From: Bacilli bacterium
GTDB taxonomy: Bacteria > Bacillota_I > Bacilli_A > RFN20 > CAG-826
Assembly (NCBI GenBank): GCA_041669265.1
Contig: JBAYBM010000003.1
Coordinates: 14,103 to 78,102 of the forward strand
Direction of reading: 5' to 3'
Length of the DNA: 64,000 bases
Positions 1-64,000 of this stretch are shown piece after piece. How positions within the stretch are numbered: the first letter of the stretch is position 1; each line of letters opens with the position of its first letter. The notes beneath the pieces were generated by a model that did not search any database, was not told the DNA's origin, and was given only the letters and a program-made list of their open reading frames with translations. A program made the position numbers and the translations under genes.

Positions 1-589
1 TACTGTTCCAGCACTAATAATACAATTCTTTGAAGTCTCCAATCCTTTCATTATTATACATCTTGCACAAATCCAATTATGCTCACCAATTAATATTGGT
101 AATGTATTATTCTTTGTAGTTTCTATACCTTCTCTTAAATCAATAATAAAATGATGATCAGAATCCATAAACATAGTATCAAAACCTACAGTTGTATTGC
201 TTCCAAATGAAATACTCTTATGACATTCAATAGAAACATTTTGTGATAGATGTACATTTTTACCAAACTTCAACTCTGCACCACTATCAACAACAATAGA
301 GTCTCCTTCAGAAATAACAAAATGTTCATCAACTATAACCCCCCCCCAAATTGCAAATAACTGTTTTCATTTTTTTACCCAAATATTGTGGGTTTGTAGA
401 AAAACCAATGTGACTAAGATGGTGATGATTAATGTTATTAATTATAAAAGAACCTTTTAATTTTAATAACTTAACATTTCTAGCAATTAAAACCAATGGG
501 CGAAATAAAGTTTTTAATCCAAAATAATGAACATTAAACTTAATAGTTTTAAATAATGATATCTTTAATAATAATTTGAATCTTTTCAT
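1..589 (-). CDS. Hexapeptide-repeat (LbH) sugar O-acetyltransferase. The N-terminal reading frame (ATG at 587-589 overlapping the upstream TGA; internal Met at 368-370, MKTVICNLGGG) is out of frame with the LbH body (VIVDEHFVISEGDSIVVDSGAELKFGKNVHL...IGEHNWICARCIIMKGLETSKNCIISAGTV) because of a G9 tract. Partial at the window start; phase-variable or pseudogene
   Basis: Translating the minus strand of 1-340 in the frame after the poly-G gives typical left-handed beta-helix acetyltransferase sequence. The ORF-track 86-aa ORF 329..589 ends GGGYS* directly after the G9 run. The ATGA overlap with the upstream GT gene suggests co-translation from 589. Confidence 0.5.
339..347. repeat. Homopolymeric C9 tract (G9 on the coding strand) inside the 5' coding region of the acetyltransferase; the only C/G homopolymer longer than 5 in the window
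   Basis: Read directly: aactataaccccccccccaaattgc at 331-353. Removing one G (8 G) would fuse MKTVICNLGG to VIVDEHF... in frame. Confidence 0.9.
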
Positions 590-1776
590 AAAAATATCTC
601 CATATAAATTGATATCAACTTAGTCTCATTTGAAGTGTTGCTTTCAAAAACAAAATCATGTATTGAATCTATACTCTTTAAATACTTTAAAAGTTCGCTA
701 ATAGATGATGCTTTATATACAAATCCATTAAGGCCATCAACTATATGTTCTTTAGCAGCACAACAATCAGACACTATACAAGGAATATGAGAACTTAACA
801 TTTCAGGAACTGTTAACGGAGAAACCTCATACCATATTGATGGAAATACAAGAGCTTTTACTTTTGGTAAAATTTCTTCTATTTGATCTTTTTCTAACCA
901 CCCTAAAAACTCAATATTAGGATATTTCTTTTCTAATTCCTGTCTTTGTTCTCCATCTCCAATTACTATACCTTTATAACGACCTAATGTTATTGCTTCA
1001 CAAAAATCTACTACCCCTTTTTCTTTAGTTATTCTACCCATATACAAAAAATATTCTTTATTACTAATACCATTAGATATATATTTAAATTTATCTATTT
1101 CATTAGGATAATAATAATAATTGGCATTTGGATAATATTTTGATATAACATCCTTACTAAGTTTAGATAAATAAATAAAGTTTTCATTATCTTTTAAGTA
1201 TTTTTTTAACCTATTAGTTCTTATTACACGCCATACTTTTTGTAGATAATTTCTTTTATCACAATTACAGAATTTACATTTAACACTTAAAGCTTTATAT
1301 TTACAAATTTCATATTTCTTATAATTTAAGAACCCACCATTAGGACAACATGTAAAATAATCATGTAAAGTAATAACACGTTTAAAACCTAATTCATTAA
1401 TGGCTTTAAATATAGAACAAGATAAAGAATGGCTCCATCCTTGAATATGAATCATTGTATCTTTATTTGAAAAATCCTTTAAAAATAACTTAAGATTTTT
1501 ATAAACTTTTTTATTAAAAATTCCTGAAAAGAATGTATCTATCATTGTTCTATGATTTATATCATTAAGATTTAAACATTTAATATTTACTTTGGATTTA
1601 ATAAGTTCTTCACATATAGGACCACTACCACAATAATAAAAAACATTCAAATTATCTATTTTAGATAAACTAATAGCATTATTAATAGCAACTTTAGCAG
1701 CTCCGCCATTAATATAACCATAATCATAGATAATTATTATATTTTTTATATTATTCATAAAATTATTTGTCTCCAA
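586..1776 (-). CDS. Glycosyltransferase family 4 (GT-B fold)
   Basis: 396 aa; C-terminal E-x7-E region YEVSPLTVPEMLSSHIPCIVSD; the GRITKEKG...VIGDGEQRQELEKK pattern is typical of GT4 retaining transferases. Confidence 0.8.
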   Translation of the reverse strand: METNNFMNNIKNIIIIYDYGYINGGAAKVAINNAISLSKIDNLNVFYYCGSGPICEELIKSKVNIKCLNLNDINHRTMIDTFFSGIFNKKVYKNLKLFLKDFSNKDTMIHIQGWSHSLSCSIFKAINELGFKRVITLHDYFTCCPNGGFLNYKKYEICKYKALSVKCKFCNCDKRNYLQKVWRVIRTNRLKKYLKDNENFIYLSKLSKDVISKYYPNANYYYYPNEIDKFKYISNGISNKEYFLYMGRITKEKGVVDFCEAITLGRYKGIVIGDGEQRQELEKKYPNIEFLGWLEKDQIEEILPKVKALVFPSIWYEVSPLTVPEMLSSHIPCIVSDCCAAKEHIVDGLNGFVYKASSISELLKYLKSIDSIHDFVFESNTSNETKLISIYMEIFL

Positions 1777-2953
1777 CTACATTCATTTTGTTATAAATAC
1801 TTATAACATTTTCATTAAATTCCTTTTCAGAAAAAAGTTTTTCACTTCTTTCTTTAGCACCCTTTGATAATTTATTATATAACTCTTCATCATTTACTAA
1901 TTTCATTATATATTCACCATATTGTTTACTGTTTTTATTTTGTGCTTCTAATCCTGTTTCATTATTAATTGATACCCAATTAACTCCAGATCCTAAAATA
2001 GTAAATGTTACGGTAGGTTTTGCAAAATACATAGCTTCTGCTAAAGATATACCAAATGCTTCATTTCTTGTAATTGAAGGGAAAGTAAAAATATCACATG
2101 CTAATAAATATGAATTAATATCATCTTCACTTAATTTACCTACAAAATAAATATTATTATATTTACTAGCTTGTTTTTTAAGTTCATCTGTTAATGGACC
2201 ACTTCCACCAATAATAATATCTACTTTATCTCTATCAATATATTCATTAGATTCAATTAAATATTTAAGTCCTTTATATTCAACATGTCTTCCAAAGAAG
2301 AAACATATTTTTTTATTTTTATGTTCTTCTTTTATTTCGTTAGATTTCTTTATAATGTCTTCAGTCAATATAGTTCTTTCTTTACCAATACAAGAAGGTA
2401 ATATTTCTATATTTCCTTTATAGTATGGTAAATAATCAGTATCTTTTAAATAAGAAGGAGAAGTAGCAATAACTATATCTGCTCTATTTAACAAATCTTT
2501 ATTTTGTTTAACAAATAATTGTTTTAGTAACTTTTGTTTAATTATATCAGCATGCCAATGTAATATAAATTTTCCCTTATAATGTAATTTCTTTAAATAT
2601 TTTAAAACATAATTTGCTGCATATGGATCAGGATAATGAAAATGAATAATATCAGGATTAAAATCTACTAATATCTTCTTTAAAATCTTCCCATAATTCT
2701 TTGCTAAAGGTTGAGAAGCAACTATTTTTTGTACACCTACTCTATAAACAGTAACTCCATCAATAATTTCTTTTACATCCTTTTTAGTAGAATTAAAAGC
2801 TATTACTTCTACATCATATTTATTAGTAGATTCTAAAAAAGATGAAATATCACAACATGTAGTTTCTATTCCACCAATATAAGGGGGATATCTTTTAGAT
2901 ATTTGTAATACTTTAATCTTGTTACCCATAAAACTAAAAGAACCTTTCTTCAA
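1763..2953 (-). CDS. Glycosyltransferase family 4
   Basis: 396 aa; N-terminal KRYPPYIGGIETTCCDIS, then GRHVEYKG...IIGGSGPLTDELKK and FPSITRNEAFGISLAEAM (E-x7-E); 14-nt overlap with the downstream GT. Confidence 0.8.
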   Translation of the reverse strand: MKKGSFSFMGNKIKVLQISKRYPPYIGGIETTCCDISSFLESTNKYDVEVIAFNSTKKDVKEIIDGVTVYRVGVQKIVASQPLAKNYGKILKKILVDFNPDIIHFHYPDPYAANYVLKYLKKLHYKGKFILHWHADIIKQKLLKQLFVKQNKDLLNRADIVIATSPSYLKDTDYLPYYKGNIEILPSCIGKERTILTEDIIKKSNEIKEEHKNKKICFFFGRHVEYKGLKYLIESNEYIDRDKVDIIIGGSGPLTDELKKQASKYNNIYFVGKLSEDDINSYLLACDIFTFPSITRNEAFGISLAEAMYFAKPTVTFTILGSGVNWVSINNETGLEAQNKNSKQYGEYIMKLVNDEELYNKLSKGAKERSEKLFSEKEFNENVISIYNKMNVVGDK

Positions 2954-3584
2954 GCATTAAACATAAACAATGATATATTGGTAAATGATATTCTTGTACT
3001 ATAAAAGTTTCACTACTAGGAGCTTTAATAGTAATATCAGAAAGAGCAGATAATTTACTATCCTTTTCTCCAGTTAAACCTATTACTTTCATTCCTTTAG
3101 CTTTTGCTACTATTGCAGCATTAATAATATTTTTAGAATTTCCTGAAGTTGAAATTCCTAAAAATACATCACTCTTATTACCTAATATACTTAATTGTTG
3201 AGCAAAAGTATATAATCCACCATCTTTAACATCATTAATAAAAGCAGTATTTAATCCTTGATGTGAATCTAACGCTATAACAGGGAATCCTTTTTGTAAT
3301 TTGGTAGCTATTTCACTACCTAATTCCTTATTAGTTTTAATTAAATCTTCTTCAAATTCCTTATCAATAGGTCTTCTTTTTTTAAAGCCTTTCATTAATT
3401 CACCTACTATATGTTCACTATCACTACAAGATCCACCATTACCAGCTATTAATAATTTATTACCATTAGTAAAACAATCTACTAATATAGTAAATGCTTT
3501 ATTAATATCATCTTTACAACACTTTAAAGCAGGATATCTTTTTATAAGAGTTTCTACATTATATATAAAGTTTTCATCTTCCAT
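2934..3584 (-). CDS. gmhA: D-sedoheptulose-7-phosphate isomerase (SIS domain)
   Basis: 216 aa; LLIAGNGGSCSDSEHIVGELMKGF and GISTSGNSKNIINA SIS motifs. Confidence 0.8.
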   Translation of the reverse strand: MEDENFIYNVETLIKRYPALKCCKDDINKAFTILVDCFTNGNKLLIAGNGGSCSDSEHIVGELMKGFKKRRPIDKEFEEDLIKTNKELGSEIATKLQKGFPVIALDSHQGLNTAFINDVKDGGLYTFAQQLSILGNKSDVFLGISTSGNSKNIINAAIVAKAKGMKVIGLTGEKDSKLSALSDITIKAPSSETFIVQEYHLPIYHCLCLMLEERFF

Positions 3585-3585
3585 A

Positions 3586-4896
3586 TTAGTTATCTCCTTT
3601 TAGTATTATATCTACTGCTTCATTTAAATCTTTAGCATAATAAGTAGGTTTATTTTTACAATCTTTTTTATCACCTAAAAATATTGTATTACATCCACCA
3701 TTAATTCCACATAAAATATCATTATTACCATCTCCAATAAACCAAGATTTCTTTAAATCAATATTAAAATCATTTTGAGCTTTTATTAACATTCCAATTT
3801 TAGGTTTTCGACATTCACAATCAATTTTAAGTTCAGGTATTTCTCCTTTAAATCCTTTATCAGGATGATGTGGACAATAATATATTTTATCTAAATATGC
3901 TCCACTATTTCCAAGTAAAGTTTCCATTTTGTTATGGATATTTTTAAGTTCAGTAAAACTTACTTCACCTCGAGCTACTACTGGTTGATTAGTTACTACT
4001 ATTGCTAAATATCTACTTCTATTAATCTTCGAGATAGCTTCACTTACTCCATCAATTAAATTAAAATCATCTATATTAGTTAAGAAACCTACATATTTAT
4101 TAATAGTACCATCTCTATCTAAGAAGATAGCTCTTTGTTTATTTCTCAAACTCTTATCTTTTACTATTCCATTACTAAAATCATTAGAAACACTATTATA
4201 TCTTTCTGGAGTACCCATATCTTTAATGTATTCAGAAGATTGATAAGCATACATTTTATCCGTGTTTGCTAATGGTTTTAAAATATCTTTATCTAAATCT
4301 ACTATTGGGTTAGTAGTATTAATATTATCTAATACTAATGGAGATACTATATGTAATCCAGCATTCACTTTATTTTGATACCATGTAGGATGTATATCAT
4401 TTTTACCAATCCAAGATAATACTTCATCATCATTATTAGTAATTATGATACTGCTATCAAATGGATGAGAATTAGGATGAGTAAATAAGGTTACTAATCC
4501 TTTCTTTTCTTGATGAAATTTTACAAACTTATTTAAATCTACATCAAATATAGAATCAGCATTAATTAGTAAGAAATCTTCTTTTAATTGATCTTTAATT
4601 TTAAATAATGCTCCAGCATTACCTAATGGTTCATTTTCTTCATAGTAAGATATATGAACTCCAAAAGGTTTATTAGTAATTGGAGATACTTTACTGCCAT
4701 CTCCAAAATAATTAATTATAATATCTTTTAAATAGTTAACAGTAATAATAAGGTCAACAAAACCTTGTTCTTTTAAACAATATATTTCTCTTTCTAAAAC
4801 AGGCATACCATCAATTTGTATCATTGGTTTTGGTATATCTTTATTTATAGAAGAGATTCTAGTTCCTTTTCCTCCAGCCATTATTACTGTAATCAT
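3586..4896 (-). CDS. Bifunctional D-glycero-alpha-D-manno-heptose-1-phosphate guanylyltransferase (HddC-like nucleotidyltransferase) fused to a D,D-heptose-1,7-bisphosphate phosphatase (GmhB-like HAD)
   Basis: N-terminus MITVIMAGGKGTRISS is a sugar-phosphate nucleotidyltransferase. C-terminus AIFLDRDGTINKY...VVTNQP...YYCPHHPDKG...CECRKPKIGM...GDGNNDI is a GmhB/HisB-type HAD phosphatase with a Zn-binding Cys/His cluster. Confidence 0.7.
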   Translation of the reverse strand: MITVIMAGGKGTRISSINKDIPKPMIQIDGMPVLEREIYCLKEQGFVDLIITVNYLKDIIINYFGDGSKVSPITNKPFGVHISYYEENEPLGNAGALFKIKDQLKEDFLLINADSIFDVDLNKFVKFHQEKKGLVTLFTHPNSHPFDSSIIITNNDDEVLSWIGKNDIHPTWYQNKVNAGLHIVSPLVLDNINTTNPIVDLDKDILKPLANTDKMYAYQSSEYIKDMGTPERYNSVSNDFSNGIVKDKSLRNKQRAIFLDRDGTINKYVGFLTNIDDFNLIDGVSEAISKINRSRYLAIVVTNQPVVARGEVSFTELKNIHNKMETLLGNSGAYLDKIYYCPHHPDKGFKGEIPELKIDCECRKPKIGMLIKAQNDFNIDLKKSWFIGDGNNDILCGINGGCNTIFLGDKKDCKNKPTYYAKDLNEAVDIILKGDN

Positions 4897-4903
4897 ATTT
4901 ATA

Positions 4904-5917
4904 TTAACCTTCTACACTTGAATCGTAATCAAAGTTCTCTGGAGTATAATAAATAACTCTTGTTCCACTTCTTTCAAATTTAAAAGGAACTTCCATTAAA
5001 TTACTTAAAGCCTTTCTTACATTATCTTGCTTATCTTTAGTTACATAAAATAAGAGGAATCCACCTCCACCAGCCCCAAGAAGTTTTCCTCCTAAGGCAC
5101 CTGCTTTAATAGCTTTAGTATATAAACTATCAATTGAATCAGTAGTAATTTCACTACCTGTTTGACGTTTTAATTTCCATGTTTCATCAAGTAATCTACC
5201 AAAATCATCTAAATCAATTGTTTTATCTTCTAATACTAATTGAGCTTTATCTACTAACTCTAACATCTTATCTAATTCTTTTTTCTTTTCTTCTAATGTT
5301 GATTCAGTTGATTTTTGTATTTCAGCTGAAAATCTAGTAAATCCTGTAAAGAATAACATTAAATTATCATTTAATTGATTCTTTCTTTCAGGAGAAATAA
5401 TAATAGGATTAACATGATATCCATTGGCATCAAAATCAATTCTATTTAATCCACCAAAAGAAGCAGCTATTTGATCTTGCCATCCTCCAGCTTCATTACA
5501 TAATGTTCTTTCTAAATATATTGCATCATTTGCTAATTGTTTTTTAGATGCATATTTACCTTTTAAACAATAAAAAGCATTTAATAAACCTACAGCAAAA
5601 GTAGAAGATGTACCTAAACCTGTTCTCGCAGGTAAATCTGCATCATAAGAAATATGTAATTCTTTCATATCTAACATCTTCATAGCGTTTCTAACCATTG
5701 GATGTTCTATTTGATCTACAGCACTAACTCTTTCCATCTTAGAATATGTAATTTCAGTAGTATAATTAAAAAACCTTGGTAAATGTCTCACAGTAACATA
5801 AACATATTTATCAAATGTAGTAGAGATAACAGCACCTCTACCTTGTTTAAAATATAATGGTAAATCAGTACCACCACCAAAGAAACTCATTCTAAAAGGT
5901 GTTTTTGTAATAATCAT
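4904..5917 (-). CDS. hddA: D-glycero-alpha-D-manno-heptose 7-phosphate kinase (GHMP kinase)
   Basis: 337 aa; MIITKTPFRMSFFGGGTDLPLYF plus the GHMP motif PARTGLGTSSTFAVGLLNA. Confidence 0.75.
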   Translation of the reverse strand: MIITKTPFRMSFFGGGTDLPLYFKQGRGAVISTTFDKYVYVTVRHLPRFFNYTTEITYSKMERVSAVDQIEHPMVRNAMKMLDMKELHISYDADLPARTGLGTSSTFAVGLLNAFYCLKGKYASKKQLANDAIYLERTLCNEAGGWQDQIAASFGGLNRIDFDANGYHVNPIIISPERKNQLNDNLMLFFTGFTRFSAEIQKSTESTLEEKKKELDKMLELVDKAQLVLEDKTIDLDDFGRLLDETWKLKRQTGSEITTDSIDSLYTKAIKAGALGGKLLGAGGGGFLLFYVTKDKQDNVRKALSNLMEVPFKFERSGTRVIYYTPENFDYDSSVEG

Positions 5918-5919
5918 AT

Positions 5920-6789
5920 CTATTCCCCACTTCTATCGGTTAATACAAACCAAAAACCTTTAAATATAATCTTTAAATCTAAACCTACTGATCTAGTTTC
6001 AATATATTTAAGATCTAAATCAATCCACTCCTCAAATGTAAGTTTATTTCTATGAGGAGTAATTTGCCATAAACAAAGTAATCCTCCCTTTACATCAAGA
6101 CGATGTAATTCTTTAGGATTATAATCTTTTACTTCACTAGCTAAAGGTGGACGAGGACCTACTACAGACATATTACCAACGAATATATCCCATATTTGAG
6201 GTAGTTCATCTAAAGATGTTTTTCTTAAGAATTTTCCAAATTTAGTAATACGAGGATCATCTTTAAGTTTAAATGCAGGTGCATCTGCTTCATTAATACC
6301 ATATTTTAATAAGGTAGCTTTCATAGCTTCTGCTCCAGGACACATACTTCTTATTTTATGAAATACAAAGGTTTTACCATTCTTACCTACTCTTATACTT
6401 CTATAGATAGCACCTTTAACAGTTTTATCTTTAATACCATCTTTATCTTTACTAACTTTACAATTATATCTTTTACCATTCTTAGAAAGATATTTACCAT
6501 TACTATCTTCTACTATATCTAATTTATATGATTTAGAACCTATATCTTCTAAATATTTAATTAGCATTAAAATTAATATTAACCACCAAACAAGTAATAT
6601 TACTAAAAAAGAAGAAACTATATCAAATAGTCTCTTAAAGAATGCATAACATCTACCACCTTTAATTACTATATTTTCGTTATTTGTACTGTTAGAAAGA
6701 TTGTTACTAGTAGTATTCTTACTACTATCAGTATCACTATCTTCCTTTACAGTATTCATAACAAACATTCCTTCACTTTCTACTTTCAT
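5920..6789 (-). CDS. Initiating phosphoglycosyltransferase (bacterial sugar transferase domain, small monotopic PGT type with a ~50-aa insertion)
   Basis: RLFDIVSSFLVILLVWWLILI TM helix; GKNGKTFVFHKIRSM...KDDPRITKFGKFLRKTSLDELPQIWDIFVGNMSVVGPRP is the WbaP/PglC catalytic core. Confidence 0.75.
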   Translation of the reverse strand: MKVESEGMFVMNTVKEDSDTDSSKNTTSNNLSNSTNNENIVIKGGRCYAFFKRLFDIVSSFLVILLVWWLILILMLIKYLEDIGSKSYKLDIVEDSNGKYLSKNGKRYNCKVSKDKDGIKDKTVKGAIYRSIRVGKNGKTFVFHKIRSMCPGAEAMKATLLKYGINEADAPAFKLKDDPRITKFGKFLRKTSLDELPQIWDIFVGNMSVVGPRPPLASEVKDYNPKELHRLDVKGGLLCLWQITPHRNKLTFEEWIDLDLKYIETRSVGLDLKIIFKGFWFVLTDRSGE

Positions 6790-6818
6790 ATTTAGCCCCT
6801 CTTTCTAAATTGAAATTA

Positions 6819-7484
6819 CTATTTTATTTTAAAATTAAATAATTCATCATCTTTAAACATCTTACTAGCTTCTAACATAGTAGAACTTCTAAAACTATGT
6901 ATATCACTACTTACTACATCAATTAATTTTAATTTATGTAGTTTCTTTACTAGTCGTTTTTGTTTAAATCCATCCTTACCTACAATAGTAGAACTATTAA
7001 CTTGTATTAATGCTCCTATTGATTTTAAAGAAGTAATTAAATCAATATCCATCCATGTATAACGTTCAACATGAGCAATAATAGGTAGATAGTTATTATC
7101 AAGGAAACTATAAATTACTTCTTTAACATCTTCTATAGGTTCATGATAATTAAACTCTATTAAAACATATTTTGAGTTATTAAGTGTAAGTAATTTTCCT
7201 TCTTTTAATAGAGAAATAATATCTAATTCATTGGTATAATATATCTCTTCTCCTAAAGATAGTTTTATATTAAGTTTTAATCTATTTACTTCATTAAGTA
7301 AGAGATTATAATTTGTTAATATTTCTTCTTTAGTAGGTGTAAATTGTCTATATCTATAATGTGGTGTAAGTATTATAGTATCTACTCCATTAACAATCTC
7401 TTCTTTAATCATATTAATAGAAGTAGTTAGAGAATTAGATCCATCATCAATATTAGGAATAATATGAGTATGGATATCAATCAT
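6819..7484 (-). CDS. cpsB: PHP-family manganese-dependent protein-tyrosine phosphatase (CpsB/YwqE type)
   Basis: MIDIHTHIIPNIDDGS N-terminus; 221 aa. Confidence 0.8.
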   Translation of the reverse strand: MIDIHTHIIPNIDDGSNSLTTSINMIKEEIVNGVDTIILTPHYRYRQFTPTKEEILTNYNLLLNEVNRLKLNIKLSLGEEIYYTNELDIISLLKEGKLLTLNNSKYVLIEFNYHEPIEDVKEVIYSFLDNNYLPIIAHVERYTWMDIDLITSLKSIGALIQVNSSTIVGKDGFKQKRLVKKLHKLKLIDVVSSDIHSFRSSTMLEASKMFKDDELFNFKIK

Positions 7485-7485
7485 A

Positions 7486-8265
7486 TTACTTACTTACTTC
7501 CCTTGTAGTATTACTACTTTTTTTATTTTTAGGAGATTCATCATAATGTTTATAATAATGATCATATTGATAATAGTAAGAAGTATAATCACTATTCTTT
7601 CTAGTAACATTAGTAAATACTGCTCCTAAGACATTAACATGATTGTTCTTTAAATATTTAACAGCATCTATACTACTCTTACGATCACTGAATATTTGTG
7701 AAACTACAAATATACAACTATCACTAAATCTAGATACTATTAATGCATCACTTACTACGAGTATTGGTGGGCAATCAATAAAGATATAATCATATTTGTC
7801 TCTTAATACTTTCATTAAATCTTTTAATTTAGTAGAATTTAACATCTTTAATGGATATGGTACTTTACTACCACTATTAATAAAATCTATATTCTTATTT
7901 TTAGAATGTTTAATAAGAGTAGATAAAGGTAAATCATTACCTAAATAATCTGTTAATCCATCTTTATTAACTGCTTTAAAAGCATGATGTATTTCAGGTC
8001 TACGTAAATCCATATCTATTATTAATACTTTCTTATCATCTTCAGCAAAGGTAACTGCAATATTTAATAATGTTAATGTTTTACCTTCTCCTTGATTAGA
8101 AGAAGTAATTTGTATAACTTTATTAATATTATCTACACTTGAAAATTCAATACCTACTTTAATTCTTCTATAAGCTTCACTTATATGAGAAGAAGGATCA
8201 AGTAGCGTAATAACATCATGATTAGGATTAGCTTTTTCTTGTTGAATAGCTTTAGCTTTATTCAT
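7486..8265 (-). CDS. cpsD: BY-kinase, cytoplasmic tyrosine autokinase (CpsD/YwqD type) with a C-terminal Tyr cluster
   Basis: Walker A ITSSNQGEGKTLTLLNIA, Walker B VLIIDMDLRRP, C-terminal YTSYYYQYDHYY. Confidence 0.8.
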   Translation of the reverse strand: MNKAKAIQQEKANPNHDVITLLDPSSHISEAYRRIKVGIEFSSVDNINKVIQITSSNQGEGKTLTLLNIAVTFAEDDKKVLIIDMDLRRPEIHHAFKAVNKDGLTDYLGNDLPLSTLIKHSKNKNIDFINSGSKVPYPLKMLNSTKLKDLMKVLRDKYDYIFIDCPPILVVSDALIVSRFSDSCIFVVSQIFSDRKSSIDAVKYLKNNHVNVLGAVFTNVTRKNSDYTSYYYQYDHYYKHYDESPKNKKSSNTTREVSK

Positions 8266-8267
8266 AA

Positions 8268-9125
8268 TTATTTGTTCTCCTTTTTATTTTTAGTATCAAT
8301 ATCATAGAAAGGAATAACTCCAAGTACTGAAATACCTAAAGCTTTTTCTACTTCATCACTAGATTTAAATTTAGTATTAGTAGCTTCTCTAATACAGGTA
8401 TAAATAATAGCAAGTACTACTCCTATTGCTAAACCAATACCAATATTACGTAAAGTATGAGATACTTCTACTCCTACTTTAGCATCACTTAATATTGCTA
8501 TATTATCATATAGTAATTTATATTTAGGAGAATCATCTTCATTTTTTCGATTTGCAATTTCTACTGCTTTTTTAGCTACTAAATTAGCAACAAATTTAGT
8601 TTCATTTTTATCGGTCGAAGTATAAGATACACTAACTACTAGGGTAGCATCTACTAGGGATACTCCTAAATTTTTACTTAATTCTTTTTCATCTATTTCA
8701 TAATTAGAATCTTTATCTATTAAAGATAATACTTCATCTAAAACTACATCTTGTTTTATAAAAGCAACATAGGTTTTAGAAATATAAGAAGAATATTGAT
8801 AATCACTTACTGTAGAAGAATCTCCTGTACTTGTAGATGATTCAGGAGAAACAATTAATGTCGCATCAGAAGAATAAGTATTTGGTTCTACTAAATTATA
8901 AATTTCTCCTCCTACTCCACCTACTATTATAAATAATAAAATAGCTAATAAATGTTTCCTTAAAATAAAAAGAATGTCTTTAAAACTTAGACCTTCTTTT
9001 TCATTATCATCATCACTATTATTGTGGGTAGTTAAAATATCTGTATCACTAGATACAGGTTTATTTACTTCGTTTAAGTTATCCTTTTTGTTCTTTGTAT
9101 TCATATTAACCCCTTTTGTATTCAA
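8268..9125 (-). CDS. cpsC: Polysaccharide co-polymerase / chain-length regulator (CpsC/YwqC/Wzz type); two TM helices
   Basis: N-terminal TM LLAILLFIIVGGVGG, C-terminal TM IGIGLAIGVVLAIIY; partners the downstream kinase. Confidence 0.75.
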   Translation of the reverse strand: MNTKGVNMNTKNKKDNLNEVNKPVSSDTDILTTHNNSDDDNEKEGLSFKDILFILRKHLLAILLFIIVGGVGGEIYNLVEPNTYSSDATLIVSPESSTSTGDSSTVSDYQYSSYISKTYVAFIKQDVVLDEVLSLIDKDSNYEIDEKELSKNLGVSLVDATLVVSVSYTSTDKNETKFVANLVAKKAVEIANRKNEDDSPKYKLLYDNIAILSDAKVGVEVSHTLRNIGIGLAIGVVLAIIYTCIREATNTKFKSSDEVEKALGISVLGVIPFYDIDTKNKKENK

Positions 9126-9216
9126 TTAATTTTACCTTTATTAATTATATATTACAACCATAAAAATTAACTAATAAAGTTGATGTCTTAATATTTTACT
9201 TAAAATTTTAAAAAAG

Positions 9217-9990
9217 TTATTTTTTGTCTCCATAATAACGTTTCTTATAAGAATAATAGTTATAATCATGAGAATAATTACTATTTTTCTTAGTAACATT
9301 AGTAAAGACTACTCCTAAGATAGGAACATCATTATCTTTTAAATATTTCATTGCTAATATAGCATCATTCTTATTACAAAACATTTGGGATACTATAAAT
9401 AATGCTGCATCAGCATAAGTAGCAATAATTAAAGCATCACTAACTGCTAATATTGGTGGACAATCAAGTAAAATATAATCATATTGATCTCTAAATGAAT
9501 CTATTAATTTTTTAATAGATGGATCATCAAGTACTGTTAAAGGATAAGGTACTTTACTACCTCTAACAATATAATCTATATATGGAGATGAAGAATGTTT
9601 TACTAATTTAGATAATGGTATATCACCTACTAAATAATCATCTAATCCATTCTCATTTTTACTTTTAAAAGCATGATGGATTTTAGGTCTACGTAAATCC
9701 ATATCTATTATTAATACTTTCTTCTTATCTTCAATAAATGTAGCAGCTAAATTAAGTAGAGTAATAGTTTTACCATCATTTTGATTTGGTGAAGTAACCT
9801 CTATTACTTGTACTTTACGGTTTATGCTAGAAAATTTAATCCCAACCTTAATACGTCTATAACATTCACTAATACTTCCATTAGGATTTTGTAAGGTAAT
9901 AATGTTATAGTCTTTATTTTTATGCTCTCTTTTTAAAATGCTTTTTCTATTCATCGACTTTACCCCCAACATCCTCATCTTTAACATCAT
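9217..9990 (-). CDS. Second BY-kinase paralog (CpsD type); the real start is probably internal (MNRKSILK...)
   Basis: Walker A VTSPNQNDGKTITLLNLA, VLIIDMDLRRP, C-terminal YSHDYNYYSYKKRYY; clear paralog of 7486..8265. Confidence 0.75.
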   Translation of the reverse strand: MMLKMRMLGVKSMNRKSILKREHKNKDYNIITLQNPNGSISECYRRIKVGIKFSSINRKVQVIEVTSPNQNDGKTITLLNLAATFIEDKKKVLIIDMDLRRPKIHHAFKSKNENGLDDYLVGDIPLSKLVKHSSSPYIDYIVRGSKVPYPLTVLDDPSIKKLIDSFRDQYDYILLDCPPILAVSDALIIATYADAALFIVSQMFCNKNDAILAMKYLKDNDVPILGVVFTNVTKKNSNYSHDYNYYSYKKRYYGDKK

Positions 9991-10549
9991 CTATATCATA
10001 AAAGGGGATAACGCCAATAACGGAAGCACCAAGAATACTTTCAACTTCTTCTGGGGATTTAAATTTAGTATTCAATGCTTCTCTAACGCATACATATATG
10101 ATAGCAATTACAAAGCCAATTGCAAATCCAATACCTATATTTCTAACAGTATGAGATACTTTTTTACCTTCTTTAGCTTCACTTAAAACTGCTATATTAT
10201 CATATAGTAATTTATATTTAGGTTCTTTATTAGTAGTAGTAGCATTTGCTACTTCTACTACTTTATTTACCAAAATATTTACAATATATTGAGCTTCTTT
10301 AGAATCAGTACTCGTATAACCTACACTAATAACTAAAGAAGAATTAACTAAGGTTGCACTTATATGATTTCTTAAGATATCACTAGTAAGTTCTAATCCT
10401 TTAGCTTCATTAATAGTATTACTTACTTCATCTAAAACTACATCTTCACTAATAAAAGTAACATAGGTTTTAGAAATATAAGAAGAATATTGATAATCAT
10501 CTACACTAGTAGAATCACCTACTAAAGTTTCATCAGGAGACACAATCAT
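9947..10549 (-). CDS. Second CpsC/Wzz paralog, N-terminally truncated: the first TM segment is missing. The open frame continues upstream to ~10630 without any ATG/GTG/TTG
   Basis: MIVSPDETLVGDSTSVDDYQYSSYISKTYV aligns with residues ~85 onward of 8268..9125. Hand translation upstream gives ...SCKVNVKFSPKNIFLEVKNYEATATM with no start codon and a TAA at ~10628-10630. Confidence 0.5.
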   Translation of the reverse strand: MIVSPDETLVGDSTSVDDYQYSSYISKTYVTFISEDVVLDEVSNTINEAKGLELTSDILRNHISATLVNSSLVISVGYTSTDSKEAQYIVNILVNKVVEVANATTTNKEPKYKLLYDNIAVLSEAKEGKKVSHTVRNIGIGFAIGFVIAIIYVCVREALNTKFKSPEEVESILGASVIGVIPFYDIDDVKDEDVGGKVDE

Positions 10550-10670
10550 TGTAGCAGTAGCTTCATAATTTTTGACTTCTAAAAAATGTTTTTAGGTGAA
10601 AATTTAACATTAACTTTACATGATTAAAAGTAATAATCTGATTTTTTAACATTCTAAATATTAATAATAT

Positions 10671-12005
10671 CTATAGTAAATAAACTAAATAATAAGGTAA
10701 TGTAAGAACTTGATTGTCTCTACCAATATTATAATTACCTAACTTTATAGCACTATGAACATCATATTTATCTTTATTCTTTAAGATCGTATTAGTAGAT
10801 TTAATATTCCCGCTATTTGATTTAACTTCAATTAAAGTTAATTCATTATTTATTCTTTTAACAAAGTCTACTTCTAAACCAGAATTCTTATGGAAATAAT
10901 ATAATTTTTCATTATTCTTAATAAATGCATCCGCTACAATATTTTCATATATTGCACCTTTATACGTAAGAATGTTATTAGAAAGAATGCTAGAAGCTGT
11001 ACCATCTTCTAACATAGAAATAAATAACCCTGTATCAGTTAAATATAATTTAAAAGATTCTTCATCTTTATTACCTTCTAAAGGAAGTTCTAATTGATGT
11101 AGATTGTTACATTTCTTTACTAAACCATAATCTACTAACCATTCTATTGCAGAGTAATATTCTCTTCCTTTACCACCTTTTTTAACTAATGAATATTGAA
11201 ATCTTTTATTTTCTTTAGCAAGTTGGTTAGGTATAGAAGTAAATACTTCTTCAATTCTAGTAAGTAAAGTATAATCTATTCTTTCATTTTCATTATCATC
11301 AAGATGTTTACCAAAATCATCTTTATATTCATTAACTAAATCTCTTTGGCTTTCTAATATGGCATTCATATCATTTGTTTTTAAAAATGTTTCTACTACC
11401 GAAGGCATACCACCAACTACTAAATATTCTTTAAAATATCTAAGCATAGAATTATGAATTGTATCTGGAATCTTCTTTTCTTTTTGATAACATTCCTTTA
11501 AAGAATCTATAACTTCTTGATTAATGCCTTTAGCCCATAAAAATTCTATAAAATTTAATGGATACATATCGATAATATGTTCAAAACCTACTGGAACATC
11601 TTGATTAAGTTTACGGTTATAATTTCTTAAACCAAGTAATGAACCAGAACCTATTACATCATATCTTCCATCTTTAATAAAAAACTTAATTGATGATCTT
11701 GCTCTTGTACAATCTTGTATTTCATCAAAAAAGATTATAGTTTTCTTTGGAACAAATCTTATATTACTCATAGCAGCTGATAACTCTAAAGTAATTCTAT
11801 TAATATCAAAGTCTCCATCAAATATTTTCTTTATATTTTCATTTTCTTTAAAATTTATTTCTACAACATTTTCATATTTTTGGTGAACAAAATATTCGAT
11901 AAGATAAGTTTTACCTACTTGTCTTAATCCTCTTACAATTAAAGCTTTCTTACGGTCGCCATTATACCAACTTAATAACTCTTTATAGATGCTTCTTTGT
12001 AACAT
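10671..12005 (-). CDS. AAA+ superfamily ATPase of the COG1373 type (N-terminal P-loop, C-terminal DUF4143-like region)
   Basis: LIVRGLRQVGKTYLIEYF Walker A, IIFFDEIQ Walker B; 444 aa; strong SD GGAGGT 8 nt upstream of the ATG. Confidence 0.7.
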   Translation of the reverse strand: MLQRSIYKELLSWYNGDRKKALIVRGLRQVGKTYLIEYFVHQKYENVVEINFKENENIKKIFDGDFDINRITLELSAAMSNIRFVPKKTIIFFDEIQDCTRARSSIKFFIKDGRYDVIGSGSLLGLRNYNRKLNQDVPVGFEHIIDMYPLNFIEFLWAKGINQEVIDSLKECYQKEKKIPDTIHNSMLRYFKEYLVVGGMPSVVETFLKTNDMNAILESQRDLVNEYKDDFGKHLDDNENERIDYTLLTRIEEVFTSIPNQLAKENKRFQYSLVKKGGKGREYYSAIEWLVDYGLVKKCNNLHQLELPLEGNKDEESFKLYLTDTGLFISMLEDGTASSILSNNILTYKGAIYENIVADAFIKNNEKLYYFHKNSGLEVDFVKRINNELTLIEVKSNSGNIKSTNTILKNKDKYDVHSAIKLGNYNIGRDNQVLTLPYYLVYLL

Positions 12006-12027
12006 ATTTATCTACCTCCATTTATAA

Positions 12028-12126
12028 TTTACACCTTTTTCAAGGGAGTTTTCAATATACTTTACACCTTTTTCAAGGGAGTTTTTTATATACTTTACAC
12101 CTTTTTCAAGGGACTTTTGTTATTAT
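12028..12126. repeat. Three tandem copies of a ~33-bp direct repeat (TTTACACCTTTTTCAAGGGAGTTTTYWATATAC), immediately upstream of the ATPase gene
   Basis: Read directly at 12028-12060, 12061-12093 and 12094-12126; the third copy is slightly diverged. Confidence 0.85.
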
Positions 12127-12310
12127 CAGTCTTTAAAAACTTAAATAACTTCGATTAAATCATGTTTATTTTATTTTTATACTTAAAAATTAATTTTAAG
12201 TATTCTTAAATTTTTAAACATTAACAAAAATAATAAAGATAACATTAATAAACACCTAGTTTTTTCTTAACAGTTTGCAATATTGAACAACTGAATATAA
12301 TATTAATGTT

Positions 12311-13240
12311 ATGAAGAAGTGCTTAATTATCATTAATGAGTTAAGTGGCTCTATTAAAAGAATGAACTTAGAAGAAATTAAAAGTGTCTTCTGTTTTAAC
12401 TATGAACCAGAAGTATTAAAACTATATTCTAAAAAACAAAAGTATTCTCCTAATGGATTTGATAGAGTAGTCATATGTGGAGGAGATGGAACCTTCTCTA
12501 AATATTTTAATAATGCTAAAGATTGTAGAGATCCAAATAGAGAGATAATCTATATCCCTTTTGGCACTTTAAATGAAAAAGCTAAAGGTAATAAGAGTTT
12601 AGCTAAATTAGAACCAGTATTATTAAATAATTTAGGAAGTATAGCAGATTATTACTTCTCTTATGTAGCAGCTACAGGTAGTTTTACTCCTTTAGGTTAT
12701 GTAGTAAACGATAAAAAGAAAAAGAAAAGAAAAGTATTCTCCTATATTAGTAAAGTATTAAAAGAATATAAAGTACATCATGTTGATGCCACTATCTCAA
12801 GTATTTCTAATACTAATATTTATATTAAAGATACTTTTGCTATAGTAATGATTTTAAAATCTAAAGAATGTTTTGGTTTAAAATTTAATCATTTATATCG
12901 AGAAGATAATGAAACATTATATTTACTTACTATTAAAGCACCTAAACATAAGAATGTATGGGGAAAAATAAAATTATTTTTCCCACTATTTAGAGCATTC
13001 TTTATAGGTTTTAATAAAGAATATAGAAGTAAATATATAAACTTTATACCATTTAAAGAACAATTAAATATTAATCTTAAAAAAGATGAACCATTCTGTG
13101 TAGATGGAGAATTAGTAAATATTAATAAAGAGAATAACTTAATAGAAAATATAAACGTAGTTAATAGAATTGCTATCTATAAAAGAAAAGATGTTGATAA
13201 GATGTATGCTGAACATAAGCATATTGATGAAAGAATCTAA
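12311..13240 (+). CDS. Diacylglycerol/lipid kinase catalytic-domain protein (YegS/DgkB/LCB5 family)
   Basis: VVICGGDGTFSKY and IPFGTLNE match the DAGK_cat GGDGT / P-x-G-T-x-N motifs; 309 aa; the only confidently coding plus-strand gene in the first 40 kb. Confidence 0.65.
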   Translation: MKKCLIIINELSGSIKRMNLEEIKSVFCFNYEPEVLKLYSKKQKYSPNGFDRVVICGGDGTFSKYFNNAKDCRDPNREIIYIPFGTLNEKAKGNKSLAKLEPVLLNNLGSIADYYFSYVAATGSFTPLGYVVNDKKKKKRKVFSYISKVLKEYKVHHVDATISSISNTNIYIKDTFAIVMILKSKECFGLKFNHLYREDNETLYLLTIKAPKHKNVWGKIKLFFPLFRAFFIGFNKEYRSKYINFIPFKEQLNINLKKDEPFCVDGELVNINKENNLIENINVVNRIAIYKRKDVDKMYAEHKHIDERI

Positions 13241-13326
13241 CACATTAATAAATTAAATATAATTTTTAATATGAATATGCAATAATTGCATATTTTAAAA
13301 CAATATAATATGCAACATACTAAATA

Positions 13327-13355
13327 AAAATCTATCGATATATACGATAGATTTT
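13327..13355. terminator. Bidirectional hairpin between convergent genes (AAATCTATCG-ATATATA-CGATAGATTT) with flanking A/T runs
   Basis: Perfect 10-bp inverted repeat read directly; lies between the + gene ending at 13240 and the - gene ending at 13379. Confidence 0.5.
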
Positions 13356-13378
13356 AATATTTACAACTAAATTAATAT

Positions 13379-14329
13379 TTACTTTTGATAAAGTTTTAAA
13401 GAATTTATTTCAAAATGAGAATATTTATATACATTAGAATTACCAGTGGTATCTTTTTTAAAGTAAGATGCTCCAGTTACTACTTCTCCACTAGTAGGAG
13501 TACTTTCACTATAAAAAGTACCATCTAAATTAGAGAATTCTATACTAATAAAATATATTTGTTTTATTCCTGTAGCAAAGGTAGTAGATATTAATTCAGT
13601 ATTTGTATCATCATATAATATCTCTCCTGTAGTAGATCCATCTACTACTGTACCCTTATTATCAGTAGTATTAGTTTTAGTATCAGTATCTAATTTATCA
13701 GTATAATTAATAACGCCAGTTCCTGTTCTACCACTACTAGGATAAGTAACAAAATCATTAGCTACTACAGTACTTGTAGTAGTTGTATCACTAGTGTCAT
13801 AACTAGTAACATATAAATTTATAGCATCACTTAATTCTACTCTACGAGTAGTAACAGTATCATCATTACCACTAAGAACATAATTTAAATTAGTAGTAAT
13901 ATTATCAAAATAATTAGAGAAAGAAGCTAAAGATAAAGCTACATCTATATCATTAAAAGTAGTAGTTACTTCTAAAGCAAAAGTATATCTTGCTCCTGGT
14001 ACCATATTTGATAAATCTGTATGAGTATTACTAGCACTTAAAAAATCTGTATCATAATCAGTTACTGTTTTAATATTAGTAGAATTTTCTTCATATTGCC
14101 CTGGTTCAATATAACCATGATATTCATTACTACTATTATAATTATTTTTATAATATTTTAAGTTATAGGTAATTTCATTAGAGGTAGCAATAATATTACT
14201 TACTGTAACACTAGCTTTATTAGTAGAAGTAAACCAAGCATAGGTAGAACTTATAGTAGCTAAAAAAACAAAGCCTATTTGAACTAAAGCTAATGCAATA
14301 ATTTTAGATTGTTTTTTAACGCTCTTCAT
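13379..14329 (-). CDS. Secreted T/S/N/D-rich protein with a TasA/camelysin-like (SipW-cognate class) signal peptide
   Basis: N-terminus KIIALALVQIGFVFLATISSTYAWFTSTNKASV resembles the TasA-type leader (hydrophobic core then T-Y-A-x-F-T-D/S); good SD AGGAGGAT upstream. Confidence 0.5.
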   Translation of the reverse strand: MKSVKKQSKIIALALVQIGFVFLATISSTYAWFTSTNKASVTVSNIIATSNEITYNLKYYKNNYNSSNEYHGYIEPGQYEENSTNIKTVTDYDTDFLSASNTHTDLSNMVPGARYTFALEVTTTFNDIDVALSLASFSNYFDNITTNLNYVLSGNDDTVTTRRVELSDAINLYVTSYDTSDTTTTSTVVANDFVTYPSSGRTGTGVINYTDKLDTDTKTNTTDNKGTVVDGSTTGEILYDDTNTELISTTFATGIKQIYFISIEFSNLDGTFYSESTPTSGEVVTGASYFKKDTTGNSNVYKYSHFEINSLKLYQK

Positions 14330-14640
14330 ATAGATCCTCCTATAAAATAAAAATACCAGCAGCTAAAATTTCTTTTAGGCAACTGGCAACCAATACATAT
14401 TTATATAGGCCCTATAGCTTTGCGTCACTAAGTTTCCCTAGTTTTGCTTGTAGTTATTATATTACGAAAGTATTTCGCAAACAAGTAAAATTTTATGTAA
14501 TCGATTTCGTGAATTGTGTTGTATACATCGTATCTTTTAAAGATTATTTTTATATAGAAAATTCAAACTAAATTATGTAGTTTTTATCAATGAAATTTCT
14601 ATTTTTAATACTAAAAAGTAATATAAAACCACACCAAATA

Positions 14641-14675
14641 TTTTCGAAAAGTGTTAGTTTTTACATTTTTCGAAA
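14641..14675 (-). terminator. Possible weak terminator after the LRR lipoprotein gene: TTCGAAAA-N16-TTTTCGAA stem-loop followed by an A/U-rich run
   Basis: Inverted TTTTCGAAAA-type motifs at 14641-14650 and 14668-14677. Confidence 0.25.
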
Positions 14676-14707
14676 GTTTTAAAGACTATTTTATATATTT
14701 TTATTAA

Positions 14708-17700
14708 TTATATTGTCCAGAAAGCAGGTAAATTATTAGTGTCATAATACCAATATCTTCTACTTTCAAGTAAGGTATCACTTGGTTTAGTAGCTGAATA
14801 ATATGCTGTTGCTTTAGCCCCGCTATTCCAAGAAGTAGTCCAAGCATGGGTACCACCTTCTTTATGCATATTATAAAATGTATCATAACTTTCAGAGACA
14901 TATATATAAGCATTAGAAGCGGCAAATGAATTAGCGTTTACTGTTAAATTAGTAGTGTCACTAGGAAGAATAAATCCTGTTAAAGAAGTACATCCACTAA
15001 ATGCACTATCACCTATATAAAGGATGCTACCTGTTTTATCAGTATTTGTAGCAAAATTAACTATAGTAGCATTATCTACTACGCTACCAGTATTCTCATC
15101 ATTAGCATATCTAGTTTTCATATTAGTAATACCACTACAACCACTAAATATAGAATTACCTAAATATTTAATAGTAGATGGTAAAGTTATAGTAGCTAAA
15201 TTAACACATGGATTGAATGCCCATCCATACATACTTTCTAGTCCATAATTTAAATCTAAGGAAGTTAAAGCAGTATCTCCTTTAAGCATATCCATACCTG
15301 TTATGTCACAAGTAGAAATAGTTTTTAAAGTAGTTAAAGTACGAGGTACACACATTAAGACTTGTCCATTACCTCCAGCTGTAACGTTTCTAGCAGCATT
15401 AATATAGAAACAACTATTATAAGAAGATAAATAAGTACCTACTACTTCATCAGTATTAGATATAGTACCTAAAGAATACCCATTACAACCACTAACATTA
15501 TAAAAGACATTTAAACGAGCATTTGGTGAGTTATCTGGAGTAGTAGTTGCTTTATATCCACTTGGGAAATATATATCTACTGTAGTAGGTAATACTACAT
15601 ATGTTAACTTAGTTCCCATACATCCATTTTGCCCTATATAACCTAAAGAAGTAGGAAATACATAATTATTATTATAAGTAGTACCACTATACCCTACTAC
15701 TTGAGCTAAATTATTACATGCATATAGTCCAGCATAACCGATAGTTACTATAGTATTTGGTAACTCTAATTTATTCATATAAGAATTACCTGCAAAAGCA
15801 CCTTGACCAATTTCAGTAACATTGAAGGTTCCTTCATCTACTGTTTCAGTAGCATTAACTTTTAATGTTTTATTTGAATAGGTAGTACTTTTAATATATC
15901 CAGTAATAGTAATATGAGCGGTAGTAGGTTCATGAGTAGTTCCAGAGACATGTCCTCCTGTATCATAACTATCTACCGTACCGCTATCATAAATATAATA
16001 ATATCCTTGATCAGTATTAGAGTGGATATTAGTTTCTGCACCAATGCCAAAATATATACCATTAACATCAGCGTTAAATCCTGCATTATTATAACCAGTA
16101 CCATTACCTTCAGCACTAGTAGATAATTTATAATTTGTGGCACTATAATTAGTTTTAGTACCTTCTAAATAGATTGATAATTTACTACCGATAGCAATAT
16201 TAGAATTTACCTTTTTAATTCTTAAAGGAATATATAAATATGGAAGTTTGGTACAATAAGAAAATACATTATTATATAATTCATTAATCCAATTACCCCA
16301 ATTTATAGTAGTTAAATTAGAACAACTACTAAAACAACTATCACCAATATTAGTTAATGAACTTGTAGGTGATAAAGCATCTGGAGCAGTAACAAAAGTT
16401 AAAGTTGTAATAAACTTACAATTATTAAAAGCTTGATTACCAATATGAGTAGTATAAGTAGAACTAGATGTATCTAATAATGAATAAGGTATTTTAAGTT
16501 CAAATCCATCAGCATTAGTGGCTCCATTACCATCATTAATCTTAAAAGCACCTTCAGCTATTGTAGTTAAACTACATGTTCCATCTTCAGCTCCAGCAAA
16601 ATATAATTCTTTTAAAGCATATAAGTTATTAAAAGCCCATTTACTTATTGTAGTAACGCTAGAAGGTATCGTTAAAGTAGTTACTTTTTTATTATTATAG
16701 AAAGCAGTTTCTCCAATAGTAAGTAAACCTTCATTTAAGGTTATAGCAGTCATATTTGTACAACCACTAAAAGCATCTTTTTCAATAAATGTTAAATCAG
16801 TATTAGTAGTAATAGAAGTTATATTAGTATTATTATAGAATGCTTTTTCATATATACCTTGTACTACATATCCTCCTAAAGTATTAGGAATAGTAACTGC
16901 TCCACCATTTCCATTATACCCATAGATATATGAATAAGTAGTATCTCCATCATTTTTAGACATATATAAACAACTATTTTCAATACCAATATCAACGTAT
17001 CCATAATCAATTTGAATATAAATATTAGAATCAGTAGCACTACCTGTAGAATTACCTATTCTATTCCAATCAGTAGTATATGTATCAGGCACTGCATCAT
17101 CTTGCATATATATAGTAGCGGATTTAATACCTCTAAAAGCCCATTTTTCAACAGTAGTTACACTACTTGGAAGATGGATAAGGTTTACACTAGTACAATT
17201 AAAGAAAGCATTTTCTCTTATTATTTTAGTAGTAATAGGCATTAATAATCTATTTAGATATTTACAATAAGCAAAAGCACTTGCTCCTACTTCAATTAAA
17301 CCAGTAGGAAGAGCAAAAAAGTTTTTAGCATCTGCAGCATATATTAAAGTAGTACATCCACTAAAAGCATGATCCCAAATTTTAGTATATGTAGCATCAG
17401 TTTCGTAATATAAATATGTTAAATTAGAGCAATTCTCAAATGTTCCAGGAAATATTTGATTCTTATCATTAGTATAATCACTGTCAGAATCTACTACTAA
17501 TTTTGGTAATATAAAAGTTACCATTTTATTATTATTAGCGAATGCTTGTTTACCTATAGTAGTTAAATAATCAGGCCAGTCTGAAATATTAGTTATATCT
17601 GCACCATTAAAACCATTATTAGCAATCGAAGTAATTGTATAAGTTGTACCATTACTAACATAATAATTAGGTAAGTCTATATATCCATTAGTAGCATTAT

Positions 17701-17983
17701 CTAAAGATGTACCTTTAGCGACCGCACAAGTTCCATCGCTAGCAGTTATATATTCTAAGCCTTCAGTATAAGTATCACCTGTATAGTCATTATTATATCT
17801 AGATACTCCATATTTAGTGAATTTACGATTAGGATCACCATCTTTAGATACTTTATCAAGTTCTTCCATAGTTTCATCGGTATCAGTATTTATATTATTG
17901 TTACAAGAACTTGTTAAAGATACTATACCTAATATAGTTAATATACATAAGAATCTTTTTAAGTTAATATTAAATAATTTCAT
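14708..17983 (-). CDS. Large surface lipoprotein with BspA-type leucine-rich repeats (LRR_5-like)
   Basis: Lipobox-like ILGIVSLTSSC. Many repeats of the IP..V..I...AF..C..L form, e.g. TIPNTLGGYVVQGIYEKAFYNNTNITSITTN...IEKDAFSGCTNMTAITLNEGLLTIGETAFYNNKKVTTLTIPSSVTTISKWAF; 1091 aa. Confidence 0.7.
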   Translation of the reverse strand: MKLFNINLKRFLCILTILGIVSLTSSCNNNINTDTDETMEELDKVSKDGDPNRKFTKYGVSRYNNDYTGDTYTEGLEYITASDGTCAVAKGTSLDNATNGYIDLPNYYVSNGTTYTITSIANNGFNGADITNISDWPDYLTTIGKQAFANNNKMVTFILPKLVVDSDSDYTNDKNQIFPGTFENCSNLTYLYYETDATYTKIWDHAFSGCTTLIYAADAKNFFALPTGLIEVGASAFAYCKYLNRLLMPITTKIIRENAFFNCTSVNLIHLPSSVTTVEKWAFRGIKSATIYMQDDAVPDTYTTDWNRIGNSTGSATDSNIYIQIDYGYVDIGIENSCLYMSKNDGDTTYSYIYGYNGNGGAVTIPNTLGGYVVQGIYEKAFYNNTNITSITTNTDLTFIEKDAFSGCTNMTAITLNEGLLTIGETAFYNNKKVTTLTIPSSVTTISKWAFNNLYALKELYFAGAEDGTCSLTTIAEGAFKINDGNGATNADGFELKIPYSLLDTSSSTYTTHIGNQAFNNCKFITTLTFVTAPDALSPTSSLTNIGDSCFSSCSNLTTINWGNWINELYNNVFSYCTKLPYLYIPLRIKKVNSNIAIGSKLSIYLEGTKTNYSATNYKLSTSAEGNGTGYNNAGFNADVNGIYFGIGAETNIHSNTDQGYYYIYDSGTVDSYDTGGHVSGTTHEPTTAHITITGYIKSTTYSNKTLKVNATETVDEGTFNVTEIGQGAFAGNSYMNKLELPNTIVTIGYAGLYACNNLAQVVGYSGTTYNNNYVFPTSLGYIGQNGCMGTKLTYVVLPTTVDIYFPSGYKATTTPDNSPNARLNVFYNVSGCNGYSLGTISNTDEVVGTYLSSYNSCFYINAARNVTAGGNGQVLMCVPRTLTTLKTISTCDITGMDMLKGDTALTSLDLNYGLESMYGWAFNPCVNLATITLPSTIKYLGNSIFSGCSGITNMKTRYANDENTGSVVDNATIVNFATNTDKTGSILYIGDSAFSGCTSLTGFILPSDTTNLTVNANSFAASNAYIYVSESYDTFYNMHKEGGTHAWTTSWNSGAKATAYYSATKPSDTLLESRRYWYYDTNNLPAFWTI

Positions 17984-18000
17984 AGATGTTATCCTTTCTT

Positions 18001-19377
18001 TTAAGCTTTAGTATAGAAATAGAATTGTTTCTTTTCTATAAGAGTATTATTAAAATAATAATCATAAGTAGCATTAGTATAATTCTTATTTAATATAACA
18101 GCTTTAGTCAAATTAGTATCTTGTTCAATATATAATTTATGAGTATCAGAATCAGTATATATTTCATAAGTAGTAACACTATTATTAAAATATAATTCAG
18201 TATATATAAATGCTCGATATGTATCACCTACTACTTTTTTAGTTTTACCATCTTTAGGATCAGTATAAGTAGAAGTATAAATATCTAAAGTAGAAGGATT
18301 ATATAATAAGAAATCTATATAATCTACTACATCATAAGGAGTATAAACAATTTCAGTTTCTCCAGCATTACCTTCTGTTTGTCCTTGGGCTGCAACATAA
18401 TAAATATATATTGATCCATTAGGTGAACTTATTAAATAATCTCCTTTTGGTAAAGAGAAGGTATGAGCAAATAATCTTGGAGTACTACTAGAATCTACTA
18501 TGGTAGCTCGTGTATCAGTCGTACCATCAAGATTATAGTTAAAATATTTAAAATCATTATTTGAAGGGATATATGTAGTATATAAAGGATAATCTACTGC
18601 ATTAGTAAGTTTAGAGTCACCTATAGTTTGAGTTTTATCATATACTGATAAATATTGCCCACTTCCAGAGACATTACTAGCCATAACTGTAACATTAGCT
18701 CCTGTATCATTAGAGATTTTAAAAGATATAGCACTTGTAGCATAAGTTACATCATTACTTGTCAAAGTAGAGAAAGTAGAACTACTTTTTTGAATAGTTA
18801 AATAAGAATTTAAAGAAGTAATATTAGTTTCTATTCCTGTAGCACTGACATCTTTTACCATGACTCCAAATTCTTTACTACCAGGATCTATTTTATCTCC
18901 TCTTTTATCATGTAATTTATAGGTAAAATATTCTTTTAATAAATCTGAATCAGTATTATAGAAATAATATCCATTCATTGAAGAAGAAAAAGGACAACGA
19001 ATTATATAATTACTTCTTCTTTCATATCTTTGATTCCAAGTAGATGAATCGACATATGTAGGCATATCTACCATATTATTTAATCGATAAGAATTTCCAC
19101 CATATTCACCCCAATTACTATAATTTGGAGTATTAGAAGTAGTATTATCAGGTACATATTCTCCCGTTGTATAATAAAATTCACTAAAGGCATTAGTAGT
19201 ATCTTGGGTTACTGAATAACTACCAAATCCATCAAGAAAGTGTTCATCATAAGGAGTAACATTATTATCTTTTTCACCTGTCGTAAGAGTAAATATACCT
19301 AATCCTCGATCAGTATCATCAGTATCTGCAATAACTTTTAATCCACTAAAATCTATCTTATTAGTAGATGGAGTAAT
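18001..19377 (-). pseudogene. C-terminal ~458 codons of a TasA-signal protein, in the same frame as 19378..20925 and separated from it only by one TAA (19378-19380). Nothing could initiate translation in the first 101 codons after that TAA (no Met until 19072-19074, no SD)
   Basis: Hand translation of the minus strand 19377 to 19075 gives ITPSTNKIDFSGLKVIADTDDTDRGLGIFTLTTGEKDNNVTPYDEHFLDGFGSYSVTQDTTNAFSEFYYTTGEYVPDNTTSNTPNYSNWGEYGGNSYRLNN then MVDMPTYV... with no stop. Confidence 0.5.
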
Positions 19378-20925
19378 TTATCTAATAGTTCCATCACTGT
19401 TACGATGATCTTCTCTTAAGAATTCCATAAAGACATTACCTGTTACTGGAGTATAAGCATAAACATTAACTCCATTAGGACCATCTTCAATTTGAGCAAT
19501 AGTATTATCACCAAGAATAGTATTATAAATATTAGTAAAATTAACTACACCAGTATCACCTGAATTATCAAACATTTCAGATGGGTTAAATCCATTATTA
19601 ATATTAACTCCTATTTCTCCTATTAATCCTGTTTCAGATTCACTATTAATATAACTATATGTAGTAGAATCACTACTATTTAAATATATTCCACCCTTAT
19701 TCTGTTCATTATATACATATGAATTTAATACTGTTCCATCAGTATGGCCTACTAAATACCCTACATTATTCTTATGTGAATAATTAGTATATTTCTCATC
19801 TTCATCACTACTTAAATAATCTAAATATACTTTCATAGTTATAGTAGGAGTATCATTACTAATATTATTAAAGAATTTAACTAAATATGTAGATAATACT
19901 TTAGCATACGATATTGAATTAATAGATTTAGATGCAATTAAAGATATTCTAAAATCTAATTCTCCTTTATCGGTAGTAATAAAAGTATTGTTATTATCTG
20001 TATTATCTATTAAAGCATTGTAATCTATATCAATTGTATTATTAGTTTTATCTACTAATAAAATATTACTCGAAGTACTCTTAATATAAAATTTAGTAGA
20101 AGTATCAAAAGAAGTAGGGAAGGTAGCAGTAAAAGTTCCATCACTAATTTCCGTAGCATTAAAAGTATATGTCGAAGTACTCGTTAAATCATTATATAAG
20201 GTAGTATTATTAAATTTTAATATAGCATCATTTGCATAAATAGAATCAGTAACATCTTTACTTCCATCCGTTAATTCAGGATATAATTCTGCTAATGAAC
20301 TAGTATTATATCCATCGTTATATACTTTTAAATTAGAAAATAAACAATTCTCTACTTTAGCTCCTGAATCTACATAACCAAATACTCCTACATCTTCTGG
20401 AGAAGAATGGATTGTTAAACCTTTAATATTAATATTACTTCCATCATAGGTACCATAAAATGGAGTAGCTTCGTTACCAATAGATAATAATGTTTTAGAA
20501 TAATCACTCATATCTAGAGTAGTAGTATAAGAATTAGCAAGTACTCCATCATCAACTGTAGAATCACTTTTAAATACATATAAATTAGTATCAGTAGAAT
20601 CATTTTTAGTATTTAAAGGATATCCGATTTGGAAATGAGCTTTGCTGGAATCACTAAATAATCCTAAATTTTGTAATCTAGTAAGATTATAAAAATGAAT
20701 TGGTCTAGTAATAATATAAGGTTTAGTAGATGTACCATCACCAATATATCCATCACAATTATAGAAATATTCTCTTAATCCTATATCTCCACCTAAATCT
20801 AAATTCTCTTCTTTTGTTATTGAAGTATAGTAAGCATAAGTAACACTAGTTAATAAAGTAGTTAACGTTATTACAGGGAATAATCCTTTTAATAATATAT
20901 GTCTTAAAGTTAATATCTTCTTCAT
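19378..20925 (-). CDS. Secreted T/S/N/Y-rich protein with a TasA/camelysin-like signal peptide; probably the N-terminal 515 aa of a ~970-aa protein interrupted by an in-frame TAA
   Basis: N-terminus LRHILLKGLFPVITLTTLLTSVTYAYYTSITKEENLDLG; ends ...MEFLREDHRNSDGTIR then TAA. Confidence 0.55.
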   Translation of the reverse strand: MKKILTLRHILLKGLFPVITLTTLLTSVTYAYYTSITKEENLDLGGDIGLREYFYNCDGYIGDGTSTKPYIITRPIHFYNLTRLQNLGLFSDSSKAHFQIGYPLNTKNDSTDTNLYVFKSDSTVDDGVLANSYTTTLDMSDYSKTLLSIGNEATPFYGTYDGSNINIKGLTIHSSPEDVGVFGYVDSGAKVENCLFSNLKVYNDGYNTSSLAELYPELTDGSKDVTDSIYANDAILKFNNTTLYNDLTSTSTYTFNATEISDGTFTATFPTSFDTSTKFYIKSTSSNILLVDKTNNTIDIDYNALIDNTDNNNTFITTDKGELDFRISLIASKSINSISYAKVLSTYLVKFFNNISNDTPTITMKVYLDYLSSDEDEKYTNYSHKNNVGYLVGHTDGTVLNSYVYNEQNKGGIYLNSSDSTTYSYINSESETGLIGEIGVNINNGFNPSEMFDNSGDTGVVNFTNIYNTILGDNTIAQIEDGPNGVNVYAYTPVTGNVFMEFLREDHRNSDGTIR

Positions 20926-20926
20926 A

Positions 20927-21826
20927 TTAATTAACCTGTTCTGCTTCTATTATAAAAGCATAATCCATATATAATTTTAAAGGAGTAAATAAATCATCAT
21001 CTATATAAGAAGCTAAAGTAGTTTCGTTATATTCAATATTAAAATATATTTCAAAACTAGTAGTTTTATTCTTATTAAAGGAAGATATCTTCTCAGTTGG
21101 TGAATATATTATTACTTTATCAACTGGATCGGTATCAGTATAAAAATGAGTTTTAGTAGTACCCGATTTTTCCATACTTTTTAACTTTATAGAAAGTAGT
21201 TTCTTTAGTAGTATCATAAGTTGTATCTAAAGTTATATTTGCTAAATCAGTAGAAGTAATACTACAAAAATCTAAATAATTTGCAATACCAGCAGTATAT
21301 CCAGTAGGAATAGTAGAGGTTTTTCTATAGGTAGCAATATCAAAAGTATAATCACAATCTGCGGTAATAGAAAAAGACATTTTTAAGACTAAATTAGTCA
21401 TTAAATCAGTTAAATTAACAGAATCATTAATATATAAATATACTGGATCATATCTATTCATTTTTAAGGTATATCCATCTGTAGCATTTAAAGAATATTC
21501 ATTAACACTTCCACTATTATAATCATAATATAATCCACTATCATCTAAAGCGACAAAATCATATTTATATCCAGTAGTAGTTAAAGTATTTATTTTAATA
21601 TTCCCACTATCAGCATTAACTGTTTCATCTATTGTTTTTTAGATATAAACGAGGCATAAGTAGTAACTCCAAGGGAGACACTAACAAAACAAACATTCAA
21701 AAGAAGTATTAAGCCATTCCTTAATATTTTGTTTTTAAAAATCTCGCTAAGTACCTCTTTTAAATTCACAATACTCCTTAAAAAATAATTGTTTTTCTTT
21801 TTCTCCCAAAATAAAAAAACAATCAA
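20927..21826 (-). pseudogene. Third TasA-signal protein gene, broken into three ORF fragments (21629..21826, 21153..21461, 20927..21217) by two compensating frameshifts
   Basis: Fragment 1 LLLNVCFVSVSLGVTTYASFISKKQ* ends at an A6 run (T6 at 21635-21640 on the plus strand); one extra A would read ...SFISKKTIDETVNADSGNIKINTLTTTGYKYDF... into the 21153..21461 frame. Fragments 1 and 3 share a frame. The second shift lies in 21153-21227, which holds two A5 runs. Confidence 0.5.
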
Positions 21827-21944
21827 CGAAATAATTATAAATTATTTTTTGTGCTGTGTATATAAATTATGTCTTTTATAGACATAAAAAATAAACAAAT
21901 ATCTATGATATGTTTAAAAATTAACTTAATTATTTAGTAAATAC

Positions 21945-22298
21945 TTAAATATCTTTTTCTATTTTAATGATATTTAAGGCTGCAGTACAAGCTGGACAAT
22001 CGCAATACTTATTTCCTTTAGCAAGTAATTCATTAGCATGTTTTTTAAATTTATTGGCTTCTTCTTCTCCAAACATAGTTAAACATTCTTTAGAATTAGC
22101 AAATTTTAAAAGATCTTCTATAGGTTCAACATCTTCTTTTAATTCCTTTATAAGTTCTTTAGCAATTTCATCTTCTTCTTTACTACCTTCATGAATAAGC
22201 CATCTTTTACAAACATCTTTAGCTTCATTACATGCAAAACTTACTTTTAATAATTCTTTACATTCTTTTTCTATATATTTTCTTGTTTCTACTTTCAT
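21945..22298 (-). CDS. Small Cys-containing hypothetical protein (117 aa), unknown function
   Basis: Cys pattern C..C (CNEAKDVC), KECLTMFG, YCDCPAC; no recognisable domain from sequence alone. Confidence 0.35.
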   Translation of the reverse strand: MKVETRKYIEKECKELLKVSFACNEAKDVCKRWLIHEGSKEEDEIAKELIKELKEDVEPIEDLLKFANSKECLTMFGEEEANKFKKHANELLAKGNKYCDCPACTAALNIIKIEKDI

Positions 22299-22341
22299 AA
22301 ATAACTCCTAGTAATATTATTATAACTTTCTAAATGATAAT

Positions 22342-22377
22342 AAAAAAGAAAAGAGGAATTTAAGGGCCCTCTTTTCC
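22342..22377 (-). terminator. Rho-independent terminator for the 22466..23455 gene (minus-strand RNA GAAAAGAGG-GCCCUUAAAUU-CCUCUUUUC then UUUUUU)
   Basis: 9-bp stem, 11-nt loop and T6 tract read directly. Confidence 0.6.
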
Positions 22378-22465
22378 TAGTAATAATATCAATGCCGGAG
22401 AGGCATATGGATTATCTTTTTTTATACTACATTATTGTATATAAATGCTACAAAAATAAATTTAC

Positions 22466-23455
22466 TTAATAATTTAGTTCGATACCATCGAAACTTTCAT
22501 TTCCTGTTTCGCTATATCCTACTAAACATTTCTTTTTAAAGAACTCTAAAACATCAACATCTTTACTTTCATCATCAAAATATTTTCCTAATAATTCTTT
22601 ATATTCTTGCATATCTATTGTTTTAACTAAAATTAAACATTTACAATTTTTTAATAAATAACTATTAGCAGCTATCAAAGCTGCTACATCGTTATTTTTA
22701 GAAAATATCTTACTACGGGCAAAATATAATATTAAATCTACTGCTCTTTCAAAAGGTGGTTTATTCTCTCTATATATTAAATTAACTATACCTTCAGTAT
22801 TAGGAGCGTATGGTTTAGGTGGAACATAATGAGAATTTGGTAAAATACCGATATTTTCTTCTCTTTCTTTATCAGAATTAGTATCTATTCCTTCTCCTAA
22901 TAGAGTTGTTAAATAAGAAACAAATACATAATCTGGTTTAGTATATGTAATATCTACATCAAATATAAAATCATATGCTAAAAAGGTATTAAATACTCTT
23001 CTTTTTTCAAGAGGCACTTTTATAGTCTTATCTCTTGGAGTATAAATAATATCTTCAATCTCTTTAATAGAATAATCTAAACCCATATAACATAAAGAAC
23101 TTTGAACAAATTCAAAAATAAGATTTAAAGAATATTCAACATTTCTAAATATATTATTATTATAAGGTTTTTCCTGAACACCATAATCTTTCAGTTCCAT
23201 ATTAATCATATCTAAATCTTTAGAAAGAGCTTCATATAGTTCACTTTGATCAACTACTTCTTTATATAATTCTTTAGTGTAAGGACCAGCTAAAGTTAGA
23301 TACTTCTTCTTATCTACTACATTCTGTAAATAGATATTCTTTATCTTTTTTTCTCTTTTAATAACAGGCTTGCCAAAATATTTAATTCTTGAAATATAAT
23401 CTAAAACAAAACTTTTATCTCTTAAACAACGAAATATTGGTTCTAGTGTGTCCAC
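22466..23455 (-). CDS. Hypothetical cytoplasmic protein (329 aa), no confident domain call
   Basis: Long ORF, no signal peptide; does not match any family I can name from the sequence. Confidence 0.4.
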   Translation of the reverse strand: MDTLEPIFRCLRDKSFVLDYISRIKYFGKPVIKREKKIKNIYLQNVVDKKKYLTLAGPYTKELYKEVVDQSELYEALSKDLDMINMELKDYGVQEKPYNNNIFRNVEYSLNLIFEFVQSSLCYMGLDYSIKEIEDIIYTPRDKTIKVPLEKRRVFNTFLAYDFIFDVDITYTKPDYVFVSYLTTLLGEGIDTNSDKEREENIGILPNSHYVPPKPYAPNTEGIVNLIYRENKPPFERAVDLILYFARSKIFSKNNDVAALIAANSYLLKNCKCLILVKTIDMQEYKELLGKYFDDESKDVDVLEFFKKKCLVGYSETGNESFDGIELNY

Positions 23456-23559
23456 GGGTAGTTCTCCTAAAAATATGTAAGTCAGTATATATAATTAAGC
23501 CATAAAAAAATTATTAAAGATACTACTTTTTAAAATATTTTACGAAATTATTTCTTAAA

Positions 23560-25902
23560 TTATGAAATTTGAGCGAAAGTTTTAGTATTAGAATCGAAAA
23601 CAGAAATGAATTTATAGGAATTACCACCTATATCTCCACCACATAAATAAACACTCGTACCTACAGAAGCACAAGCTATACTATATCTTGGGCTAATTGT
23701 TAAATCAACTAAAGTAAGTCTATCATTTTGTGTATTAAAATCATATATTGTATCAACTACACCAGACCCATCATAACCACCAAAAATATAAATATGAGTC
23801 CCTACGACGGCATTACTATGATTATATAAACTTAAAGTAGGAGTAGTTAAAACTTCTTCAGTAACTACATCACTCACAAATGAATATACTTTGATTTCAT
23901 TTATAATGCTACTTGCTCCATGACCACCAAAAACATAGAATTTACCATTAACAGCAGAACTTGACATTTGCTCTCCTGCTGTAGACATGACTGTATCATT
24001 AGTAACTTTTTCAATAGAAAAATCCTCGTTAACTTTAAAACGTTGTATTGTATTTAATTTTACAGAGCCATCATAACCACCAAATAATAATATATCAGTA
24101 CCATAAATAGATGCAGTAGCATTATATGCAGCAACATTCATAGTAACTCCTGTATCACTTAATGTCTTAGTTTCAGTATTAAAGTCATATATTGTATTAA
24201 GACAAACAGAATCAGAATTACCGCCAAATATATAAATATGGGTTTTATAAGCAACACTAGAAGGCTTATACATTGGAACAGGAAGAGTTGCATCTAATTT
24301 AGTGAGAGTCCCTGTAATTGAGTTTATATCATATATTGTATCTAATTTATGTCCAAGACTATCTTTTTTTCCACCAAATACATAAACATGGTTTCCAACA
24401 GATTCACAAGCAGCCTTAGAAACTTTAGTTTCAAAGTCATCAACAATAGGTAAGACAGTAAAATTAGCTTGAACTATAAATCCATTTTCAATCATTGTTG
24501 TATTATATTCAAAATATTCATCTTCATTATAAGTAACTTTATCATCTCCAGTTACTCCATCATATTTTTCTACATTATTAATTAATACATTCTTTAAACT
24601 ATATCCAGCATCTGGATAAAATTTAAAAGATATAGCGTCACCTACAAGGGCACTTCCTAAACTAGGAACTACATAACCATGTTCACTTGGAAGAATAGTA
24701 GAAGCATAGGCAGTTTTTCCATCTTCTCCATCTGTTCCATCGGCTCCAGGATTACCTTGAGGTCCTTGAGGACCAATAGGTCCTGTAAAACCAGTACCCC
24801 CTTTAAAGTTACCTTTATTTACCCAAGTATCACTTTCTTTTACATAATAATCCCATGTAGAAGTATTAATATAAGAATCTCCATTTTTACCTAATGTATC
24901 TGAAGGTATTGTAGTACCAGTTAAAACGCTAGATCCATCACTACCTTTAATATTACCTTTAGCAGTACCCCAAGTTCCACTTGCTTTTACATAATAATCC
25001 CAAGTTGAAGTATTTATATAAGAATCTCCATCTTTACCTAATGTATCTGAAGGTATTGTAGTACCTGTTAAAACACTAGCTCCATCAGCTCCTTTTAGAT
25101 TAATAACTTTACTTCCCCAACCACTAGAAGTTTTAATATAAAAATCCCAGTTAGAAGTATCAATATAAGAATCACCTATATTACCTAAAGTTGAAGCAGG
25201 TATTCCACTTCCAGTTCTTAAAGAGAAACCATCAGCACCTTTAATTTTTCCTAAGCTGTCTCCCCAACCAGAACTTGTTTTAATATAGAAATCCCAAGTT
25301 GAAGTATCAACATATGAATCACCTATATTTCCTAACGTAGAAGCAGGTATTCCACTTCCAGTTAAGAAAGATTTTCCATCTTCTCCAGCAGCTCCAACAG
25401 CACCTACGGCTCCTGTGGCTCCTGTTGATCCATCACTTCCTGAACTTCCTTTAAAACTACCTTTATTAACCCATGTTCCATTTTCTTTAACATAATATAC
25501 CCATTTTGTTAAATCAATATAGGAATCATTATCATTTCCTAAAGATGTATCTGGAGTGCCTTTACCTGTAAGAATAGAAGTTCCATTCTTACCAGCTTCA
25601 CCAACACTACTATCACCTTTAATATTACCAACCTTAGTCCATACATCATCACCTTTAATATAAAAGTCCCAAGTAGAAATATTAATATAAGAATCTCCAT
25701 TACTACCTAAACTTGTAAGTGGTACATCAGTACCTGTTAAAACTGAATAGCCGTTTAAACCATTAATGCCATCAGTTCCATCTACCCCATCAGTTCCATC
25801 AACACATTGATTTTCTGTGTTTCCACAAGAAATTAAACTAGTAGGAAGTACTAAGAGAATACTTAATAAACTTGCTGCTTTAAAAAAATTATGTTTTTTC
25901 AT
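23560..25902 (-). CDS. Mosaic surface lipoprotein: collagen-like Gly-X-Y runs, eight tandem ~60-aa modules, a Listeria-Bacteroides-type repeat and a C-terminal Kelch beta-propeller
   Basis: Lipobox LPTSLISCG. GXY runs DGTDGVDGTDGINGLNG, GSSGSDGSTGATGAVGAVGAAGEDGKS, GPIGPQGPQGNPGADGTDGEDGKT. Eight modules of the LTG.G.P...LG..GDSY..TSTWD.Y.K form. Kelch-like VYVFGG, IYIFGG, ILLFGGYDGS, FYVFGGHGAS, IYIFGGYDGSG, VYLCGG. Confidence 0.7.
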   Translation of the reverse strand: MKKHNFFKAASLLSILLVLPTSLISCGNTENQCVDGTDGVDGTDGINGLNGYSVLTGTDVPLTSLGSNGDSYINISTWDFYIKGDDVWTKVGNIKGDSSVGEAGKNGTSILTGKGTPDTSLGNDNDSYIDLTKWVYYVKENGTWVNKGSFKGSSGSDGSTGATGAVGAVGAAGEDGKSFLTGSGIPASTLGNIGDSYVDTSTWDFYIKTSSGWGDSLGKIKGADGFSLRTGSGIPASTLGNIGDSYIDTSNWDFYIKTSSGWGSKVINLKGADGASVLTGTTIPSDTLGKDGDSYINTSTWDYYVKASGTWGTAKGNIKGSDGSSVLTGTTIPSDTLGKNGDSYINTSTWDYYVKESDTWVNKGNFKGGTGFTGPIGPQGPQGNPGADGTDGEDGKTAYASTILPSEHGYVVPSLGSALVGDAISFKFYPDAGYSLKNVLINNVEKYDGVTGDDKVTYNEDEYFEYNTTMIENGFIVQANFTVLPIVDDFETKVSKAACESVGNHVYVFGGKKDSLGHKLDTIYDINSITGTLTKLDATLPVPMYKPSSVAYKTHIYIFGGNSDSVCLNTIYDFNTETKTLSDTGVTMNVAAYNATASIYGTDILLFGGYDGSVKLNTIQRFKVNEDFSIEKVTNDTVMSTAGEQMSSSAVNGKFYVFGGHGASSIINEIKVYSFVSDVVTEEVLTTPTLSLYNHSNAVVGTHIYIFGGYDGSGVVDTIYDFNTQNDRLTLVDLTISPRYSIACASVGTSVYLCGGDIGGNSYKFISVFDSNTKTFAQIS
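24810..25750. repeat. Intragenic tandem DNA repeats (~180 bp x ~8) encoding the 60-aa modules of the lipoprotein
   Basis: Recurring blocks such as ccaagttgaagtat.aa.atatgaatc / tctgaaggtattgtagtacc visible on the plus strand; boundaries approximate. Confidence 0.55.
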
Positions 25903-26091
25903 ATGATATATCCCTCTTATTACATTATAGTTGTAAAAAATAAATATTAAAGAATTTAATTCCAGTCAGCTGACCTATAATCTTAAGTGTTCAGTTTAAT
26001 TAGTGCGACAAAATAGTCGCCCTTTTCTTTTGGACTTTTTAAAAAGGGGTACAAAAGGGATATTTCACGGGGTACTTTTCGTTTCGATAAT

Positions 26092-26117
26092 TAAAAAAAT
26101 GAGCACTGTTTGCTCAT
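26092..26117 (-). terminator. Hairpin ATGAGCA-CTGTT-TGCTCAT followed on the minus strand by a U7 tract; second terminator downstream of rplQ
   Basis: Read directly; A7 at 26093-26099 on the plus strand. Confidence 0.45.
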
Positions 26118-26162
26118 TATTTCAATTTCTGGCGGAGAAGGAGGGAATTCCTTCTAATCAAA

Positions 26163-26193
26163 CCAAACAAAAAGGATTGGTTTTCACCAATCC
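26163..26193 (-). terminator. Rho-independent terminator of the ribosomal/rpoA/rplQ transcript (GGAUUGGU-GAAA-ACCAAUCC then UUUUUGUUUGG)
   Basis: 8-bp stem and T-rich tail ~25 nt after the rplQ stop. Confidence 0.6.
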
Positions 26194-26214
26194 TATTTAG
26201 TACAAATGTAATTA

Positions 26215-26610
26215 TTAGTCTGCTAAAGTTAATAATCTCATAGGAGCGTTGTCGCCCTTACGACTTTGAACTTTATAAACCTTTAAATAGCCACCATTTC
26301 TTTTTTCAAATCTCTTATTGAGTTCAGTAAATAACTTTTTAAAAGCATCTGGTTGACCCTCAATATTATAATTTCTTAAGACTGATAAAGCTAATCTCTT
26401 ACTATGTAAGTCACCCTTCTTTGCTAAAGTAACAAGGTGATCAAATTCTTTAACGACGTCTTTGACCATACTTCTAGTAACAGTAACTTTTTCAAATATA
26501 ACGAGTTCTGTAACTAAATTTCTTACTTGGGCTTTTTGTTTAGAAGAGGTATAAGGAGTTTTAAAACGAACACCACCCTTACCATGTACATTCTTTCTTC
26601 CGATTTGCAT
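26215..26610 (-). CDS. rplQ: 50S ribosomal protein L17
   Basis: MQIGRKNVHGKGGVRFKTPYTSSKQKAQVRNLVTEL... is a conserved L17 N-terminus. Confidence 0.95.
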   Translation of the reverse strand: MQIGRKNVHGKGGVRFKTPYTSSKQKAQVRNLVTELVIFEKVTVTRSMVKDVVKEFDHLVTLAKKGDLHSKRLALSVLRNYNIEGQPDAFKKLFTELNKRFEKRNGGYLKVYKVQSRKGDNAPMRLLTLAD

Positions 26611-26628
26611 GTTACTTATCTCCTACTT

Positions 26629-27609
26629 TTATTCATCTTTAGTATCTTTGAAATGTAATCCCATTGAAGTTAATTTATCTTTAACTTCTTTTAAGGATTT
26701 CTTTCCAAGATTTCTAACTTTCATCATTTCGCCTTCACTCTTCTCAATTAATTCTCCAACGGTAGAAATACCAGCTCTCTTAAGACAGTTACTACTTCTA
26801 ACACTGAAATCGAGTTCTTCAATTGATTTATCATCAAATGTCTTCTCTTTTTCAACTTCTGGAGCCTTGACAAGATCAAGGTTATTAAATTTATCTTCAA
26901 GATTCTCGAAATCATTAAAATAATTCATTAAGATACGAGCACTTAAAGAAATTGCGTCAATAGGTGCAATTGAACCATTTGTCCAAACCTCTAATGTTAA
27001 TTTATCATAACGTGAATCATGACCAACACGGGTAGGTTCAACTTTATAATTAACTCTAACAACAGGAGAATAGTTACTATCGGTAGCAATACTATGAACA
27101 GGAAGTTCGTAGCCTTTGTTTTCTTCACTAGTAGCAAATCCTCTACCATTACGAATGTGTAATGTCATCTTAAGATGACCACCTTCGCTAATGTGAGCAA
27201 TTACTAAATCTTTGTTGACAATAGAAATTCCAGTTGGAGTAATAATATCTCCACCCTTTAATTCATGTGGTCCTTTAACATCTACATCTACAACATAGTC
27301 TTGTTCACCAATATCGTCTGATTTAATTACTAAATCTTTAAGATTTAAGATAATTTGAGTTAAATCTTCTTCAACTCCATCAAGGGCGGTATATTCATGA
27401 ACTGCGCCTTCTACTTCAACAGCATAAACGCTTGTTCCTGGTAATGCACTAAGAAGTACTCTTCTTAAAGCATTTCCTATAGTTAATCCAAATCCTCTTT
27501 CGAGTGGTTCGCAAACAACTTTAGCATAATTTTCAGTTTCACTTTCAAAAGCTAACTTATAATTACACTTCTCAAATGGGTGAGCAATTTTAACAGTTTC
27601 TTCGGCCAT
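26629..27609 (-). CDS. rpoA: DNA-directed RNA polymerase alpha subunit
   Basis: 326 aa; N-terminal dimerisation domain and C-terminal CTD (VRSSNCLKRAGISTVGELI). Confidence 0.95.
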   Translation of the reverse strand: MAEETVKIAHPFEKCNYKLAFESETENYAKVVCEPLERGFGLTIGNALRRVLLSALPGTSVYAVEVEGAVHEYTALDGVEEDLTQIILNLKDLVIKSDDIGEQDYVVDVDVKGPHELKGGDIITPTGISIVNKDLVIAHISEGGHLKMTLHIRNGRGFATSEENKGYELPVHSIATDSNYSPVVRVNYKVEPTRVGHDSRYDKLTLEVWTNGSIAPIDAISLSARILMNYFNDFENLEDKFNNLDLVKAPEVEKEKTFDDKSIEELDFSVRSSNCLKRAGISTVGELIEKSEGEMMKVRNLGKKSLKEVKDKLTSMGLHFKDTKDE

Positions 27610-27629
27610 GTTTTATATCCTCCTAAATA

Positions 27630-28019
27630 TTAACCACGAGGTCTCTTTGGTGGACGGCATCCATTATGTGGGACTGGTGTAGAATCAACAATTGAAGTAA
27701 TCTTTAAACCGCTAGTTTCAAGTGCTCTAATAGCACCTTCTCTACCAGCTCCTGGACCTTTAACATCGACATCAACAGTCTTAATACCTTGTTCAACAGC
27801 AAGTTTTCCAGCAGCTTCTGCGGCTTGTTGAGCTGCATATGGAGTGGACTTCTTTGCTCCCTTATAACCTAATACTCCAGTAGAACTCCAAGCAATAACA
27901 TTTCCTGCTTCATCAGTAATTGTGATGATAGTGTTATTAAATGTTGCATGAATGTGAGCAATACCTTTTGTAAAGGTTCTCTTAATTTTCTTTTTACGGG
28001 TAGTTTGTTTTTGTGCCAT
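27630..28019 (-). CDS. rpsK: 30S ribosomal protein S11
   Basis: [30 protein letters not shown]. Confidence 0.95.
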
Positions 28020-28032
28020 ATTACTCTACCTC

Positions 28033-28407
28033 CTATTTGACAGCTTCCTTCTTATTTGCAATGGTCTTACGTGGACCTTTACAAGTACGAGCATTGGTCT
28101 TTGTTTTTTGGCCTCTGCATGGGAGCCCCTTTCTATGTCTAATACCACGATAACAACCAATTTCTTCTAATCGTTTAATATTAAGCATAACTTCTCTACG
28201 TAAATCACCTTCTACTTTATGATGAGTAATTTGTGATCTAATAGCAGATAATTCTTCTTCACTTAATTCTTTAACTCTTTTTTGTGGATCAACTTTAGCT
28301 TTAGCACAGATGTCCTTAGCTAAAGAGTTGCCAATTCCATAAATGTATGTAAGTGAAATTACAATACATTTCTCATTTGGAATATCAACACCTACAATAC
28401 GTGCCAT
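28033..28407 (-). CDS. rpsM: 30S ribosomal protein S13
   Basis: [13 protein letters not shown]...[23 protein letters not shown]. Confidence 0.95.
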
Positions 28408-28425
28408 ATTTTTAACTCCTTAAAA

Positions 28426-28539
28426 TTAACCTTGTCTTTGCTTATGCTTTGGGTTGCTGCAAATAACATATAATTTACCATGTCTTTTGACAACTTTGCA
28501 TTTATCGCAAATTGGTTTAACTGAAGATCTTACTTTCAT
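28426..28539 (-). CDS. rpmJ: 50S ribosomal protein L36 (37 aa; below the ORF-track length cutoff)
   Basis: Hand translation of the minus strand: [37 protein letters not shown]. Confidence 0.85.
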
Positions 28540-28566
28540 CTTCTTTTCCTCCTAAATAATAGACAA

Positions 28567-28785
28567 TTACTTATGTCTAAACACAATTCGGCCATTGTTT
28601 AAATCATAAGGTGAAAGTTCGATAGTAACTCTATCGCCTGGTAAAATGCGAATGTAGTGCATACGGATTTTACCAGAAACAGTGGCATGAATTACAACAT
28701 CGTTCTCAAGTTTTACCTTAAAATTACAATTAGGTAAACTTTCAACAACTTCCGCCTCGACGGTAATAACATCTTGTTTCGCCAT
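28567..28785 (-). CDS. infA: Translation initiation factor IF-1
   Basis: [53 protein letters not shown]. Confidence 0.95.
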
Positions 28786-28788
28786 TCT

Positions 28789-29544
28789 TTACTCCTTTTT
28801 TAAAGTAATAATTTCGTTGCCTGTTTTGGTGACTACGACCGTATTTTCGTAGTGGCAACATAATTTGCCATCTTTTGTTTTCACAGTCCAACCATCATCT
28901 AGCGTAATTAAATCAACCTTACCACTATTGACCATTGGTTCGATAGCAATGCTCATACCTTCGCGTAAGATAATTCCAGTTCCTGCTTTACCTACATTAG
29001 GTACATAAGGATCTTCGTGGACTTCCTTACCAACTCCATGACCAGTATATAACTCCGTTAGAGTATATCCTTGATCTTTGGCAGTACGTTCTATTTCGTG
29101 AGAGATATCTCCTAAATGAACGCCAGGTTTAACAAGTTTAACAGCATTGAAGAAACATTCTTCGGTAGTATCAATTAATCTTTGAGCTTCTTCACTTATT
29201 TTACCTACGCCATAAGTTCTGGTGGCATCAGCAACATATCCGTGTTTTGTACACATACAATCGTAACTAACAATATCACCTTCTTTTAAGATAATCTTAT
29301 TAGATCCAATCCCATGTATTAAAGTATCATTAACAGAGATACAAATACTACCTGGATAACCTTCATAACCTTTACTAGATGGATATCCTCCTTTAGAGAG
29401 AATAAATCTATTAGCAATTTTATCAAGTTCCTTAGTAGTTTTTCCTGGAACAGTATTTTCTTTTAAAACATCAAATAATTCGATTAATACTTCTCCAGCT
29501 TCCTTCATAAGAGCAATTTCTCGAGGAGATTTAACAATAATCAT
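28789..29544 (-). CDS. map: Methionine aminopeptidase type I
   Basis: 251 aa; metal-binding residues in YVADATRTY / HGVGKEVHE / EPMVN contexts. Confidence 0.9.
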   Translation of the reverse strand: MIIVKSPREIALMKEAGEVLIELFDVLKENTVPGKTTKELDKIANRFILSKGGYPSSKGYEGYPGSICISVNDTLIHGIGSNKIILKEGDIVSYDCMCTKHGYVADATRTYGVGKISEEAQRLIDTTEECFFNAVKLVKPGVHLGDISHEIERTAKDQGYTLTELYTGHGVGKEVHEDPYVPNVGKAGTGIILREGMSIAIEPMVNSGKVDLITLDDGWTVKTKDGKLCCHYENTVVVTKTGNEIITLKKE

Positions 29545-29548
29545 TAAC

Positions 29549-30193
29549 TTATCCTACGATAGTTTTAATCTTATTTAGTAATTCTTCTAAACCGATTGTT
29601 CCATCTACCGTGTGTAACAAACCAAGTTTAGTATAGAAATCAATGAGTGGCATAGTTTGATGATGATACGCATCTAAACGTGTTTTTAAAGTTTCTTCAT
29701 TGTCATCTTTTCTTTGAATCAACTCTCCTCCACATAAATCACATTTACCTTCTACTTTTGGTGGAAGATTTTTAACGTGATATGGAGCACCACACACTTT
29801 ACAAACACGACGTCCACAGATTCTGTCTTTAAGGACAGATTCTGGAACATCAATATTTATAACAAATTTAACTGGACGATTAAGATCTTTACCAATTTCC
29901 TCTAAAGCTTCAGCTTGTGCTAAAGTTCTAGGAAAACCATCAAGAAGATAACCATCTTTACAATCGTCCTTATTAAGTCTTTCCTTAACAAGCCCAATTG
30001 TAACTGAATCAGGTACTAATTTTCCCTGTTCAATATAAGAAGAAGCTTCAACTCCTAATAGAGTCTTTTCTTTAATAGCTTCTCTAAACATGTCTCCGGT
30101 TGAGATATGAGGAATCTTATATAAAGCGACAATTCGCTTTGCATTAGTTCCTTTACCAGCTCCTGGAGCACCTAATAATATAATTGATTTCAT
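29549..30193 (-). CDS. adk: Adenylate kinase (with Zn-binding LID, CxxC...CxxC)
   Basis: [17 protein letters not shown]-loop; [10 protein letters not shown]...CDLCGG. Confidence 0.95.
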
Positions 30194-30198
30194 AATTA

Positions 30199-31557
30199 TT
30201 ACATACCTCCAATAACTTCATCATAACTCTTACCAGCAACAAGACCATCAATTTGGTTCCCGATTTCAAGAGCAACACCGACAACAATGATTAAACCTGT
30301 TCCACCAATTGCAAGAGAAGTATCGTCTCCGAATGCTCCACTTAAAGTTAATACAGCAGGTAAAGCACAAATAAATGCTAAAGCCATTGCTCCGATAAAG
30401 GTTACTCTATTTAAAACCTTACGAACGTATCTTTCAGTCTCATTACCTGGACGAATTCCTGGTATATAACTTCCATTCTTCTGGAAGTCATCAGCCATTC
30501 TTTCAGGGTTAATTTGTAAATTAGCATAGAAATATGTGAAGGCTATAACAAGGGTAATATAGATTATAAGTCCCCAAGGGAAATATATTGCATTACCATT
30601 ACTTGTTCCCATATACGTAAATTTAGAATATTGGAATATATTTAGCCATTCTGCATTAGCAGCATCAGTACTAATGAAAGAAGCAATAATAGAAGGAACC
30701 ATCATAATAGAATTAGCGAAGATAACAGGAATAACTCCAGCGCTATTTACCTTAATAGGTAAGAAGCTTGCTTTTGATATTTTCTCACTACCACCACTTT
30801 TACTACTATGTTGAACAGGTATCTTTCTTTTACTTAATTCAACAAATACAACGAATGCGATAATTGCTGCAAACGCTAGTATATATAATATGAATCGGAA
30901 TACACCTAAACTTGCTTCATTACTACCTAGATTCCAAGAATTTAAGATCCATTTTTGGAAAGCTGTAGTAATTTGATTTGGTAAACTAACAACAATACCA
31001 GCAAAGATAATAACAGATATACCATTACCAATACCTTTGGTAGTTATTTGATCTCCTAGCCACATAACAAGCATACTTCCACCAACCATGATCGTAACTA
31101 AATAAGCATAAGTTAAGAAATCATCTGGTAAAGTAATTGTAATCCAACTAGTATTTTTAGCAGTTTGAATAATTCCATAAGCTTGAACAGCTCCTAACAT
31201 CAAAGCAAGATATCTAGTAGCCATTTCAATCTTTTTTCGACCGTATTGTCCTTGTTTATTTAATTCAGTTAAAGCAGGAAGAACATCCATACTTAATAAT
31301 TGAATAATAATTTGGGACGTAATATAAGGTCCGACACCTAACGCAAATATCGAGAAATTTTGTAAGGCGCCACCACCTAGTAAGTTCATCATACTTAGGA
31401 TGTTGTTGGAGGAATTAAGTTCATCTTGAAGTGAACTTGCATCGACTCCTGGAACAGTGATTGCTGCTCCTATTCTAAAGACAAATAAAATCATAATCGT
31501 AAAGAATATACGATTAACAACTTCTTTGTTTTTGAATGCCGCAATAAACTTTCTCAT
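30199..31557 (-). CDS. secY: Preprotein translocase subunit SecY
   Basis: 452 aa, 10 TM; [18 protein letters not shown] signature. Confidence 0.95.
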
Positions 31558-31598
31558 TAAAAATACACCTATCTTAAAAGTATAAAGTATTTCTAATA

Positions 31599-32039
31599 TT
31601 ATTCAATAACTTCTACTTTTCCGCCGGCTTTTTCAATGGCAGATTTAGCAGAAGCACTGAACTTATTTGCTTTAACGGTTAATTTCTTAGATAAAGTACC
31701 TTCACCTAATATTTTTAATCCGTCATATTCTTTTTTAACTAATCCTTTTTCAATTAAAGTTGTGATATCAATAACGCTCTCGTCTTTAAATGTATTTAAA
31801 CTATCGATATTAACAATTGCGTATACGATATGTCCCTTATTGTGGAAACCTCTTTTTGGTAATCTACGATTAAATGGTAATTGTCCACCTTCAAATCCTA
31901 ATCTGATCAAACCAGTTCCTCTAGACTTTTGTCCTTTGTTACCAGTTCCACCATTCTTACCAAGGCCGCTTCCAAGACCTCTACAACGTCTTCTTTTTTC
32001 GAATTTACTTCCAGAAGCAGGTTTTAAGTTATTTAACAT
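31599..32039 (-). CDS. rplO: 50S ribosomal protein L15 (likely start MLNNLKP; the ORF-track start at 32057 overlaps rpsE)
   Basis: [31 protein letters not shown]. Confidence 0.9.
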
Positions 32040-32670
32040 CGCTATTTCCTCCTTCAAGTCCTCTTAAAGCTTTGACAGTTTGATAATCTTTTAAGCTATC
32101 AAGAGCAGCAGCTGTTGCTCTAATAACGTTAATAGCAGTTCTACTACCATAAACTTTACTACGGACATTTTTAATACCACTGAGTTCAAGAATTGCTCTA
32201 ACTGGACCACCAGCGACAATTCCAGTTCCTTCAGGTGCTGGTTTTAAGAAGACTTTTGTAGCTCCAAAAATTCCAACAACTTCATGGGCAATTGATTCAG
32301 CTTTGACAACTTTAACGAACTTAATATTACGTTTAGCTCTTTCAACAGCTTTCTTAATTGCATCTGGGACTTCACCACTTTTACCAGTAGCAAAACCATA
32401 TTTACCTTTATAATTACCAACAACGACAAGGGCAGCAAACTTCATTCTCTTACCACCTTTGACAACTTTGGTAACTCTATTGATAGTTACGACTTTTTCT
32501 TCATATTCTTTAACTTCAACTCTACGTGGACCGCGGAAATTACGTTTAAAATTCTTATTAAATGGACGTTTTCCACCTTTGTTATCATTATTTTCTACTG
32601 GAGCATCAGCTTTTGGGGCTGCTTCAACTTGTGTCTTTGTTTCTTCAACAACTTTATTTTCGTTTTCCAT
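32029..32670 (-). CDS. rpsE: 30S ribosomal protein S5 with a ~50-aa N-terminal low-complexity extension
   Basis: [24 protein letters not shown]...[19 protein letters not shown]. Confidence 0.9.
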
Positions 32671-32680
32671 AAGTTACTCC

Positions 32681-33037
32681 TTAGAATTTGAGTCCATTTT
32701 TTCTTGCTTCATCAGCAAGAGCTTGGACTCTACCATGATATAAATACCCAGCACGATCAAATACTACAGTATCGATCTTCTTTGCTAAGCACTTTTTAGC
32801 AATATCAGCACCAACTAATTTAGCACCTTCAATATTGTTACCATTTTTAATTTTTAAACTTTCACTGCTTGATGAAACTAAAGTAACACCCTTAACATCG
32901 TCGATTACTTGAACAGCAATGTTCTTGTTGGATCTATAAACGCATAATCTTGGGCATTCAGGAGTTCCACTGATTTTAGCACGAACACGTAAATGTTTTC
33001 TTTCTCTAACTAAACTCTTAGATTCTTTTTTAATCAT
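32681..33037 (-). CDS. rplR: 50S ribosomal protein L18
   Basis: [18 protein letters not shown]...[18 protein letters not shown]. Confidence 0.9.
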
Positions 33038-33048
33038 AGTTTACTCCT

Positions 33049-33600
33049 TTACTTAGCCTTTGTAGCAGCAGCTCTCTTACCTTCTTTACGTAAGATATGC
33101 TCGCCTTTATACTTAACACCTTTACCACCATATGGTTCAGGTTTTCTTTGGGCACGAATTAAAGCGGCAACTTCACCAACTTTAAATTTATCGTTTCCAC
33201 TAATTTCAATATCAGTATCAGATGGGCACTTTAAGGTGACACCTTCTAATGGTGAAATTGTAATAGCATGAGAATAACCTAAATGAAGAACAATATCCTT
33301 ACCCTTCATATTAGCTTTAAAACCAATACCAACGATTTCAAGTTTCTTTACATAACCCTTAGAAACACCAACAATTGCGTTATTAATAAGAGCACGTGTA
33401 GTTCCATGGAGTTGTTTAGTATGTTTTTCTTCGTTTGCACGAGTACAAATTAATACTCCATTTTCATTCTTTACAGCGATACCAGCTGGGATAATGACTT
33501 TATCATCACCTAACTTACCTTTAATATCAACAGTATTACCATTAATACTAATAGTAACTCCTTCAGGGATTTGAATATGTTTATTTCCGATTCTTGACAT
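33049..33600 (-). CDS. rplF: 50S ribosomal protein L6 (likely start MSRIGNK)
   Basis: MSRIGNKHIQIPEGVTISINGNTVDIKGKLG. Confidence 0.9.
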   Translation of the reverse strand: MSRIGNKHIQIPEGVTISINGNTVDIKGKLGDDKVIIPAGIAVKNENGVLICTRANEEKHTKQLHGTTRALINNAIVGVSKGYVKKLEIVGIGFKANMKGKDIVLHLGYSHAITISPLEGVTLKCPSDTDIEISGNDKFKVGEVAALIRAQRKPEPYGGKGVKYKGEHILRKEGKRAAATKAK

Positions 33601-33611
33601 ATTGTTCCTCC

Positions 33612-34010
33612 TTACCAGATGTAGCAAACTACTTCGCCACCGACATTATTTAATCTACAACCTTTATCAGTTAATAAACCTTTTGATGTAGAGATAATGG
33701 CAATGCCCATTCCACCTAAAACGTGTGGAAGATGTTTGCTATCAACTGTAATTCTTAGACCTGGCTTAGAAATTCTTCTTAATCCAGAAATAACTTTTTC
33801 ACCATTTGGTCCGTATTTTAAGTTAACGACTAATTCTTTTTTATTGTTTTCATTTTTATTTTCCTTATATGAAGTAATAAAACCTTCACTAAGTAAAATC
33901 TTCGCAATACCAACCTTCATATTACTGGAAGGCATTTTTACTTCTACATAATGTAGAGCATTAGCATTACGAATTCTTGTAAGCATATCTGCTATTGGAT
34001 CTTGATGCAT
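33612..34010 (-). CDS. rpsH: 30S ribosomal protein S8
   Basis: DPIADMLTRIRNANALHYVEVKMPSS. Confidence 0.95.
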   Translation of the reverse strand: MHQDPIADMLTRIRNANALHYVEVKMPSSNMKVGIAKILLSEGFITSYKENKNENNKKELVVNLKYGPNGEKVISGLRRISKPGLRITVDSKHLPHVLGGMGIAIISTSKGLLTDKGCRLNNVGGEVVCYIW

Positions 34011-34029
34011 AACTATTTACCTCCCTTAA

Positions 34030-34215
34030 TTACCATGAAGATTTCTTCATACCTGGAATTTCACCCTTTAAGGCTAATTCTCTAAGGCATATTCTACAAA
34101 GTCCGAATTTTCCATAGTAGCCGCGAGGACGTCCACATCTTTTACATCTATGATATTCTCTGACTTTAAATTTTTGTGGTCTATCACATTTGACCTTTAA
34201 ACTTGTTTTTGCCAT
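34030..34215 (-). CDS. rpsN: 30S ribosomal protein S14 type Z (Zn-binding, 61 aa)
   Basis: [35 protein letters not shown]. Confidence 0.9.
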
Positions 34216-34229
34216 AATGTTTCTCCTCC

Positions 34230-34940
34230 TTATCTACTAAATGGCATACCTAATTCTTTAAGTAATGCATAAGCCTCTTCATCAGACTTAGCAGTAGTTA
34301 CGATTACGATATCCATTCCACGAACTTTACTAACTTTATCAAAGTTGATTTCTGGGAAAATTAATTGTTCCTTGATTCCAAGGGTATAATTTCCTCTTCC
34401 ATCAAAAGCATTTTTATTAACACCTCTAAAGTCTCTGACTCTAGGAAGTGAAATAGAAACTAACTTATCCATGAACTCATACATTCTGAGTCCTCTTAAA
34501 GTTACTTTACAACCAATTGCTTGTCCTTCTCTTAATTTGAAAGTAGCAATTGATTTCTTTGCTTTTGTAATAACAGGATGTTGACCAGTTATAACAGCTA
34601 ACTCTTCTACAGCTTCATCTAATCTCTTAGAATCAACAGTAGCATCACCAACACCAATGTTAATAACAATCTTCTCTAACTTTGGAACATTCATAATTGA
34701 TTTGTATTCAAATTTCTTCATTAATGTTTCTTTAATCTCTTTATTGTATCTATCAAGTAAACGATTATGATTTACTGCATCTTTACTACCAGTACCTTTT
34801 GTTGTTTCAGCTTTCTTAGTAGCTTCAGCTTTTTTAGGAGCCTCTACTTTTTTAGGAGCTGCAACTTTTTTGGTTTCAACTGGAGTAGCTTCTTTCGAAG
34901 TTGCAACTTTTTTGGTTGTAGTTTTCTTTGCTTCTGCCAT
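34230..34940 (-). CDS. rplE: 50S ribosomal protein L5 with a ~55-aa K/A/E/T-rich N-terminal extension
   Basis: [28 protein letters not shown]...; extension [43 protein letters not shown]. Confidence 0.9.
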
Positions 34941-34951
34941 AATTTTCTCCT

Positions 34952-35266
34952 TTACTTAATTTCTTGTTTGCTTTTTTTAGCAACTCTAATCTTTTTACCA
35001 GTTTTAGTATCAACTTTATATCCTAATCTAGTTCCCTTTTTGGTTTTAGTATCATAGTACATAACCTTACAAGAAGCGATTGGAGCATAAATTTCTTGAA
35101 TGCCACCTTCTGGGTTGTTTTGGGTTGGTTTTAAATGTTTCTTACGAATATTAACACCTTCCACAACAACTTTATTTAATTTAGGATAAACTCTTTGAAC
35201 GATACCAGTTTTTCCTTTATCTTTTCCAGATATAACGATAACTTTATCACCTTTTAAAATTTTCAT
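34952..35266 (-). CDS. rplX: 50S ribosomal protein L24
   Basis: [26 protein letters not shown]. Confidence 0.9.
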
Positions 35267-35277
35267 AGTTTATCTCC

Positions 35278-35652
35278 TTATAAAACTTCAGTAGCAAGAG
35301 AGATGATTTTCATATAGGTATCTCCCTTTTCACGTAACTCACGAGCAACAGGTCCAAAGACACGTGTTCCTACAGGAGTTTTATCTTCGTTGATAATAAC
35401 GCAAGCATTATCATCAAACTTAATAACTGATCCATCTTTTCTTTGGATTGGATAAGCAGTACGAACTATAACTGCTTTTACAATATCACTCTTCTTTACT
35501 TTACCATTTGGCATAGCATCCTTGACGGCACAAAGAACAATATCACCAACTCCACAGCTTTTACGATGGCTTCCACCATATAATCTAAATACTCTAACAA
35601 TACGAGCACCAGAGTTATCAGCAACTACAAGATTTGTTTCGGTTTGAACCAT
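35278..35652 (-). CDS. rplN: 50S ribosomal protein L14
   Basis: [39 protein letters not shown]. Confidence 0.95.
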
Positions 35653-35654
35653 AA

Positions 35655-36038
35655 TTACTTTTCCTCCTTGTGTTCTTCTTCTTTAACTTCAGGAGTTTCA
35701 GTTACTTCTACTTTAGCTTTAGCTTTTTTTTCTTCTTTATCTTCATGAAGAACTTCTTCTAAAACTTTTTCTTCAGCAACCTTAACTTCTTCAAGAGCTT
35801 TCTTATCAATACTAATTAATCTAAATCTCTTTAAGTGTGATAATGGTCTGCATTCTTCGATGGTAACTAAATCACCAACATTTGCTTCATTCTTATCATC
35901 TTGAGCATAGAATTTCTTACGATATTGAACTCTCTTTTGATATTTAGCGTGTTTCTTATAGGTTTCGTTAACGACAACAATAGTTTTATCGTTCTTATTT
36001 GATACGACTGTACCTTGAATTTGTTTCTTGTTATTCAT
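35655..36038 (-). CDS. rpsQ: 30S ribosomal protein S17 with an E/K-rich C-terminal extension
   Basis: [60 protein letters not shown]. Confidence 0.9.
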
Positions 36039-36051
36039 ACTTAACTACCTC

Positions 36052-36249
36052 CTATTTAATTCCCATTTCACGTTCTTTAAGAACGGTATACATTCTAGCG
36101 ATATCTTTTCTAACTCTTTTGATTTCACTAGCTTGTTCTAATTGACCAACAGCTTTTTTTCTACGAAGATTGAATAATTGTTCCTTTAAGGAGTAAATAT
36201 TCTTATTGATATCTTCAATAGATAATTTTCTAACTTCTTCTATCTTCAT
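36052..36249 (-). CDS. rpmC: 50S ribosomal protein L29
   Basis: MKIEEVRKLSIEDINKNIYSLKEQLFNLRRKKAVGQLE. Confidence 0.9.
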   Translation of the reverse strand: MKIEEVRKLSIEDINKNIYSLKEQLFNLRRKKAVGQLEQASEIKRVRKDIARMYTVLKEREMGIK

Positions 36250-36251
36250 AA

Positions 36252-36677
36252 TTACTTACCACCTTTCTCAGGAACTTTCTTGATGATTCTTGTTTTAACA
36301 TCAAGCTTATATCCACATTGATGTAAGGCTTCCATCGCATCAGCTTCTGGAACTCCACCAATTTCAAATAAGACTCTATTCTTCTTAACAACTGCTACCC
36401 AGTATTCTGGATTTCCTTTACCAGAACCCATACGTACTTCAGCTGGTTTCTTAGTTTTTGCTAAGTGTGGGAAAACTCTAATCCAGACTTTTCCTTGTTT
36501 CTTGGTGTATCTACTTAAGACAACACGGCAAGCTTCGAGTTGACGATCACTTACCCAATTTCCTGTAGTGGCTTGGAGACCATATTCACCAAAGCTAATT
36601 TCATTACCAGCTTTGCTTAAGCCTTCATATTTAATAATATGAGGTCTTCTATATTTAACTCTTTTTGGTTGTAACAT
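36252..36677 (-). CDS. rplP: 50S ribosomal protein L16
   Basis: MLQPKRVKYRRPHIIKYEGLSKAGNEISFGEYGLQA. Confidence 0.95.
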   Translation of the reverse strand: MLQPKRVKYRRPHIIKYEGLSKAGNEISFGEYGLQATTGNWVSDRQLEACRVVLSRYTKKQGKVWIRVFPHLAKTKKPAEVRMGSGKGNPEYWVAVVKKNRVLFEIGGVPEADAMEALHQCGYKLDVKTRIIKKVPEKGGK

Positions 36678-36680
36678 AGT

Positions 36681-37517
36681 TTATTCTCCTTCCTTAGCAC
36701 CCTTAACTTCGTCATTTGCTTTAGGAGCAACATTAGCGTTGTTTCTATTGCCGCGTGGATTATAACTTCCATTACGACGATCATTACGGTGGAAATCTCT
36801 ACGATCACCACGACGATCATTACGATTATCGTTAGTGCGTGGGTTATCTCTATCATCTTCTTTAAAATTACCAATTGCTTTCTCACCACGGCAAATCCAG
36901 ACTTTAACGCCTAATCTACCATAAGTAGTACTTGCTTCACTACAAGCATAATCAATATCACTTACGAGAGTATTGATAGCCATAGTTCCTTCTTTATAGC
37001 CTTCAGCACGAGCAATTTCAGCTCCACCTAAACGACCACCAACTTTAGTTTTACAACCTTTTGCACCAGCTTTTCTAACGCCCATTAAAGCTTTCTTTTG
37101 AGCGATACGGAAACTTGCACGTTCCTCGAGTTGTTTAGCGATTTGTTCGCTGACAATCTTTGCATCGAGGTTTGGTTGTTTGACTTCGATAATGTTTAAT
37201 TTAACTAAATCAGTCTTACATAATTTTTGTAAACCTTGAGTTAAAACTTTGACATTAGCGCCGTTCTCACCAAGTACCATACCTGGACGAGCAACGAAAG
37301 CCATAACAGTAATTACATAACCTTTATCAGATTTCTTTCTTTCGATTTCAATGTGAGAAAGGAATGCATTACGATCAATCTTAGTATTTAAATATTTACG
37401 AATTTTACCATCTTCATCAAGGAATTTAGCAAAATCTTTATTACCAGCAAACCATCTAGAATTCCAATCTTTATTGATACCAATTCTCATTCCAACTGGA
37501 TTAACTTTTTGTGCCAT
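36681..37517 (-). CDS. rpsC: 30S ribosomal protein S3 with an R/D/N-rich C-terminal extension
   Basis: MAQKVNPVGMRIGINKDWNSRWFA...; tail DDRDNPRTNDNRNDRRGDRRDFHRNDRRNGSYNPRGNRNN. Confidence 0.95.
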   Translation of the reverse strand: MAQKVNPVGMRIGINKDWNSRWFAGNKDFAKFLDEDGKIRKYLNTKIDRNAFLSHIEIERKKSDKGYVITVMAFVARPGMVLGENGANVKVLTQGLQKLCKTDLVKLNIIEVKQPNLDAKIVSEQIAKQLEERASFRIAQKKALMGVRKAGAKGCKTKVGGRLGGAEIARAEGYKEGTMAINTLVSDIDYACSEASTTYGRLGVKVWICRGEKAIGNFKEDDRDNPRTNDNRNDRRGDRRDFHRNDRRNGSYNPRGNRNNANVAPKANDEVKGAKEGE

Positions 37518-37532
37518 ATTTTGCTCCTTTCC

Positions 37533-38099
37533 TTAAATCTTTTCTTTAACAGTAACAAATACGTTACTGAATCTCTTAACCATTCCACTAGCACTACCTT
37601 TAGCACGTGGTAAGAATCTTCTCATTTTGACACTATCACCTACTTGGATATTACTAATGAATAATTTATCTTCATTCATATTGAAGTTATTTGTTGCATT
37701 TGCCATAGCACTCTTTATAACCTTCATAACGATTCTTCCAGCATTTTGATGGGAGACGTTAGATAAGATTCCAAGAGCTTCTGTGCAATTCTTGCCACGA
37801 ACTAAATCAACAACTAATCTTAATTTACGTGGAGTAACTTTAACACTTAAAGATTTAGCACTTGCTTCAGTAACAGCTGGTTTAGCAGGTTTTGCTTCAA
37901 CTTTTTTGCTGTCCTTTTTAGCAGGAACTTTAACTTCAGTAGTCTTTTCAACTTCTTTAACTTCTTTTTTAGGAGCTTCCTTAACGTCAGCTTTCTTGGT
38001 TACTTTCTTAGCAACAGTCTTTTTTGGAGCAACTTCTTTTGAAGTAGTCTCTTTCTTAGCTGGAGCTTTTTTAGTAACTTTCTTTATTTCTTCTGCCAT
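37533..38099 (-). CDS. rplV: 50S ribosomal protein L22 with a ~75-aa K/E/A/V-rich N-terminal extension
   Basis: Core SAKSLSVKVTPRKLRLVVDLVRGKNCTEALGIL...; preceded by AEEIKKVTKKAPAKKETTSKEVAPKK... Confidence 0.9.
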   Translation of the reverse strand: MAEEIKKVTKKAPAKKETTSKEVAPKKTVAKKVTKKADVKEAPKKEVKEVEKTTEVKVPAKKDSKKVEAKPAKPAVTEASAKSLSVKVTPRKLRLVVDLVRGKNCTEALGILSNVSHQNAGRIVMKVIKSAMANATNNFNMNEDKLFISNIQVGDSVKMRRFLPRAKGSASGMVKRFSNVFVTVKEKI

Positions 38100-38110
38100 A
38101 AGTATTCCTC

Positions 38111-38488
38111 CTATTTCTTTTCTTCAGCAGTAGCTGCAGGGGCAGCGGCTGGTTTTGCAGCGGCTGGAGCAGCACCGGATGATGGTTTTACACCAGCAGC
38201 AGTCATTGCGGCAGCTTTATCTTCTGCGTTATTTCCGAAGTGGCCATGGAAGGTTCTTGTTGGAGCAAATTCTCCTAACTTATGACCGACCATATCACTT
38301 GTAACATATACTGTAATAAAGGTATGTCCGTTATAAACAGCAAAGGTATGTTCTACAAATTCTGGGAAAATTGTACTTCTTCTAGACCATGTTTTGATAA
38401 CTTGCTTTTTGCCAGATTTATCAACGGCTTGGACTTTCTTGACTAAATATTCATCAACGAATGGTCCCTTTTTTAAACTTCTTGACAT
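38111..38488 (-). CDS. rpsS: 30S ribosomal protein S19 with an A/P/K-rich C-terminal extension
   Basis: [21 protein letters not shown]...[16 protein letters not shown]; tail [20 protein letters not shown]. Confidence 0.95.
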
Positions 38489-38509
38489 ATATTTTCTCCT
38501 TTCCCTTTA

Positions 38510-39343
38510 CTATTTATCATTAACTCTTCTAATAATTAACTTAGAAGAAGCTTTCTTGTGTTTACGAGTTTTAACACCAATTGCTCGTTTACCCCATGGG
38601 GTACGTGGTGCATCTCTACCAACAGGACATTTACCTTCACCACCACCGTGTGGGTGATCTGGTGGGTTCATTGCAGAACCTCTGACTGTTGGACGAACAC
38701 CTAACCATCTATTCTTTCCAGCTTTACCATAATTCATTAAGTTGAAATCTTCATTACCTACAACACCGATTGTGGCTTTGCAAGTTCCTAAGATCTTACG
38801 TGTTTCGCCAGATTGTAATCTAACAATTACATATTTTCCTTCTTTACCAAGGACTTGAGCGCTACATCCAGCAGCTCTACATAATTGTCCACCTTTATTT
38901 GGAGTTAATTCGACGTTATGAATTAATGTACCTTCAGGGATGTTAGAGAGTAACATACAATTACCAGTAACAACATCTGTAGTATCATTTGATATAATCT
39001 TATCGCCAACTTTTAATCCTTTTGGTTGAAGAATATAACGTTTTTCTCCATCTAAATAACTTATTAAAGCAATATAAGCATTTCTATTTGGATCGTACTC
39101 AATTGCAACGACTTTACCAACGACTCCATTTTTATCTCTTTTGAAATCGATGATTCTCCATTTTCTCTTGTTTCCTCCACCAATATGACGGCAAGTAATA
39201 ACACCTTGGTTATTTCTTCCACCAGTTTTCTTAAGGGAAACTAATAAAGATTTTTCAGGAGTAGACTTAGTGACTTCTTCAAAAGAGGCAGTAATCATTT
39301 CTCTTCTTGAAGGAGTATAAGGTTTATAACTTTTAATAGACAT
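38510..39343 (-). CDS. rplB: 50S ribosomal protein L2
   Basis: 277 aa; [15 protein letters not shown]...[16 protein letters not shown]. Confidence 0.95.
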
Positions 39344-39378
39344 ATTTTTTCTCCTATAATATATAGATAATAGCTTAT

Positions 39379-39735
39379 CTACTCTTTAAATAAGTCAACT
39401 ACTTCACCTTTTGCTAAGGTAACAATAGCTTTCTTATATCCAGAAATTACTCCATGATATTTACTACCACGAGTAGTATTCTTGCTTATAACGTTAATAA
39501 CAGAAACATTTATTACTTTTACGTTATATGCTCTACTAACAGCATTCTTAATTTGTGTTTTGTTAGCATTACTCTTAACTTTGAATGTAACTTTGTTATA
39601 TTCAGTTTGTGCACTGGTTGATTTTTCAGTGATAAGAGGTTCGATAATGCAATCGAAATCACTAATTGTAGCTTTAACACCGACTTTTTCTGTCTCAACT
39701 ACTTTTGTGTCTTTCTTTGTACTTTTTGTAGCCAT
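39379..39735 (-). CDS. rplW: 50S ribosomal protein L23 (with a short N-terminal extension)
   Basis: [39 protein letters not shown]. Confidence 0.9.
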
Positions 39736-40355
39736 TATTCAAGATCCTCCTCAATTTTCTTAACATCATCAACAGTTGTAATAACTTTCTTAACGTTTAA
39801 TAAATCGTAAACACTAACATTGCCAACGCTACGAATGATTACGTTAGTTAAGTTACCACTTCCTTGAATTACTTTTTCATCGCTTGTGATTAATAATAAT
39901 TTTTCACTTGCAGATTTAAGTGCTTCGAATACTTTAACCATTTCTTTAGTTTTTCCTGAAACTTTTAATGAATCAAGAACAACTAAATTCTTTACTTGAG
40001 TTGTATAGGCACTCTTAAGAGCTAAATCGTGTTCTTTCCTATTTTGTTTAATCTTATAGGATTGTTCACCAGTTGGTCCGAATACAATTCCACCACCAAC
40101 CCAAATTGGTGAAGTATTGCTTCCGGCTCTAGCTCTGCCAGTTCCTTTTTGTCTCCATGGTTTTTTACCACCACCAGAAACTTCATGTCTTTTCTTAGTT
40201 TTTGCAGTAGCTTGTCTTAAGTTAGATTGGTAACAAAGGACAGCATTGTACATAACTGATTCGTTAACTTTTACTCCAAATACATCTTTAGAGACCTTAA
40301 TAGTAGAAGTTTCAGAACCATCTTGTTTATATACTTTTAATGTTATATCAGCCAT
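39735..40355 (-). CDS. rplD: 50S ribosomal protein L4
   Basis: 206 aa; GGGKKPWRQKGTGRARAGS. Confidence 0.95.
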   Translation of the reverse strand: MADITLKVYKQDGSETSTIKVSKDVFGVKVNESVMYNAVLCYQSNLRQATAKTKKRHEVSGGGKKPWRQKGTGRARAGSNTSPIWVGGGIVFGPTGEQSYKIKQNRKEHDLALKSAYTTQVKNLVVLDSLKVSGKTKEMVKVFEALKSASEKLLLITSDEKVIQGSGNLTNVIIRSVGNVSVYDLLNVKKVITTVDDVKKIEEDLE

Positions 40356-40372
40356 AATAATTCTCCTTTCTA

Positions 40373-41245
40373 CTATTTATTTTCTGCTTTTGCTTCATCA
40401 GTTGGAGCAGCAGCTTCGGCTTCAGCCTTAGCTTTATCAGCTTCAGCTTGTTTTGCTTTTGCTTCTTCAGCAGCTTTTGCTTCTTCAGCAGCTTTAGCAG
40501 CTTTTTCAGCAGCTAATTGCTCTTCGGCAGCTCTTGCTTCAGCTTCAGCTTTTTCCATAGCTTCTTGTTCAGCTTTTGGAAGATTAACTAATGTCTTAAT
40601 CTTTGTTGGATGTTTTAAACCTTTAATAGCGGTTCTAATTTCGACGATACCTTTCTTTGGTCCTGGGATTCCACCAAGAACAAGAATGTAGTTCTTCTCA
40701 ACATTGACATCAACAATTCTTAAATTTAATACTGTAGCATTTTGATTACCCATGTGTCCTGACATATGTTTTCCAGGAATAACACGGTTGTTGCAACGTC
40801 CGTTATTAGCGAATGAACCTTGTTGTCTGTGATAACCAGATCCATGTCCTTTTGGTCCGATCTTTCCATTCCATCTCTTAATGGTTCCAGAAAAACCTCT
40901 ACCTTTGCTAACACCTAAAACATCAACAACATCTCCAATTTGGAATAAATCAGCTTTGATTTCGTTTCCGATTTCATACTTCATCATTTCGTCGCCCTTA
41001 AGTTCATATAAACCAGCTTTAGTAGCAACATTGGCTTTCTTATAAATGCCTTGTAATGGTTTTGTTACGTTCTTTTCTTTCTTGTCTTCATATCCGACTT
41101 GAATTGATTCGTAACCATCATGTTCTTTACTCTTCTTTAATGTAACAACGTTTGGTAAGACTTCAACGACAGTAACAGCATACATAGTGCCATCAGTTGC
41201 GTAGACTTCAGTCATACCCATCTTACGTCCGATGATTGATTTCAT
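40373..41245 (-). CDS. rplC: 50S ribosomal protein L3 with a ~75-aa A/E/K-rich C-terminal extension
   Basis: MKSIIGRKMGMTEVYATDGTMYAVTVVEV...; tail AEQEAMEKAEAEARAAEEQLAAEKAAKAAEEAKAAEEAKAKQAEADKAKAEAEAA. Confidence 0.95.
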   Translation of the reverse strand: MKSIIGRKMGMTEVYATDGTMYAVTVVEVLPNVVTLKKSKEHDGYESIQVGYEDKKEKNVTKPLQGIYKKANVATKAGLYELKGDEMMKYEIGNEIKADLFQIGDVVDVLGVSKGRGFSGTIKRWNGKIGPKGHGSGYHRQQGSFANNGRCNNRVIPGKHMSGHMGNQNATVLNLRIVDVNVEKNYILVLGGIPGPKKGIVEIRTAIKGLKHPTKIKTLVNLPKAEQEAMEKAEAEARAAEEQLAAEKAAKAAEEAKAAEEAKAKQAEADKAKAEAEAAAPTDEAKAENK

Positions 41246-41256
41246 AGTCCTACCTC

Positions 41257-41568
41257 CTATAACTTAATATCGATATCAACACCACTTGGAAGGTCTAATT
41301 TTCTTAGAGCCTCAATTGTGTTATTGTTTGGATTAGTGATATCGATAATTCTCTTATGTGTTCTAATCTCAAATTGTTCACGAGCGTCCTTATATTTGAA
41401 GACAGCTCTCAAAACTGTGTAGACTTGTTTTTCCGTTGGAAGTGGAATAGGTCCGACTACACTCGCACCTGTACTAGTAATTGCGCTAACAATCTTTGTG
41501 ACAGCTAAGTCAAGGACTTGGTGATCATAAGCTTGTAAACGAACTCTAATCTTTTTTACTTTTGCCAT
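41257..41568 (-). CDS. rpsJ: 30S ribosomal protein S10
   Basis: [45 protein letters not shown]. Confidence 0.95.
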
Positions 41569-41700
41569 GAATTTCTCCTTTCATCTTTTCAGGCTTCGAT
41601 GCTCAATGCGAATTCCCTGATACCCTTCATGACAACGCCTGTTGGTGTATCAGCAATCTCGCACATCATTGCATGCGACAACTTCTAAATACTACCCTTT
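41569..41700 (-). promoter_or_regulatory. Structured, locally GC-rich 5' leader of the S10 operon (candidate ribosomal-protein autoregulatory leader) with several stem-loops
   Basis: Minus-strand RNA ...GUCGCAUGCAAUGAUGUGCGAG..CUGAUACACCAACAGGCGUUGUCAUGAAGGGUAUCAGGG..UUCGCAUUGAGCAUCGAAG.. then SD and AUG; stems UCGCA/UGCGA, CUGAUAC/GUAUCAG, CAAC/GUUG read directly. Confidence 0.4.
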
Positions 41701-41903
41701 TATCTATATAAAAGTCAACAAAATATATCAAAAAAGACAATTTTTTTTCGAACTTTTTTCTTAATAACATAACTTTTCCTCTAAAAATACTTCAAAAAAA
41801 TTGAAAAAAAGTCATTTTTTCTGCCCATAAAAACAACCCACTAAAAACCATAGAAAAATGTTGGCATAAAAATATCCATTTTATGACCTGATTCTATTCA
41901 AAA

Positions 41904-42023
41904 GTTTTCGGATTACATTACGAAAACTTCCTATTTTCATGTAGTTTTCGGATTACATTACGAAAACTTCCTATTTTCATGTAGTTTTCGGATTCTATTA
42001 CGAAAACTTTTCATAAAGGTCGA
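41904..42023. repeat. Three tandem copies of a 40-bp unit, each made of a 26-bp palindrome (AGTTTTCG-GATTACATTA-CGAAAACT) plus an identical 14-bp linker (TCCTATTTTCATGT); the third copy is degenerate
   Basis: Read directly at 41904, 41944 and 41984; lies between the S10-operon promoter region and the plus-strand aminotransferase gene. Confidence 0.85.
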
Positions 42024-42134
42024 ACAAAATTATTGATTATGCCTAAAAATAAGAATTTTTTTCGTACAAACAAACCATTCCTCTTTCGTGATTTCATTTA
42101 CAATTTATTAATTTAGTTTATTATATTTAGTGTT

Positions 42135-43316
42135 ATGGATACAAAATTTGATATTCTCTCTATCAACGAGAGATTGAAACAAGATAAATCCGGATCAGTT
42201 ATTAATGGTTGTATAGGTACTTTTCGTGACGATAATCATGAATTAATATCTTTTAAACCTGTAATTGAATATTTATCATTATATTCACATAGTTATTTAC
42301 AATATCCAAATTTATATGGAAATAAAGACTTCCTTGATGGAGTCTTTAATTGGATATTTGAGAAAAATGCTGACACTATCCGCACTACTCATGATATTTG
42401 TAGTATTGCTACTTTAGGTGGTACTGGTGCTTTATGGAACGTATTTAAATATTATGCAGATCAAAAAGGTGCTGTTGTTATTAGTGATATATGTTGGCCA
42501 AATAATTTTACTATTGCTCATAATGTTGGTATTGATGTTTATAAATATCAAACATTTGATGGAATATATAATTTTAATGGCTTAAAGCTTGCTATTGAAG
42601 AAGCTTGTAAGACCCATGAAAAAGTTTTAGTTCTTATTAATGATCCATGCCAAAATCCTACTGGATATTGCATGAGTAAAGAAGAATATGATTTGTTATT
42701 TGATATGCTTAGTGATTTCTCTGTTGGAGAAAAAGAAGTAGATGTTTTATTTGATATAGCATATTTTAATTATTCTACAAATCAATTCCCATTAATTGAA
42801 AAATTAAAGGATTCATATAACTTTAATATTTATATTGCTTTTAGCGCCTCTAAATCTTTTGGAGTCTATGGAATTAGATGTGGCGCTTTATTTGGTTTAA
42901 TGAAAAATAAAGATGAAGTAGAAAAATTAAGAAATAAATTACATGATCAAATTAGAGGAAGTTATTCCTGTCCTAATTATGAAGCCATTGGTCCTATTGG
43001 TAATTTATTAAATAATCCAGAAAAAATATTAGAAATGCGTAAAGAATTAACAATGCAAAGAGATTTCTTACATTCTCGTTCTTTAAAAGCACGTGAAATA
43101 TTTAAATCAAGTGGCATAAAATTCTTACCATGTAATGATGGATTCTTTATTAGTATTATTACTAATCAAGACGCTATTGTTATATGTTCAAAACTTGAAA
43201 GAATGCATATATATGTTTCTCCAATGGGAGATAAATTAATAAGAATTGGTGTATGTTCTTTAACTACTAGCGAAACTGAAATATTAGCTAGAGCAATTAA
43301 AGCTTTTGATAATTAA
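42135..43316 (+). CDS. Class I pyridoxal-phosphate-dependent aminotransferase (aspartate/aromatic aminotransferase AspC family)
   Basis: FSASKSFGVYGIRCGALFG matches the AspC PLP-lysine motif S-x-S-K-N-F-G-L-Y-x-E-R-V-G; 393 aa. Confidence 0.8.
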   Translation: MDTKFDILSINERLKQDKSGSVINGCIGTFRDDNHELISFKPVIEYLSLYSHSYLQYPNLYGNKDFLDGVFNWIFEKNADTIRTTHDICSIATLGGTGALWNVFKYYADQKGAVVISDICWPNNFTIAHNVGIDVYKYQTFDGIYNFNGLKLAIEEACKTHEKVLVLINDPCQNPTGYCMSKEEYDLLFDMLSDFSVGEKEVDVLFDIAYFNYSTNQFPLIEKLKDSYNFNIYIAFSASKSFGVYGIRCGALFGLMKNKDEVEKLRNKLHDQIRGSYSCPNYEAIGPIGNLLNNPEKILEMRKELTMQRDFLHSRSLKAREIFKSSGIKFLPCNDGFFISIITNQDAIVICSKLERMHIYVSPMGDKLIRIGVCSLTTSETEILARAIKAFDN

Positions 43317-44450
43317 TTATTTTAAAATATCATTTCTCCAAATAGGAATTATAGAATCATAGGAATACTTTTTACTTTCTTCAAAAGCACTTCTTTTTAA
43401 TAGTTTTAATTTATCTTTGTCAGCAAAGATTTCCATGATTTTATTTGCAAAATCTACTGCATTTCGCTTGTCGATTACAAATCCATCCATTCCTTCATTA
43501 CATAATTCTTTAGCAGCAACACCCCAATTAGTAGATACAAAAGGCATTGAAAAAGCTGTTGCTTCTCCTCTAATTAATGGGCATCCTTCATATGTACTAG
43601 ATATTAATAATAAATCATTTGATAAATAAGCTTTTTCAATATCTTTTGACATTGGATGTAAAACTACATTATTTTCTAAATGATGCTCATTAATATAAGA
43701 TTTCATTTTATCTTCTAAAGAACCACTACCATACATATTTAAAGTGAATTCAAAATCTCTTTCATGTAAAACATTAGCAATACTTAAAGCAAATAAAGGA
43801 TCTTTTTGTGGATGAAATCTACCACAAAACATTATTGAATTATTATGGTAATCTAAATTTAAAGTAGGTGGGAAACGAATAGGATTATAAATATATACTG
43901 AATTATCTTTTAGTTTTTTATGTTTTTTAATTACTTCATCATAACAACCTTTTGTTAAGAATATATATTTATCAGGTTTACGGAAATAACCTAAATATAA
44001 TTGCATAGATTTAGAGTTGAAAATATCTTCATCAAAATGAAAATGGAAATATACATTTCTTCCTTTTGGAGCATAATCATAACTATCTAAACTAGAAGCA
44101 ATATATAAATCATCTTTACACATTCTATTTTTATTTAATTTTCTATAATGATGACGATGGAATATAAAATAATATAGTGTTCTCCATATTAAACCTAATG
44201 TTTTAAAATATTGATGTTTTTCATTATATATTCTTTTATATTCATCAAATCGAGCAATATCATTAGGTACATTTAAACATACTACTTTTAATTTTGGATT
44301 TAATTCATATTGAATTGGCCCACTAATTTTAGAGGTACAAATAAGAGTAATATCATAATAATCACAAAGATGATTCATGATATCGATTGTAACCATTTCA
44401 GTACCACCAATCTTATCTAATTGTTGTACGCACCAAAAGATTTTTTTCAT
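43317..44450 (-). CDS. Glycosyltransferase family 4, paralog A
   Basis: MKKIFWCVQQLDKIGGTEMVTIDIMNHL; E-x7-E STYEGCPLIRGEATAFSMPFVSTNWG; ~45-50 % identical by eye to 47958..49088. Confidence 0.75.
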   Translation of the reverse strand: MKKIFWCVQQLDKIGGTEMVTIDIMNHLCDYYDITLICTSKISGPIQYELNPKLKVVCLNVPNDIARFDEYKRIYNEKHQYFKTLGLIWRTLYYFIFHRHHYRKLNKNRMCKDDLYIASSLDSYDYAPKGRNVYFHFHFDEDIFNSKSMQLYLGYFRKPDKYIFLTKGCYDEVIKKHKKLKDNSVYIYNPIRFPPTLNLDYHNNSIMFCGRFHPQKDPLFALSIANVLHERDFEFTLNMYGSGSLEDKMKSYINEHHLENNVVLHPMSKDIEKAYLSNDLLLISSTYEGCPLIRGEATAFSMPFVSTNWGVAAKELCNEGMDGFVIDKRNAVDFANKIMEIFADKDKLKLLKRSAFEESKKYSYDSIIPIWRNDILK

Positions 44451-45079
44451 TCTTCTTTACCTCCTGAAAATTCACATCCACAATAATCTTGACGATAAAC
44501 ATTATATAAGTGTGAAATTGCTACACCTAAATCTTGTCCACCATTCTTTTTAAAGTCACTTACAAAATACTTTACATTACTATATTTCTTTTCTAATAAT
44601 AACCCAATTTTATTTAAGTAATCAACATTCTTATTTCTTGAAATAGACATTACTGTGCTCACAAGAGGATAATTATGTTCTATTGCATATAAAAATAGTC
44701 TTTCCATACGTTTAGAAATACATATTTCGCATCTATTTTTACCTTCTTCTTGATCTTTATAAGGTAATAAATCTTTACGAAATTCATCATAGTTATAATT
44801 ATCTTCAATAATAGGTATATTTACATTGAATTTATTTTCAACTATTAAAACATAACCTTTTAGGGCATCTAATCTTTTTTTATATTCTTCATATGGATAT
44901 ATATTTGAATTTGAAAAGAAAATAGTTATATCAAATAAATCTACTAAAAATACTAAAGGATAACAAGAACATGCTCCACAACAAACATGTAATAATAATT
45001 TTGGTTTTTTATTATTTTCTTTTCTTAATTCTCTATATTCAATTAATGACTCTTTAAAATAATTATCTTTACGGTCCAT
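44447..45079 (-). CDS. queH: Epoxyqueuosine reductase QueH (DUF208 family)
   Basis: LLLHVCCGACSCYPL resembles the QueH conserved Cys cluster; also CEIC and CGCEF Cys pairs; sits directly after queA. Confidence 0.65.
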   Translation of the reverse strand: MDRKDNYFKESLIEYRELRKENNKKPKLLLHVCCGACSCYPLVFLVDLFDITIFFSNSNIYPYEEYKKRLDALKGYVLIVENKFNVNIPIIEDNYNYDEFRKDLLPYKDQEEGKNRCEICISKRMERLFLYAIEHNYPLVSTVMSISRNKNVDYLNKIGLLLEKKYSNVKYFVSDFKKNGGQDLGVAISHLYNVYRQDYCGCEFSGGKEE

Positions 45080-45112
45080 ATTATTAAATCCATACGCTAA
45101 ATGATAGGGTTT

Positions 45113-46168
45113 TTATTCATTTGGTTTACTAAAATCATACTTTCCATATATAAACATTGCATCACCAAATGAAAAGAAACGATATCTTTCTTCAATAGCA
45201 TGATTATAACATTCAAGAGTAAATTTTCTTCCCATAAAGGCACTTACTAACATAATTAAAGTAGACTTTGGTAAATGAAAATTAGTAATTAATGCATCAA
45301 CTACTTTATATTCATATCCTGGAGAAATAAATATATTTGTTGGTTCTTCAGTGGCTTTAATACAATGATATTTAGCATAACAAGCTTCTAATGTACGAAC
45401 ACTAGTTGTACCAATAGCAATTACTCTTCTACCTTCTTTTTTAGCAAGATTAATTCTACTAGCAGCATATTCATCAATCTTAAAAGTTTCACTATGCATT
45501 ACATGATCTTTAGTATCTTTAACTTTTACTGGTCTAAAAGTACCTAAACCAATGTTTAAAGTTATATCTATAATTTCAACACCTTTTTCTTTTAATCTGG
45601 CTAATAAATCACTAGTAAAATGAAATCCAGCAGTAGGAGCTGCTGCACTGCCTTCTATCTTTGCATATACAGTTTGATAATCGTTATTATTCTTACATTG
45701 AGAATGAATATATGGAGGTAATGGCATTAAACCAATCTTATCTATTTCTTCAATAAATATACCTTTATAAGTAAAATGAATATGACGAATTCCTTCATCA
45801 AGAACATCTACACAATCACCAACTAAAATATCATCTTTGAAGTGGAGAATAGTACCTTTTTTGATTGTTTTTGCATTTCCACAAAGACACTCCCAAATAT
45901 CATTTCCTAAATCTTTAAGTAATAATACTTCTACTTTTGCACCTGTTTTATCTTTAGTAGCAAACAATCTAGCAGGAATAACTTTTGTATTATTTCTAAC
46001 CAAAACATCGCCTTTATTTAAATAATTATAAATATCAAAAAAGTGAGCATCTTTATAAGATTTATTTTCTCTATCTACAAGCATTAATCTACATTCATCT
46101 CTTTTATCAGATGGAGATTGAGCTATTAATTCTTCAGGTAAGTTATAATCAAATAATTCAATATCCAT
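45113..46168 (-). CDS. queA: S-adenosylmethionine:tRNA ribosyltransferase-isomerase
   Basis: MDIELFDYNLPEELIAQSPSDKRDECRLMLVDR...GTTSVRTLE. Confidence 0.9.
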   Translation of the reverse strand: MDIELFDYNLPEELIAQSPSDKRDECRLMLVDRENKSYKDAHFFDIYNYLNKGDVLVRNNTKVIPARLFATKDKTGAKVEVLLLKDLGNDIWECLCGNAKTIKKGTILHFKDDILVGDCVDVLDEGIRHIHFTYKGIFIEEIDKIGLMPLPPYIHSQCKNNNDYQTVYAKIEGSAAAPTAGFHFTSDLLARLKEKGVEIIDITLNIGLGTFRPVKVKDTKDHVMHSETFKIDEYAASRINLAKKEGRRVIAIGTTSVRTLEACYAKYHCIKATEEPTNIFISPGYEYKVVDALITNFHLPKSTLIMLVSAFMGRKFTLECYNHAIEERYRFFSFGDAMFIYGKYDFSKPNE

Positions 46169-46170
46169 AT

Positions 46171-47860
<1,690 letters not shown>

Positions 47861-47863
47861 CCC

Positions 47864-47910
47864 CCTGTTTAATTTTACGAGTGGTTAATCATGGGTAGAC
47901 ACTCGAGCAA
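47864..47910 (-). ncRNA. Candidate preQ1 (class I-like) riboswitch aptamer in the queT 5' UTR: 6-bp stem CGAGUG/CACUCG, 16-nt loop containing ACCC, A-rich tail ending in the SD CAGGGGG
   Basis: Minus-strand RNA CUCGAGUGUCUACCCAUGAUUAACCACUCGUAAAAUUAAACAGGGGGAUG; loop CCC can pair with tail GGG (a pseudoknot that hides the SD); context is queT. Confidence 0.3.
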
Positions 47911-47957
47911 TTAATTCTATAACAAATCGTTTATAAATAAAAGTTTTCTATAAACTA

Positions 47958-49088
47958 TTACTTTATGATTTCATTTTTCCAAATATCTATAATTTTATTT
48001 GGAGCAAAATTTAAACTGCATTCATAACTGCTTTTTTTAAGATTTTTTAATTTTTCTCTATCATTTAGTAACTCTTTTATTTTTAAAGCAAATACTTTAG
48101 GGTCTCTAGAATCAATAATTATTCCATCTTTACCTTCGTGATTTAATTCATAACATGCATCGCCCCAATTTGTAGAAATATAAGGAACACTTAAAGAATT
48201 AGCTTCTCCTCTAACAAGGTGGAATCCTTCATATACTGATGTAATTAATAATAAATCGGTATGAAGTAATTCTTTATGCATGTCTAAAGTTTCTCCACCA
48301 ATACTAACTATATTCTCTAAATTATTTCTTTTAATATAATGTTTCATTTTTCTTTCTAAAAATCCACTTCCAATAAAATTCATCTTAAAAGGAACATTCA
48401 TTTTTGATAATTGTTTTGCAATTTTTAAAGCTAGCATTGGATCTTTTTGAGTAACAAATCTTCCACAAAACATAATGGTATTTTTGTGATTAGTTAAATG
48501 CAATTCTGGATCAAATCTAACTGGATTATAAACATACATCGATTTATCTTTTAAATTTTTATGCTTTTTAACTACATTTTCTAAAGTATCTTTTGTAATA
48601 AAAATATATTTATCAGGTTTACGTGCATAGTGCATTAAACATTGATTAATTCTTCCATTAAAATTCTTAGCATTAAAGTGAAAATGAAAATAACAATTTA
48701 CGCCTTTAGGAGCAAAACAATAACTATCTAAACTTGAACATATTAATAAATCATCAGGTCCAACAATCTTTGTTATTTCTCTTCTATTTCTTTTTCTTTT
48801 AGAAATAAAAGTTTTAAGCAGATTAAAAGTTAAAGAGATATTTCTCCATGGCTTCCATTCTTTATTATTTTGAGTTATATATTCATCATATCTACAAACT
48901 TCTAAAGGTACACCTAAATATAAAATCTTAATTTTAGGATTTATTTTATAAACACATTTAGATATTTCGCTTGTGCAAATAATAGTGATATCATATTTAT
49001 CAACTAAATGATTCATTATATTAATTGAAACAAGTTCTGTTCCGCCAATTTTACTTAATTGCTGAATACCCCAAAAAATTTTTTTCAT
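47958..49088 (-). CDS. Glycosyltransferase family 4, paralog B
   Basis: MKKIFWGIQQLSKIGGTELVSINIMNHL; E-x7-E TSVYEGFHLVRGEANSLSVPYISTNWG. Confidence 0.75.
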   Translation of the reverse strand: MKKIFWGIQQLSKIGGTELVSINIMNHLVDKYDITIICTSEISKCVYKINPKIKILYLGVPLEVCRYDEYITQNNKEWKPWRNISLTFNLLKTFISKRKRNRREITKIVGPDDLLICSSLDSYCFAPKGVNCYFHFHFNAKNFNGRINQCLMHYARKPDKYIFITKDTLENVVKKHKNLKDKSMYVYNPVRFDPELHLTNHKNTIMFCGRFVTQKDPMLALKIAKQLSKMNVPFKMNFIGSGFLERKMKHYIKRNNLENIVSIGGETLDMHKELLHTDLLLITSVYEGFHLVRGEANSLSVPYISTNWGDACYELNHEGKDGIIIDSRDPKVFALKIKELLNDREKLKNLKKSSYECSLNFAPNKIIDIWKNEIIK

Positions 49089-49148
49089 CTTTTTTATTAT
49101 ATCTAATTATCTATAATGATAAAAGTTTAATTAAAAAAATTGTTTAAG

Positions 49149-49171
49149 TAAAAAGTGGCCCAAAGGCCACT
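49149..49171 (-). terminator. Rho-independent terminator of the gal operon (minus-strand RNA AGUGGCC-UUUG-GGCCACU then UUUUU)
   Basis: aaaaagtggcccaaaggccact read directly, ~35 nt after the galK stop. Confidence 0.55.
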
Positions 49172-49204
49172 TGGATTTATAAAAACTACATCATTTATCC
49201 ACTA

Positions 49205-50362
49205 TTATATTTTTTTAAAATTAACTGCTTTATCAGAAATATGAACTTTAAAATATCTTTCTGGAGTATATGTCTCTTTTAAATATTTATCAAATTCTCC
49301 AGTAAATTCATTTTTAACAAAGGCTAAAGTAGTTCCTTTAAAACCTCCACCATGAATTCTAATAGCACCATTATCTTTTAAGAAGATAGTTGCTTTATCA
49401 ATAATATCTTGTGGAGAATCATTATATTCTCCTTTTACAAACGTATTTTCTAGATTAGTTTTACTAGATTCTTGACTTGCTCTTATAGCATTTAAAAAAT
49501 CTTCAACATTATTCTCTATTATTGCTTTTTTAGCGTTTTCTACATTTTTATTTTCTATAAAGAAATGAATAGCTTTTCTTTTAACTTTATCTTTAACTTT
49601 TAATTTATTAATTCGCTCAAAAATATTAGTGTCATCACAATCTCGTAAATATTTTTTACCTTCTAATAGTTCCGCTACTTTATTCATACTAGTAGGAATA
49701 GCAGCATATAAAGGTGTTAAATTACTGTGATTTCCAAGTGATTTAATTAAATATAATGTTACAGGTAAATTAAATGGAATTGTTTTAATAATAGGATTTT
49801 CAATATCTTTAAAATCAATATAGTTTGAAGAATCAAAAGAAGTTCCTATTTGATCTAATAATCCACATGGTTTATGAAAATATACATTCTCAGCAAATTG
49901 GCCTACTTTAGCGATAGTTAAAGGTGGTATAGATTCATTGTTATATAAATAAGAAATAATATATCCAAACAAAGATTCAACAGCTGCACTACTACTAACG
50001 CCACTTCCATTTGGTATATCACTATAAAAGAAAGCTTTAAATCCATCAATATGATAACCTAATTCTTTTAGTTTGAATAAAACACCTTTACATAAGCCCA
50101 TTGTAGTTCCATATTCTTTTGGATTAACTTCTAAATCATTAACAGTAAATTCAATAAAAGGATATCCATCAGATAAGATAGATACTTTCCCAACTTGTTC
50201 ACTAATTGCAGCACTAATTCTTAATGAACAATTAGCAACTAAACATAGTCCATGATTGTGGTCAGTATGATTTCCACATATTTCAAATCTTCCACCAGTA
50301 TCAATAAGATATTTTGGTTCTGTTCGATATATCTTTTTAAAAGATTCAATTAATTTATCCAT
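49205..50362 (-). CDS. galK: Galactokinase (GHMP kinase)
   Basis: LIDTGGRFEICGNHTDHNHGLCLVANCSL; GHMP motif PNGSGVSSSAAVESL. Confidence 0.9.
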   Translation of the reverse strand: MDKLIESFKKIYRTEPKYLIDTGGRFEICGNHTDHNHGLCLVANCSLRISAAISEQVGKVSILSDGYPFIEFTVNDLEVNPKEYGTTMGLCKGVLFKLKELGYHIDGFKAFFYSDIPNGSGVSSSAAVESLFGYIISYLYNNESIPPLTIAKVGQFAENVYFHKPCGLLDQIGTSFDSSNYIDFKDIENPIIKTIPFNLPVTLYLIKSLGNHSNLTPLYAAIPTSMNKVAELLEGKKYLRDCDDTNIFERINKLKVKDKVKRKAIHFFIENKNVENAKKAIIENNVEDFLNAIRASQESSKTNLENTFVKGEYNDSPQDIIDKATIFLKDNGAIRIHGGGFKGTTLAFVKNEFTGEFDKYLKETYTPERYFKVHISDKAVNFKKI

Positions 50363-51876
50363 TATAAATTTAATCCTCCAATAAATTTATCAAAACCAGC
50401 ATTTCCTTTTGTATCATCTTTAAAGACACCTGTATTTATTAATATATTTTTACATGTTGTATTGATATATTCTTTAATATTTTTATCTACAGTTGAAGGA
50501 TTATAATCATTACTTAATTCATGAATCATAGGTAAAAAGTCTTCTAAATCTGGATACTTTTCAAGTATCGAATTATCATTAAAATTCTTCTCTAAAACAT
50601 CTTTAATCTCATTAGATTGGCGTACTAATCGAGCTGGTAAAATAAATAATCCCATTGCTTCAATAATTCCAATACCTTCTTTTTTAATATGATGATATTC
50701 TTTATGGGCATGGAATATTCCATCAGGATACATATCATTACAGCGGTTATTTCTTAAAATTAAATACATATAATAAGTATCATTTACTTTTCTAACGGAA
50801 GGAGTAATTGTATTATGTCTACCCTTATCATCAAAACATACAATATCATTATCTAAATCTGTATATTTTCTCCATCCATCTAATATTTCAGTAGATAAAT
50901 TAATTAATTCTTCTTTATTTTTAGATTCTATTAAAATACAAGAATTATACCAATCAAGTTTATATAATTTTGAGTCATGATATTTCTTCATTCCATATTC
51001 TTTTAATGGTTTACATCTCATAACAGGAAGGATATGTTCTCCTCCTTGAAAATGTTCATGATTTAATATTGATCCGCCAACAATAGGTAAATCAGCATTA
51101 CTACCAATAAAGAAACAAGGAACTTGATCAACAAAATCTAACAATCTTTGAAATGTTTTTCTTTCGATGGTCATATTCTTATGATATTTAGAAAAACATA
51201 TACAGTGCATATAATAATATCCATAAGGTGAATATTGTAAATACCATTCATCACCAGCTAAATTCATAGGAATTACACGAATATTTTCTCTTGCAGGTTG
51301 TTTATCATTTCCATAGAAACCAAGATTTTCTAAGCATAATAAACACTTTGGATATTTCTCTTCTAAATTTGCTTCTTTACTAATTAATTTCGCAATATCT
51401 TTGTTGTTCTTTTCTGGTTTAGAAAGATTAATTGAAATCTCTAAATTTTTAGAATTCCAATCAGTATCCCATACAATATTCTTATCAATTTTTGTTTTAG
51501 CAATATAATAATTTTTAATCGATAAATCATAAAGATAATCTACTGCTCTTCTAGTAGATTCTTTTTTGATTTCATTATATTTATCAACTACAACACTTGG
51601 ATTTGGACTAATTAAACCCATAATCTTTATAGCTTCTAATTCTGCTTCTTTTACTGAAAAGCTCCTACTATTAACTAAATAACTCTCCATTTCATCGACA
51701 AAATAATCTGGAGTTTTCATATTCTTAATCTTATCTTCATCAACTGGATTTATAGAAGGAAATTTTAATCCTAATTCTCCTAAAACTACATTCTTAAAAT
51801 ATAAAGAATCAAAATCCTTCATTCCTAAATGTATTTTGGCATAACTTATTAATTCATTTACTACATCGTTAATCAT
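50362..51876 (-). CDS. galT: Galactose-1-phosphate uridylyltransferase, family 2 (long Gram-positive type)
   Basis: 504 aa, directly between galM and galK; length and position fit the GalT family-2 proteins of lactic acid bacteria. Confidence 0.8.
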   Translation of the reverse strand: MINDVVNELISYAKIHLGMKDFDSLYFKNVVLGELGLKFPSINPVDEDKIKNMKTPDYFVDEMESYLVNSRSFSVKEAELEAIKIMGLISPNPSVVVDKYNEIKKESTRRAVDYLYDLSIKNYYIAKTKIDKNIVWDTDWNSKNLEISINLSKPEKNNKDIAKLISKEANLEEKYPKCLLCLENLGFYGNDKQPARENIRVIPMNLAGDEWYLQYSPYGYYYMHCICFSKYHKNMTIERKTFQRLLDFVDQVPCFFIGSNADLPIVGGSILNHEHFQGGEHILPVMRCKPLKEYGMKKYHDSKLYKLDWYNSCILIESKNKEELINLSTEILDGWRKYTDLDNDIVCFDDKGRHNTITPSVRKVNDTYYMYLILRNNRCNDMYPDGIFHAHKEYHHIKKEGIGIIEAMGLFILPARLVRQSNEIKDVLEKNFNDNSILEKYPDLEDFLPMIHELSNDYNPSTVDKNIKEYINTTCKNILINTGVFKDDTKGNAGFDKFIGGLNL

Positions 51877-51878
51877 AA

Positions 51879-52874
51879 TTATTTTAATTCCTTAAATTTA
51901 TATAAGATAAAGTGAGAATATTTATCACCTTTTCTAAGTTTTAAACTATCAATATCATAGTTATATAATTGAGGTTCTAAAGCAATAGCTCTTCTTGGTT
52001 CTTCAATATTTTTAATACCTACAAATTTAATAGGTACACGGAAATTATCAACAAAGATATTCATTGCTGGATAATCAGTATATAAAGATAATCTTACATC
52101 TTCATTTTTTAAAATACATTGAGGTTTATTTTTTAAGATATCTGTAAATATAAAGGTATTATCAATAGTTTTTAACCACGTTTTCTTTTCTAAATAATCT
52201 AAACGAGGATTTAATTTGGTAGCTCTATTAAAATCTAAATACCATGGAAGTTTATCAGTATCTCTAATAAAGGTAGTAGTATCAATGACACCATATTTTT
52301 CACTATTAACTTTTAATGTGTAATCATTAACATTTTTAGATAAATTGAAGTTCCAATAAATATGATTTGATAGATTTAATAATGATGCATTTGGAGTAGA
52401 GCCTTTAAAAATAATCTTAAAATCATTTTTATTAGCATATACTTCATAAATTACCTTTAAATTTAAAGAGCCTAAGAAACCATTTTCTTTATTCTTACAT
52501 TTGATAGTAAAAATAACATCTAATCTATTCTTAAATTCTTTAATTACATAATTCCATGCCTTAAATGATAAGGATTTTTCATTTCCTCCATGAAGAGAAT
52601 ATCCTCCTAAAGTTTCATCAAGATGATATTTAACTCCATCAATATCTTGATCACAAAGAACTCTTCCAGCAACTCTGCCTAATGTCTTACCATAAAAATT
52701 AGGTGAATTTAAAAAGTATTCTTTATCTTCAATAGATAATATTATTGGTTTTTTATTAAGTAATAAATTATAGGTTGAGGCACCAAAATTACATAATGTA
52801 ACTTCTAACCCATTCCCATTCTTAACATTAATAAAGACTACTTCATCATTATACTTCTCAATCTTGTACTCCAT
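51879..52874 (-). CDS. galM: Aldose 1-epimerase (galactose mutarotase)
   Basis: 331 aa; TLGGYSLHGG plus conserved His/Glu regions; first gene of the gal operon. Confidence 0.8.
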   Translation of the reverse strand: MEYKIEKYNDEVVFINVKNGNGLEVTLCNFGASTYNLLLNKKPIILSIEDKEYFLNSPNFYGKTLGRVAGRVLCDQDIDGVKYHLDETLGGYSLHGGNEKSLSFKAWNYVIKEFKNRLDVIFTIKCKNKENGFLGSLNLKVIYEVYANKNDFKIIFKGSTPNASLLNLSNHIYWNFNLSKNVNDYTLKVNSEKYGVIDTTTFIRDTDKLPWYLDFNRATKLNPRLDYLEKKTWLKTIDNTFIFTDILKNKPQCILKNEDVRLSLYTDYPAMNIFVDNFRVPIKFVGIKNIEEPRRAIALEPQLYNYDIDSLKLRKGDKYSHFILYKFKELK

Positions 52875-53009
52875 AACTAAACCTCTTTGTTTATATTTTA
52901 TTATAAAATTCGTCTAATTTTAATATAGAAAACTACTATCTTTATTAATTTTTCTCTTTTTAAGTTAAAAATATCATTTAACTTCCATTTAAAAGAAGAA
53001 AAAAGTAAT

Positions 53010-53036
53010 AAAAAACCATGTGAACAAGTCACATGG
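53010..53036 (-). terminator. Rho-independent terminator after pepC (CCATGTGA-ACAAG-TCACATGG; U6 on the minus strand; also T-rich on the plus side)
   Basis: aaaaaaccatgtgaacaagtcacatggctattttt read directly. Confidence 0.55.
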
Positions 53037-53049
53037 CTATTTTTAAAAT

Positions 53050-54402
53050 TTAAAGAGCTAAGGTTCCCATTGGATCCCATGGATCAAGAACTGTTGGTTT
53101 TTCTTTTAATGCAGCAATTTCTTTATCGTTTAAATATTTCTTTAAGATAACTGCTTGATAAACATAAGAATCAAACCATGATGGTGACATTATGAAGTAA
53201 CCTTTATTACCTCTTTCGTCTCCCCATGAATTTTCAATCTTCCATTTAGTTGGAACATTGTTTTTTAAGTTAACTCCAGTAATACACATAGCATGATTCA
53301 TAGCAGAAGCGCGATAATCTAACATATTAGCTTTATCAAATTTTAAATTCATATCAAAAGCTGACATATAATCATAACTTAAATCATCCCATAAACCAGT
53401 TACTAAATCTTTATATCCAGCAACATCACTACCAAACCAAACTACATCTCCACCTTTTAGTTGAGCAATAATCAATTCTTTTACTCTGTCCATTGGTAAA
53501 TTTAAGTGAGTAATAATTTTGCCTTCAATTACATTTCCTAAATAATCAATTGTGTAGGTTTTAAGAAATGGTTTATCGCTAGTTGGTGAATTAATAATAG
53601 AAACATATTCATCAATAGTATCTCCAATATATTCATTAAAGAAAGAAATAGGAGTTAAACCACTTTCAATATGATATTTATTATCTTTATCGGTATATTC
53701 AAAATCAAATTTAGTTGGTGGAACACCAAATGAATTAACTAATAATCCATAAATCTTATCTAAATAATCGTCTTTTAATAATGATAAGTCTTTTGATTTA
53801 TCATTCTTATATGCTTTTTGAGCTTCAGCAGCAAATTGACGAATAAATGAATTCAATAATGCATCACTTTCTCTAGTATTTGATGATTGATAGGTTTCTT
53901 CCATTGCTCCTTTTGGAACAATTCCATATTTACGAACAAGGTTTCTAAACATATCCCATTGTCCACCATCACCAACTCCAGTAGATAATAAATACATAAA
54001 TACTCTATCATCTGGTTTAGAATCTATTAAATCAATAATAGAACACATTAAGTAATTTGCTTTTTCTAATTTATCAAATAAGGCAATATAATTTTGAGAT
54101 AATTCAAAATCTTTTGTGATATTTAATTTATTAGCAATAATCTCTCTTAAAACATTTAAACCAGCAAATATCCAGCATCTCCCACTTGCTTTTTGATTAG
54201 CAACAGGTAAAGTCTTTAAATTAATTGAAAAATTATTTAAAACTTCAACTTCATTCTTTTGATCATAAACAACTGAAGAAATAGAATTTTTACATAAAGC
54301 ATGACGTAAAACTATATTTCTAGGATTAGCCATATAACGACGATTTAACGCATTAAATGATTCTCCTGTGATAGTATTTTCTTCAACATTTACTTTTTTC
54401 AT
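53050..54402 (-). CDS. pepC: Aminopeptidase C (papain-family C1 cysteine peptidase, bleomycin-hydrolase type)
   Basis: Active-site QKASGRCWIFAGLN; 450 aa; HAMCITG and NSWG motifs. Confidence 0.85.
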   Translation of the reverse strand: MKKVNVEENTITGESFNALNRRYMANPRNIVLRHALCKNSISSVVYDQKNEVEVLNNFSINLKTLPVANQKASGRCWIFAGLNVLREIIANKLNITKDFELSQNYIALFDKLEKANYLMCSIIDLIDSKPDDRVFMYLLSTGVGDGGQWDMFRNLVRKYGIVPKGAMEETYQSSNTRESDALLNSFIRQFAAEAQKAYKNDKSKDLSLLKDDYLDKIYGLLVNSFGVPPTKFDFEYTDKDNKYHIESGLTPISFFNEYIGDTIDEYVSIINSPTSDKPFLKTYTIDYLGNVIEGKIITHLNLPMDRVKELIIAQLKGGDVVWFGSDVAGYKDLVTGLWDDLSYDYMSAFDMNLKFDKANMLDYRASAMNHAMCITGVNLKNNVPTKWKIENSWGDERGNKGYFIMSPSWFDSYVYQAVILKKYLNDKEIAALKEKPTVLDPWDPMGTLAL

Positions 54403-54454
54403 TATAAAATCCTCCTAATCGAGACCATATGTATTTTAACACAAATGCTCTATT

Positions 54455-55879
54455 TTATTTTTTTAATTCATTAATGATAATTTTGTTAGCAACAGTTGGA
54501 TCTACTTTACCATGTGTTGCTTTCATGATTTGCCCCATGACAAATCCTTGTGCTCTAGTCTTACCAGCCTTGAAATCGCTTGGTAAACTTGGATTTGCTT
54601 TAATAACATCTTGAACCATCTTTAAAATCTCATTTTCATCATTAATTAAAGTAGCTCCTAATTTCTCTTTGAAATATTTTGGAGATTTATTTTCTTTAAT
54701 GACCTCATCAAATATTTGCTTGCCTTGTGATGAATTTATTTCTTTATTTTCTAAAAGCTCTACAAGTTCAGCGATATATTTTGGTTCTACTTTAAAATCT
54801 TTTATTTCTAAAGCGAGCTTATTTAAATGACCTAAAACATTAGAAATAATCATATTAGCAACGGCTTGATAATGTTTTGAATATTCAATTACTTTTTCAA
54901 AATATTCTGCTAAATCTACACTAGTTAATAAAATGTTAGCATCAATAGGATTAATTCCATATTCTTTAGTAAATCTATTAAATTTATGTTCAGCAAGTTC
55001 TGGACATGTATCGATAGCATTTTTAATAAAAGAATCACTTAATTTGATTGGTGGAATATTTGGTTCAGTAAAATATTTATAATCTACTGCATCAGTTTTA
55101 ACTCTCATCAAAATAGTTTCTTTTTTAGCTTCATCATATCTACGAGTTTCTTGTTGTACTTGATGTCCACTTAAAAGTAGTTCAGATTGACGTTTAATTT
55201 CAAAATTTATAGCATTTTCAACGTGCATAAAGGAATTTAAGTTTTTGACTTCAACTTTTGTTCCTAATTTATCGCTTCCATAAGGACGAATTGAGACGTT
55301 AACATCACATCTCATACTTCCATTTTCCATCTTTCCATCACTAACACCAGTAAAAGTAACAATATCTCTCATCTTTTCAAGATATTTTCTTGCTTCTTCT
55401 CCACTTCTAAGTTCTGGTTTAGAAACAATTTCAATTAATGGAACACCTGCTCTATTGTAATCAAGTAAAGTATAGGTTGATAAGTGTAATTGTTTACAAG
55501 TATCTTCTTCCATATGTAATCTTTCAATATGTATTTTTCTAGTTCCACTACTAGTTTCTATTTCAATATAACCTTCTTTACCAATTGGACGATTTTGTTG
55601 AGTAATTTGATAGCCTTTTGGTAAGTCGCTATAAAAATAATTCTTACGGTCAAACCATAATTCATTATCAATATCCATATGTAAAACGTTACTTACTCTA
55701 ATAGCATTAATAACAGCTTGTTTATTTACTCTTGGCATTGTGCCAGGAAAAGCCATATCTAAAAGAGTAACACTTGTATTTGCAACATCCATTGAAGAAA
55801 CAGGAGCAAGAGAAAACATCTTAGATTTAGTTTTCATCTCAACATGGATTTCAAGACCAATAACTGCTTCAAAATTCAT
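54455..55879 (-). CDS. gatB: Asp-tRNA(Asn)/Glu-tRNA(Gln) amidotransferase subunit B
   Basis: MNFEAVIGLEIHVEMKTKSKMFS... Confidence 0.95.
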   Translation of the reverse strand: MNFEAVIGLEIHVEMKTKSKMFSLAPVSSMDVANTSVTLLDMAFPGTMPRVNKQAVINAIRVSNVLHMDIDNELWFDRKNYFYSDLPKGYQITQQNRPIGKEGYIEIETSSGTRKIHIERLHMEEDTCKQLHLSTYTLLDYNRAGVPLIEIVSKPELRSGEEARKYLEKMRDIVTFTGVSDGKMENGSMRCDVNVSIRPYGSDKLGTKVEVKNLNSFMHVENAINFEIKRQSELLLSGHQVQQETRRYDEAKKETILMRVKTDAVDYKYFTEPNIPPIKLSDSFIKNAIDTCPELAEHKFNRFTKEYGINPIDANILLTSVDLAEYFEKVIEYSKHYQAVANMIISNVLGHLNKLALEIKDFKVEPKYIAELVELLENKEINSSQGKQIFDEVIKENKSPKYFKEKLGATLINDENEILKMVQDVIKANPSLPSDFKAGKTRAQGFVMGQIMKATHGKVDPTVANKIIINELKK

Positions 55880-55880
55880 A

Positions 55881-57359
55881 TTATTTGCCCTCCTTTTCTT
55901 TATAATTTAAGATACTTAAATCCTTAAAGTGAGTAAAATCTTCAAGGGCTAAACTAATATCAAACATACTAACTTCATCAAATGGTTTAGATGTGATATT
56001 TGCTCCGAATGGTAAATCATTTTCAAAACCTAAAGGAATAGTTATAGAAGGATAACCTCCAAAATTACCAATAGCTAAATAGTTATCAGCAATTAAATAA
56101 CTATTAGATAATTTTTCACTTGATTCATCAAATCTAGGAGCTACTTTTGGTCCAGCCAATAAATAAACTGCATCATAGTCCTCATAGATTTTATTAAAAG
56201 TATTAACTATTAAATGTCTTGCTTTTTGTGCTCTTAAAAATAATTCTTCTTGGTTTTCTCTCATTAATGAATAACTACCAATAACAAATCTACGTTTAAT
56301 TAAAGGTGAAAATCCTTTTGTACGAGAATTAAACATAACTTCTTGATATGTTTTTCCTCCATAATATGGGCCAAATTTAATGCCATCTAAATTGGCGTTA
56401 TTACTTGTAGCTTCTGCACAAGAAATAACAAAATATGCACCATATACGGCCTCTAATAATTTTGGATCAACAGAAACATATTCAATTTTTGCACCACAAT
56501 TTTTTAAATATTCAAGAGATTCATTAAATTTCTTAAGCATTACTTCATCATGAATTGAATCAATAATCTCTTTTATAATTGCAATCTTTTTACCTTTAAT
56601 ATTGGAGATAGTTTTTGTAAAATAATCATCTCTAACTTTATATGAAGAAGTAGAATCATTATCATCATGTTTAGCTAATACATTTAATAATAAAGCACTA
56701 TCTTTTACTGAACGAGTAAAATATCCAACATGATCTAAAGATGGAGCAAATGGAAATAAACCAAATCTAGAAATCTGCCCCCAAGTTGGTTTTAATCCTA
56801 CAAGTCCACTATAATGTGCTGGTTTACGAACACTATCTCCAGTATCACTTCCTAATGCAAACGGAACAATACTACTACTAACAGCAGCAGCACTTCCACA
56901 ACTTGAGCCACCAATTAATCTAGTATGAGTTTTGTCATATGGGTTAAAGGTAATTCCTTTATGTCCAGAAGTACCAGTTCCACCCATTGCTAGTTCATCC
57001 ATTGTAGATTTCCCTATCAATACGGCCTTCTTTTCTTTTAATAACTTAATTACAGTAGCATCAAATAAAGGAATATATCCATTTAAAATATTACTACTAG
57101 CATTAGTTTCTATATCTTTAGTTGAAAAATTATCTTTAGCAACATAAGGAATACCAAATAAATAATTATCTTTTTCTACAGGTAATTTATCTAATTCTAA
57201 TGCTTCTTTTATAGCGTCTTCTTCTAAAATAATTTCAAAAGCATTATCTTTATTTTCTTTTGCTCTTTTAATTGATTCTTTTACTAAATCACTTACTTTT
57301 ACTTTTCCCTCAACAAGAGCATTATGCATGCTTACAATATCTAAATCTAAATAACTCAT
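55881..57359 (-). CDS. gatA: Glutamyl-tRNA(Gln) amidotransferase subunit A (amidase signature)
   Basis: 492 aa; GGSSCGSAAAVSS amidase signature. Confidence 0.95.
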   Translation of the reverse strand: MSYLDLDIVSMHNALVEGKVKVSDLVKESIKRAKENKDNAFEIILEEDAIKEALELDKLPVEKDNYLFGIPYVAKDNFSTKDIETNASSNILNGYIPLFDATVIKLLKEKKAVLIGKSTMDELAMGGTGTSGHKGITFNPYDKTHTRLIGGSSCGSAAAVSSSIVPFALGSDTGDSVRKPAHYSGLVGLKPTWGQISRFGLFPFAPSLDHVGYFTRSVKDSALLLNVLAKHDDNDSTSSYKVRDDYFTKTISNIKGKKIAIIKEIIDSIHDEVMLKKFNESLEYLKNCGAKIEYVSVDPKLLEAVYGAYFVISCAEATSNNANLDGIKFGPYYGGKTYQEVMFNSRTKGFSPLIKRRFVIGSYSLMRENQEELFLRAQKARHLIVNTFNKIYEDYDAVYLLAGPKVAPRFDESSEKLSNSYLIADNYLAIGNFGGYPSITIPLGFENDLPFGANITSKPFDEVSMFDISLALEDFTHFKDLSILNYKEKEGK

Positions 57360-57361
57360 AA

Positions 57362-61873
<4,512 letters not shown>

Positions 61874-61977
61874 AGTGTTTAAAATTATAGCATTTTTATA
61901 GGTAGTTTCCTATCTATAAAATGATTATTTTAAACATTTTAAAAAGTTATTAAAATGGGACGAAACTATTAAGTAAA

Positions 61978-62949
61978 TTGTTTAATATTTTTCATAATGT
62001 TATCATTAATCTTGTTCTTAGAAAGATAGATAAAATGAAACTAATTAGTAAAAAAGAGAGTTTAAAACAATCAATACCATTAATAAGTTTAATGTGTGCT
62101 TTAAATATTGTTTTAAGTGTAGTAGCTACATATCTACCTATTACTGGTATATTTATTTTCTTATTTTTACCTTTAATATCTACATTATTATCTTTAAACA
62201 TTAAATATAGATATTATCCAATATATTTTATATGTTCATTAGGTTTATCTTTGCTTGTTACCATGGGAGATATTTCTTATACTTTATTGTTTTTATTTCC
62301 TTCTTTAATAATTGGATTTATCTTAAGTATTTTTATTAATAAGAAATTAGATTATTATTTAGCATTTATTATTACTTCTTTAATAATATTTTTAATAAAT
62401 TTAGGTTTAATTCCTTTATTAGATTTTATCTTTGCTACAAATACTATATCTATTTTCTTAAAGATCTTTAATTTAAGTAATAACGAAACAATAACAATAT
62501 TTATACCATCCATAATATATTTAATATCTGCTATACAGATGTTTATTGTATTAATAATTACAATTAATGAGGTAAAGAAATTGGGTTATATATTTATCTT
62601 TAGAAATATTGATAATTTATTATTATCTATTATATCTATCATTTCAGATTGGATTTGCATAGGTTTTTTATTTTTTAATCTAAAAATAAGTTATATTTTC
62701 TTATTTATTAGTTTAGTCATTTCTATCTTAATGATTTTAGAATTATATAGAGATAAAAGTAAGATCCCATTTATATTAAGTTTAATTACTATTCCACTTG
62801 GTTGGTTAATTTATATAATCTGTATGAATAATATGAGTTTAGAATCTTCTTTTATTAGTTTAGTATCTATACCTTCTTTAATATCATTGATATCTATATT
62901 TATATATTTCTTTAATGAATATAAACTTAAAAATAATTTAACAAAATAA
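61978..62949 (+). CDS. Polytopic integral membrane protein of unknown function (real start possibly MKLISKK at ~62038)
   Basis: Extremely hydrophobic 323-aa ORF with 8 or more predicted TM segments; no family assignment. Confidence 0.45.
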   Translation: MFNIFHNVIINLVLRKIDKMKLISKKESLKQSIPLISLMCALNIVLSVVATYLPITGIFIFLFLPLISTLLSLNIKYRYYPIYFICSLGLSLLVTMGDISYTLLFLFPSLIIGFILSIFINKKLDYYLAFIITSLIIFLINLGLIPLLDFIFATNTISIFLKIFNLSNNETITIFIPSIIYLISAIQMFIVLIITINEVKKLGYIFIFRNIDNLLLSIISIISDWICIGFLFFNLKISYIFLFISLVISILMILELYRDKSKIPFILSLITIPLGWLIYIICMNNMSLESSFISLVSIPSLISLISIFIYFFNEYKLKNNLTK

Positions 62950-63000
62950 GTTAAAAGACTATATAAAAAAGCATAAAAACAATTTAGAATAAATATAGAT

Positions 63001-63411
63001 ATGATGGATTTTTTAAAACTCCTTGGTAAAGGACTACTCTACATAATATTATTACCACTTGGCATTGTTGGTTTTGCTATATATGGATTATATTTATTCA
63101 TAATCTTTATTATATATTTCTTTAAACGTATCATTTATTTCTTTAAAGGAGATAAATTTGATTTAAATATGCCTGAAGATAAAAAAGCATTAGAAATATT
63201 AAATAACGCTCGTGATTTTTCAAGTGAAACCCCTACAAATCCCGCTTCAAATACTATAAATTACAATATGTATAATGTTCATGTTCATCCTGATAAAAAA
63301 TTAGGTGATGCTTCTAATAATGTGATTGAAGAAGATGATTCAAGTTTAATTGATACCACTAAAGGCCAAATAGAAAATAAGGAGGATAATGATGATGATA
63401 AATCTAATTAA
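63001..63411 (+). CDS. Small membrane protein with an acidic C-terminal tail (hypothetical)
   Basis: One or two TM segments (LLYIILLPLGIVGFAIYGLYLFIIFIIYFF), then a D/E/N-rich tail. Confidence 0.4.
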   Translation: MMDFLKLLGKGLLYIILLPLGIVGFAIYGLYLFIIFIIYFFKRIIYFFKGDKFDLNMPEDKKALEILNNARDFSSETPTNPASNTINYNMYNVHVHPDKKLGDASNNVIEEDDSSLIDTTKGQIENKEDNDDDKSN

Positions 63412-64000
63412 TTTAATTATCCTTACTGATTCTAAAACTTGGTGGAGTAACTTCTGGAAAGTTTTAGTTGTTATCTTTATTATTGTTATCCTTTTACTTG
63501 CAGTATTAGGTTTTATTGGTATGCTTATTGAAAAAGTAATGAAGAAACAAGGAATGAAAGTAGATCAATATATGACTAATTTAGTTTTTTCTAGATTAGT
63601 AGATAAACCAAAAGAATTTAATAGAATTGCTAAAGAAAAGAATAAAAGATGTTTCTATAAAGCTAGCATTACACCAATATTATTTATGTTGATAGCACTA
63701 CTTATTTGGGTTATATACCATTCAATAGTAGGTAATTGGAATGAATCAATATTTGATACTACTACTGGTGTTGGTTCATTATTTTATACTTTTGATTTCT
63801 CAAGTGTAAAATATGTTCCACCACTTGGTTTTGATGGAATAACTGTTGTTAATACTCCTCACTTTATAAGTAATGCTGCAATGACTAATTATTTTATATT
63901 CTTATTCTTATTTAGTGGCATTATATGGTACTTAATTAATGTTCAAGCTTATGTAGCTAGATTAGCTAGAATCAATACTTTAAAGAAAACAATCTATAGT
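63392..64000 (+). CDS. Membrane protein, partial (runs off the window end); its start overlaps the previous stop, preceded by SD AAGGAGG
   Basis: Hand translation from ATG 63392: MMINLINLIILTDSKTWWSNFWKVLVVIFIIVILLLAVLGFIGML... with no stop up to position 64000. Confidence 0.5.
   Translation, partial: MMINLINLIILTDSKTWWSNFWKVLVVIFIIVILLLAVLGFIGMLIEKVMKKQGMKVDQYMTNLVFSRLVDKPKEFNRIAKEKNKRCFYKASITPILFMLIALLIWVIYHSIVGNWNESIFDTTTGVGSLFYTFDFSSVKYVPPLGFDGITVVNTPHFISNAAMTNYFIFLFLFSGIIWYLINVQAYVARLARINTLKKTIYS

Follow-up and report, generated by a model that had tools for sequence, protein, structure and literature searches.

A poly-G tract splits a hexapeptide-repeat acetyltransferase gene in the heptose-type capsule locus of an uncultured Bacilli bacterium and is a candidate phase-variation switch

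The stretch of DNA analysed here (64,000 nucleotides of contig JBAYBM010000003.1, assembly GCA_041669265.1; hereafter the window) opens within a heptose-type capsule locus, which occupies positions 1-10549 on the minus strand and extends past the window start. The part of the locus contained in the window carries two CpsC/Wzz-CpsD (tyrosine-kinase) pairs, a CpsB phosphatase, a priming sugar transferase, two GT4 glycosyltransferases and an acetyltransferase, together with genes for heptose metabolism that encode a GHMP (heptose) kinase, a nucleotidyltransferase-HAD phosphatase fusion and a GmhA-like SIS isomerase. Contig L001 (Logan assembly of SRR6485349), which matches the window over 3192 bp with 100% identity, revealed that the acetyltransferase gene is followed by genes for a Wzy polymerase, a glycosyltransferase, an unknown protein, a Wzx-type flippase and a nucleotidyltransferase. 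The acetyltransferase is therefore located mid-locus, and the preliminary description of this DNA was mistaken in placing it as the last gene. Judged from its predicted gene content, the locus is a Gram-positive-type (CpsBCD) Wzx/Wzy capsule locus with a heptose nucleotide-sugar pathway. The window shows a strong coding-strand bias, with 52 of its 56 long ORFs on the minus strand, and a c-di-GMP riboswitch is present.

The acetyltransferase gene is encoded by the minus strand. Read in its coding sense, the C9 run at positions 339-347 of the plus strand is a G9 tract, which corresponds to nt 243-251 of the gene (about codons 81-84) and is the point at which the reading frame is lost. The start codon is the ATG at 589-587, which has a GGAG 9-12 nt upstream and overlaps, as ATGA, with the stop codon of the preceding gene. 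The latter encodes a GT4-family glycosyltransferase (586-1758, minus strand; 390 aa as called in public assemblies), which is translationally coupled to the acetyltransferase. In the G9 state, the ORF that begins at this ATG comprises 86 aa (329-589, minus strand) and consists of the N-terminal domain of the acetyltransferase followed by GYS and a stop codon; the upstream frame reads ...MKTVICNLGGGYS up to this stop, ending ...GKKMKTVICNLGGGYS, and the stop is the TGA at 331-329. The left-handed beta-helix (LbH, hexapeptide) body is found at positions 1-339 of the minus strand (VIVDEHFVISEGDS...IGEHNWICARCIIMKG..., also written VIVDEHFVISEGDSIVVDSGAELKFGKNVHL...IGEHNWICARCIIMKG...), in the frame that is gained by removing one G or adding two, that is, the G8/G11 frame. 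It includes the catalytic-His motif DSDHH and runs off the window start, so that the window covers the first 196 of 221 codons; the last 25 codons were taken from contig L001. The preliminary description had placed the start at the ATG at 370-368. This codon specifies an internal methionine (Met74, 368-370), whose context GKKMKT is conserved at an internal position of P0008, the closest homologue (YGKKMKTTFF), and the 73 extra residues that precede it align with the N-termini of intact relatives. The OFF-state product is accordingly one of 86 aa, not 13.

Rebuilding of the gene in silico with 5 to 13 G showed that full-length products of 220, 221 and 222 aa are obtained with G5, G8 and G11, respectively, whereas all other lengths (G6, G7, G9, G10, G12 and G13) result in truncated products of 84-87 aa. 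Gain or loss of single G units thus toggles the gene between full-length and truncated forms, and the frames proposed earlier (OFF at 9 G, into the LbH body at 8 or 11 G) were reproduced. Separate expression of the downstream half was judged unlikely, since its first in-frame starts (TTG at LKFGKN and ATG at MFMDSD) delete the first coils of the helix; gene callers disagree on the start of this half. Genetic code 4, in which TGA encodes tryptophan, was considered as a rescue of the upstream frame, the nearest metagenome-assembled genomes (MAGs) being labelled Mollicutes/Tenericutes, and was rejected: the upstream frame still meets a TAG about 17 codons on, and the ORFs of the window are long and uninterrupted under table 11. 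TGA is rare in this genome, yet it is used as a stop.

The relationship between the two halves was analysed in an alignment of the G8-corrected protein with 25 intact relatives (alignment A1). The 86-aa ORF matches the N-terminal domains of the relatives over residues 1 to about 85, the window protein retains every residue that is invariant in this alignment (D142, D144, H146, W172, K181 and G182), and apart from the G9 tract no second frameshift or stop is required anywhere in the gene. The NCBIfam WcaF-family alignment (query residues 61-195) likewise spans the tract junction, and the first tract-encoded glycine (G82) is invariant in a further alignment (A3) and strongly conserved in A1. The closest relative, P0008, is an intact protein of 223 aa with 46% identity, encoded at the matching position in a related locus for a heptose capsule, where GmhA, a nucleotidyltransferase-phosphatase fusion and three glycosyltransferases precede it and a polymerase and a flippase follow. 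Around the junction, the G8 form (NLGGVIVD) aligns with P0008 (NDGTIFID) without gaps. The DNA of P0008 at this site reads AAT GAT GGA ACT and contains no tract, and the tract of the window gene is therefore lineage-specific. On the strength of these alignments, the two ORF halves are assigned to one ancestral gene.

A HMMER search with the beta-helix part as query against 1.84 billion representatives retrieved 3745 relatives at E<=1e-3, among which the sole sequence above 50% identity was the window's own fragment, the next being at about 40%. No orthologue of the acetyltransferase with more than 50% identity was found among the HMMER representatives or in the searches of genome and metagenome contigs; the search of genome contigs and metagenome contigs with the frame-corrected protein found no related loci. 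A homologue search with the frame-corrected protein also returned no match, a weak result since the window's own fragments were missed as well. Lengths of 215-226 aa are common among the relatives, the helix in these proteins starting near residue 85-95. By these comparisons, the window protein belongs to a subfamily of its own that is largely unannotated and is marked by an N-terminal domain of about 85-95 aa.

Similarity to characterised LbH members is significant across the beta-helix. The NCBIfam matches were WbbJ (E = 8.5e-8), the WcaF family (1.1e-7) and LacA (4e-6), and phmmer against the PDB recovered SACOL2570/LacA (1.1e-5 to 1.3e-5) and Maa (1.5e-4). H146 of the DSDHH motif aligns with the histidine of TATHP in SACOL2570/LacA and is invariant in both A1 and A3. 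The curated family thresholds were not reached (Pfam Hexapep, 18.4 bits against a cut-off of 27; WcaF family, 31.7 against 192). All NCBIfam matches of the window protein lie far below their cut-offs, and the protein is therefore described as a member of the LbH O-acetyltransferase superfamily with no named equivalog. The proposed resemblance to WcaF/Maa-type enzymes was thus recovered for the corrected protein, at scores below the cut-offs. The WcaF, WbbJ, LacA and Maa O-acetyltransferases are the best family-level matches and share the polysaccharide-locus context, whereas the window protein scores below the cut-offs, falls in its own subfamily and has a nearest intact relative that is just 46% identical. 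Enzyme activity and substrate are accordingly predictions, drawn from homology below the curated family cut-offs.

When the full 64 kb were scanned, the run of nine C at 339-347 proved to be single in this AT-rich DNA: no other G/C run exceeds 5, and five are exactly 5 long. The G+C content is 28.5% in the window and 25% in the acetyltransferase region, and in windows shuffled with preservation of dinucleotides such runs occurred at a mean of 0.01 per window (1 of 100 shuffles with one). Codon usage in the window's 56 long ORFs points in the same direction, GGG accounting for 3.4% of glycine codons and TTG for 2.6% of leucine codons, while GGG GGG was used in none of the 101 Gly-Gly pairs of the window genes. 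With this codon usage, Leu-Gly-Gly would be written TTG GGG GGG with a probability of about 3e-5. This codon string represents three adjacent synonymous positions set against the base bias of the genome, which is classically the mark of a tract retained because it is mutable. The window gene therefore contains, inside an ORF, a G/C homopolymer that exceeds the length of about 7 expected of contingency loci and that is explained neither by the protein sequence nor by base composition, as the codons, the shuffled windows and the tractless closest homologue indicate. No other contingency-type repeat was found in the window, which has no further G/C runs above 5 and whose A/T runs are ordinary, the longest being 8, and Tandem Repeats Finder detected nothing switch-like in the 5' coding regions of the window.

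The length of the tract at this locus was compared between assemblies. G9 with identical flanks is present in the window, in L001 and in a 120-kb MEGAHIT contig (L002, ENA ERZ27247361), and the exact 86-aa product is encoded on at least five contigs (9.9, 116, 120, 174 and 241 kb) from NCBI, JGI, ENA and Logan, which derive from differing pipelines. Exact look-up of the predicted G5, G6, G7, G8, G10, G11 and G12 products among about 15 billion proteins found none of them, and the short-start G8 product was likewise absent from the same set. An exact DNA pattern in which the length of the G run was left free had no match in the JGI metagenome contigs. No length polymorphism was thus seen at the window tract, G9 being the only length in all assemblies inspected or inferred. 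One of the JGI contigs comes from sample 3300028602, composite leachate of 2017 from a municipal landfill in Southern Ontario, and the G9 assemblies, with their 100% identical flanks, may represent one sample, or a few, from a single site, and may go back to shared reads or sister samples. For this reason they say little on the heterogeneity of the population, and they give no positive evidence for it either. G9 is the consensus length and is probably not a homopolymer miscall. As to the organism itself, its RpoA is at most 68% identical to that of any GTDB species representative, the best matches being uncultured MAGs labelled 'Bacilli', 'Bacillales' and 'Mollicutes', and is 65% identical to that of Candidatus Onthovivens merdipullorum, whose genus is placed in Bacilli by NCBI.

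Analysis of the relatives revealed poly-G length polymorphism between assemblies in four homologous acetyltransferases from elsewhere, three of them at the DNA level and one from proteins; the cluster membership of family members showed clusters with intact and split products that diverge exactly at the glycine run. The first, P0019/P0156, is a protein of 216 aa with 33% identity to the window protein, in which the tract reads ACC GGG GGG GGA (G8, intact) in two ENA assemblies, while in a third it is G9 and the product is split into 89 + 147 aa; the split copy shows one other difference in 656 nt from one of the intact copies. P0164 (315 aa) is intact with G9 in two assemblies and split with G8 in three; it belongs to a Gram-negative of 58% GC, in which BamA and Skp are encoded next to it. 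The P0056/P0166 cluster (229 aa) is located in a CpsBCD-type locus of an organism of about 40% GC and has its tract at gene nt 465, where G9 (intact) was found in 33 index blocks, G10 in 50 blocks, G8 in 13 contigs and G7 in one product; the contigs number dozens, come from many unrelated runs and show 0-1 other differences over about 680 nt of gene. The fourth case is a Mitsuokella multacida cluster (235 aa) whose 205-aa and 213-aa products diverge at LGGG, as seen at the protein level only.

In alignment A3, the tract of the window protein is at residues 81-83, and on the same numbering those of the relatives fall at approximately 87-89, 94-95, 150 and 190; location at five different protein positions indicates independent origins. 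The polymorphic relatives were mostly picked for GGG in the protein, and the four positives therefore give no unbiased rate. Low-coverage contigs could carry homopolymer miscalls, but three discrete lengths, each in many assemblies at 5-30x coverage, are not explicable by error. It is quite possible, and is put forward tentatively, that poly-G tracts have been gained recurrently and independently, at no fewer than five codon positions, in a little-annotated subfamily of capsule LbH O-acetyltransferases across lineages, with ON and OFF alleles co-circulating. Tracts of this kind were observed in uncultured anaerobes of several lineages, namely RFN20-like Bacilli, a Clostridia-like gut bacterium of about 40% GC, Mitsuokella (Negativicutes) and a 58% GC Gram-negative.

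Because the two halves form one ancestral gene, the tract is made of avoided codons, the closest orthologue is tractless and four homologues are polymorphic, phase variation is the best-supported reading of the locus. The gene would then encode a slipped-strand phase-variable capsule O-acetyltransferase that is recorded here in its OFF state, which we consider moderately probable. The preliminary description had arrived at the same reading, and in this respect it holds; the length heterogeneity that goes with it is absent, as all assemblies carry G9 and no ON-length product is on record. According to the proposed mechanism, the G9 tract would be a site mutable by replication slippage within a WcaF/WbbJ/LacA-like hexapeptide-repeat O-acetyltransferase. 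At G9, translation from the ATG at 589 would stop after 86 residues, before the catalytic beta-helix, leaving the enzyme OFF, while a tract shortened by one G (G8) or lengthened by two (G11) would fuse the N-terminal domain to the helix and yield an enzyme of 221 or 222 aa. Gain and loss of G during replication would thereby generate ON and OFF subpopulations that differ in capsule O-acetylation, and the altered O-acetylation would be expected to change recognition by phages and other capsule-binding agents. We infer that the tract varies in this population and that ON cells exist; the substrate is presumably the capsule repeat unit, and a benefit of the switch is likewise presumed.

The main alternative to a switch is a fixed pseudogene, that is, a single +1 slippage in a prior G8 run after which the OFF allele swept, the gene now being lost with no meaningful switching. 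The occurrence of G9 in all available assemblies and the lack of any ON product on record are what this explanation predicts, and loss of capsule O-acetyltransferases by ordinary mutation is common in other bacteria, as exemplified by the pneumococcal wciG and wciX variants (PMC5028725). However, the remaining 220 codons are free of stops and frameshifts in a stop-prone region of 25% GC and the family-invariant residues are intact, the tract demands three adjacent disfavoured codons, and both ON and OFF alleles circulate in the homologues. In addition, G9 is itself mutable, and reversion to G8 would be expected at an appreciable rate unless more damage builds up. Fixation of the OFF allele is thus regarded as unlikely. 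The preliminary description had set out the picture that would point to it, namely a tract of only 9 G together with tractless orthologues; the assemblies are indeed all G9 and P0008 has no tract, but assemblies are blind to minority lengths.

It is very unlikely that the true tract is G8 and that the extra G is a homopolymer miscall which spread to the assemblies. Long G homopolymers are error-prone on short-read platforms, and the Logan, ENA, JGI and NCBI assemblies may all go back to one read set, or to sister sets, from a single landfill project; against this stands the presence of G9 in at least five contigs (9.9-241 kb) from differing pipelines, and long contigs imply good coverage, which makes a consensus miscall unlikely. 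The possibility of an assembly error raised earlier is weakened by this agreement between pipelines, to the extent that they do not share reads. Recoding, in which the G9 gene would be functional and the full-length enzyme produced when RNA polymerase slips on the G run or the ribosome shifts by +1 on G GGG GGG G, is considered highly improbable, and would give a fixed low enzyme level and not heritable ON/OFF states. The shift needed is indeed +1 (or an mRNA one nucleotide shorter) on a slippery run where the glycine tRNA re-pairs perfectly, and G9 is the sole allele seen. Nevertheless, no stimulatory element was recognised, neither a stop nor a rare codon being present right at the shift site, the known cases of transcriptional slippage in bacteria are mostly on A/T runs, and the tracts of the homologues are both in-frame and out-of-frame, which fits switching at the DNA level.

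Slipped-strand switching of a capsule O-acetyltransferase has already been documented within the class Bacilli for wciZ of Streptococcus pneumoniae, whose reversible ON/OFF switching underlies the 15B/15C serotypes and gives mixed populations (PMC5028725), and the novelty claimed for such organisms in the preliminary description was therefore overstated. Both genes encode a capsule O-acetyltransferase of a Wzx/Wzy cps locus in the class Bacilli and have a simple repeat within the coding region, whereas the repeat of wciZ is a (TA)n dinucleotide near nt 413, in a cultured human pathogen for which switching was experimentally shown, and that of the window gene is a G homopolymer. WciZ is an integral-membrane enzyme of the Acyl_transf_3 type, not an LbH protein. 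A counterpart with the LbH fold is NeuO of Escherichia coli K1, a polysialic acid O-acetyltransferase carried by phage CUS-3 that is phase-variable via a repeat in its 5' coding region (PMC13001214, PMC3090145). NeuO is, like the window protein, a hexapeptide-repeat capsule O-acetyltransferase with a simple sequence repeat, and the structure of the polysialic acid O-acetyltransferase (3jqy) is a weak match to the window protein (E = 0.003). In NeuO, however, the repeats are heptanucleotides that also encode a variable N-terminal extension, the gene is prophage-borne and the substrate is polysialic acid, in contrast to the homopolymer, the chromosomal cps locus and the heptose-type glycan of the window gene. 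The window gene probably joins these known repeat-switched capsule O-acetyltransferases.

Frameshift ON/OFF switching through G/C runs of about 8-11 nt or short repeats is also characteristic of Campylobacter jejuni capsule and LOS genes and of the O-acetyltransferase systems of Neisseria and Haemophilus (oatC, pglI, oafA). Contingency genes of this type are glycan-modifying and occur in low-GC or host-adapted bacteria, and the capsule loci of C. jejuni also hold heptose pathway genes. These systems differ from the present one in belonging to Gram-negative pathogens with many tracts per genome, while the window locus has one tract in about 70 kb and comes from an uncultured environmental lineage of Bacilli. 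If the tract switches, uncultured small-genome Bacilli of landfill leachate would share with Campylobacter, Neisseria, E. coli K1 and the pneumococcus a bet-hedging device, here one that varies the O-acetylation of the capsule. Homopolymer contingency loci would then extend to environmental Firmicutes, and the selective agent would shift towards phage or predator pressure over host immunity. If the broader pattern among the relatives is also true, contingency loci for capsule O-acetylation would be common beyond the classical mucosal pathogens, including in a non-host setting such as a landfill, with phage as the likely driver.

The analysis also bears on annotation. In the public records of a 'Bacilli bacterium' MAG, the locus is represented by MFA6755258.1, a 'hypothetical protein' of 86 aa, and MFA6755257.1, an 'acyltransferase' of 116 aa; these are the two halves of one gene, and both entries belong under it. 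The co-occurrence of intact and split products in (metagenome) protein clusters suggests that such pairs offer a cheap route to mine phase-variable genes.

Comparison of public contigs revealed that the gene for P0056/P0166, a capsule acetyltransferase homologous to the protein of the window and carried by a Firmicute of about 40% GC, has a G tract at gene nucleotide 465 that occurs in lengths of G7, G8, G9 and G10 (contigs L029-L046). The length variants are spread over dozens of independent metagenome assemblies, from the gut or elsewhere, and the gene copies are otherwise identical apart from the tract, with 0-1 other differences. The variation is a clear natural ON/OFF polymorphism. Further upstream in the same capsule locus, a DUF6625 gene carries two G7/G8 tracts in its 5' end, with about 49 nt between them (L029, 4091-4147; L032, 4092-4147; L045, 93-147). 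These tracts, too, vary in length from assembly to assembly, and the gene is called either as a single product of 361 aa or as two of 43 and 329 aa. It is a candidate for a second phase-variable gene of this locus.

Two further G9-G10 tracts were found in the locus of the acetyltransferase P0164, which belongs to a Gram-negative of 58% GC; they lie at 9728-9737 and 11886-11894 of contig L024 and at 9732-9741 and 11905-11914 of contig L027. The tract near 11.9 kb, located inside or adjoining a PglD-like hexapeptide acetyltransferase gene, was G9 in the L024 sample and G10 in that of L027, and the PglD-like gene was called in the G10 sample only. At the protein level, an acyltransferase cluster of Mitsuokella multacida, a cultured Negativicutes species, comprises products of 235, 205 and 213 aa (P0141/P0185, P0182 and P0188). 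Their sequences part ways directly after LGG(G), a divergence that would fit +1 and -1 changes in a G run.

For the window itself, the landfill contig L004 (JGI 3300028602, Ga0265294_10166909) carries the GT4-family glycosyltransferase gene upstream of the acetyltransferase and is uninformative on the tract, because it breaks off at the equivalent of position 547, some 200 nt short of it, probably at a point of low coverage. The head of the capsule locus (7486-10549, minus strand) is a duplicated CpsCD module, with two pairs of chain-length regulator and tyrosine kinase back to back: a CpsC-like protein (9947-10549) with its kinase (9217-9990), and a Wzz-like protein (8268-9125) with an AAA_31 ATPase (7486-8265).

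Strand asymmetry is strong throughout the window: the minus strand carries 52 of the 56 ORFs of at least 120 aa, and on the plus strand C is 45% more frequent than G. TGA serves as stop codon in only two of these 56 ORFs. Directly upstream of an ORF of 316 aa (13379-14329) that matched no NCBIfam family is a c-di-GMP-I riboswitch (14375-14458, minus strand), which scored 61.7 bits where the gathering score is 35. Two large surface-type proteins are encoded on the minus strand, one of 1091 aa (14708-17983) with weak, below-cut-off matches to LRR-adhesin (HupY/LrrG) and Gli349, and a Kelch-repeat protein of 780 aa (23560-25902) whose gene holds 147-bp tandem repeats at 24813-25365. Intergenic tandem repeats are present at 12023-12118 (33 bp x 2.9, 93% match) and 41903-42009 (40 bp x 2.7, 97% match).

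Follow-up and report, generated by a model that had tools for sequence, protein, structure and literature searches.

The minus-strand gene cluster that runs from position 12005 to 586 of the window, the 64,000-nt stretch of DNA analysed here, is an ordinary Wzx/Wzy-type capsule/exopolysaccharide (EPS) cluster from an uncultured, low-GC member of the Bacilli. It comprises an ATPase gene, two Wzz-kinase pairs, CpsB, a priming transferase (PGT), heptose genes and two glycosyltransferases. The reading that we favour, with a probability of about three in four, is that of a Wzx/Wzy locus combining a horizontally shared heptose cassette with an old or leftover cpsC'-cpsD' pair, of which cpsC' is a pseudogene. 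This uncultured, reduced-genome lineage of Bacilli probably makes a heptose-containing surface polysaccharide.

Gene content and extent of the locus

Gene content, domain families and motifs were shown directly. HMM and family searches recovered every gene listed in a preliminary description of this DNA, all on the minus strand and in the positions proposed, and family matches likewise placed the heptose genes between the glycosyltransferases and a CpsB/C/D module. The host genome has a GC content of 25-28%. Among the relatives of the host lineage, uncultured Bacilli with reduced genomes, is Candidatus Onthovivens.

The window most likely covers the 5' half of a Wzx/Wzy-dependent locus. The priming polyprenyl-phosphate sugar-1-phosphate transferase (Bac_transf; 5920..6789; PF02397, 176 bits) carries about 45 extra aa after its TM helix and is 62% identical to its homologue in L014 over residues 38-289. 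The glycosyltransferases are a GT4 enzyme (1763..2929; PF00534/PF13439) and a Glycos_transf_1 enzyme (586..1758; PF00534). Searches for identical products gave no match for the longest ORFs of gmhA and of the glycosyltransferase gene at 586-1776; the ATG-start version of the GT4 gene did give one. Wzx and Wzy had been predicted to lie past the window start, and this is borne out by a contig, L011, that is 100% identical to window positions 1-3192 and continues into genes for Wzy (PF14296), Wzx (PF01943) and the CDP-glucose enzymes RfbF and RfbG. The priming PGT in the window and Wzy and Wzx on L011 thereby fall into one cluster. A LytR/LCP gene was found neither upstream nor in the 6.7 kb past the window start, so the locus fits a capsule or a released EPS alike. 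A promoter scan of the locus performed no better than on shuffled sequence.

In the working that we propose, the Bac_transf enzyme would prime undecaprenyl phosphate, the GT4-type transferases would build the repeat unit, and its flipping and polymerisation would fall to Wzx and Wzy, encoded shortly past the window start. Polymerisation and export would be controlled through tyrosine-phosphorylation cycles by the intact CpsC adaptor, the CpsD autokinase and CpsB, a PHP-type phosphotyrosine phosphatase (6819..7484; PF19567, 211 bits). This arrangement, with a split adaptor, a cytoplasmic BY-kinase and a PHP phosphatase at the 5' end, is shared with CpsB/CpsC/CpsD of S. pneumoniae and CapA/CapB/CapC of S. 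aureus, and the kinase motifs and Tyr cluster of those modules are conserved. In contrast to them, the genes here follow the order C-D-B without a leading cpsA/LCP gene, and an extra C'-D' pair whose adaptor lacks TM1 precedes them.

The predicted heptose-activation cassette

The cassette encodes a GmhA-like sedoheptulose-7-P isomerase (2934..3584), a 436-aa nucleotidyltransferase-GmhB fusion (3586..4896) and an HddA-like GHMP-family sugar kinase (4904..5917; PF00288 + PF08544). The best NCBIfam match of the isomerase is gmhA (TIGR00441, 123 bits against a cut-off of 209). It has the SIS fold, and alignment to B. pseudomallei GmhA (2xbl) shows that GNGGS, EHIxGE, STSG and QExH...H are kept, including the His/Glu...Gln/His set and the STSG phosphate loop, despite an insertion of about 25 aa. 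The kinase possesses both GHMP domains, N- and C-terminal, and is closest to heptose kinases at the family level only: its best NCBIfam family is HddA (147 bits, cut-off 600; fucokinase model 90), and its best PDB matches are WcbL (4usk), B. thetaiotaomicron 3k85 and C. jejuni HddA-like 4n3o (124-134 bits; fucokinase 72). The concern that the kinase might group with non-heptose enzymes is thus not realised.

In the fusion protein, a sugar-1-P nucleotidyltransferase (NTP_transferase; residues 1-240) precedes a GmhB-type HAD-IIIA phosphatase (residues 253-430). The phosphatase domain is closest to GmhB, scoring 156 bits with NF006506 (cut-off 178) and 111 bits with E. coli GmhB (2gmw) in the PDB, and its translation carries DRDGT, the Cys/His zinc loop CPHH...CECRKP and GDGNND, a form of GDxxxD. 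The nucleotidyltransferase domain resembles HddC no more than it does mannose-1-P guanylyltransferases or UDP-glucose pyrophosphorylases: the HddC model gives 84 bits (cut-off 300), the mannose-1-P guanylyltransferase model 127 (below its own cut-off) and the UDP-glucose enzyme 94, while in the PDB other NDP-sugar enzymes reach 82-87 bits and HddC (5xhw) 70. Its assignment as HddC rests on the GmhB fusion and the cassette context.

A complete route to GDP-heptose had been proposed for these genes. Enzymes for all four activities of the alpha-anomer, GHMP-kinase route are encoded, at the family level and with the HddC step assigned from context; GDP as the nucleotide is what we infer. The same four activities occur in the GDP-D-glycero-alpha-D-manno-heptose pathway of the A. 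thermoaerophilus S-layer glycan, the C. jejuni and B. pseudomallei capsules and the Y. pseudotuberculosis O-antigen. As there, the kinase is of the GHMP rather than the PfkB type, which marks the alpha-anomer route, and the phosphatase is GmhB-like with a Zn loop. The present cassette differs in the fusion of phosphatase and nucleotidyltransferase, in the GmhA insertion and in having no adjacent genes for heptose-modifying epimerases, dehydratases or reductases.

GmhA would isomerise sedoheptulose-7-P, the GHMP kinase would convert heptose-7-P to alpha-heptose-1,7-bisphosphate, and the fused enzyme would remove the 7-phosphate and then nucleotidylate heptose-1-P. The product would be NDP-, most likely GDP-, D-glycero-alpha-D-manno-heptose. 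Every heptose-enzyme match falls under its NCBIfam equivalog cut-off, most of them far below it; together with a nucleotidyltransferase that is not specifically HddC-like, these scores leave the nucleotide, and strictly also the sugar, as a prediction. A different activated sugar, made with another nucleotide (CDP, UDP or ADP) or from a non-heptose substrate, would suit the sub-cut-off scores, the higher mannose-1-P guanylyltransferase and UDP-glucose scores, and the lack of any characterised member of the fused family in the literature searched. It is nevertheless unlikely, given the GmhA motifs kept in the isomerase, the closeness of the phosphatase to GmhB structures and that of the kinase to three heptose-kinase structures. 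To our knowledge, moreover, all characterised GHMP-kinase heptose routes yield GDP-heptose (A. thermoaerophilus, C. jejuni, Y. pseudotuberculosis, B. pseudomallei).

The heptose genes are a common, widespread mobile cassette with no claim to rarity. Clostridia loci carry the trio in the same order and at the same sizes (337/429/214 aa), with 77/65/62% identity, and at least 8000 relatives share the architecture of the fusion. CpsB and the lipid kinase DAGK, by comparison, are only 48-55% identical to their nearest relatives, against the 62-77% of the cassette to Clostridia. The cassette would thus have been shared horizontally with Clostridia. It circulates widely among Firmicutes. The locus as a whole matters little beyond annotation. 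The literature searched yielded no characterised HddC-GmhB fusion or Firmicute heptose cassette; with so many relatives of the fusion, its characterisation would improve the annotation of many gut and digester genomes. NCBI names the fusion only 'HAD-IIIA family hydrolase', and JGI calls some relatives heptose-1,7-bisphosphate phosphatase.

Two adaptor-kinase pairs and a truncated cpsC'

The claim that a CpsC-CpsD pair is present twice in tandem is upheld by family matches and motifs. The first pair consists of a full-length Wzz/CpsC adaptor (278 aa; 8268..9104, frame open to 9125; PF02706) and CpsD (259 aa; 7486..8265). The second consists of a 5'-truncated Wzz/CpsC paralogue, cpsC' (200 aa; 9947..10549), and CpsD' (245 aa; 9217..9954), for which the start at ATG 9954, in a frame open to 9990, was chosen by alignment with the kinases of relatives. 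CpsD and CpsD' score 160 and 139 bits with TIGR01007, above the cut-off of 108. Both kinases carry the Walker A, A' and B motifs and the C-terminal tyrosine cluster that define BY-kinases; CpsD was aligned to PDB Etk and CapB, and CpsD', aligned to Etk/Wzc/CapB, keeps GKT, IDMDLRR, DCPP and the C-terminal Tyr cluster.

The word 'duplicated' does not imply a recent event. The two pairs share 57-60% protein identity and 72% DNA identity, and either pair is 47-58% identical to those of other lineages, a like distance. In a tree of both pairs with lineage L004, the three form a split without resolution, and the sister grouping of the two copies receives bootstrap values of only 0.35 and 0.49. A recent tandem cpsCD duplication in this genome would account for the tandem layout, the shared gene order and a DNA similarity detectable over about 1285 nt, yet that similarity contains many gaps and the copies are not much closer to each other than to orthologues. 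With these identities and this tree, we reject such an event as very improbable. On the sequence comparisons, the second pair is an old paralogy or an acquired pair, and may be a leftover from locus exchange. Two adaptor-kinase pairs per genome, of moderate identity and possibly with one less active, are also found in S. aureus (CapA2/CapB2) and B. subtilis (EpsA/EpsB and TkmA/PtkA) (PMC3795738). Those pairs, in contrast, lie at separate loci with intact adaptors, whereas here they are in tandem and one adaptor is 5'-deleted.

The truncation of cpsC' was observed directly. Only positions 67-224 of the 226-position CpsC model TIGR01006 are matched by its 200 aa; alignment A1 and hydropathy show that the N-terminal cytoplasmic stretch and TM1 are gone and that the protein retains its extracellular domain, TM2 and the C-terminal tail that activates the kinase. 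The product thus has one hydrophobic segment, against two in the intact copy, and only the copy at 8268-9104 shows the adaptor layout of two TM segments flanking an extracellular domain, followed by a C-terminal tail. Homology to full-length relatives reaches 14 codons upstream of ATG 10549 (10550..10591, KHFLEVKNYEATAT, aligned with VEKKSYEATAT of P0003), and tblastn puts its beginning near 10588. This untranslatable remnant ends at an in-frame TAA (10594-10592), with no ATG, GTG or TTG between.

The upstream copy had been described as lacking both its first TM segment and a start codon. The loss of TM1 and a frame that extends upstream without an ATG there both hold, but the frame does contain an ATG, at 10549. 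Gene callers start there, and of the four full-length family members in the alignment three conserve this Met. No Shine-Dalgarno-like sequence precedes it, in contrast to the ATPase gene, cpsC and cpsD'. The placement of the loss exactly at the junction with the ATPase gene is approximately right, the breakpoint lying about 80 nt downstream of the ATPase stop (10671), inside a 121-nt spacer. No terminator was found between the two genes.

An assembly or sequencing artefact, the alternative that the preliminary description had raised, can be dismissed almost entirely. The source is a metagenome-assembled genome, and contigs of other samples break inside gmhA. However, the identical 200-aa product occurs on at least five contigs, and two contigs assembled independently, one from a JGI metagenome and the other from a Logan run, are 100% identical to the window in DNA; the defect, moreover, is the absence of about 240 nt of coding sequence with no frameshift.

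Since the start and ribosome-binding site went with the 5' end, cpsC' is most likely a recent pseudogene. Amino-acid changes are not in excess in the truncated copy relative to the intact paralogue (27 against 28, 24 against 27 and 27 against 18), which fits recent loss. CpsD' may still be made, as its kinase motifs are all intact and its gene has a ribosome-binding site of its own (GGGGGT).

CpsC' could instead still function as a single-pass, TM2-anchored protein whose tail activates CpsD', giving a second kinase module uncoupled from chain-length control. Several features are compatible with this: TM2 survives, as do all invariant residues of the C-terminal tail with its IPFYD motif, the substitution rate is not raised, a 200-codon frame is intact in so AT-rich a genome, the 8-nt overlap of cpsD' with the cpsC' stop resembles that of coupled pairs, and CpsD' retains its motifs and Tyr cluster. 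In S. aureus, where second CapA/CapB pairs occur, the last ~27-30 residues of CapA suffice for CapB activation (PMC3795738); CapA-tail/CapB chimeras are represented in the PDB (4jlv, 3bfv). Against this, ATG 10549 is preceded by neither a ribosome-binding site nor another possible start, and the homology runs through non-coding sequence to a stop, which points to a deletion rather than a designed short form. Without TM1, the normally extracellular domain (about 150 aa) would have no way through the membrane, and no relative has such a form. We therefore regard a functional CpsC' as improbable, and its synthesis from the conserved internal Met as anchor and activator of CpsD' as slightly more so. 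Such a protein would be a natural equivalent of the engineered chimeras, and the second tyrosine-kinase module could act on other targets or tune the main CpsCD pair.

The pseudogene reading also agrees with the relatives, in which the absence of the truncation was observed directly. Each of four related loci (two nearly identical; three lineages) has a single Wzz-kinase pair and no ATPase gene, and no full-length second cpsC was seen in any relative in the data searched. Single-protein scans of genome and metagenome contigs for relatives of the truncated Wzz returned nothing; scans with alignment A1 returned two loci each in genome and metagenome contigs, both genome loci being already known. 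The flank of the locus is conserved: three of the four loci (L004, L010, L015) carry a 48-51% identical counterpart of its divergent DAGK_cat lipid-kinase gene (12311..13240, plus strand; PF00781), likewise divergent from their first Wzz gene and adjacent to it.

The ATPase gene and the G9 tract

Between the DAGK flank and the cps genes lies the lineage-specific ATPase gene (AAA_14 + DUF4143; 10671..12005), which L004, L010 and L015 lack at this junction. Its profile match to PADLOC PDC-S01 (486 bits, E 2e-146) places it in a family regarded as a candidate defence system. A repeat search around it gave no flanking direct or inverted repeats of the kind that mark a mobile element, only a 33-nt unit present three times in tandem ahead of its start. 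Nor did any N-terminal remnant of cpsC' turn up on the far, upstream side of the ATPase gene, which argues for deletion or replacement rather than simple insertion. We infer the order of events and the expression state: one lineage-specific event may have introduced the ATPase gene and removed some 60-80 codons from the 5' end of cpsC' (~83 columns of the alignment, TM1 among them), with the start and ribosome-binding site. As the relatives are distant (47-58% identity), the timing and direction of these events are weakly constrained.

At the window start lies an O-acetyltransferase gene (1..589, minus strand) whose 3' part runs beyond it. A G9 tract at 339-347 (C9 on the plus strand), the only G/C run of at least six in the window, breaks its frame. 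Together with the remnant cpsC'D' beside an inserted candidate defence gene, this poly-G-split acetyltransferase illustrates capsule-locus remodelling, although no new principle emerges. A protein search with the reconstructed in-frame acetyltransferase gave no match. Like the poly-G phase-variable genes of C. jejuni, this is a long G tract in a polysaccharide-modifying gene, out of frame in an AT-rich genome; in contrast to those contingency loci, no variation in tract length was observed among the four contigs that carry the gene, all of which give the same out-of-frame product. The tract is a possible phase-variation switch, and G8 in its place would restore a WcaF/WbbJ-like protein.

Organization of the capsule/EPS locus

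The locus is best read as an ordinary Wzy-dependent capsule/EPS machine, which CpsB/C/D would regulate and to which a borrowed cassette would supply NDP-heptose. All of its genes in the window, assigned to families with Pfam and NCBIfam, lie on the minus strand. Those named in a preliminary description, together with the truncation of one Wzz copy, were all recovered, and its overall interpretation is supported with the refinements set out below. G+C content is ~28% across the window and 22–29% within the cps region; the NCBI product label is 'MAG: Bacilli bacterium'.

The regulatory pairs are followed by a CpsB phosphatase (7484–6819) and a Bac_transf priming transferase (6789–5920), and the heptose cassette by two GT4/GT1-type glycosyltransferases (2929–1763 and 1758–586). 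The priming phosphoglycosyl transferase carries an extra Lys/Asp-rich stretch of ~45 aa (residues ~78–125) between its membrane helix and catalytic domain. This stretch is also found in the homologue from the related locus L014 (62% identity, residues 38–289), while the alignment with the homologue from a second related locus, L004, spans residues 123–289 only.

Over window positions 1–3192, contig L011 matches at 100% identity, and it extends 6.7 kb past the window start. Its genes there are, in order, a split O-acetyltransferase, Wzy (PF14296), a GT4 glycosyltransferase, a 320-aa protein, Wzx (PF01943), a glucose-1-P cytidylyltransferase (358 bits) and a CDP-glucose 4,6-dehydratase (359 bits). 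L011 thus bears out the prediction that Wzx and Wzy would lie in this region; for LytR, predicted alongside them, no LCP/LytR gene was seen in these 6.7 kb or upstream. Because both CDP-glucose enzymes, each scoring above its equivalog cut-off, occupy the distal end of the locus (L011 8361–9934), the polymer may also contain a CDP-derived deoxyhexose.

The heptose cassette and its distribution

The GHMP kinase (5917–4904) has HddA as its top NCBIfam family (147 bits; fucokinase, 90), and its closest solved structures are B. pseudomallei WcbL, B. thetaiotaomicron 3k85 and C. jejuni 4n3o (124–134 bits). In the adjoining NTP_transferase + HAD-IIIA fusion (4896–3586), the C-terminal half is nearest to GmhB (E. 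coli 2gmw, 111 bits) and carries DRDGT, a Cys/His zinc loop and GDxxxD. The nucleotidyltransferase half scores 84 bits for HddC, 127 for a mannose-1-P guanylyltransferase model and 94 for a UDP-glucose enzyme, in agreement with structure comparison, and appears not to be specifically HddC-like. The SIS isomerase (3584–2934) aligns with GmhA structures and retains their active-site motifs. It has a ~25-aa insertion (residues ~73–97) relative to all solved GmhA structures, which looks like a family trait since the 214-aa size recurs in Clostridia cassettes.

All heptose-enzyme scores fall below equivalog cut-offs. At the family level, the locus is predicted to encode each of the four activities that make up the GHMP-kinase (alpha-anomer) heptose route. 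The complete GDP-heptose route that had been proposed stands in this form; GDP as the nucleotide is inferred by analogy with characterised pathways.

At least 8000 proteins are related to the fusion (E ≤ 1e-20); the best matches among them are ~428 aa long and 64–71% identical. Most are unnamed, and those with names are Clostridia MAG proteins labelled 'HAD-IIIA family hydrolase'; a literature search found no paper characterising the fused nucleotidyltransferase-GmhB family. The three genes recur with matching order and sizes (337/429/214 aa) on four contigs (L016–L019) representing two sampled lineages of Clostridia, with 77% identity to the window for the kinase, 64–66% for the fusion and 62–63% for the isomerase. 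Core locus genes share just 48–55% identity with those of the nearest relatives. Conservation of the cassette between classes thus exceeds that of the backbone within the lineage, and this pattern points to horizontal transmission of a common and mobile unit.

Contigs of other assemblies break within gmhA (window ~3172–3443): L001 and L003 stop at 3443 and L002 at 3172, and L011 begins at 3192. Possible causes are strain variation or a change in coverage where the variable part of the locus starts.

Two Wzz–kinase pairs and a truncated CpsC

Two Wzz/BY-kinase pairs are present as described: cpsC′ (10549–9947, a Wzz-like ORF of 200 aa) with cpsD′ (9954–9217), and the full Wzz/CpsC gene cpsC (9104–8268) with a second BY-kinase gene, cpsD (8265–7486). 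Both kinases retain Walker A (GKT), A′ (IDMDLRR), B (DCPP) and the C-terminal tyrosine cluster. A recent duplication is rejected, as the pairs share 57–60% protein identity and 72% DNA identity over ~1285 nt, and neighbour-joining trees give a three-way split between the two copies and lineage L004, with bootstraps for the copies as sisters of 0.35 (Wzz) and 0.49 (kinase). The extra pair would instead represent old paralogy, or a pair kept or acquired during locus exchange.

Relatives of the Wzz protein are few, with only four others among 5.8 billion proteins, and their loci are L004/L013, L010/L012 (Candidatus Onthovivens sp.), L014 (98% identity to L010 across these proteins) and L015. Each has a single Wzz–kinase pair, which in three of the loci directly adjoins the divergent DAGK gene (DAGK_cat; 12311–13240, plus strand, in the window). 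The AAA_14/DUF4143 ATPase gene (12005–10671), which borders the cps locus and scores 486 bits on PDC-S01, a candidate family of single-gene defence in PADLOC, is absent from all of these loci, including at the same junction. Neither the second pair nor the truncation is therefore shared with these relatives, and by this comparison the ATPase, like the extra pair, is specific to this lineage. In the spacer common to the ATPase and DAGK genes, a 33-nt unit is repeated three times in tandem (copies 85–100% identical; 12023–12121), immediately 5′ of the start codon of the ATPase gene.

The cpsC′ product covers only positions 67–224 of the 226-position CpsC model. In an alignment with four full-length homologues, the first ~83 columns, TM1 among them, are missing from this product, which has one hydrophobic segment instead of two. 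Homology runs 14 codons 5′ of ATG 10549 and stops at a TAA, with no start codon between, consistent with the loss of TM1 and start noted previously. The Met of this ATG is kept in three of the four aligned full-length family members. No Shine-Dalgarno-like sequence precedes it, whereas the ATPase gene, cpsC and cpsD′ each have one, and no N-terminal cpsC′ remnant is found beyond the ATPase gene. A local sequencing error is ruled out because the identical 200-aa product occurs on at least five contigs and independently assembled contigs are 100% identical to the window in DNA.

Most likely, cpsC′ is a recent pseudogene that the arrival of the ATPase gene would have created, with cpsD′ left as an orphan kinase that is perhaps still expressed. 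The main alternative, a CpsC′ still functioning as a single-pass activator, is improbable. It draws on S. aureus, in which the last ~27–30 CapA residues alone are enough to activate CapB (PMC3795738), and on the alignment, in which this CapA-type tail is fully conserved in CpsC′. In a relative-rate test, the truncated copy showed no acceleration (27 v 28, 24 v 27, 27 v 18), an outcome suggesting either recent loss or a protein still under constraint.

Split O-acetyltransferase and neighbouring genes

A G9 tract at 339–347 (C9 on the plus strand, G9 on the coding strand) breaks the WcaF/WbbJ-like O-acetyltransferase gene of the cps locus (window 1–589, continuing in L011 2604–3270) into ORFs of 86 and 116 aa. 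This tract is the sole G or C run of at least 6 in the 64-kb window (~0.007 expected). With G8 in its place, the gene would again encode a 221-aa protein, whose alignment to the family model crosses the junction; the out-of-frame form is present in all four contigs carrying the gene. The tract is a candidate slipped-strand phase-variation switch.

A c-di-GMP-I riboswitch (14375–14458, minus strand; 61.7 bits against a gathering score of 35) sits upstream of a 316-aa ORF (13379–14329) with no Pfam match. Also beside the cps region are a BspA-type leucine-rich-repeat protein of 1091 aa (14708–17983, minus strand) and a Kelch-repeat protein of 780 aa (23560–25902, minus strand).

Follow-up and report, generated by a model that had tools for sequence, protein, structure and literature searches.

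Gene content of the cluster

The window studied here, a 64-kb stretch of DNA from an uncultured low-GC gut bacterium (Bacilli bacterium), contains a partly decayed cluster of genes for surface proteins with a TasA-like export leader in common. After correction of the gene models, the cluster consists of three leader genes, two of which are disrupted, and one intact gene for a BspA-type LRR lipoprotein (arrows mark predicted cuts):

13379..14329, minus strand: gene A, an intact ORF of 316 aa, with the leader SSTYA↓WFTS followed by a beta-sandwich of about 12 strands
14708..17983, minus strand: intact gene for the BspA-type LRR lipoprotein (1091 aa; PF13306 LRR_5; lipobox LTSS-C), located between D/C and A
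18001..20925, minus strand: gene D/C, one gene of 974 codons with the leader ...LLTSVTYA↓YYTS and a TAA codon at 19380..19378
20927..21769, minus strand: gene E, a pseudogene of about 281 codons with the leader ...SLGVTTYA↓SFIS and two frameshifts

The original prediction counted four secreted proteins with TasA-type leaders, which is one too many: the ORF 18001..19074 has no leader and is the in-frame continuation of 19378..20925 across the single TAA. On a 99.97% identical contig from another sample (L004), this position is occupied by TAT (Tyr), and a gene of 974 aa is called. The TAA is thus strain-specific, and because of it gene D/C reads as two ORFs of 515 and 357 aa. Homologs of D/C with lengths of 760-1018 aa were found in the related loci L009, L014, L015, L018, L019, L020, L022, L025, L029, and L030; the N-terminal segment of the family matches PDB 3n6z ("putative IgA1 protease") with an E-value of 3e-4.

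The third leader gene had been described as a disrupted gene at 20927..21826. The disruption is real, as the intact 283-aa ortholog from locus L007 aligns over gene E in frames 3, 2, and 3 (tblastn), whereas the start had to be moved to GTG 21769, which is accompanied by an AAGGAG ribosome-binding site. The two frameshifts, -1 at the A6 run 21640..21635 and +1 at the A5 run 21171..21167, are both present in a second assembly. Gene E may encode a second small subunit distantly related to A, dead in this strain; an E-like protein of L006 (P0066) is detected with the gene A profile (E 1.4e-6). For annotation, the lesson of the locus is that two "genes" of the window are pieces of one gene and another is a pseudogene.

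The 1091-aa lipoprotein had been correctly recognized. It matches PF13306 LRR_5 in seven stretches with 255.2 bits (E 1.1e-76), exceeding the gathering score of 27.7 bits, and it also matches NF047961 (HupY/LrrG-like) with an E-value of 3.8e-19, far below the equivalog cutoff. LRR_5 proteins occupy the equivalent operon position in L001, L006, L017, L021, and L025.

At 50% identity, the family of gene A comprises at least 84 sequence clusters; it is unannotated, and gene A has no match in Pfam. Its AlphaFold model has a pLDDT of 88.3 and a pTM of 0.83.

A conserved leader class resembling that of TasA

A six-frame scan of the 64 kb finds the motif TYA.[FY].S at exactly three sites, all of them closing the N-terminal hydrophobic leader of a cluster gene, whereas residue shuffles of the window's ORFs give a chance expectation of 0.017:

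14225..14245, minus strand: leader-motif codons TYAWFTS of gene A (six-frame motif scan), with cleavage predicted after Ala31
20821..20841, minus strand: leader-motif codons TYAYYTS of gene D/C (six-frame motif scan)
21641..21661, minus strand: leader-motif codons TYASFIS of gene E (six-frame motif scan)

The leaders STYAWFTS (13379..14329), VTYAYYTS (19378..20925), and TTYASFIS (fragment 21629..21826) read exactly as claimed beforehand. Each is built as a class-specific Sec leader, in which a basic N-terminus is followed by about 20 hydrophobic residues, T-Y-A, and then an aromatic pair. In the gene A family the motif takes the form T-x-A-W-F, with Trp32 invariant, Ala31 nearly invariant, and Phe33 nearly invariant in a subset of 25 sequences. 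Of 77 family representatives, 68 carry the pattern [STGA]-x-[ASC]-W-[FIYV], as do 21/24 A-like, 18/18 A2-like, and 4/4 E-like proteins; 9 of 12 D-like proteins contain the looser T-x-A-x-[YF].

A tripartite Sec leader that closes in T-x-A followed by x-F is the arrangement of TasA (GTWA↓AFND), and STYA↓WF, VTYA↓YY, and TTYA↓SF follow it. By analogy with TasA, whose fibre chain begins at residue 28, and by the -3/-1 rule, the gene A leader would be cut after Ala31. T-x-A is, at the same time, a perfectly ordinary SPase I site.

Profile searches bear on the original assignment of these leaders to the TasA/SipW-cognate class. TIGR04088 (SipW-cognate) is the sole NCBIfam match of gene A, but its score of 14 bits (E 0.044) lies below the curated cutoff of 19 bits, and D, C, and E give no match to this model at E<=10. 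Among 77 relatives, TIGR04088 is the family matched most often (7 of 77 at E<=1, best E 0.016). Conversely, an HMM of 117 such leaders places TasA as the top sequence outside the family, with a weak score (5.6 bits, E 0.082). Taken together, a distinct, conserved leader class that resembles the TasA/SipW-cognate class is supported, although formal membership in TIGR04088 is not.

For the mature domain of A, a TasA/camelysin jelly roll could not be demonstrated. No profile or fold similarity of A to TasA (5OF1, 8AUR) was found, nor any significant resemblance to other PDB entries: hhalign of mature A with TasA gives a probability of 0.35%, TasA is not among the top 50 Foldseek matches of the A model (best E 2.5e-3, all TM-scores <=0.30), and the gene A profile retrieves nothing from the PDB sequences. 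The archaeal TasA homolog AbpA (7ueg) ranks 24th in the Foldseek search with a non-significant E-value of 0.052. PF12389 (Peptidase_M73) matches no protein of the window and weakly matches 3 of 77 relatives (best E 0.0099).

The same N-termini could be read as uncleaved signal-anchors, the helix retaining each protein in the membrane, with the invariant Trp-Phe at the membrane-water interface. The AlphaFold model of A, where a single continuous helix (residues 4-36) runs through the motif, and the invariance of the Trp are compatible with this reading, and a cleaved protein that has no wall-sorting signal needs another way of staying on the cell. Nevertheless, AlphaFold routinely renders cleavable signal peptides as helices, the small residues at -3/-1 ((T or S)-x-A) are conserved across four protein families, and these families are linked with a dedicated signal peptidase (see below), so that an uncleaved anchor appears quite improbable. 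Several co-encoded proteins with a common N-terminal motif are also reminiscent of type IV pilin-like or sortase-dependent pilins. This relationship is extremely improbable, as there is no G↓F-x-x-x-E prepilin site before the hydrophobic segment, the order of basic residues and then h-region is that of Sec leaders, the C-terminus of gene A (...FEINSLKLYQK) has no LPXTG, and no PilB/PilC/PilD or sortase annotation was found among the inspected loci.

A c-di-GMP-I riboswitch upstream of gene A

Directly upstream of gene A we identified a riboswitch that is absent from the original prediction, listed here with the other candidate signals of the cluster:

14375..14458, minus strand: c-di-GMP-I riboswitch aptamer (RF01051; Rfam cmscan), 46 nt upstream of the gene A ATG
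14344..14388, minus strand: expression platform (hairpin arms 14388..14378 and 14363..14354, U-tract 14354..14344; MFE fold of the unliganded leader)
14456..14484, minus strand: possible promoter of the riboswitch-gene A unit (TTGTTT, 17 nt, TATAAT), read from the sequence and below the -35 criterion of the scan
13327..13355, minus strand: terminator-like hairpin with a T-run (11-pair stem, T-rich tail; consensus scan) just downstream of gene A, the probable end of a transcription unit
21834..21862, minus strand: promoter-like site upstream of gene E (TATACA, 17 nt, TATAAT; consensus match)

The aptamer reaches 61.7 bits (gathering score 35; E 1.2e-9), covers model positions 1-87 of 87, and is the only Rfam match in the 64 kb. 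Its 3' strand is at the same time the 5' arm of the terminator hairpin, the common strand being GCCAGUUGCC, and this layout was found again in most of the related loci. Since the aptamer overlaps an intrinsic terminator, high c-di-GMP should permit read-through; the modeled platform has the layout of a ligand-dependent antiterminator and may be an ON switch. Gene A probably forms a transcription unit of its own.

In 12 other loci, A-like or E-like genes are preceded by this aptamer as well. No riboswitch was detected ahead of gene E in the window (Rfam at E<=1 over 17900..23700), where relatives have one.

The families are linked with a Sec11/SipW-type peptidase in relatives

The absence of sipW from the window, as previously noted, was confirmed: no S26 gene is present, the motif [DSGNT]SM.P does not occur in any of the six frames, and phmmer with the SipW-like query retrieves nothing from the window's ORFs. 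In related uncultured Bacilli, the protein families of the window form one co-oriented cluster with a Sec11/SipW-type peptidase in at least 13 loci (L010, L024, L029, L030, L036-L038, L047-L049, L053, L054, and L056). A-like, E-like, and D/C-like genes in combination, with or without an LRR_5 gene, were found in L006, L007, L009, L014, L015, L018, L019, L020, L021, L022, L025, L029, and L030.

The peptidase of the relatives scores 52.2 (L010), 45.5 (L029), and 55.2 bits (L030) against TIGR02228 (cutoff 51.85) and matches NF046067 (SipW) with E-values of 3e-19 to 4e-13; it misses the SipW equivalog cutoff of 190 bits and thus represents a distinct subfamily. Its SMEP, HRV, and GDN motifs align with human SEC11A/C, and all of 17 homologs conserve the Ser, His, and Asp, which corresponds to a Ser-His-Asp triad and not to Ser-Lys.

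The genes flanking the peptidase are the same in 23 of 25 metagenome loci, and A2-, A-, or D-like leader proteins are encoded in 9 of the 11 peptidase loci that reach at least 5.6 kb upstream. In 11 loci the aptamer RF01051 heads an operon composed of X383 (unannotated, about 383 aa, with a membrane segment at its N-terminus), TM-AAA, DUF2357, the SipW-like peptidase, and an EAL protein. A c-di-GMP riboswitch at the head of a signal-peptidase operon was not found in our full-text literature searches.

Ordinary Sec signals cut by the housekeeping peptidase, with T-x-A-W-F combining a good -3/-1 site and an important mature N-terminus and with no SipW-type enzyme involved in this organism, would account for the leaders as well. 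The sub-threshold TIGR04088 score agrees with such an explanation, as does the lack of an S26 gene in the window, in about 4 kb past its right end, and within 10 kb of the L025 operon, the closest operon of the same layout on a long contig (1.18 Mb). Moreover, archaeal AbpA is processed by the generic peptidase and lacks a dedicated gene in its vicinity (PMC9245690). On the other side stand the 13 or more related loci where the families are co-oriented with the Sec11/SipW-type peptidase and have the riboswitch regulation in common, an association that is hard to explain if any peptidase were sufficient. We therefore consider processing by the housekeeping enzyme rather unlikely.

A model for the system and its state in this strain

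Overall, we slightly favor the interpretation of the region as the structural genes of a c-di-GMP-controlled cell-surface fibre/adhesin system. The adjacency of these families to a dedicated SipW-type peptidase in the relatives points to a previously undescribed system of this kind. The originally proposed surface fibre/adhesin operon with TasA-type leaders is thus partly supported: the leader class is borne out, and in relatives the families cluster with a Sec11/SipW-type peptidase, whereas a TasA fold of mature A is not supported and the count of four is wrong. The cluster would represent a SipW/TasA-kind system in altered form.

In the proposed mechanism, the proteins would be exported by Sec, after which a Sec11/SipW-type signal peptidase would cut the leader behind the Ala. 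In many related genomes this peptidase is encoded in the same cluster behind the same riboswitch; in Bacilli bacterium it could be encoded elsewhere in the genome, or the housekeeping peptidase could substitute for it. The product of gene A would be a small beta-sandwich subunit, and its new conserved N-terminus (W-F and an amphipathic beta-strand) might mediate subunit assembly into a surface fibre, in the manner of the TasA donor strand. Indirect hints toward a donor strand in A are the conservation of this amphipathic strand after W-F in the family and the fall of the AlphaFold pLDDT to 67-74 over residues 31-50, directly behind the putative cut. The 974-aa D/C protein, truncated in this strain, and the LRR lipoprotein would act as adhesin and anchor.

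In Bacilli bacterium itself the system may be non-functional, because only one of the three leader genes is intact and the riboswitch found in relatives is missing from the E-D/C-LRR operon. A stronger version, in which the cluster is a decaying, functionless remnant, perhaps excepting the LRR lipoprotein and gene A, draws on the frameshifts of gene E in two independent assemblies, the nonsense codon in D/C, the missing riboswitch before gene E, and the absence of A2, the small TM protein, X383, TM-AAA, DUF2357, the SipW-like peptidase, and EAL from the window. However, gene A and the LRR gene are intact, as are the riboswitch and the terminator hairpin, and the sister population has an undisrupted D/C. 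Among the differences between the two assemblies, G14360A converts a G-U pair in the terminator stem into A-U and so preserves the pairing. This remnant scenario is judged unlikely.

A bolder form of the fibre/adhesin interpretation is possible but doubtful. The window would then be the structural half of a previously undescribed, riboswitch-controlled surface-filament system of uncultured Bacilli from gut, rumen, and digester, whose complete order would be E, D, A, A2, a small membrane protein, X383, a membrane-bound McrB-like AAA ATPase, DUF2357, the Sec11/SipW-type peptidase, and an EAL phosphodiesterase. Such a system might constitute a new class of fibre assembly machine that depends on a leader peptidase, is possibly assisted by an NTPase, and has c-di-GMP feedback built in, with a subunit fold that has no significant PDB match.

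If the favored interpretation is correct, the SipW/TasA principle, a dedicated ER-type signal peptidase for co-encoded matrix or fibre proteins that carry a class-specific leader, reaches families without detectable TasA homology in poorly known gut Bacilli with reduced genomes. It would also be tied directly to c-di-GMP by riboswitches preceding the structural genes as well as the peptidase operon. Together, riboswitch, leader class, and peptidase would define a testable regulon for surface-structure formation in organisms that are not yet culturable, and a working hypothesis would become available for several hundred unannotated proteins.

Comparison with known systems

Four kinds of known systems share parts of this organization, in addition to a surface-protein family. 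The bundling pili AbpA/AbpB of Pyrobaculum are TasA-kind donor-strand fibres that, like the cluster described here, have no dedicated peptidase gene nearby; the non-significant Foldseek match, the other organisms, the other operon content, and the lack of a riboswitch set them apart. In the sipW-bsaA-bsaB-bsaC operon of C. perfringens, small fibre subunits and a large protein with an adhesion domain, all with signal peptides, are encoded in a SipW context, and BsaA requires SipW (PMC7395162, PMC11580942). Its BsaA and BsaB show remote TasA homology and isopeptide bonds, unlike the proteins here, and its large component is a VWA protein, whereas the present cluster encodes a different 974-aa protein and an LRR lipoprotein.

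The tapA-sipW-tasA operon of B. subtilis likewise encodes several exported proteins with a leader of the type T-aromatic-A↓x-F (GTWA↓AFND in TasA, STYA↓WFTS here), and a Sec11/SipW-type Ser-His peptidase is encoded in clusters related to ours. [quoted passage not shown] The differences are mature domains without detectable sequence or fold similarity, the sub-cutoff TIGR04088 score, and a window without sipW. The regulator of the tapA operon is SinR (PMC9674648), whereas the present cluster has a c-di-GMP riboswitch; the full versions of this cluster in relatives add a membrane AAA ATPase, a DUF2357 protein, and an EAL protein.

Among the BspA-type LRR surface proteins (PF13306), the 1091-aa lipoprotein is a clear member, differing in that it is embedded in an operon with leader-class proteins. 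Finally, c-di-GMP riboswitches control surface proteins in Firmicutes, for instance the pili and adhesins of Clostridioides difficile. The present locus has the same arrangement, with a riboswitch directly upstream of a surface or adhesion gene and a terminator-based platform, whereas the proteins regulated here belong to unannotated families.

Results

Exported proteins of the cluster

With a G+C content of about 25%, the window has a ribosomal-protein-like block from 26 to 41.5 kb. Co-oriented ORFs on the minus strand, from 21.8 to 13.3 kb, include three genes whose leaders end in closely similar residues:

14329..13379, minus strand: gene A, leader ending ...ATISSTYAWFTS
20925..19378, minus strand: gene D, leader ending ...LLTSVTYAYYTS
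21826..21629, minus strand: gene E fragment, leader ending ...SLGVTTYASFIS

These leaders are present as quoted in the original prediction. In a six-frame scan of the 64 kb, the pattern TYA.[FY].S occurred only three times, each time closing the N-terminal hydrophobic stretch of a cluster gene, while residue shuffles of the window ORFs gave an expected count of 0.017; the leaders are thus a real feature, far above what chance would give, and three co-encoded exported proteins carry a class-specific leader. Nearby, export signals are otherwise confined to two lipoproteins, whose lipoboxes are ordinary. The predicted BspA-type LRR lipoprotein (1091 aa, 14708..17983, minus strand) was borne out by a PF13306 match (E 1.1e-76) and the lipobox LTSS-C. 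The supposed four secreted proteins with TasA-like leaders reduce to three leader genes, of which A alone is intact, plus this one lipoprotein.

The gene models of D/C and E were corrected. The 515-aa ORF 19378..20925 and the 357-aa ORF 18001..19074 share a frame, with the intervening stretch open, and are divided by a single TAA at 19380..19378. In L004, a contig from another sample with 99.97% identity over 20.9 kb, this codon is TAT (Tyr) and a 974-aa gene is called, so that, on comparison of the two sequences, D/C is a single gene carrying a strain-specific nonsense mutation; reassignment or read-through of TAA was rejected, as the sister contig simply has TAT. Gene E starts at the GTG at 21769, preceded by an AAGGAG site, and its reading needs a -1 shift at an A6 run (21640..21635) and a +1 shift at an A5 run (21171..21167). 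An intact 283-aa ortholog from the related locus L007 aligns successively to the three frame segments. Both shifts recur in a second assembly, and E is therefore a genuine pseudogene; programmed frameshifting was rejected because one shift is the reverse of the other, both fall at short A-runs, and the ortholog has neither. With E dead and D/C truncated, this strain makes A and the LRR protein at most. It is unlikely that the whole cluster is a remnant without function, as these lesions might suggest; gene A is intact and follows a full-length riboswitch aptamer (see below).

L007, which comes from a related organism and shares its sample of origin with L004, has a D-like gene for 285 aa (L007:1177-2034) in which the N-terminal leader and first domain of D are joined to the last ~60 residues of the LRR lipoprotein. 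Such a fusion implies a deletion reaching across most of D/C and of the LRR gene, and adds to the signs that these operons rapidly decay or vary.

Two further loci of the window were recorded. A 780-aa lipoprotein (23560-25902, minus strand; lipobox LISC), with no Pfam match on record, contains collagen-like G-x-x runs, a Kelch-like C-terminal part and a ~55-aa unit, LTG(T/S)G.P...LG..GDSYI(D/N)TSTWD(F/Y)Y(I/V)K, repeated in tandem about six times. At ~7486-10549 (minus strand), a gene pair for a Wzz-like chain-length determinant and a ParA/MipZ-type tyrosine kinase is tandemly duplicated (copies ~72% identical in DNA) within a capsule/polysaccharide locus (CpsB/CapC, Bac_transf, GHMP kinase, NTP_transferase).

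A c-di-GMP-I riboswitch ahead of gene A

An Rfam scan of the whole window returned one match, a full-length c-di-GMP-I aptamer (61.7 bits with a gathering score of 35, E 1.2e-9), whose 3' end lies 46 nt before the ATG of gene A. The elements around gene A are:

14461..14456, minus strand: perfect TATAAT, read from the sequence
14375..14458, minus strand: c-di-GMP-I aptamer
13355..13327, minus strand: terminator-like hairpin after gene A, from a consensus scan

In the unliganded fold, 14388..14378 pairs with 14363..14354 in a hairpin followed by AUUUUUAUUUU, and the 5' arm of this hairpin is the 3' strand of the aptamer; the intact subunit gene A is thus preceded by an aptamer and an overlapping terminator. 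Because of this shared strand, the ligand should block termination, and the riboswitch would act as an ON switch. Given the aptamer, the TATAAT ahead and the terminator-like hairpin behind, gene A looks like its own c-di-GMP-controlled transcription unit. The riboswitch leader holds 3 of the 7 differences between the window and L004: one indel, at 14398 (P2 loop), and two substitutions, C/T at 14378 and G/A at 14360, of which the second changes a G-U pair of the terminator stem to A-U. No aptamer was detected ahead of E or D/C in the window, from which GGDEF and EAL motifs are also absent. The original prediction, largely right in its observation and partly supported in its interpretation, had overlooked this riboswitch, the most informative feature of the locus.

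Protein families and the comparison with TasA

The GenBank entry for gene A reads 'MAG: hypothetical protein WCR97_02015 [Bacilli bacterium]'. Neither A, D/C nor E had a Pfam match; NCBIfam gave none for D/C or E, and for A a single one, to the SipW-cognate model TIGR04088, below threshold (14 bits, E 0.044; cutoff 19). A word-indexed homolog search with gene A found two proteins only; an exhaustive profile search gave 84 clusters at 50% identity, for the most part 270 to 320 aa long. In the family alignment Trp32 is invariant and Ala31 nearly so, as is Phe33 in a 25-sequence subset, and 68 of 77 representatives carry [STGA]-x-[ASC]-W-[FIYV]; a second signature, FTIEFSN...TYY...GNSNVY, is C-terminal. 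E-like proteins have the leader and the first ~130 residues in common with the A family, whose profile matches P0066, the E-like protein of locus L006, at E 1.4e-6.

D-like proteins are longer (760 to 1018 aa) and carry a looser T-x-A-x-[YF] in 9 of 12 cases. Their N-terminal segment GxGTxxDPYxI...YFQLGxD matches PDB 3n6z, a 'putative IgA1 protease', at E 3e-4; together with GLUG-type proteins, which we take as a pointer in the same direction, this match provides a lead for a beta-helix in D. An AlphaFold model of the D fragment (4-sequence alignment) was set aside at pLDDT 32.8. The model of A (77-sequence alignment; pLDDT 88.3, pTM 0.83) predicts a leader helix at residues 4-36 followed by a beta-sandwich of ~12 strands, with confidence dropping to 67-74 at residues 31-50. 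The modelled helix continues past the nearly invariant Ala31, as it would in a signal-anchor left uncleaved with W-F at the membrane interface; we regard such an anchor as quite improbable.

The likeness of the leaders to the TasA/SipW-cognate class, claimed originally, stood in part. TIGR04088 was the commonest family match among the A relatives, weak again (7/77), and was silent for D and E. A leader HMM built from 117 non-redundant leaders scored A at 28 bits, the E fragment at 15 bits and D at 1.4 bits; Bacillus subtilis TasA was the top non-family sequence, though with just 5.6 bits. The resemblance of the leaders to this class is thus weak in sequence; gene context supports it more strongly. 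The mature domain fared otherwise. With a TasA sequence confirmed against 8AUR and 5OF1, hhalign assigned the A family a probability of 0.35%; PF12389 matched weakly in only 3 of 77 A relatives; the A-family profile had no match among PDB sequences at E<=10; and Foldseek of A against the PDB gave nothing at E<=1e-3, with AbpA (7ueg) at rank 24 (E 0.052) and TasA outside the top 50. On these outcomes, membership of A in the TasA/camelysin family is not supported. Type IV pilins and sortase pili were rejected, the matching motifs and genes being absent from the loci inspected.

The operon in related genomes

A degenerate DNA pattern for FTIEFSN...TYY, run over species-representative genomes, hit 15 loci, of which 13 were true and two (L008 and L011, Bacteroidota) chance matches. 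All true loci lie in MAGs of uncultured organisms labelled 'Bacilli', 'Bacillales', 'Erysipelotrichaceae' or 'Staphylococcaceae', obtained from sources such as rumen, yak omasum and human gut. In these and in contigs reached via single proteins, the recurrent operon comprises A-like, E-like and D/C-like genes with or without LRR_5. A c-di-GMP-I aptamer lies upstream of an A-like or E-like gene in 12 related loci, including L006, L007, L009, L012, L013, L014, L015, L018, L022 (twice), L025 (twice) and L027; before the A-like gene of L027, the c-di-GMP-I-GGC variant (9846-9922; RF03167, 65.6 bits) replaces the standard aptamer. A tRNA gene separates the A-like gene from the riboswitch of the E-like gene at L022:3747-3818 and L025:11234-11305.

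Behind the structural genes of L010, L029, L030 and L024, an extension runs on the same strand: another leader protein, A2 (GSTFAWFTT), then a small membrane protein, the ~383-aa protein X383, a membrane-anchored McrB-like AAA protein (TM-AAA), DUF2357, a ~260-aa signal peptidase and EAL. The A, A2, E, D and X383 families are without annotation. The operon part was located as follows:

L029:5455-12368, also L010, L030, L024, L033-L054 and L056: riboswitch-headed X383/TM-AAA/DUF2357/SipW-like/EAL operon

The archaeal/SipW models score best for the peptidase: against a cutoff of 51.85 bits, TIGR02228 reaches 52.2, 45.5 and 55.2, and NF046067 gives E values from 3e-19 to 4e-13. In an alignment with human SEC11A/C it lines up with the catalytic motifs SMEP, HRV and GDN, and Ser, His and Asp do not vary among 17 homologs. 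By these sequence features the enzyme is of the Sec11/SipW type. A metagenome scan with the peptidase gave 27 loci, 25 of them clear members; TM-AAA and DUF2357 genes lie immediately upstream in 23 of these 25, and EAL downstream in every contig reaching far enough. Leader proteins of the A2, A or D kind are present in 9 of the 11 peptidase loci extending at least 5.6 kb upstream, and the X383-to-EAL operon is headed by a c-di-GMP-I aptamer in 11 loci. In relatives, the families are thus conservedly linked to a Sec11/SipW-type peptidase under the same riboswitch. By these shared clusters and the shared riboswitch, leader class, peptidase and riboswitch make up one conserved genomic system in genomes of 33-50% G+C.

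Large membrane EAL proteins repeatedly adjoin A-like genes (L024, L027, L029, L030, L016, L020, L009), even with no SipW-like gene in view, which fits a c-di-GMP regulon. The McrB-like AAA protein is the PADLOC candidate PDC-M26A (E 1.9e-38); with the McrC-like DUF2357 protein it looks like a restriction/defence module within a surface-protein operon.

Processing in the source genome

The window holds the structural part of the system only: in a phmmer search of all L029 cluster proteins against its ORFs, gene A was the sole match, and the absence of sipW from the window, noted originally, was confirmed by the lack of an S26 motif there. The ~4 kb past its right end contain only further LRR_5 genes, two of them at L031:12036-14344 (~2-4 kb beyond the end), which gives the genome several surface proteins of the BspA-type LRR kind. 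In L025, a 1.18-Mb contig with the same A, E, D/C and LRR layout, there is no S26 gene within 10 kb. A word-indexed search with the L010 peptidase returned 36 clusters, none tagged WCR97, and, being dependent on shared words, does not imply absence. In the source genome, ordinary signal peptides processed by a housekeeping peptidase are a plausible alternative to a SipW-type enzyme, with AbpA as a precedent (PMC9245690); the linkage in relatives favours the SipW-type reading.

Discussion

We propose that high c-di-GMP would allow read-through transcription into gene A. Pre-A would be exported via Sec and cut after Ala31, by a SipW-type enzyme or else by the housekeeping one. The conserved N-terminus so exposed, in which W-F precedes an amphipathic strand, may then mediate subunit-subunit assembly by analogy with TasA, which assembles by an N-terminal donor strand (PMC9674648). 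Adhesion and membrane anchoring would be supplied by the D/C protein and the LRR lipoprotein, and the EAL protein of the full clusters could exert negative feedback on c-di-GMP.

Two elements of the principle are already known: matrix or fibre proteins whose cognate leader is paired with a dedicated ER-type signal peptidase, and adhesin genes preceded by c-di-GMP riboswitches. In the literature searched, we found no paper joining c-di-GMP riboswitches to SipW or TasA-type systems, nor one tying SipW to Mollicutes-like lineages; the components described here and their combination appear to be undescribed. The sipW-bsaA-bsaB-bsaC locus of Clostridium perfringens, which encodes a large adhesion-domain protein alongside small polymerising subunits and in which BsaA requires SipW (PMC7395162, PMC11580942), offers a parallel to the proposed small subunits and large D/C protein of this cluster.

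Follow-up and report, generated by a model that had tools for sequence, protein, structure and literature searches.

A putative trimeric surface lipoprotein with a phage-tail-fibre-like stalk and a Kelch propeller head in an uncultured gut Bacilli bacterium

Introduction

For uncultured, small-genome Bacilli of the gut and rumen, metagenomes are almost the only source of knowledge, and their means of attachment to hosts, particles and other cells is at issue. The window analysed here, a whole stretch of 64,000 nucleotides of contig JBAYBM010000003.1, comes from an uncultured low-GC gut bacterium. One of its genes was described in an earlier note, made from the sequence alone, as encoding a mosaic lipoprotein with collagen-like runs, tandem modules and a Kelch propeller. 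The locus raises the question of what such a mosaic is: a fibre of the bacterial surface, a chain of independent domains, a piece of a phage or a variable antigen.

Results

The open reading frame was confirmed at 23560-25902 on the minus strand; it encodes 780 amino acids between an ATG start and a TAA stop, with 12 TGG codons and no in-frame TGA. The following signals lie upstream of it:

25911..25929, minus strand: putative promoter and ribosome-binding-site segment ahead of the ATG
25929-25924, minus strand: candidate -10 hexamer TATAAT, read from the sequence and tentative (the promoter scan made no call)
25916-25912, minus strand: candidate ribosome-binding site GAGGG ahead of the ATG, likewise read from the sequence and tentative
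26194-26173 and 26118-26098 (span 26098..26194), minus strand: two terminator-like hairpins after rplQ

The hairpins set the gene apart from the ribosomal-protein/rpoA operon (rpoA-rplQ), which is its upstream neighbour; the neighbours on the other side have no phage matches, and the GC content of the gene is ordinary, like that of the rest of the window. Seven further proteins from the region 10-23 kb into the window, downstream of the gene, were compared with PHROG, and none of them matched a family. The six proteins downstream of the gene were without a match in Pfam, NCBIfam and PHROG and none of them recurs beside the relatives, and an Rfam scan of the gene and its flanks gave nothing above noise. 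With rpoA-rplQ upstream, no PHROG matches downstream and a lipoprotein signal on the product, a cluster of phage or prophage structural genes was not found around the gene, which appears to be chromosomal and not part of a prophage.

The lipoprotein signal claimed in the earlier note is present at the N-terminus:

25825..25902, minus strand: lipoprotein signal peptide, residues 1-26, with the n-region MKKHNFFK, a hydrophobic core and the lipobox LISC with Cys26

The signal, MKKHNFFKAASLLSILLVLPTSLIS-C26, was read directly from the sequence and conforms to the lipobox pattern of bacterial lipoproteins, [LVI][ASTVI][GAS]C located no further than ~35 residues from the start, with Lys2 and Lys3 making the n-region positive. 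In every relative recovered with its start codon the lipobox stands directly before the Gly-X-Y tract, as in L001, L003, L006, L007, L009 and L010, where a lipobox at the start is followed at once by Gly-X-Y.

Collagen-like runs were counted as uninterrupted Gly-X-Y of at least six triplets, the definition used in PMC11923368, which is satisfied by three runs of 6, 9 and 10 triplets:

25744..25797, minus strand: run 1, residues 36-53, 6 triplets (GTDGVDGTDGINGLNGYS), no proline
25369..25449, minus strand: run 2, residues 152-178, 9 triplets, no proline
24712..24801, minus strand: run 3, residues 368-397, 10 triplets with 4 prolines (GGTGFTGPIGPQGPQGNPGADGTDGEDGKT)

By reading, Lys-Gly-Asp/Glu triplets are few in runs 1 and 2. 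The number of runs, their periodicity and the lengths of six and nine triplets agree with the earlier description; the third run has ten triplets, not eight, and Pfam Collagen (PF01391) stays below its cut-off on the whole protein (21.8 bits, E 1.6e-4, cut-off 27.2), its best stretch being residues 368-396. The same family is present in many homologues. When residues 27-400 were shuffled, only 207 of 20,000 sequences (~1 %) gave even one run of six or more triplets, against the three observed. In the homologues, 190 of the 193 linkers between the stalk modules described below have a length of 3n+2, and their in-phase positions are 98 % glycine. The excess of runs over shuffled sequences, together with these linker lengths and in-phase glycines, indicates that the Gly-X-Y periodicity is apparently under selection. 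To our knowledge, collagen-type packing is the only structure that imposes an in-phase, every-third-glycine constraint. A stable triple helix is nevertheless not assured, since runs 1 and 2 lack proline, Lys-Gly-Asp/Glu triplets are few and four linkers have only two triplets; in the AF2 model, a monomer prediction only, the Gly-X-Y tracts have pLDDT <50.

Between the tracts lie copies of a module of 43 amino acids (consensus xLxGxGxPxxxxGxxGDxYxxTxTxDxYxKxxGxWxxxGNLKG):

25615..25743, minus strand: stalk module 1, residues 54-96 (module HMM i-E-value 6e-20; four-strand beta unit in AF2, pLDDT >88)
25447..25575, minus strand: stalk module 2, residues 110-152 (module HMM and AF2)
24799..25368, minus strand: stalk modules 3-6, residues 179-222, 228-271, 277-320 and 326-368 (HMM i-E-values 1e-19 to 1e-22; AF2 pLDDT 80-91)

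Module 2 is preceded by an irregular linker (97-109) with only three in-phase triplets. Modules 3-6 are linked by two-triplet Gly-X-Y segments and correspond to a tandem DNA repeat with a period of 147 nt that TRF found at 24813-25365. The mosaic architecture as such was borne out, but the modules are fewer, smaller and less alike than described: in place of eight "nearly identical" units of ~60 aa and ~180 bp, there are six with the cores listed above, a repeat unit of 49 aa or 147 nt, and pairwise identities of 35-78 % in protein and 52-77 % in DNA, the longest exact DNA stretch common to modules being 33 nt. No Pfam family among those checked corresponds to the module. AF2 gives four strands for each copy (pLDDT 80-96) and 579 copies were counted across all 120 stalk homologues listed, on which grounds the module is predicted to be a folded unit. 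Its in-register placement within Gly-X-Y tracts recurs in more than 100 homologues.

The array also bears on the claim that the gene is a hotspot of repeat-number or antigenic variation, that is, that it encodes a size- or antigen-variable surface protein whose tandem repeats expand and contract by slippage or recombination, as a contingency locus. A 147-nt tandem array is indeed there, neighbouring modules have exact common stretches of 24 and 33 nt, and distant homologues have from 1 to 16 modules, so over evolutionary time the number of copies is not fixed. However, DNA identity between adjacent repeats is no higher than 76-77 %, and they differ at many synonymous and non-synonymous sites (11 of each among the codon differences between modules 3 and 4), which means that the duplications are old. 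Near-identical repeats, as of a contingency locus, were not found; identity between repeats is 52-77 % and the longest exact match 33 nt. One other family of stalk-cassette lipoproteins, compared across 17 variants that are 86-98 % identical, has indels only in the C-terminal head, its stalk being free of them. The promoter and 5' end are without homopolymers or short-unit repeats. At least three samples yielded the identical 780-aa protein on assembly, but as copies of one clone: the DNA of the three assemblies bearing the gene is 100 % identical to the window. These data do not support the claim, and a contingency locus seems to us most improbable.

The last triplet is followed by a further domain:

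24454..24711, minus strand: neck domain, residues 398-483, all-beta (AF2 pLDDT ~90), a plausible divergent relative of the InlB B-repeat

The neck opens directly after that triplet with the conserved junction TAY/WS.TILPS and is found at the same position in at least 20 homologues. The earlier note had seen a Listeria-Bacteroides repeat here. A real all-beta domain stands behind this assignment, but the family matched is the sister of the one expected, and below threshold: Flg_new (PF09479) gave no match at E <=1 on the whole protein and none at E <=0.1 on the isolated domain and 18 relatives, and PF18998 (Flg_new_2) scored 16.4 bits on the query (E 0.009, cut-off 23.6), with half of the model covered. 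Since PF18998 matches 12 of the 19 aligned members of the neck family (best 6.7e-8; 21.4 bits for the copy in P0002), the relationship is plausible by transitivity, and the neck is plausibly a divergent homologue of the InlB B-repeat. After the shared neck, homologues carry heads of the types Big_2, metallophosphatase/5'-nucleotidase, LRR_5 and DUF6273, so that the relatives combine a common stalk cassette with exchangeable heads. Searches of GTDB genomes, JGI metagenomes, a set of 5.8 billion proteins and 1.84 billion representatives returned no relative above ~50 % identity, and the clustered protein collection does not contain the exact sequence.

In the protein studied here, the head is a Kelch propeller:

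23566..24411, minus strand: six-bladed Kelch beta-propeller, residues 498-779 (Pfam, AF2 and Foldseek)
Blades, approximate residues: 498-539, 548-587, 596-638, 647-685, 696-735 and 743-779

The blade motifs are VYVFGG, IYIFGG, ILLFGG, FYVFGG, IYIFGG and VYLCGG. PF24681 scored 130.4 bits (cut-off 50, E 8e-38) and Kelch_1 (PF01344) 79.4 bits (cut-off 20.1) over six stretches. The AF2 head has 24 strands in six groups of four (pLDDT 87, pTM 0.77), and Foldseek aligned it with the six-bladed Kelch domains of KLHL12, KLHL17 and Keap1 at E 1e-20 to 1e-16 and TM 0.85-0.88. The propeller foreseen with "at least six" blades thus has exactly six by Pfam HMM and by AF2/Foldseek structure. The NanM-type, cyclically permuted mutarotase model TIGR03548 reached 30.7 bits on the head, against a cut-off of 243.2. 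That a collagen-Kelch fusion is unusual was confirmed: only two others were found, P0075 among the 120 stalk relatives listed and P0452 among the best 150 of 1.84 billion cluster representatives. In the literature, no description of a collagen-Kelch lipoprotein architecture was found.

Both parts of the protein also lead to phages. The module array occurs in the annotated tail fibre gp196 of Erwinia phage Hena1 (YP_009854379), and modules occur in tail-fibre proteins bearing the Peptidase_S74 chaperone domain (P0001, P0003, P0014) and in giant-virus collagen-like proteins (Foldseek BFVD 5e-29). A sequence relationship of the protein to tail-fibre families was found in PHROG (phrog_3904, 2.3e-17; phrog_8745, 4.6e-10; phrog_1806 'collagen like minor tail', 2e-5). 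The head is matched by phrog_16120 'virion structural protein' (1e-16). Its closest Kelch relative, P0121, is encoded on a phage-like contig of 44 kb, where a terminase gene lies upstream of it, and P0452, with collagen, one module and Kelch, comes from a 14.8-kb contig with a weak Phi29_MCP match that we read as phi29-like; the closest Kelch heads thus appear to be on phage contigs. The gene might accordingly encode no bacterial adhesin but a tail fibre of prophage or phage descent, or else a decoy imitating the receptor-binding protein of a phage, with the PHROG tail-fibre families and the Hena1 fibre speaking for such an origin of the stalk, and phrog_16120 and the two phage contigs for that of the head. 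Yet the protein carries a lipoprotein signal peptide, a feature missing from P0452 and P0121, and its gene adjoins the rpoA-rplQ operon with its own terminators upstream, shares the GC content of the remaining window and has no PHROG match among the seven other proteins on the downstream side; moreover, the cassette is common to a whole family of chromosomal lipoproteins. We therefore hold a phage gene or decoy to be improbable.

The places in which the module is found, namely phage tail fibres, Peptidase_S74 proteins and giant-virus collagen-like proteins, are trimeric company. Among PDB sequences, phmmer and the module profile found no solved structure containing the module, phmmer of the stalk gave nothing meaningful, and Foldseek of the stalk model against the PDB had no match at E <=0.001. 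SGIV VP88 (8hif_y4) was a weak match to the 64-module profile (E 0.11) and the top-ranked Foldseek chain (E 0.018); its description calls it a membrane anchor protein, notes a 'crown' domain and connects it neither with an oligomeric state nor with collagen (PMC10090177), and it is a weak lead. The collagen XV trimerisation domain aligned with the stalk in Foldseek at TM 0.62-0.64 over 41-44 columns, which at E ~2 is not significant and is a lead, not evidence. Two other candidates were set aside. The match of the 64-module profile to designed 'Cake' propellers is a motif coincidence (an 18-residue hairpin, 4-5 bits per copy), and PF26696 probably does not correspond to the module, since it is assigned to some homologues from Bacteroidota but absent from most module-bearing proteins.

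A simpler arrangement would be a monomeric lipoprotein of beads on a string, with flexible Gly-X-Y spacers, independent modules (perhaps themselves binding units) and a single Kelch head. The runs are short and proline-poor, Collagen is sub-threshold and AF2 folds each module confidently as a monomer, all of which would suit it. InlB B-repeat and Kelch domains are likewise monomeric in their best-known settings. A flexible spacer, however, needs no glycine at every third position, yet the in-phase positions are 98 % glycine and 190 of 193 linkers are 3n+2 across diverse homologues, and the array is shared with phage tail fibres and Peptidase_S74 chaperone-domain proteins, which are trimers. 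On balance, we find the monomeric arrangement unlikely.

Discussion

Taken together, the gene product is probably a surface lipoprotein that forms a homotrimeric, lipid-anchored adhesin or ligand-binding fibre with the build of a phage tail fibre. Lipidation, trimerisation, triple-helix formation, surface exposure and ligand binding are steps that we infer. After Sec export, Cys26 would be lipidated and the protein tethered on the outside of the membrane. Three chains would then associate, their Gly-X-Y tracts forming short collagen-type triple helices, and the six 43-aa beta modules, in register between the tracts, would act as folded nodes that hold and align the chains; the 102 Gly-X-Y residues alone would span ~29 nm if fully extended. 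The divergent, InlB-B-repeat-like neck would cap the final triple-helical run and present the six-bladed Kelch propeller, three per trimer, as the binder of a putative target, a glycan or protein that may belong to host mucus, to feed particles or to another cell.

Beyond this fibre, it is conceivable, though we rather doubt it, that the 43-aa module is an undescribed trimerisation or registration node for collagen triple helices and that the lipoprotein arose by exchange of stalks and heads between phage receptor-binding proteins and bacterial adhesins. If so, the module would give bacteria, phages and giant viruses, which have no hydroxyproline, a way to assemble long fibres out of numerous triple-helical segments, each of them very short. 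A node that trimerises in register would account in part for the folding of collagen-like proteins that lack hydroxyproline and are highly interrupted, which is an open question according to a 2025 survey (PMC11923368), and would offer a compact building block for engineered collagen fibres. The gene itself indicates that uncultured gut and rumen Bacilli probably make surface fibres of components also used in phage tail fibres, with a small beta module between short collagen-like segments and with heads that can be exchanged; the Kelch propeller is a rare head on a common, uncharacterised scaffold.

Of the known proteins, the nearest are the uncharacterised stalk-cassette lipoproteins of uncultured gut and rumen Bacilli (L001, L003, L006, L007, L009 and L010; P0002, P0004, P0025, P0032, P0059 and others). 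They share the lipobox followed by Gly-X-Y, the 43-aa module (30-50 % identity), the neck with its TAWSNTILPS junction and a globular C-terminal head. They differ in the heads, which are DUF6273, BspA-type LRR, Big_2, metallophosphatase/5'-nucleotidase and others; among the listed relatives with a neck, a Kelch head does not occur. The gene is one more member of this large unannotated family and not a new kind of system. Phage tail fibres (Hena1 gp196; PHROG 3904, 8745 and 1806) share the same module in alternation with short Gly-X-Y tracts, and the phage protein P0452 shares the C-terminal Kelch propeller (29 % identity over the alignment), but a signal peptide, a lipobox and an InlB-like neck are absent from the phage proteins, which carry phage-type N-termini and belong to virion gene clusters.

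With Scl1/Scl2 of Streptococcus pyogenes and BclA of Bacillus and Clostridioides, the protein shares the cell-anchored, collagen-like stalk bearing a globular domain, a design of bacterial collagen-like surface proteins reviewed in PMC8968730. Scl is anchored by a C-terminal LPXTG signal, trimerises through a V domain at the N-terminus and has a single long tract free of interruptions, whereas here a lipid anchors the N-terminus, folded modules break up the short tracts and the head lies at the C-terminus. No LPXTG sorting signal follows the Kelch domain, with which the protein ends, and the NCBIfam models of Scl1/Scl2 (NF038330/NF038329; SclA, SclB) gave weak scores of 28.2 against 400 bits and 24 against 325 bits. 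The Kelch domains of eukaryotic KLHL12, KLHL17, Keap1 and LZTR1 are the same six-bladed, four-stranded propeller (TM 0.85-0.88, rmsd 2.2-2.7 Å), but identity is only 16-23 %, BTB/BACK domains are absent here and the setting is bacterial and extracellular. If the module were indeed a node, the trimerisation domain of the multiplexins (collagen XV/XVIII), to which it bears a faint fold resemblance, would be its functional analogue. The collectins, ficolins and C1q, finally, offer an analogy and not a membership, as their heads are non-homologous, their collagen regions are much longer and uninterrupted, and their trimerisation device is different. What they share with the protein is only the principle by which a collagen stalk trimerises recognition heads and so provides avidity.

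Domain architecture of the lipoprotein

The best-supported reading of the ORF at 23560-25902 (minus strand) is that it encodes a lipid-anchored, homotrimeric fibre composed of a stalk, a neck and a Kelch head. In the window, which has a G+C content of 28.5 % and is read well by code 11, the ORF encodes 780 aa between an ATG start and a TAA stop, with 12 TGG codons and no in-frame TGA. The N-terminus (MKKHNFFK, a hydrophobic core and the lipobox L-I-S-C26) reads as a textbook lipoprotein signal, in line with the lipoprotein assignment of the earlier note. The following features were delimited in the protein.

Residues 27-397: stalk
Residues 36-53: Gly-X-Y run 1, 6 uninterrupted triplets
Residues 152-178: Gly-X-Y run 2, 9 uninterrupted triplets
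Residues 368-397: Gly-X-Y run 3, 10 uninterrupted triplets
Residues 398-483: neck, all-beta, confidently predicted
Residues 498-779: Kelch head, from Pfam, AlphaFold2 and Foldseek

The head was recognised by PF24681 (8e-38) and by Kelch_1 in six stretches, all well over the cut-off, and in the AlphaFold2 model of residues 391-780 (pLDDT 87, pTM 0.77) its strands form six groups of four. Foldseek retrieved six-bladed Kelch domains (E 5e-20 to 1e-16, TM 0.85-0.88, rmsd 2.2-2.7 Å), including KLHL12, KLHL17, Keap1, LZTR1 and the designed SAKe6 proteins. Domain scan and predicted six-bladed structure agree with the propeller proposed earlier from sequence; this is a bona fide Kelch-domain protein. 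As a mutarotase the head scores far too low (30.7 versus 243 bits).

A Listeria-Bacteroides repeat had also been proposed, and here the neck gave no match to Flg_new (PF09479). With PF18998, a sister family that describes the divergent InlB B-repeat, it scores only 16.4 bits (cut-off 23.6). This family is matched by 12 of 19 aligned neck relatives (best 6.7e-8), and the neck is probably a divergent member of it. In at least 20 homologues the neck occupies the same position, straight after the last Gly-X-Y triplet and before differing heads, and opens with the conserved junction TAWSNTILPS.

The three Gly-X-Y runs bear out the collagen-like claim; in shuffled versions of the stalk region even one run of six occurred in just 1 %. 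Proline is absent from runs 1 and 2, and Pfam Collagen reaches 21.8 bits, below its cut-off of 27.2; the protein is collagen-like by pattern, not by Pfam threshold. Along the stalk, the first linker has 6 triplets, the next is irregular, the third has 9, three more have 2 each, and the last has 10. In the AlphaFold2 monomer model the Gly-X-Y tracts are unstructured and each 43-aa module between them is a four-stranded beta unit (pLDDT 80-96). The module has no match in Pfam or NCBIfam, sequence search found no solved structure for it, and homologues made of nearly nothing but modules, such as P0055, P0042 and P0018, carry zero precomputed Pfam families. The top Foldseek match of the stalk model was SGIV VP88 (PDB 8hif chain y4, E 0.018), which the module profile also hits weakly (E 0.11, over residues 358-383); both leads agree, and neither is significant.

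Stalk family and in-register modules

Used as query, the N-terminal half matched upwards of 739 proteins, which are 30-50 % identical to it. The module was found in all 120 of the relatives listed, in 579 copies (1 to 16 per protein). A length of 3n+2 was seen for 190 of 193 linkers between consecutive modules, and glycine occupies 98 % of the in-phase positions; the module thus keeps strict register with the Gly-X-Y tracts that hold it, which are 2 to 19 triplets long. The main rival to a trimeric fibre is a monomeric beads-on-a-string protein, for which the short and proline-poor Gly-X-Y tracts would speak. It is disfavoured by the in-register conservation of linker glycines, which a flexible spacer alone would not need, and by the trimeric company that the module keeps; we know of no structure besides collagen-type packing that imposes in-phase glycine.

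The module array is also present in annotated phage tail fibres (in Erwinia phage Hena1 gp196 the modules and their short Gly-X-Y linkers can be seen), in PHROG tail-fibre families (phrog_3904 at 2e-17 and others), in tail-fibre proteins with a Peptidase_S74 chaperone domain and, by Foldseek against BFVD (5e-29), in collagen-like proteins of giant viruses, Orpheovirus among them. The chromosomal relatives, which come from gut and rumen Bacilli, all open with a lipobox immediately followed by Gly-X-Y and differ in their heads (DUF6273-like, BspA-type LRR and others). The protein is thus one of a family of "stalk-cassette" lipoproteins whose heads are exchangeable. The collagen-like tracts of this family host at least two module types, as a second, small module of about 35 aa ('GVSVVSI.KTSSDGLVDTYTI.YSDGT.S.F.VTNG') is embedded in the Gly-X-Y tracts of relatives (loci L002, L003, L007, L009, L012; the P0082-P0118 family).

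The Kelch head is a rare feature. Kelch-type repeats were seen in a single one of the listed stalk relatives, P0075, and collagen is absent from all of the 120 best Kelch relatives. P0452 is the sole protein to combine module and Kelch in the 150 best of 1.84 billion cluster representatives. This upholds the proposed rarity of the collagen-Kelch fusion. P0452 (7470-9395 of its locus, L016) has collagen, one module and then Kelch, and lacks a signal peptide. Its 14.8-kb contig bears a weak Phi29_MCP capsid match. A 44-kb contig carries the nearest Kelch relative, P0121 (38 % identity; 8001-9971 of L015), four genes downstream of a terminase. Both contigs are phage-like, therefore gut phages may use Kelch propellers to bind receptors or to decorate virions. 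The head itself matches phrog_16120, 'virion structural protein'. Virion proteins of phages thus include relatives of both halves.

Genomic setting

The gene is preceded by the rpoA-rplQ operon, from which it is separated by two terminator-like hairpins (26098-26194, minus strand; consecutive, about 55 nt apart). The 300-nt spacer gave no match in Rfam. A TATAAT hexamer of its own, read by eye and not reported by the promoter scan, and a putative GAGGG ribosome-binding site lie upstream of the gene. The gene itself is outside any prophage: none of seven other proteins encoded 10-23 kb into the window gave a phage match, and the gene does not stand out in GC content. The neighbouring RpoA reaches no more than 79 % identity to any entry of the protein collection; its best matches with a named source are in MAGs labelled Bacillales (70 %), Erysipelotrichaceae (70 %) and Candidatus Onthovivens (67 %), which places the host among the uncultured low-GC Bacilli. 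Relatives of the lipoprotein gene were found in MAGs of Erysipelotrichaceae and Bacilli, one of which is labelled goat reticulum.

Further genes were noted in the window.

14708-17983 (minus): another large surface lipoprotein, of 1091 aa, 5.6 kb downstream of the gene, which has a lipobox (LTSSC) of its own and leucine-rich repeats of BspA type (PF13306, 1e-76); LRR_5 is also among the heads of stalk-cassette relatives
13379-14329 (minus) and 19378-20925 (minus): two proteins, each with a hydrophobic N-terminal stretch that closes with TYAWFTS or TYAYYTS, respectively, which we take to resemble SipW/TasA-type signal peptides; zero matches in Pfam, NCBIfam and PHROG
586-5917 (minus) and 43317-44450 (minus): genes like those of heptose nucleotide-sugar synthesis (HddA-like kinase, fused nucleotidyltransferase/GmhB-like phosphatase) and GT4 glycosyltransferases, one weakly similar to the SdgA/SdgB adhesin O-glycosyltransferases; a link to surface-protein glycosylation is possible

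Repeat-number variation

The earlier note described eight nearly identical modules of 60 aa (about 180 bp) and took the gene for a likely hotspot of repeat-number variation. The module HMM detects six copies, the repeat measures 49 aa or 147 nt (TRF period 147), and the copies share 35-78 % identity in protein and 52-77 % in DNA, with a longest exact DNA match of 33 nt, and are thus not nearly identical. They are old duplications; between modules 3 and 4 there are 11 synonymous and 11 non-synonymous codon differences. Assemblies from at least three samples contain the gene in identical form; they represent the same clone, since the DNA is 100 % identical. The hotspot idea is unsupported rather than disproved. 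In another stalk-cassette family (P0082-P0118; 17 variants, 86-98 % identical, 948-1004 aa) every indel falls in the C-terminal head (alignment columns 705-984) and none in the stalk, so that in this family the head, rather than the stalk, seems to be what varies.

Proposed mechanism and comparison with known systems

For the trimeric fibre we infer trimerisation, lipidation and ligand binding as follows. Cys26 would hold the protein at the membrane. The stalk would be segmented, made up of folded modules and short triple helices; its 102 Gly-X-Y residues, taken by themselves and extended, are calculated to span about 29 nm. The neck would cap the last triple helix, and three Kelch propellers would bind a ligand with avidity. 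All data are also compatible with the possibility that the module is a trimerisation node of an undescribed sort, which would keep segmented collagen helices in register; its likeness to the fold of the collagen XV trimerisation domain is faint and not significant (TM 0.62-0.64, E about 2).

With Scl and BclA the protein shares no more than the general design of a stalk with a globular domain; LPXTG is absent and the scores are far under the cut-off. In its way of working it may be likened, by analogy, to a collectin, and it would operate in like manner to a phage tail fibre.
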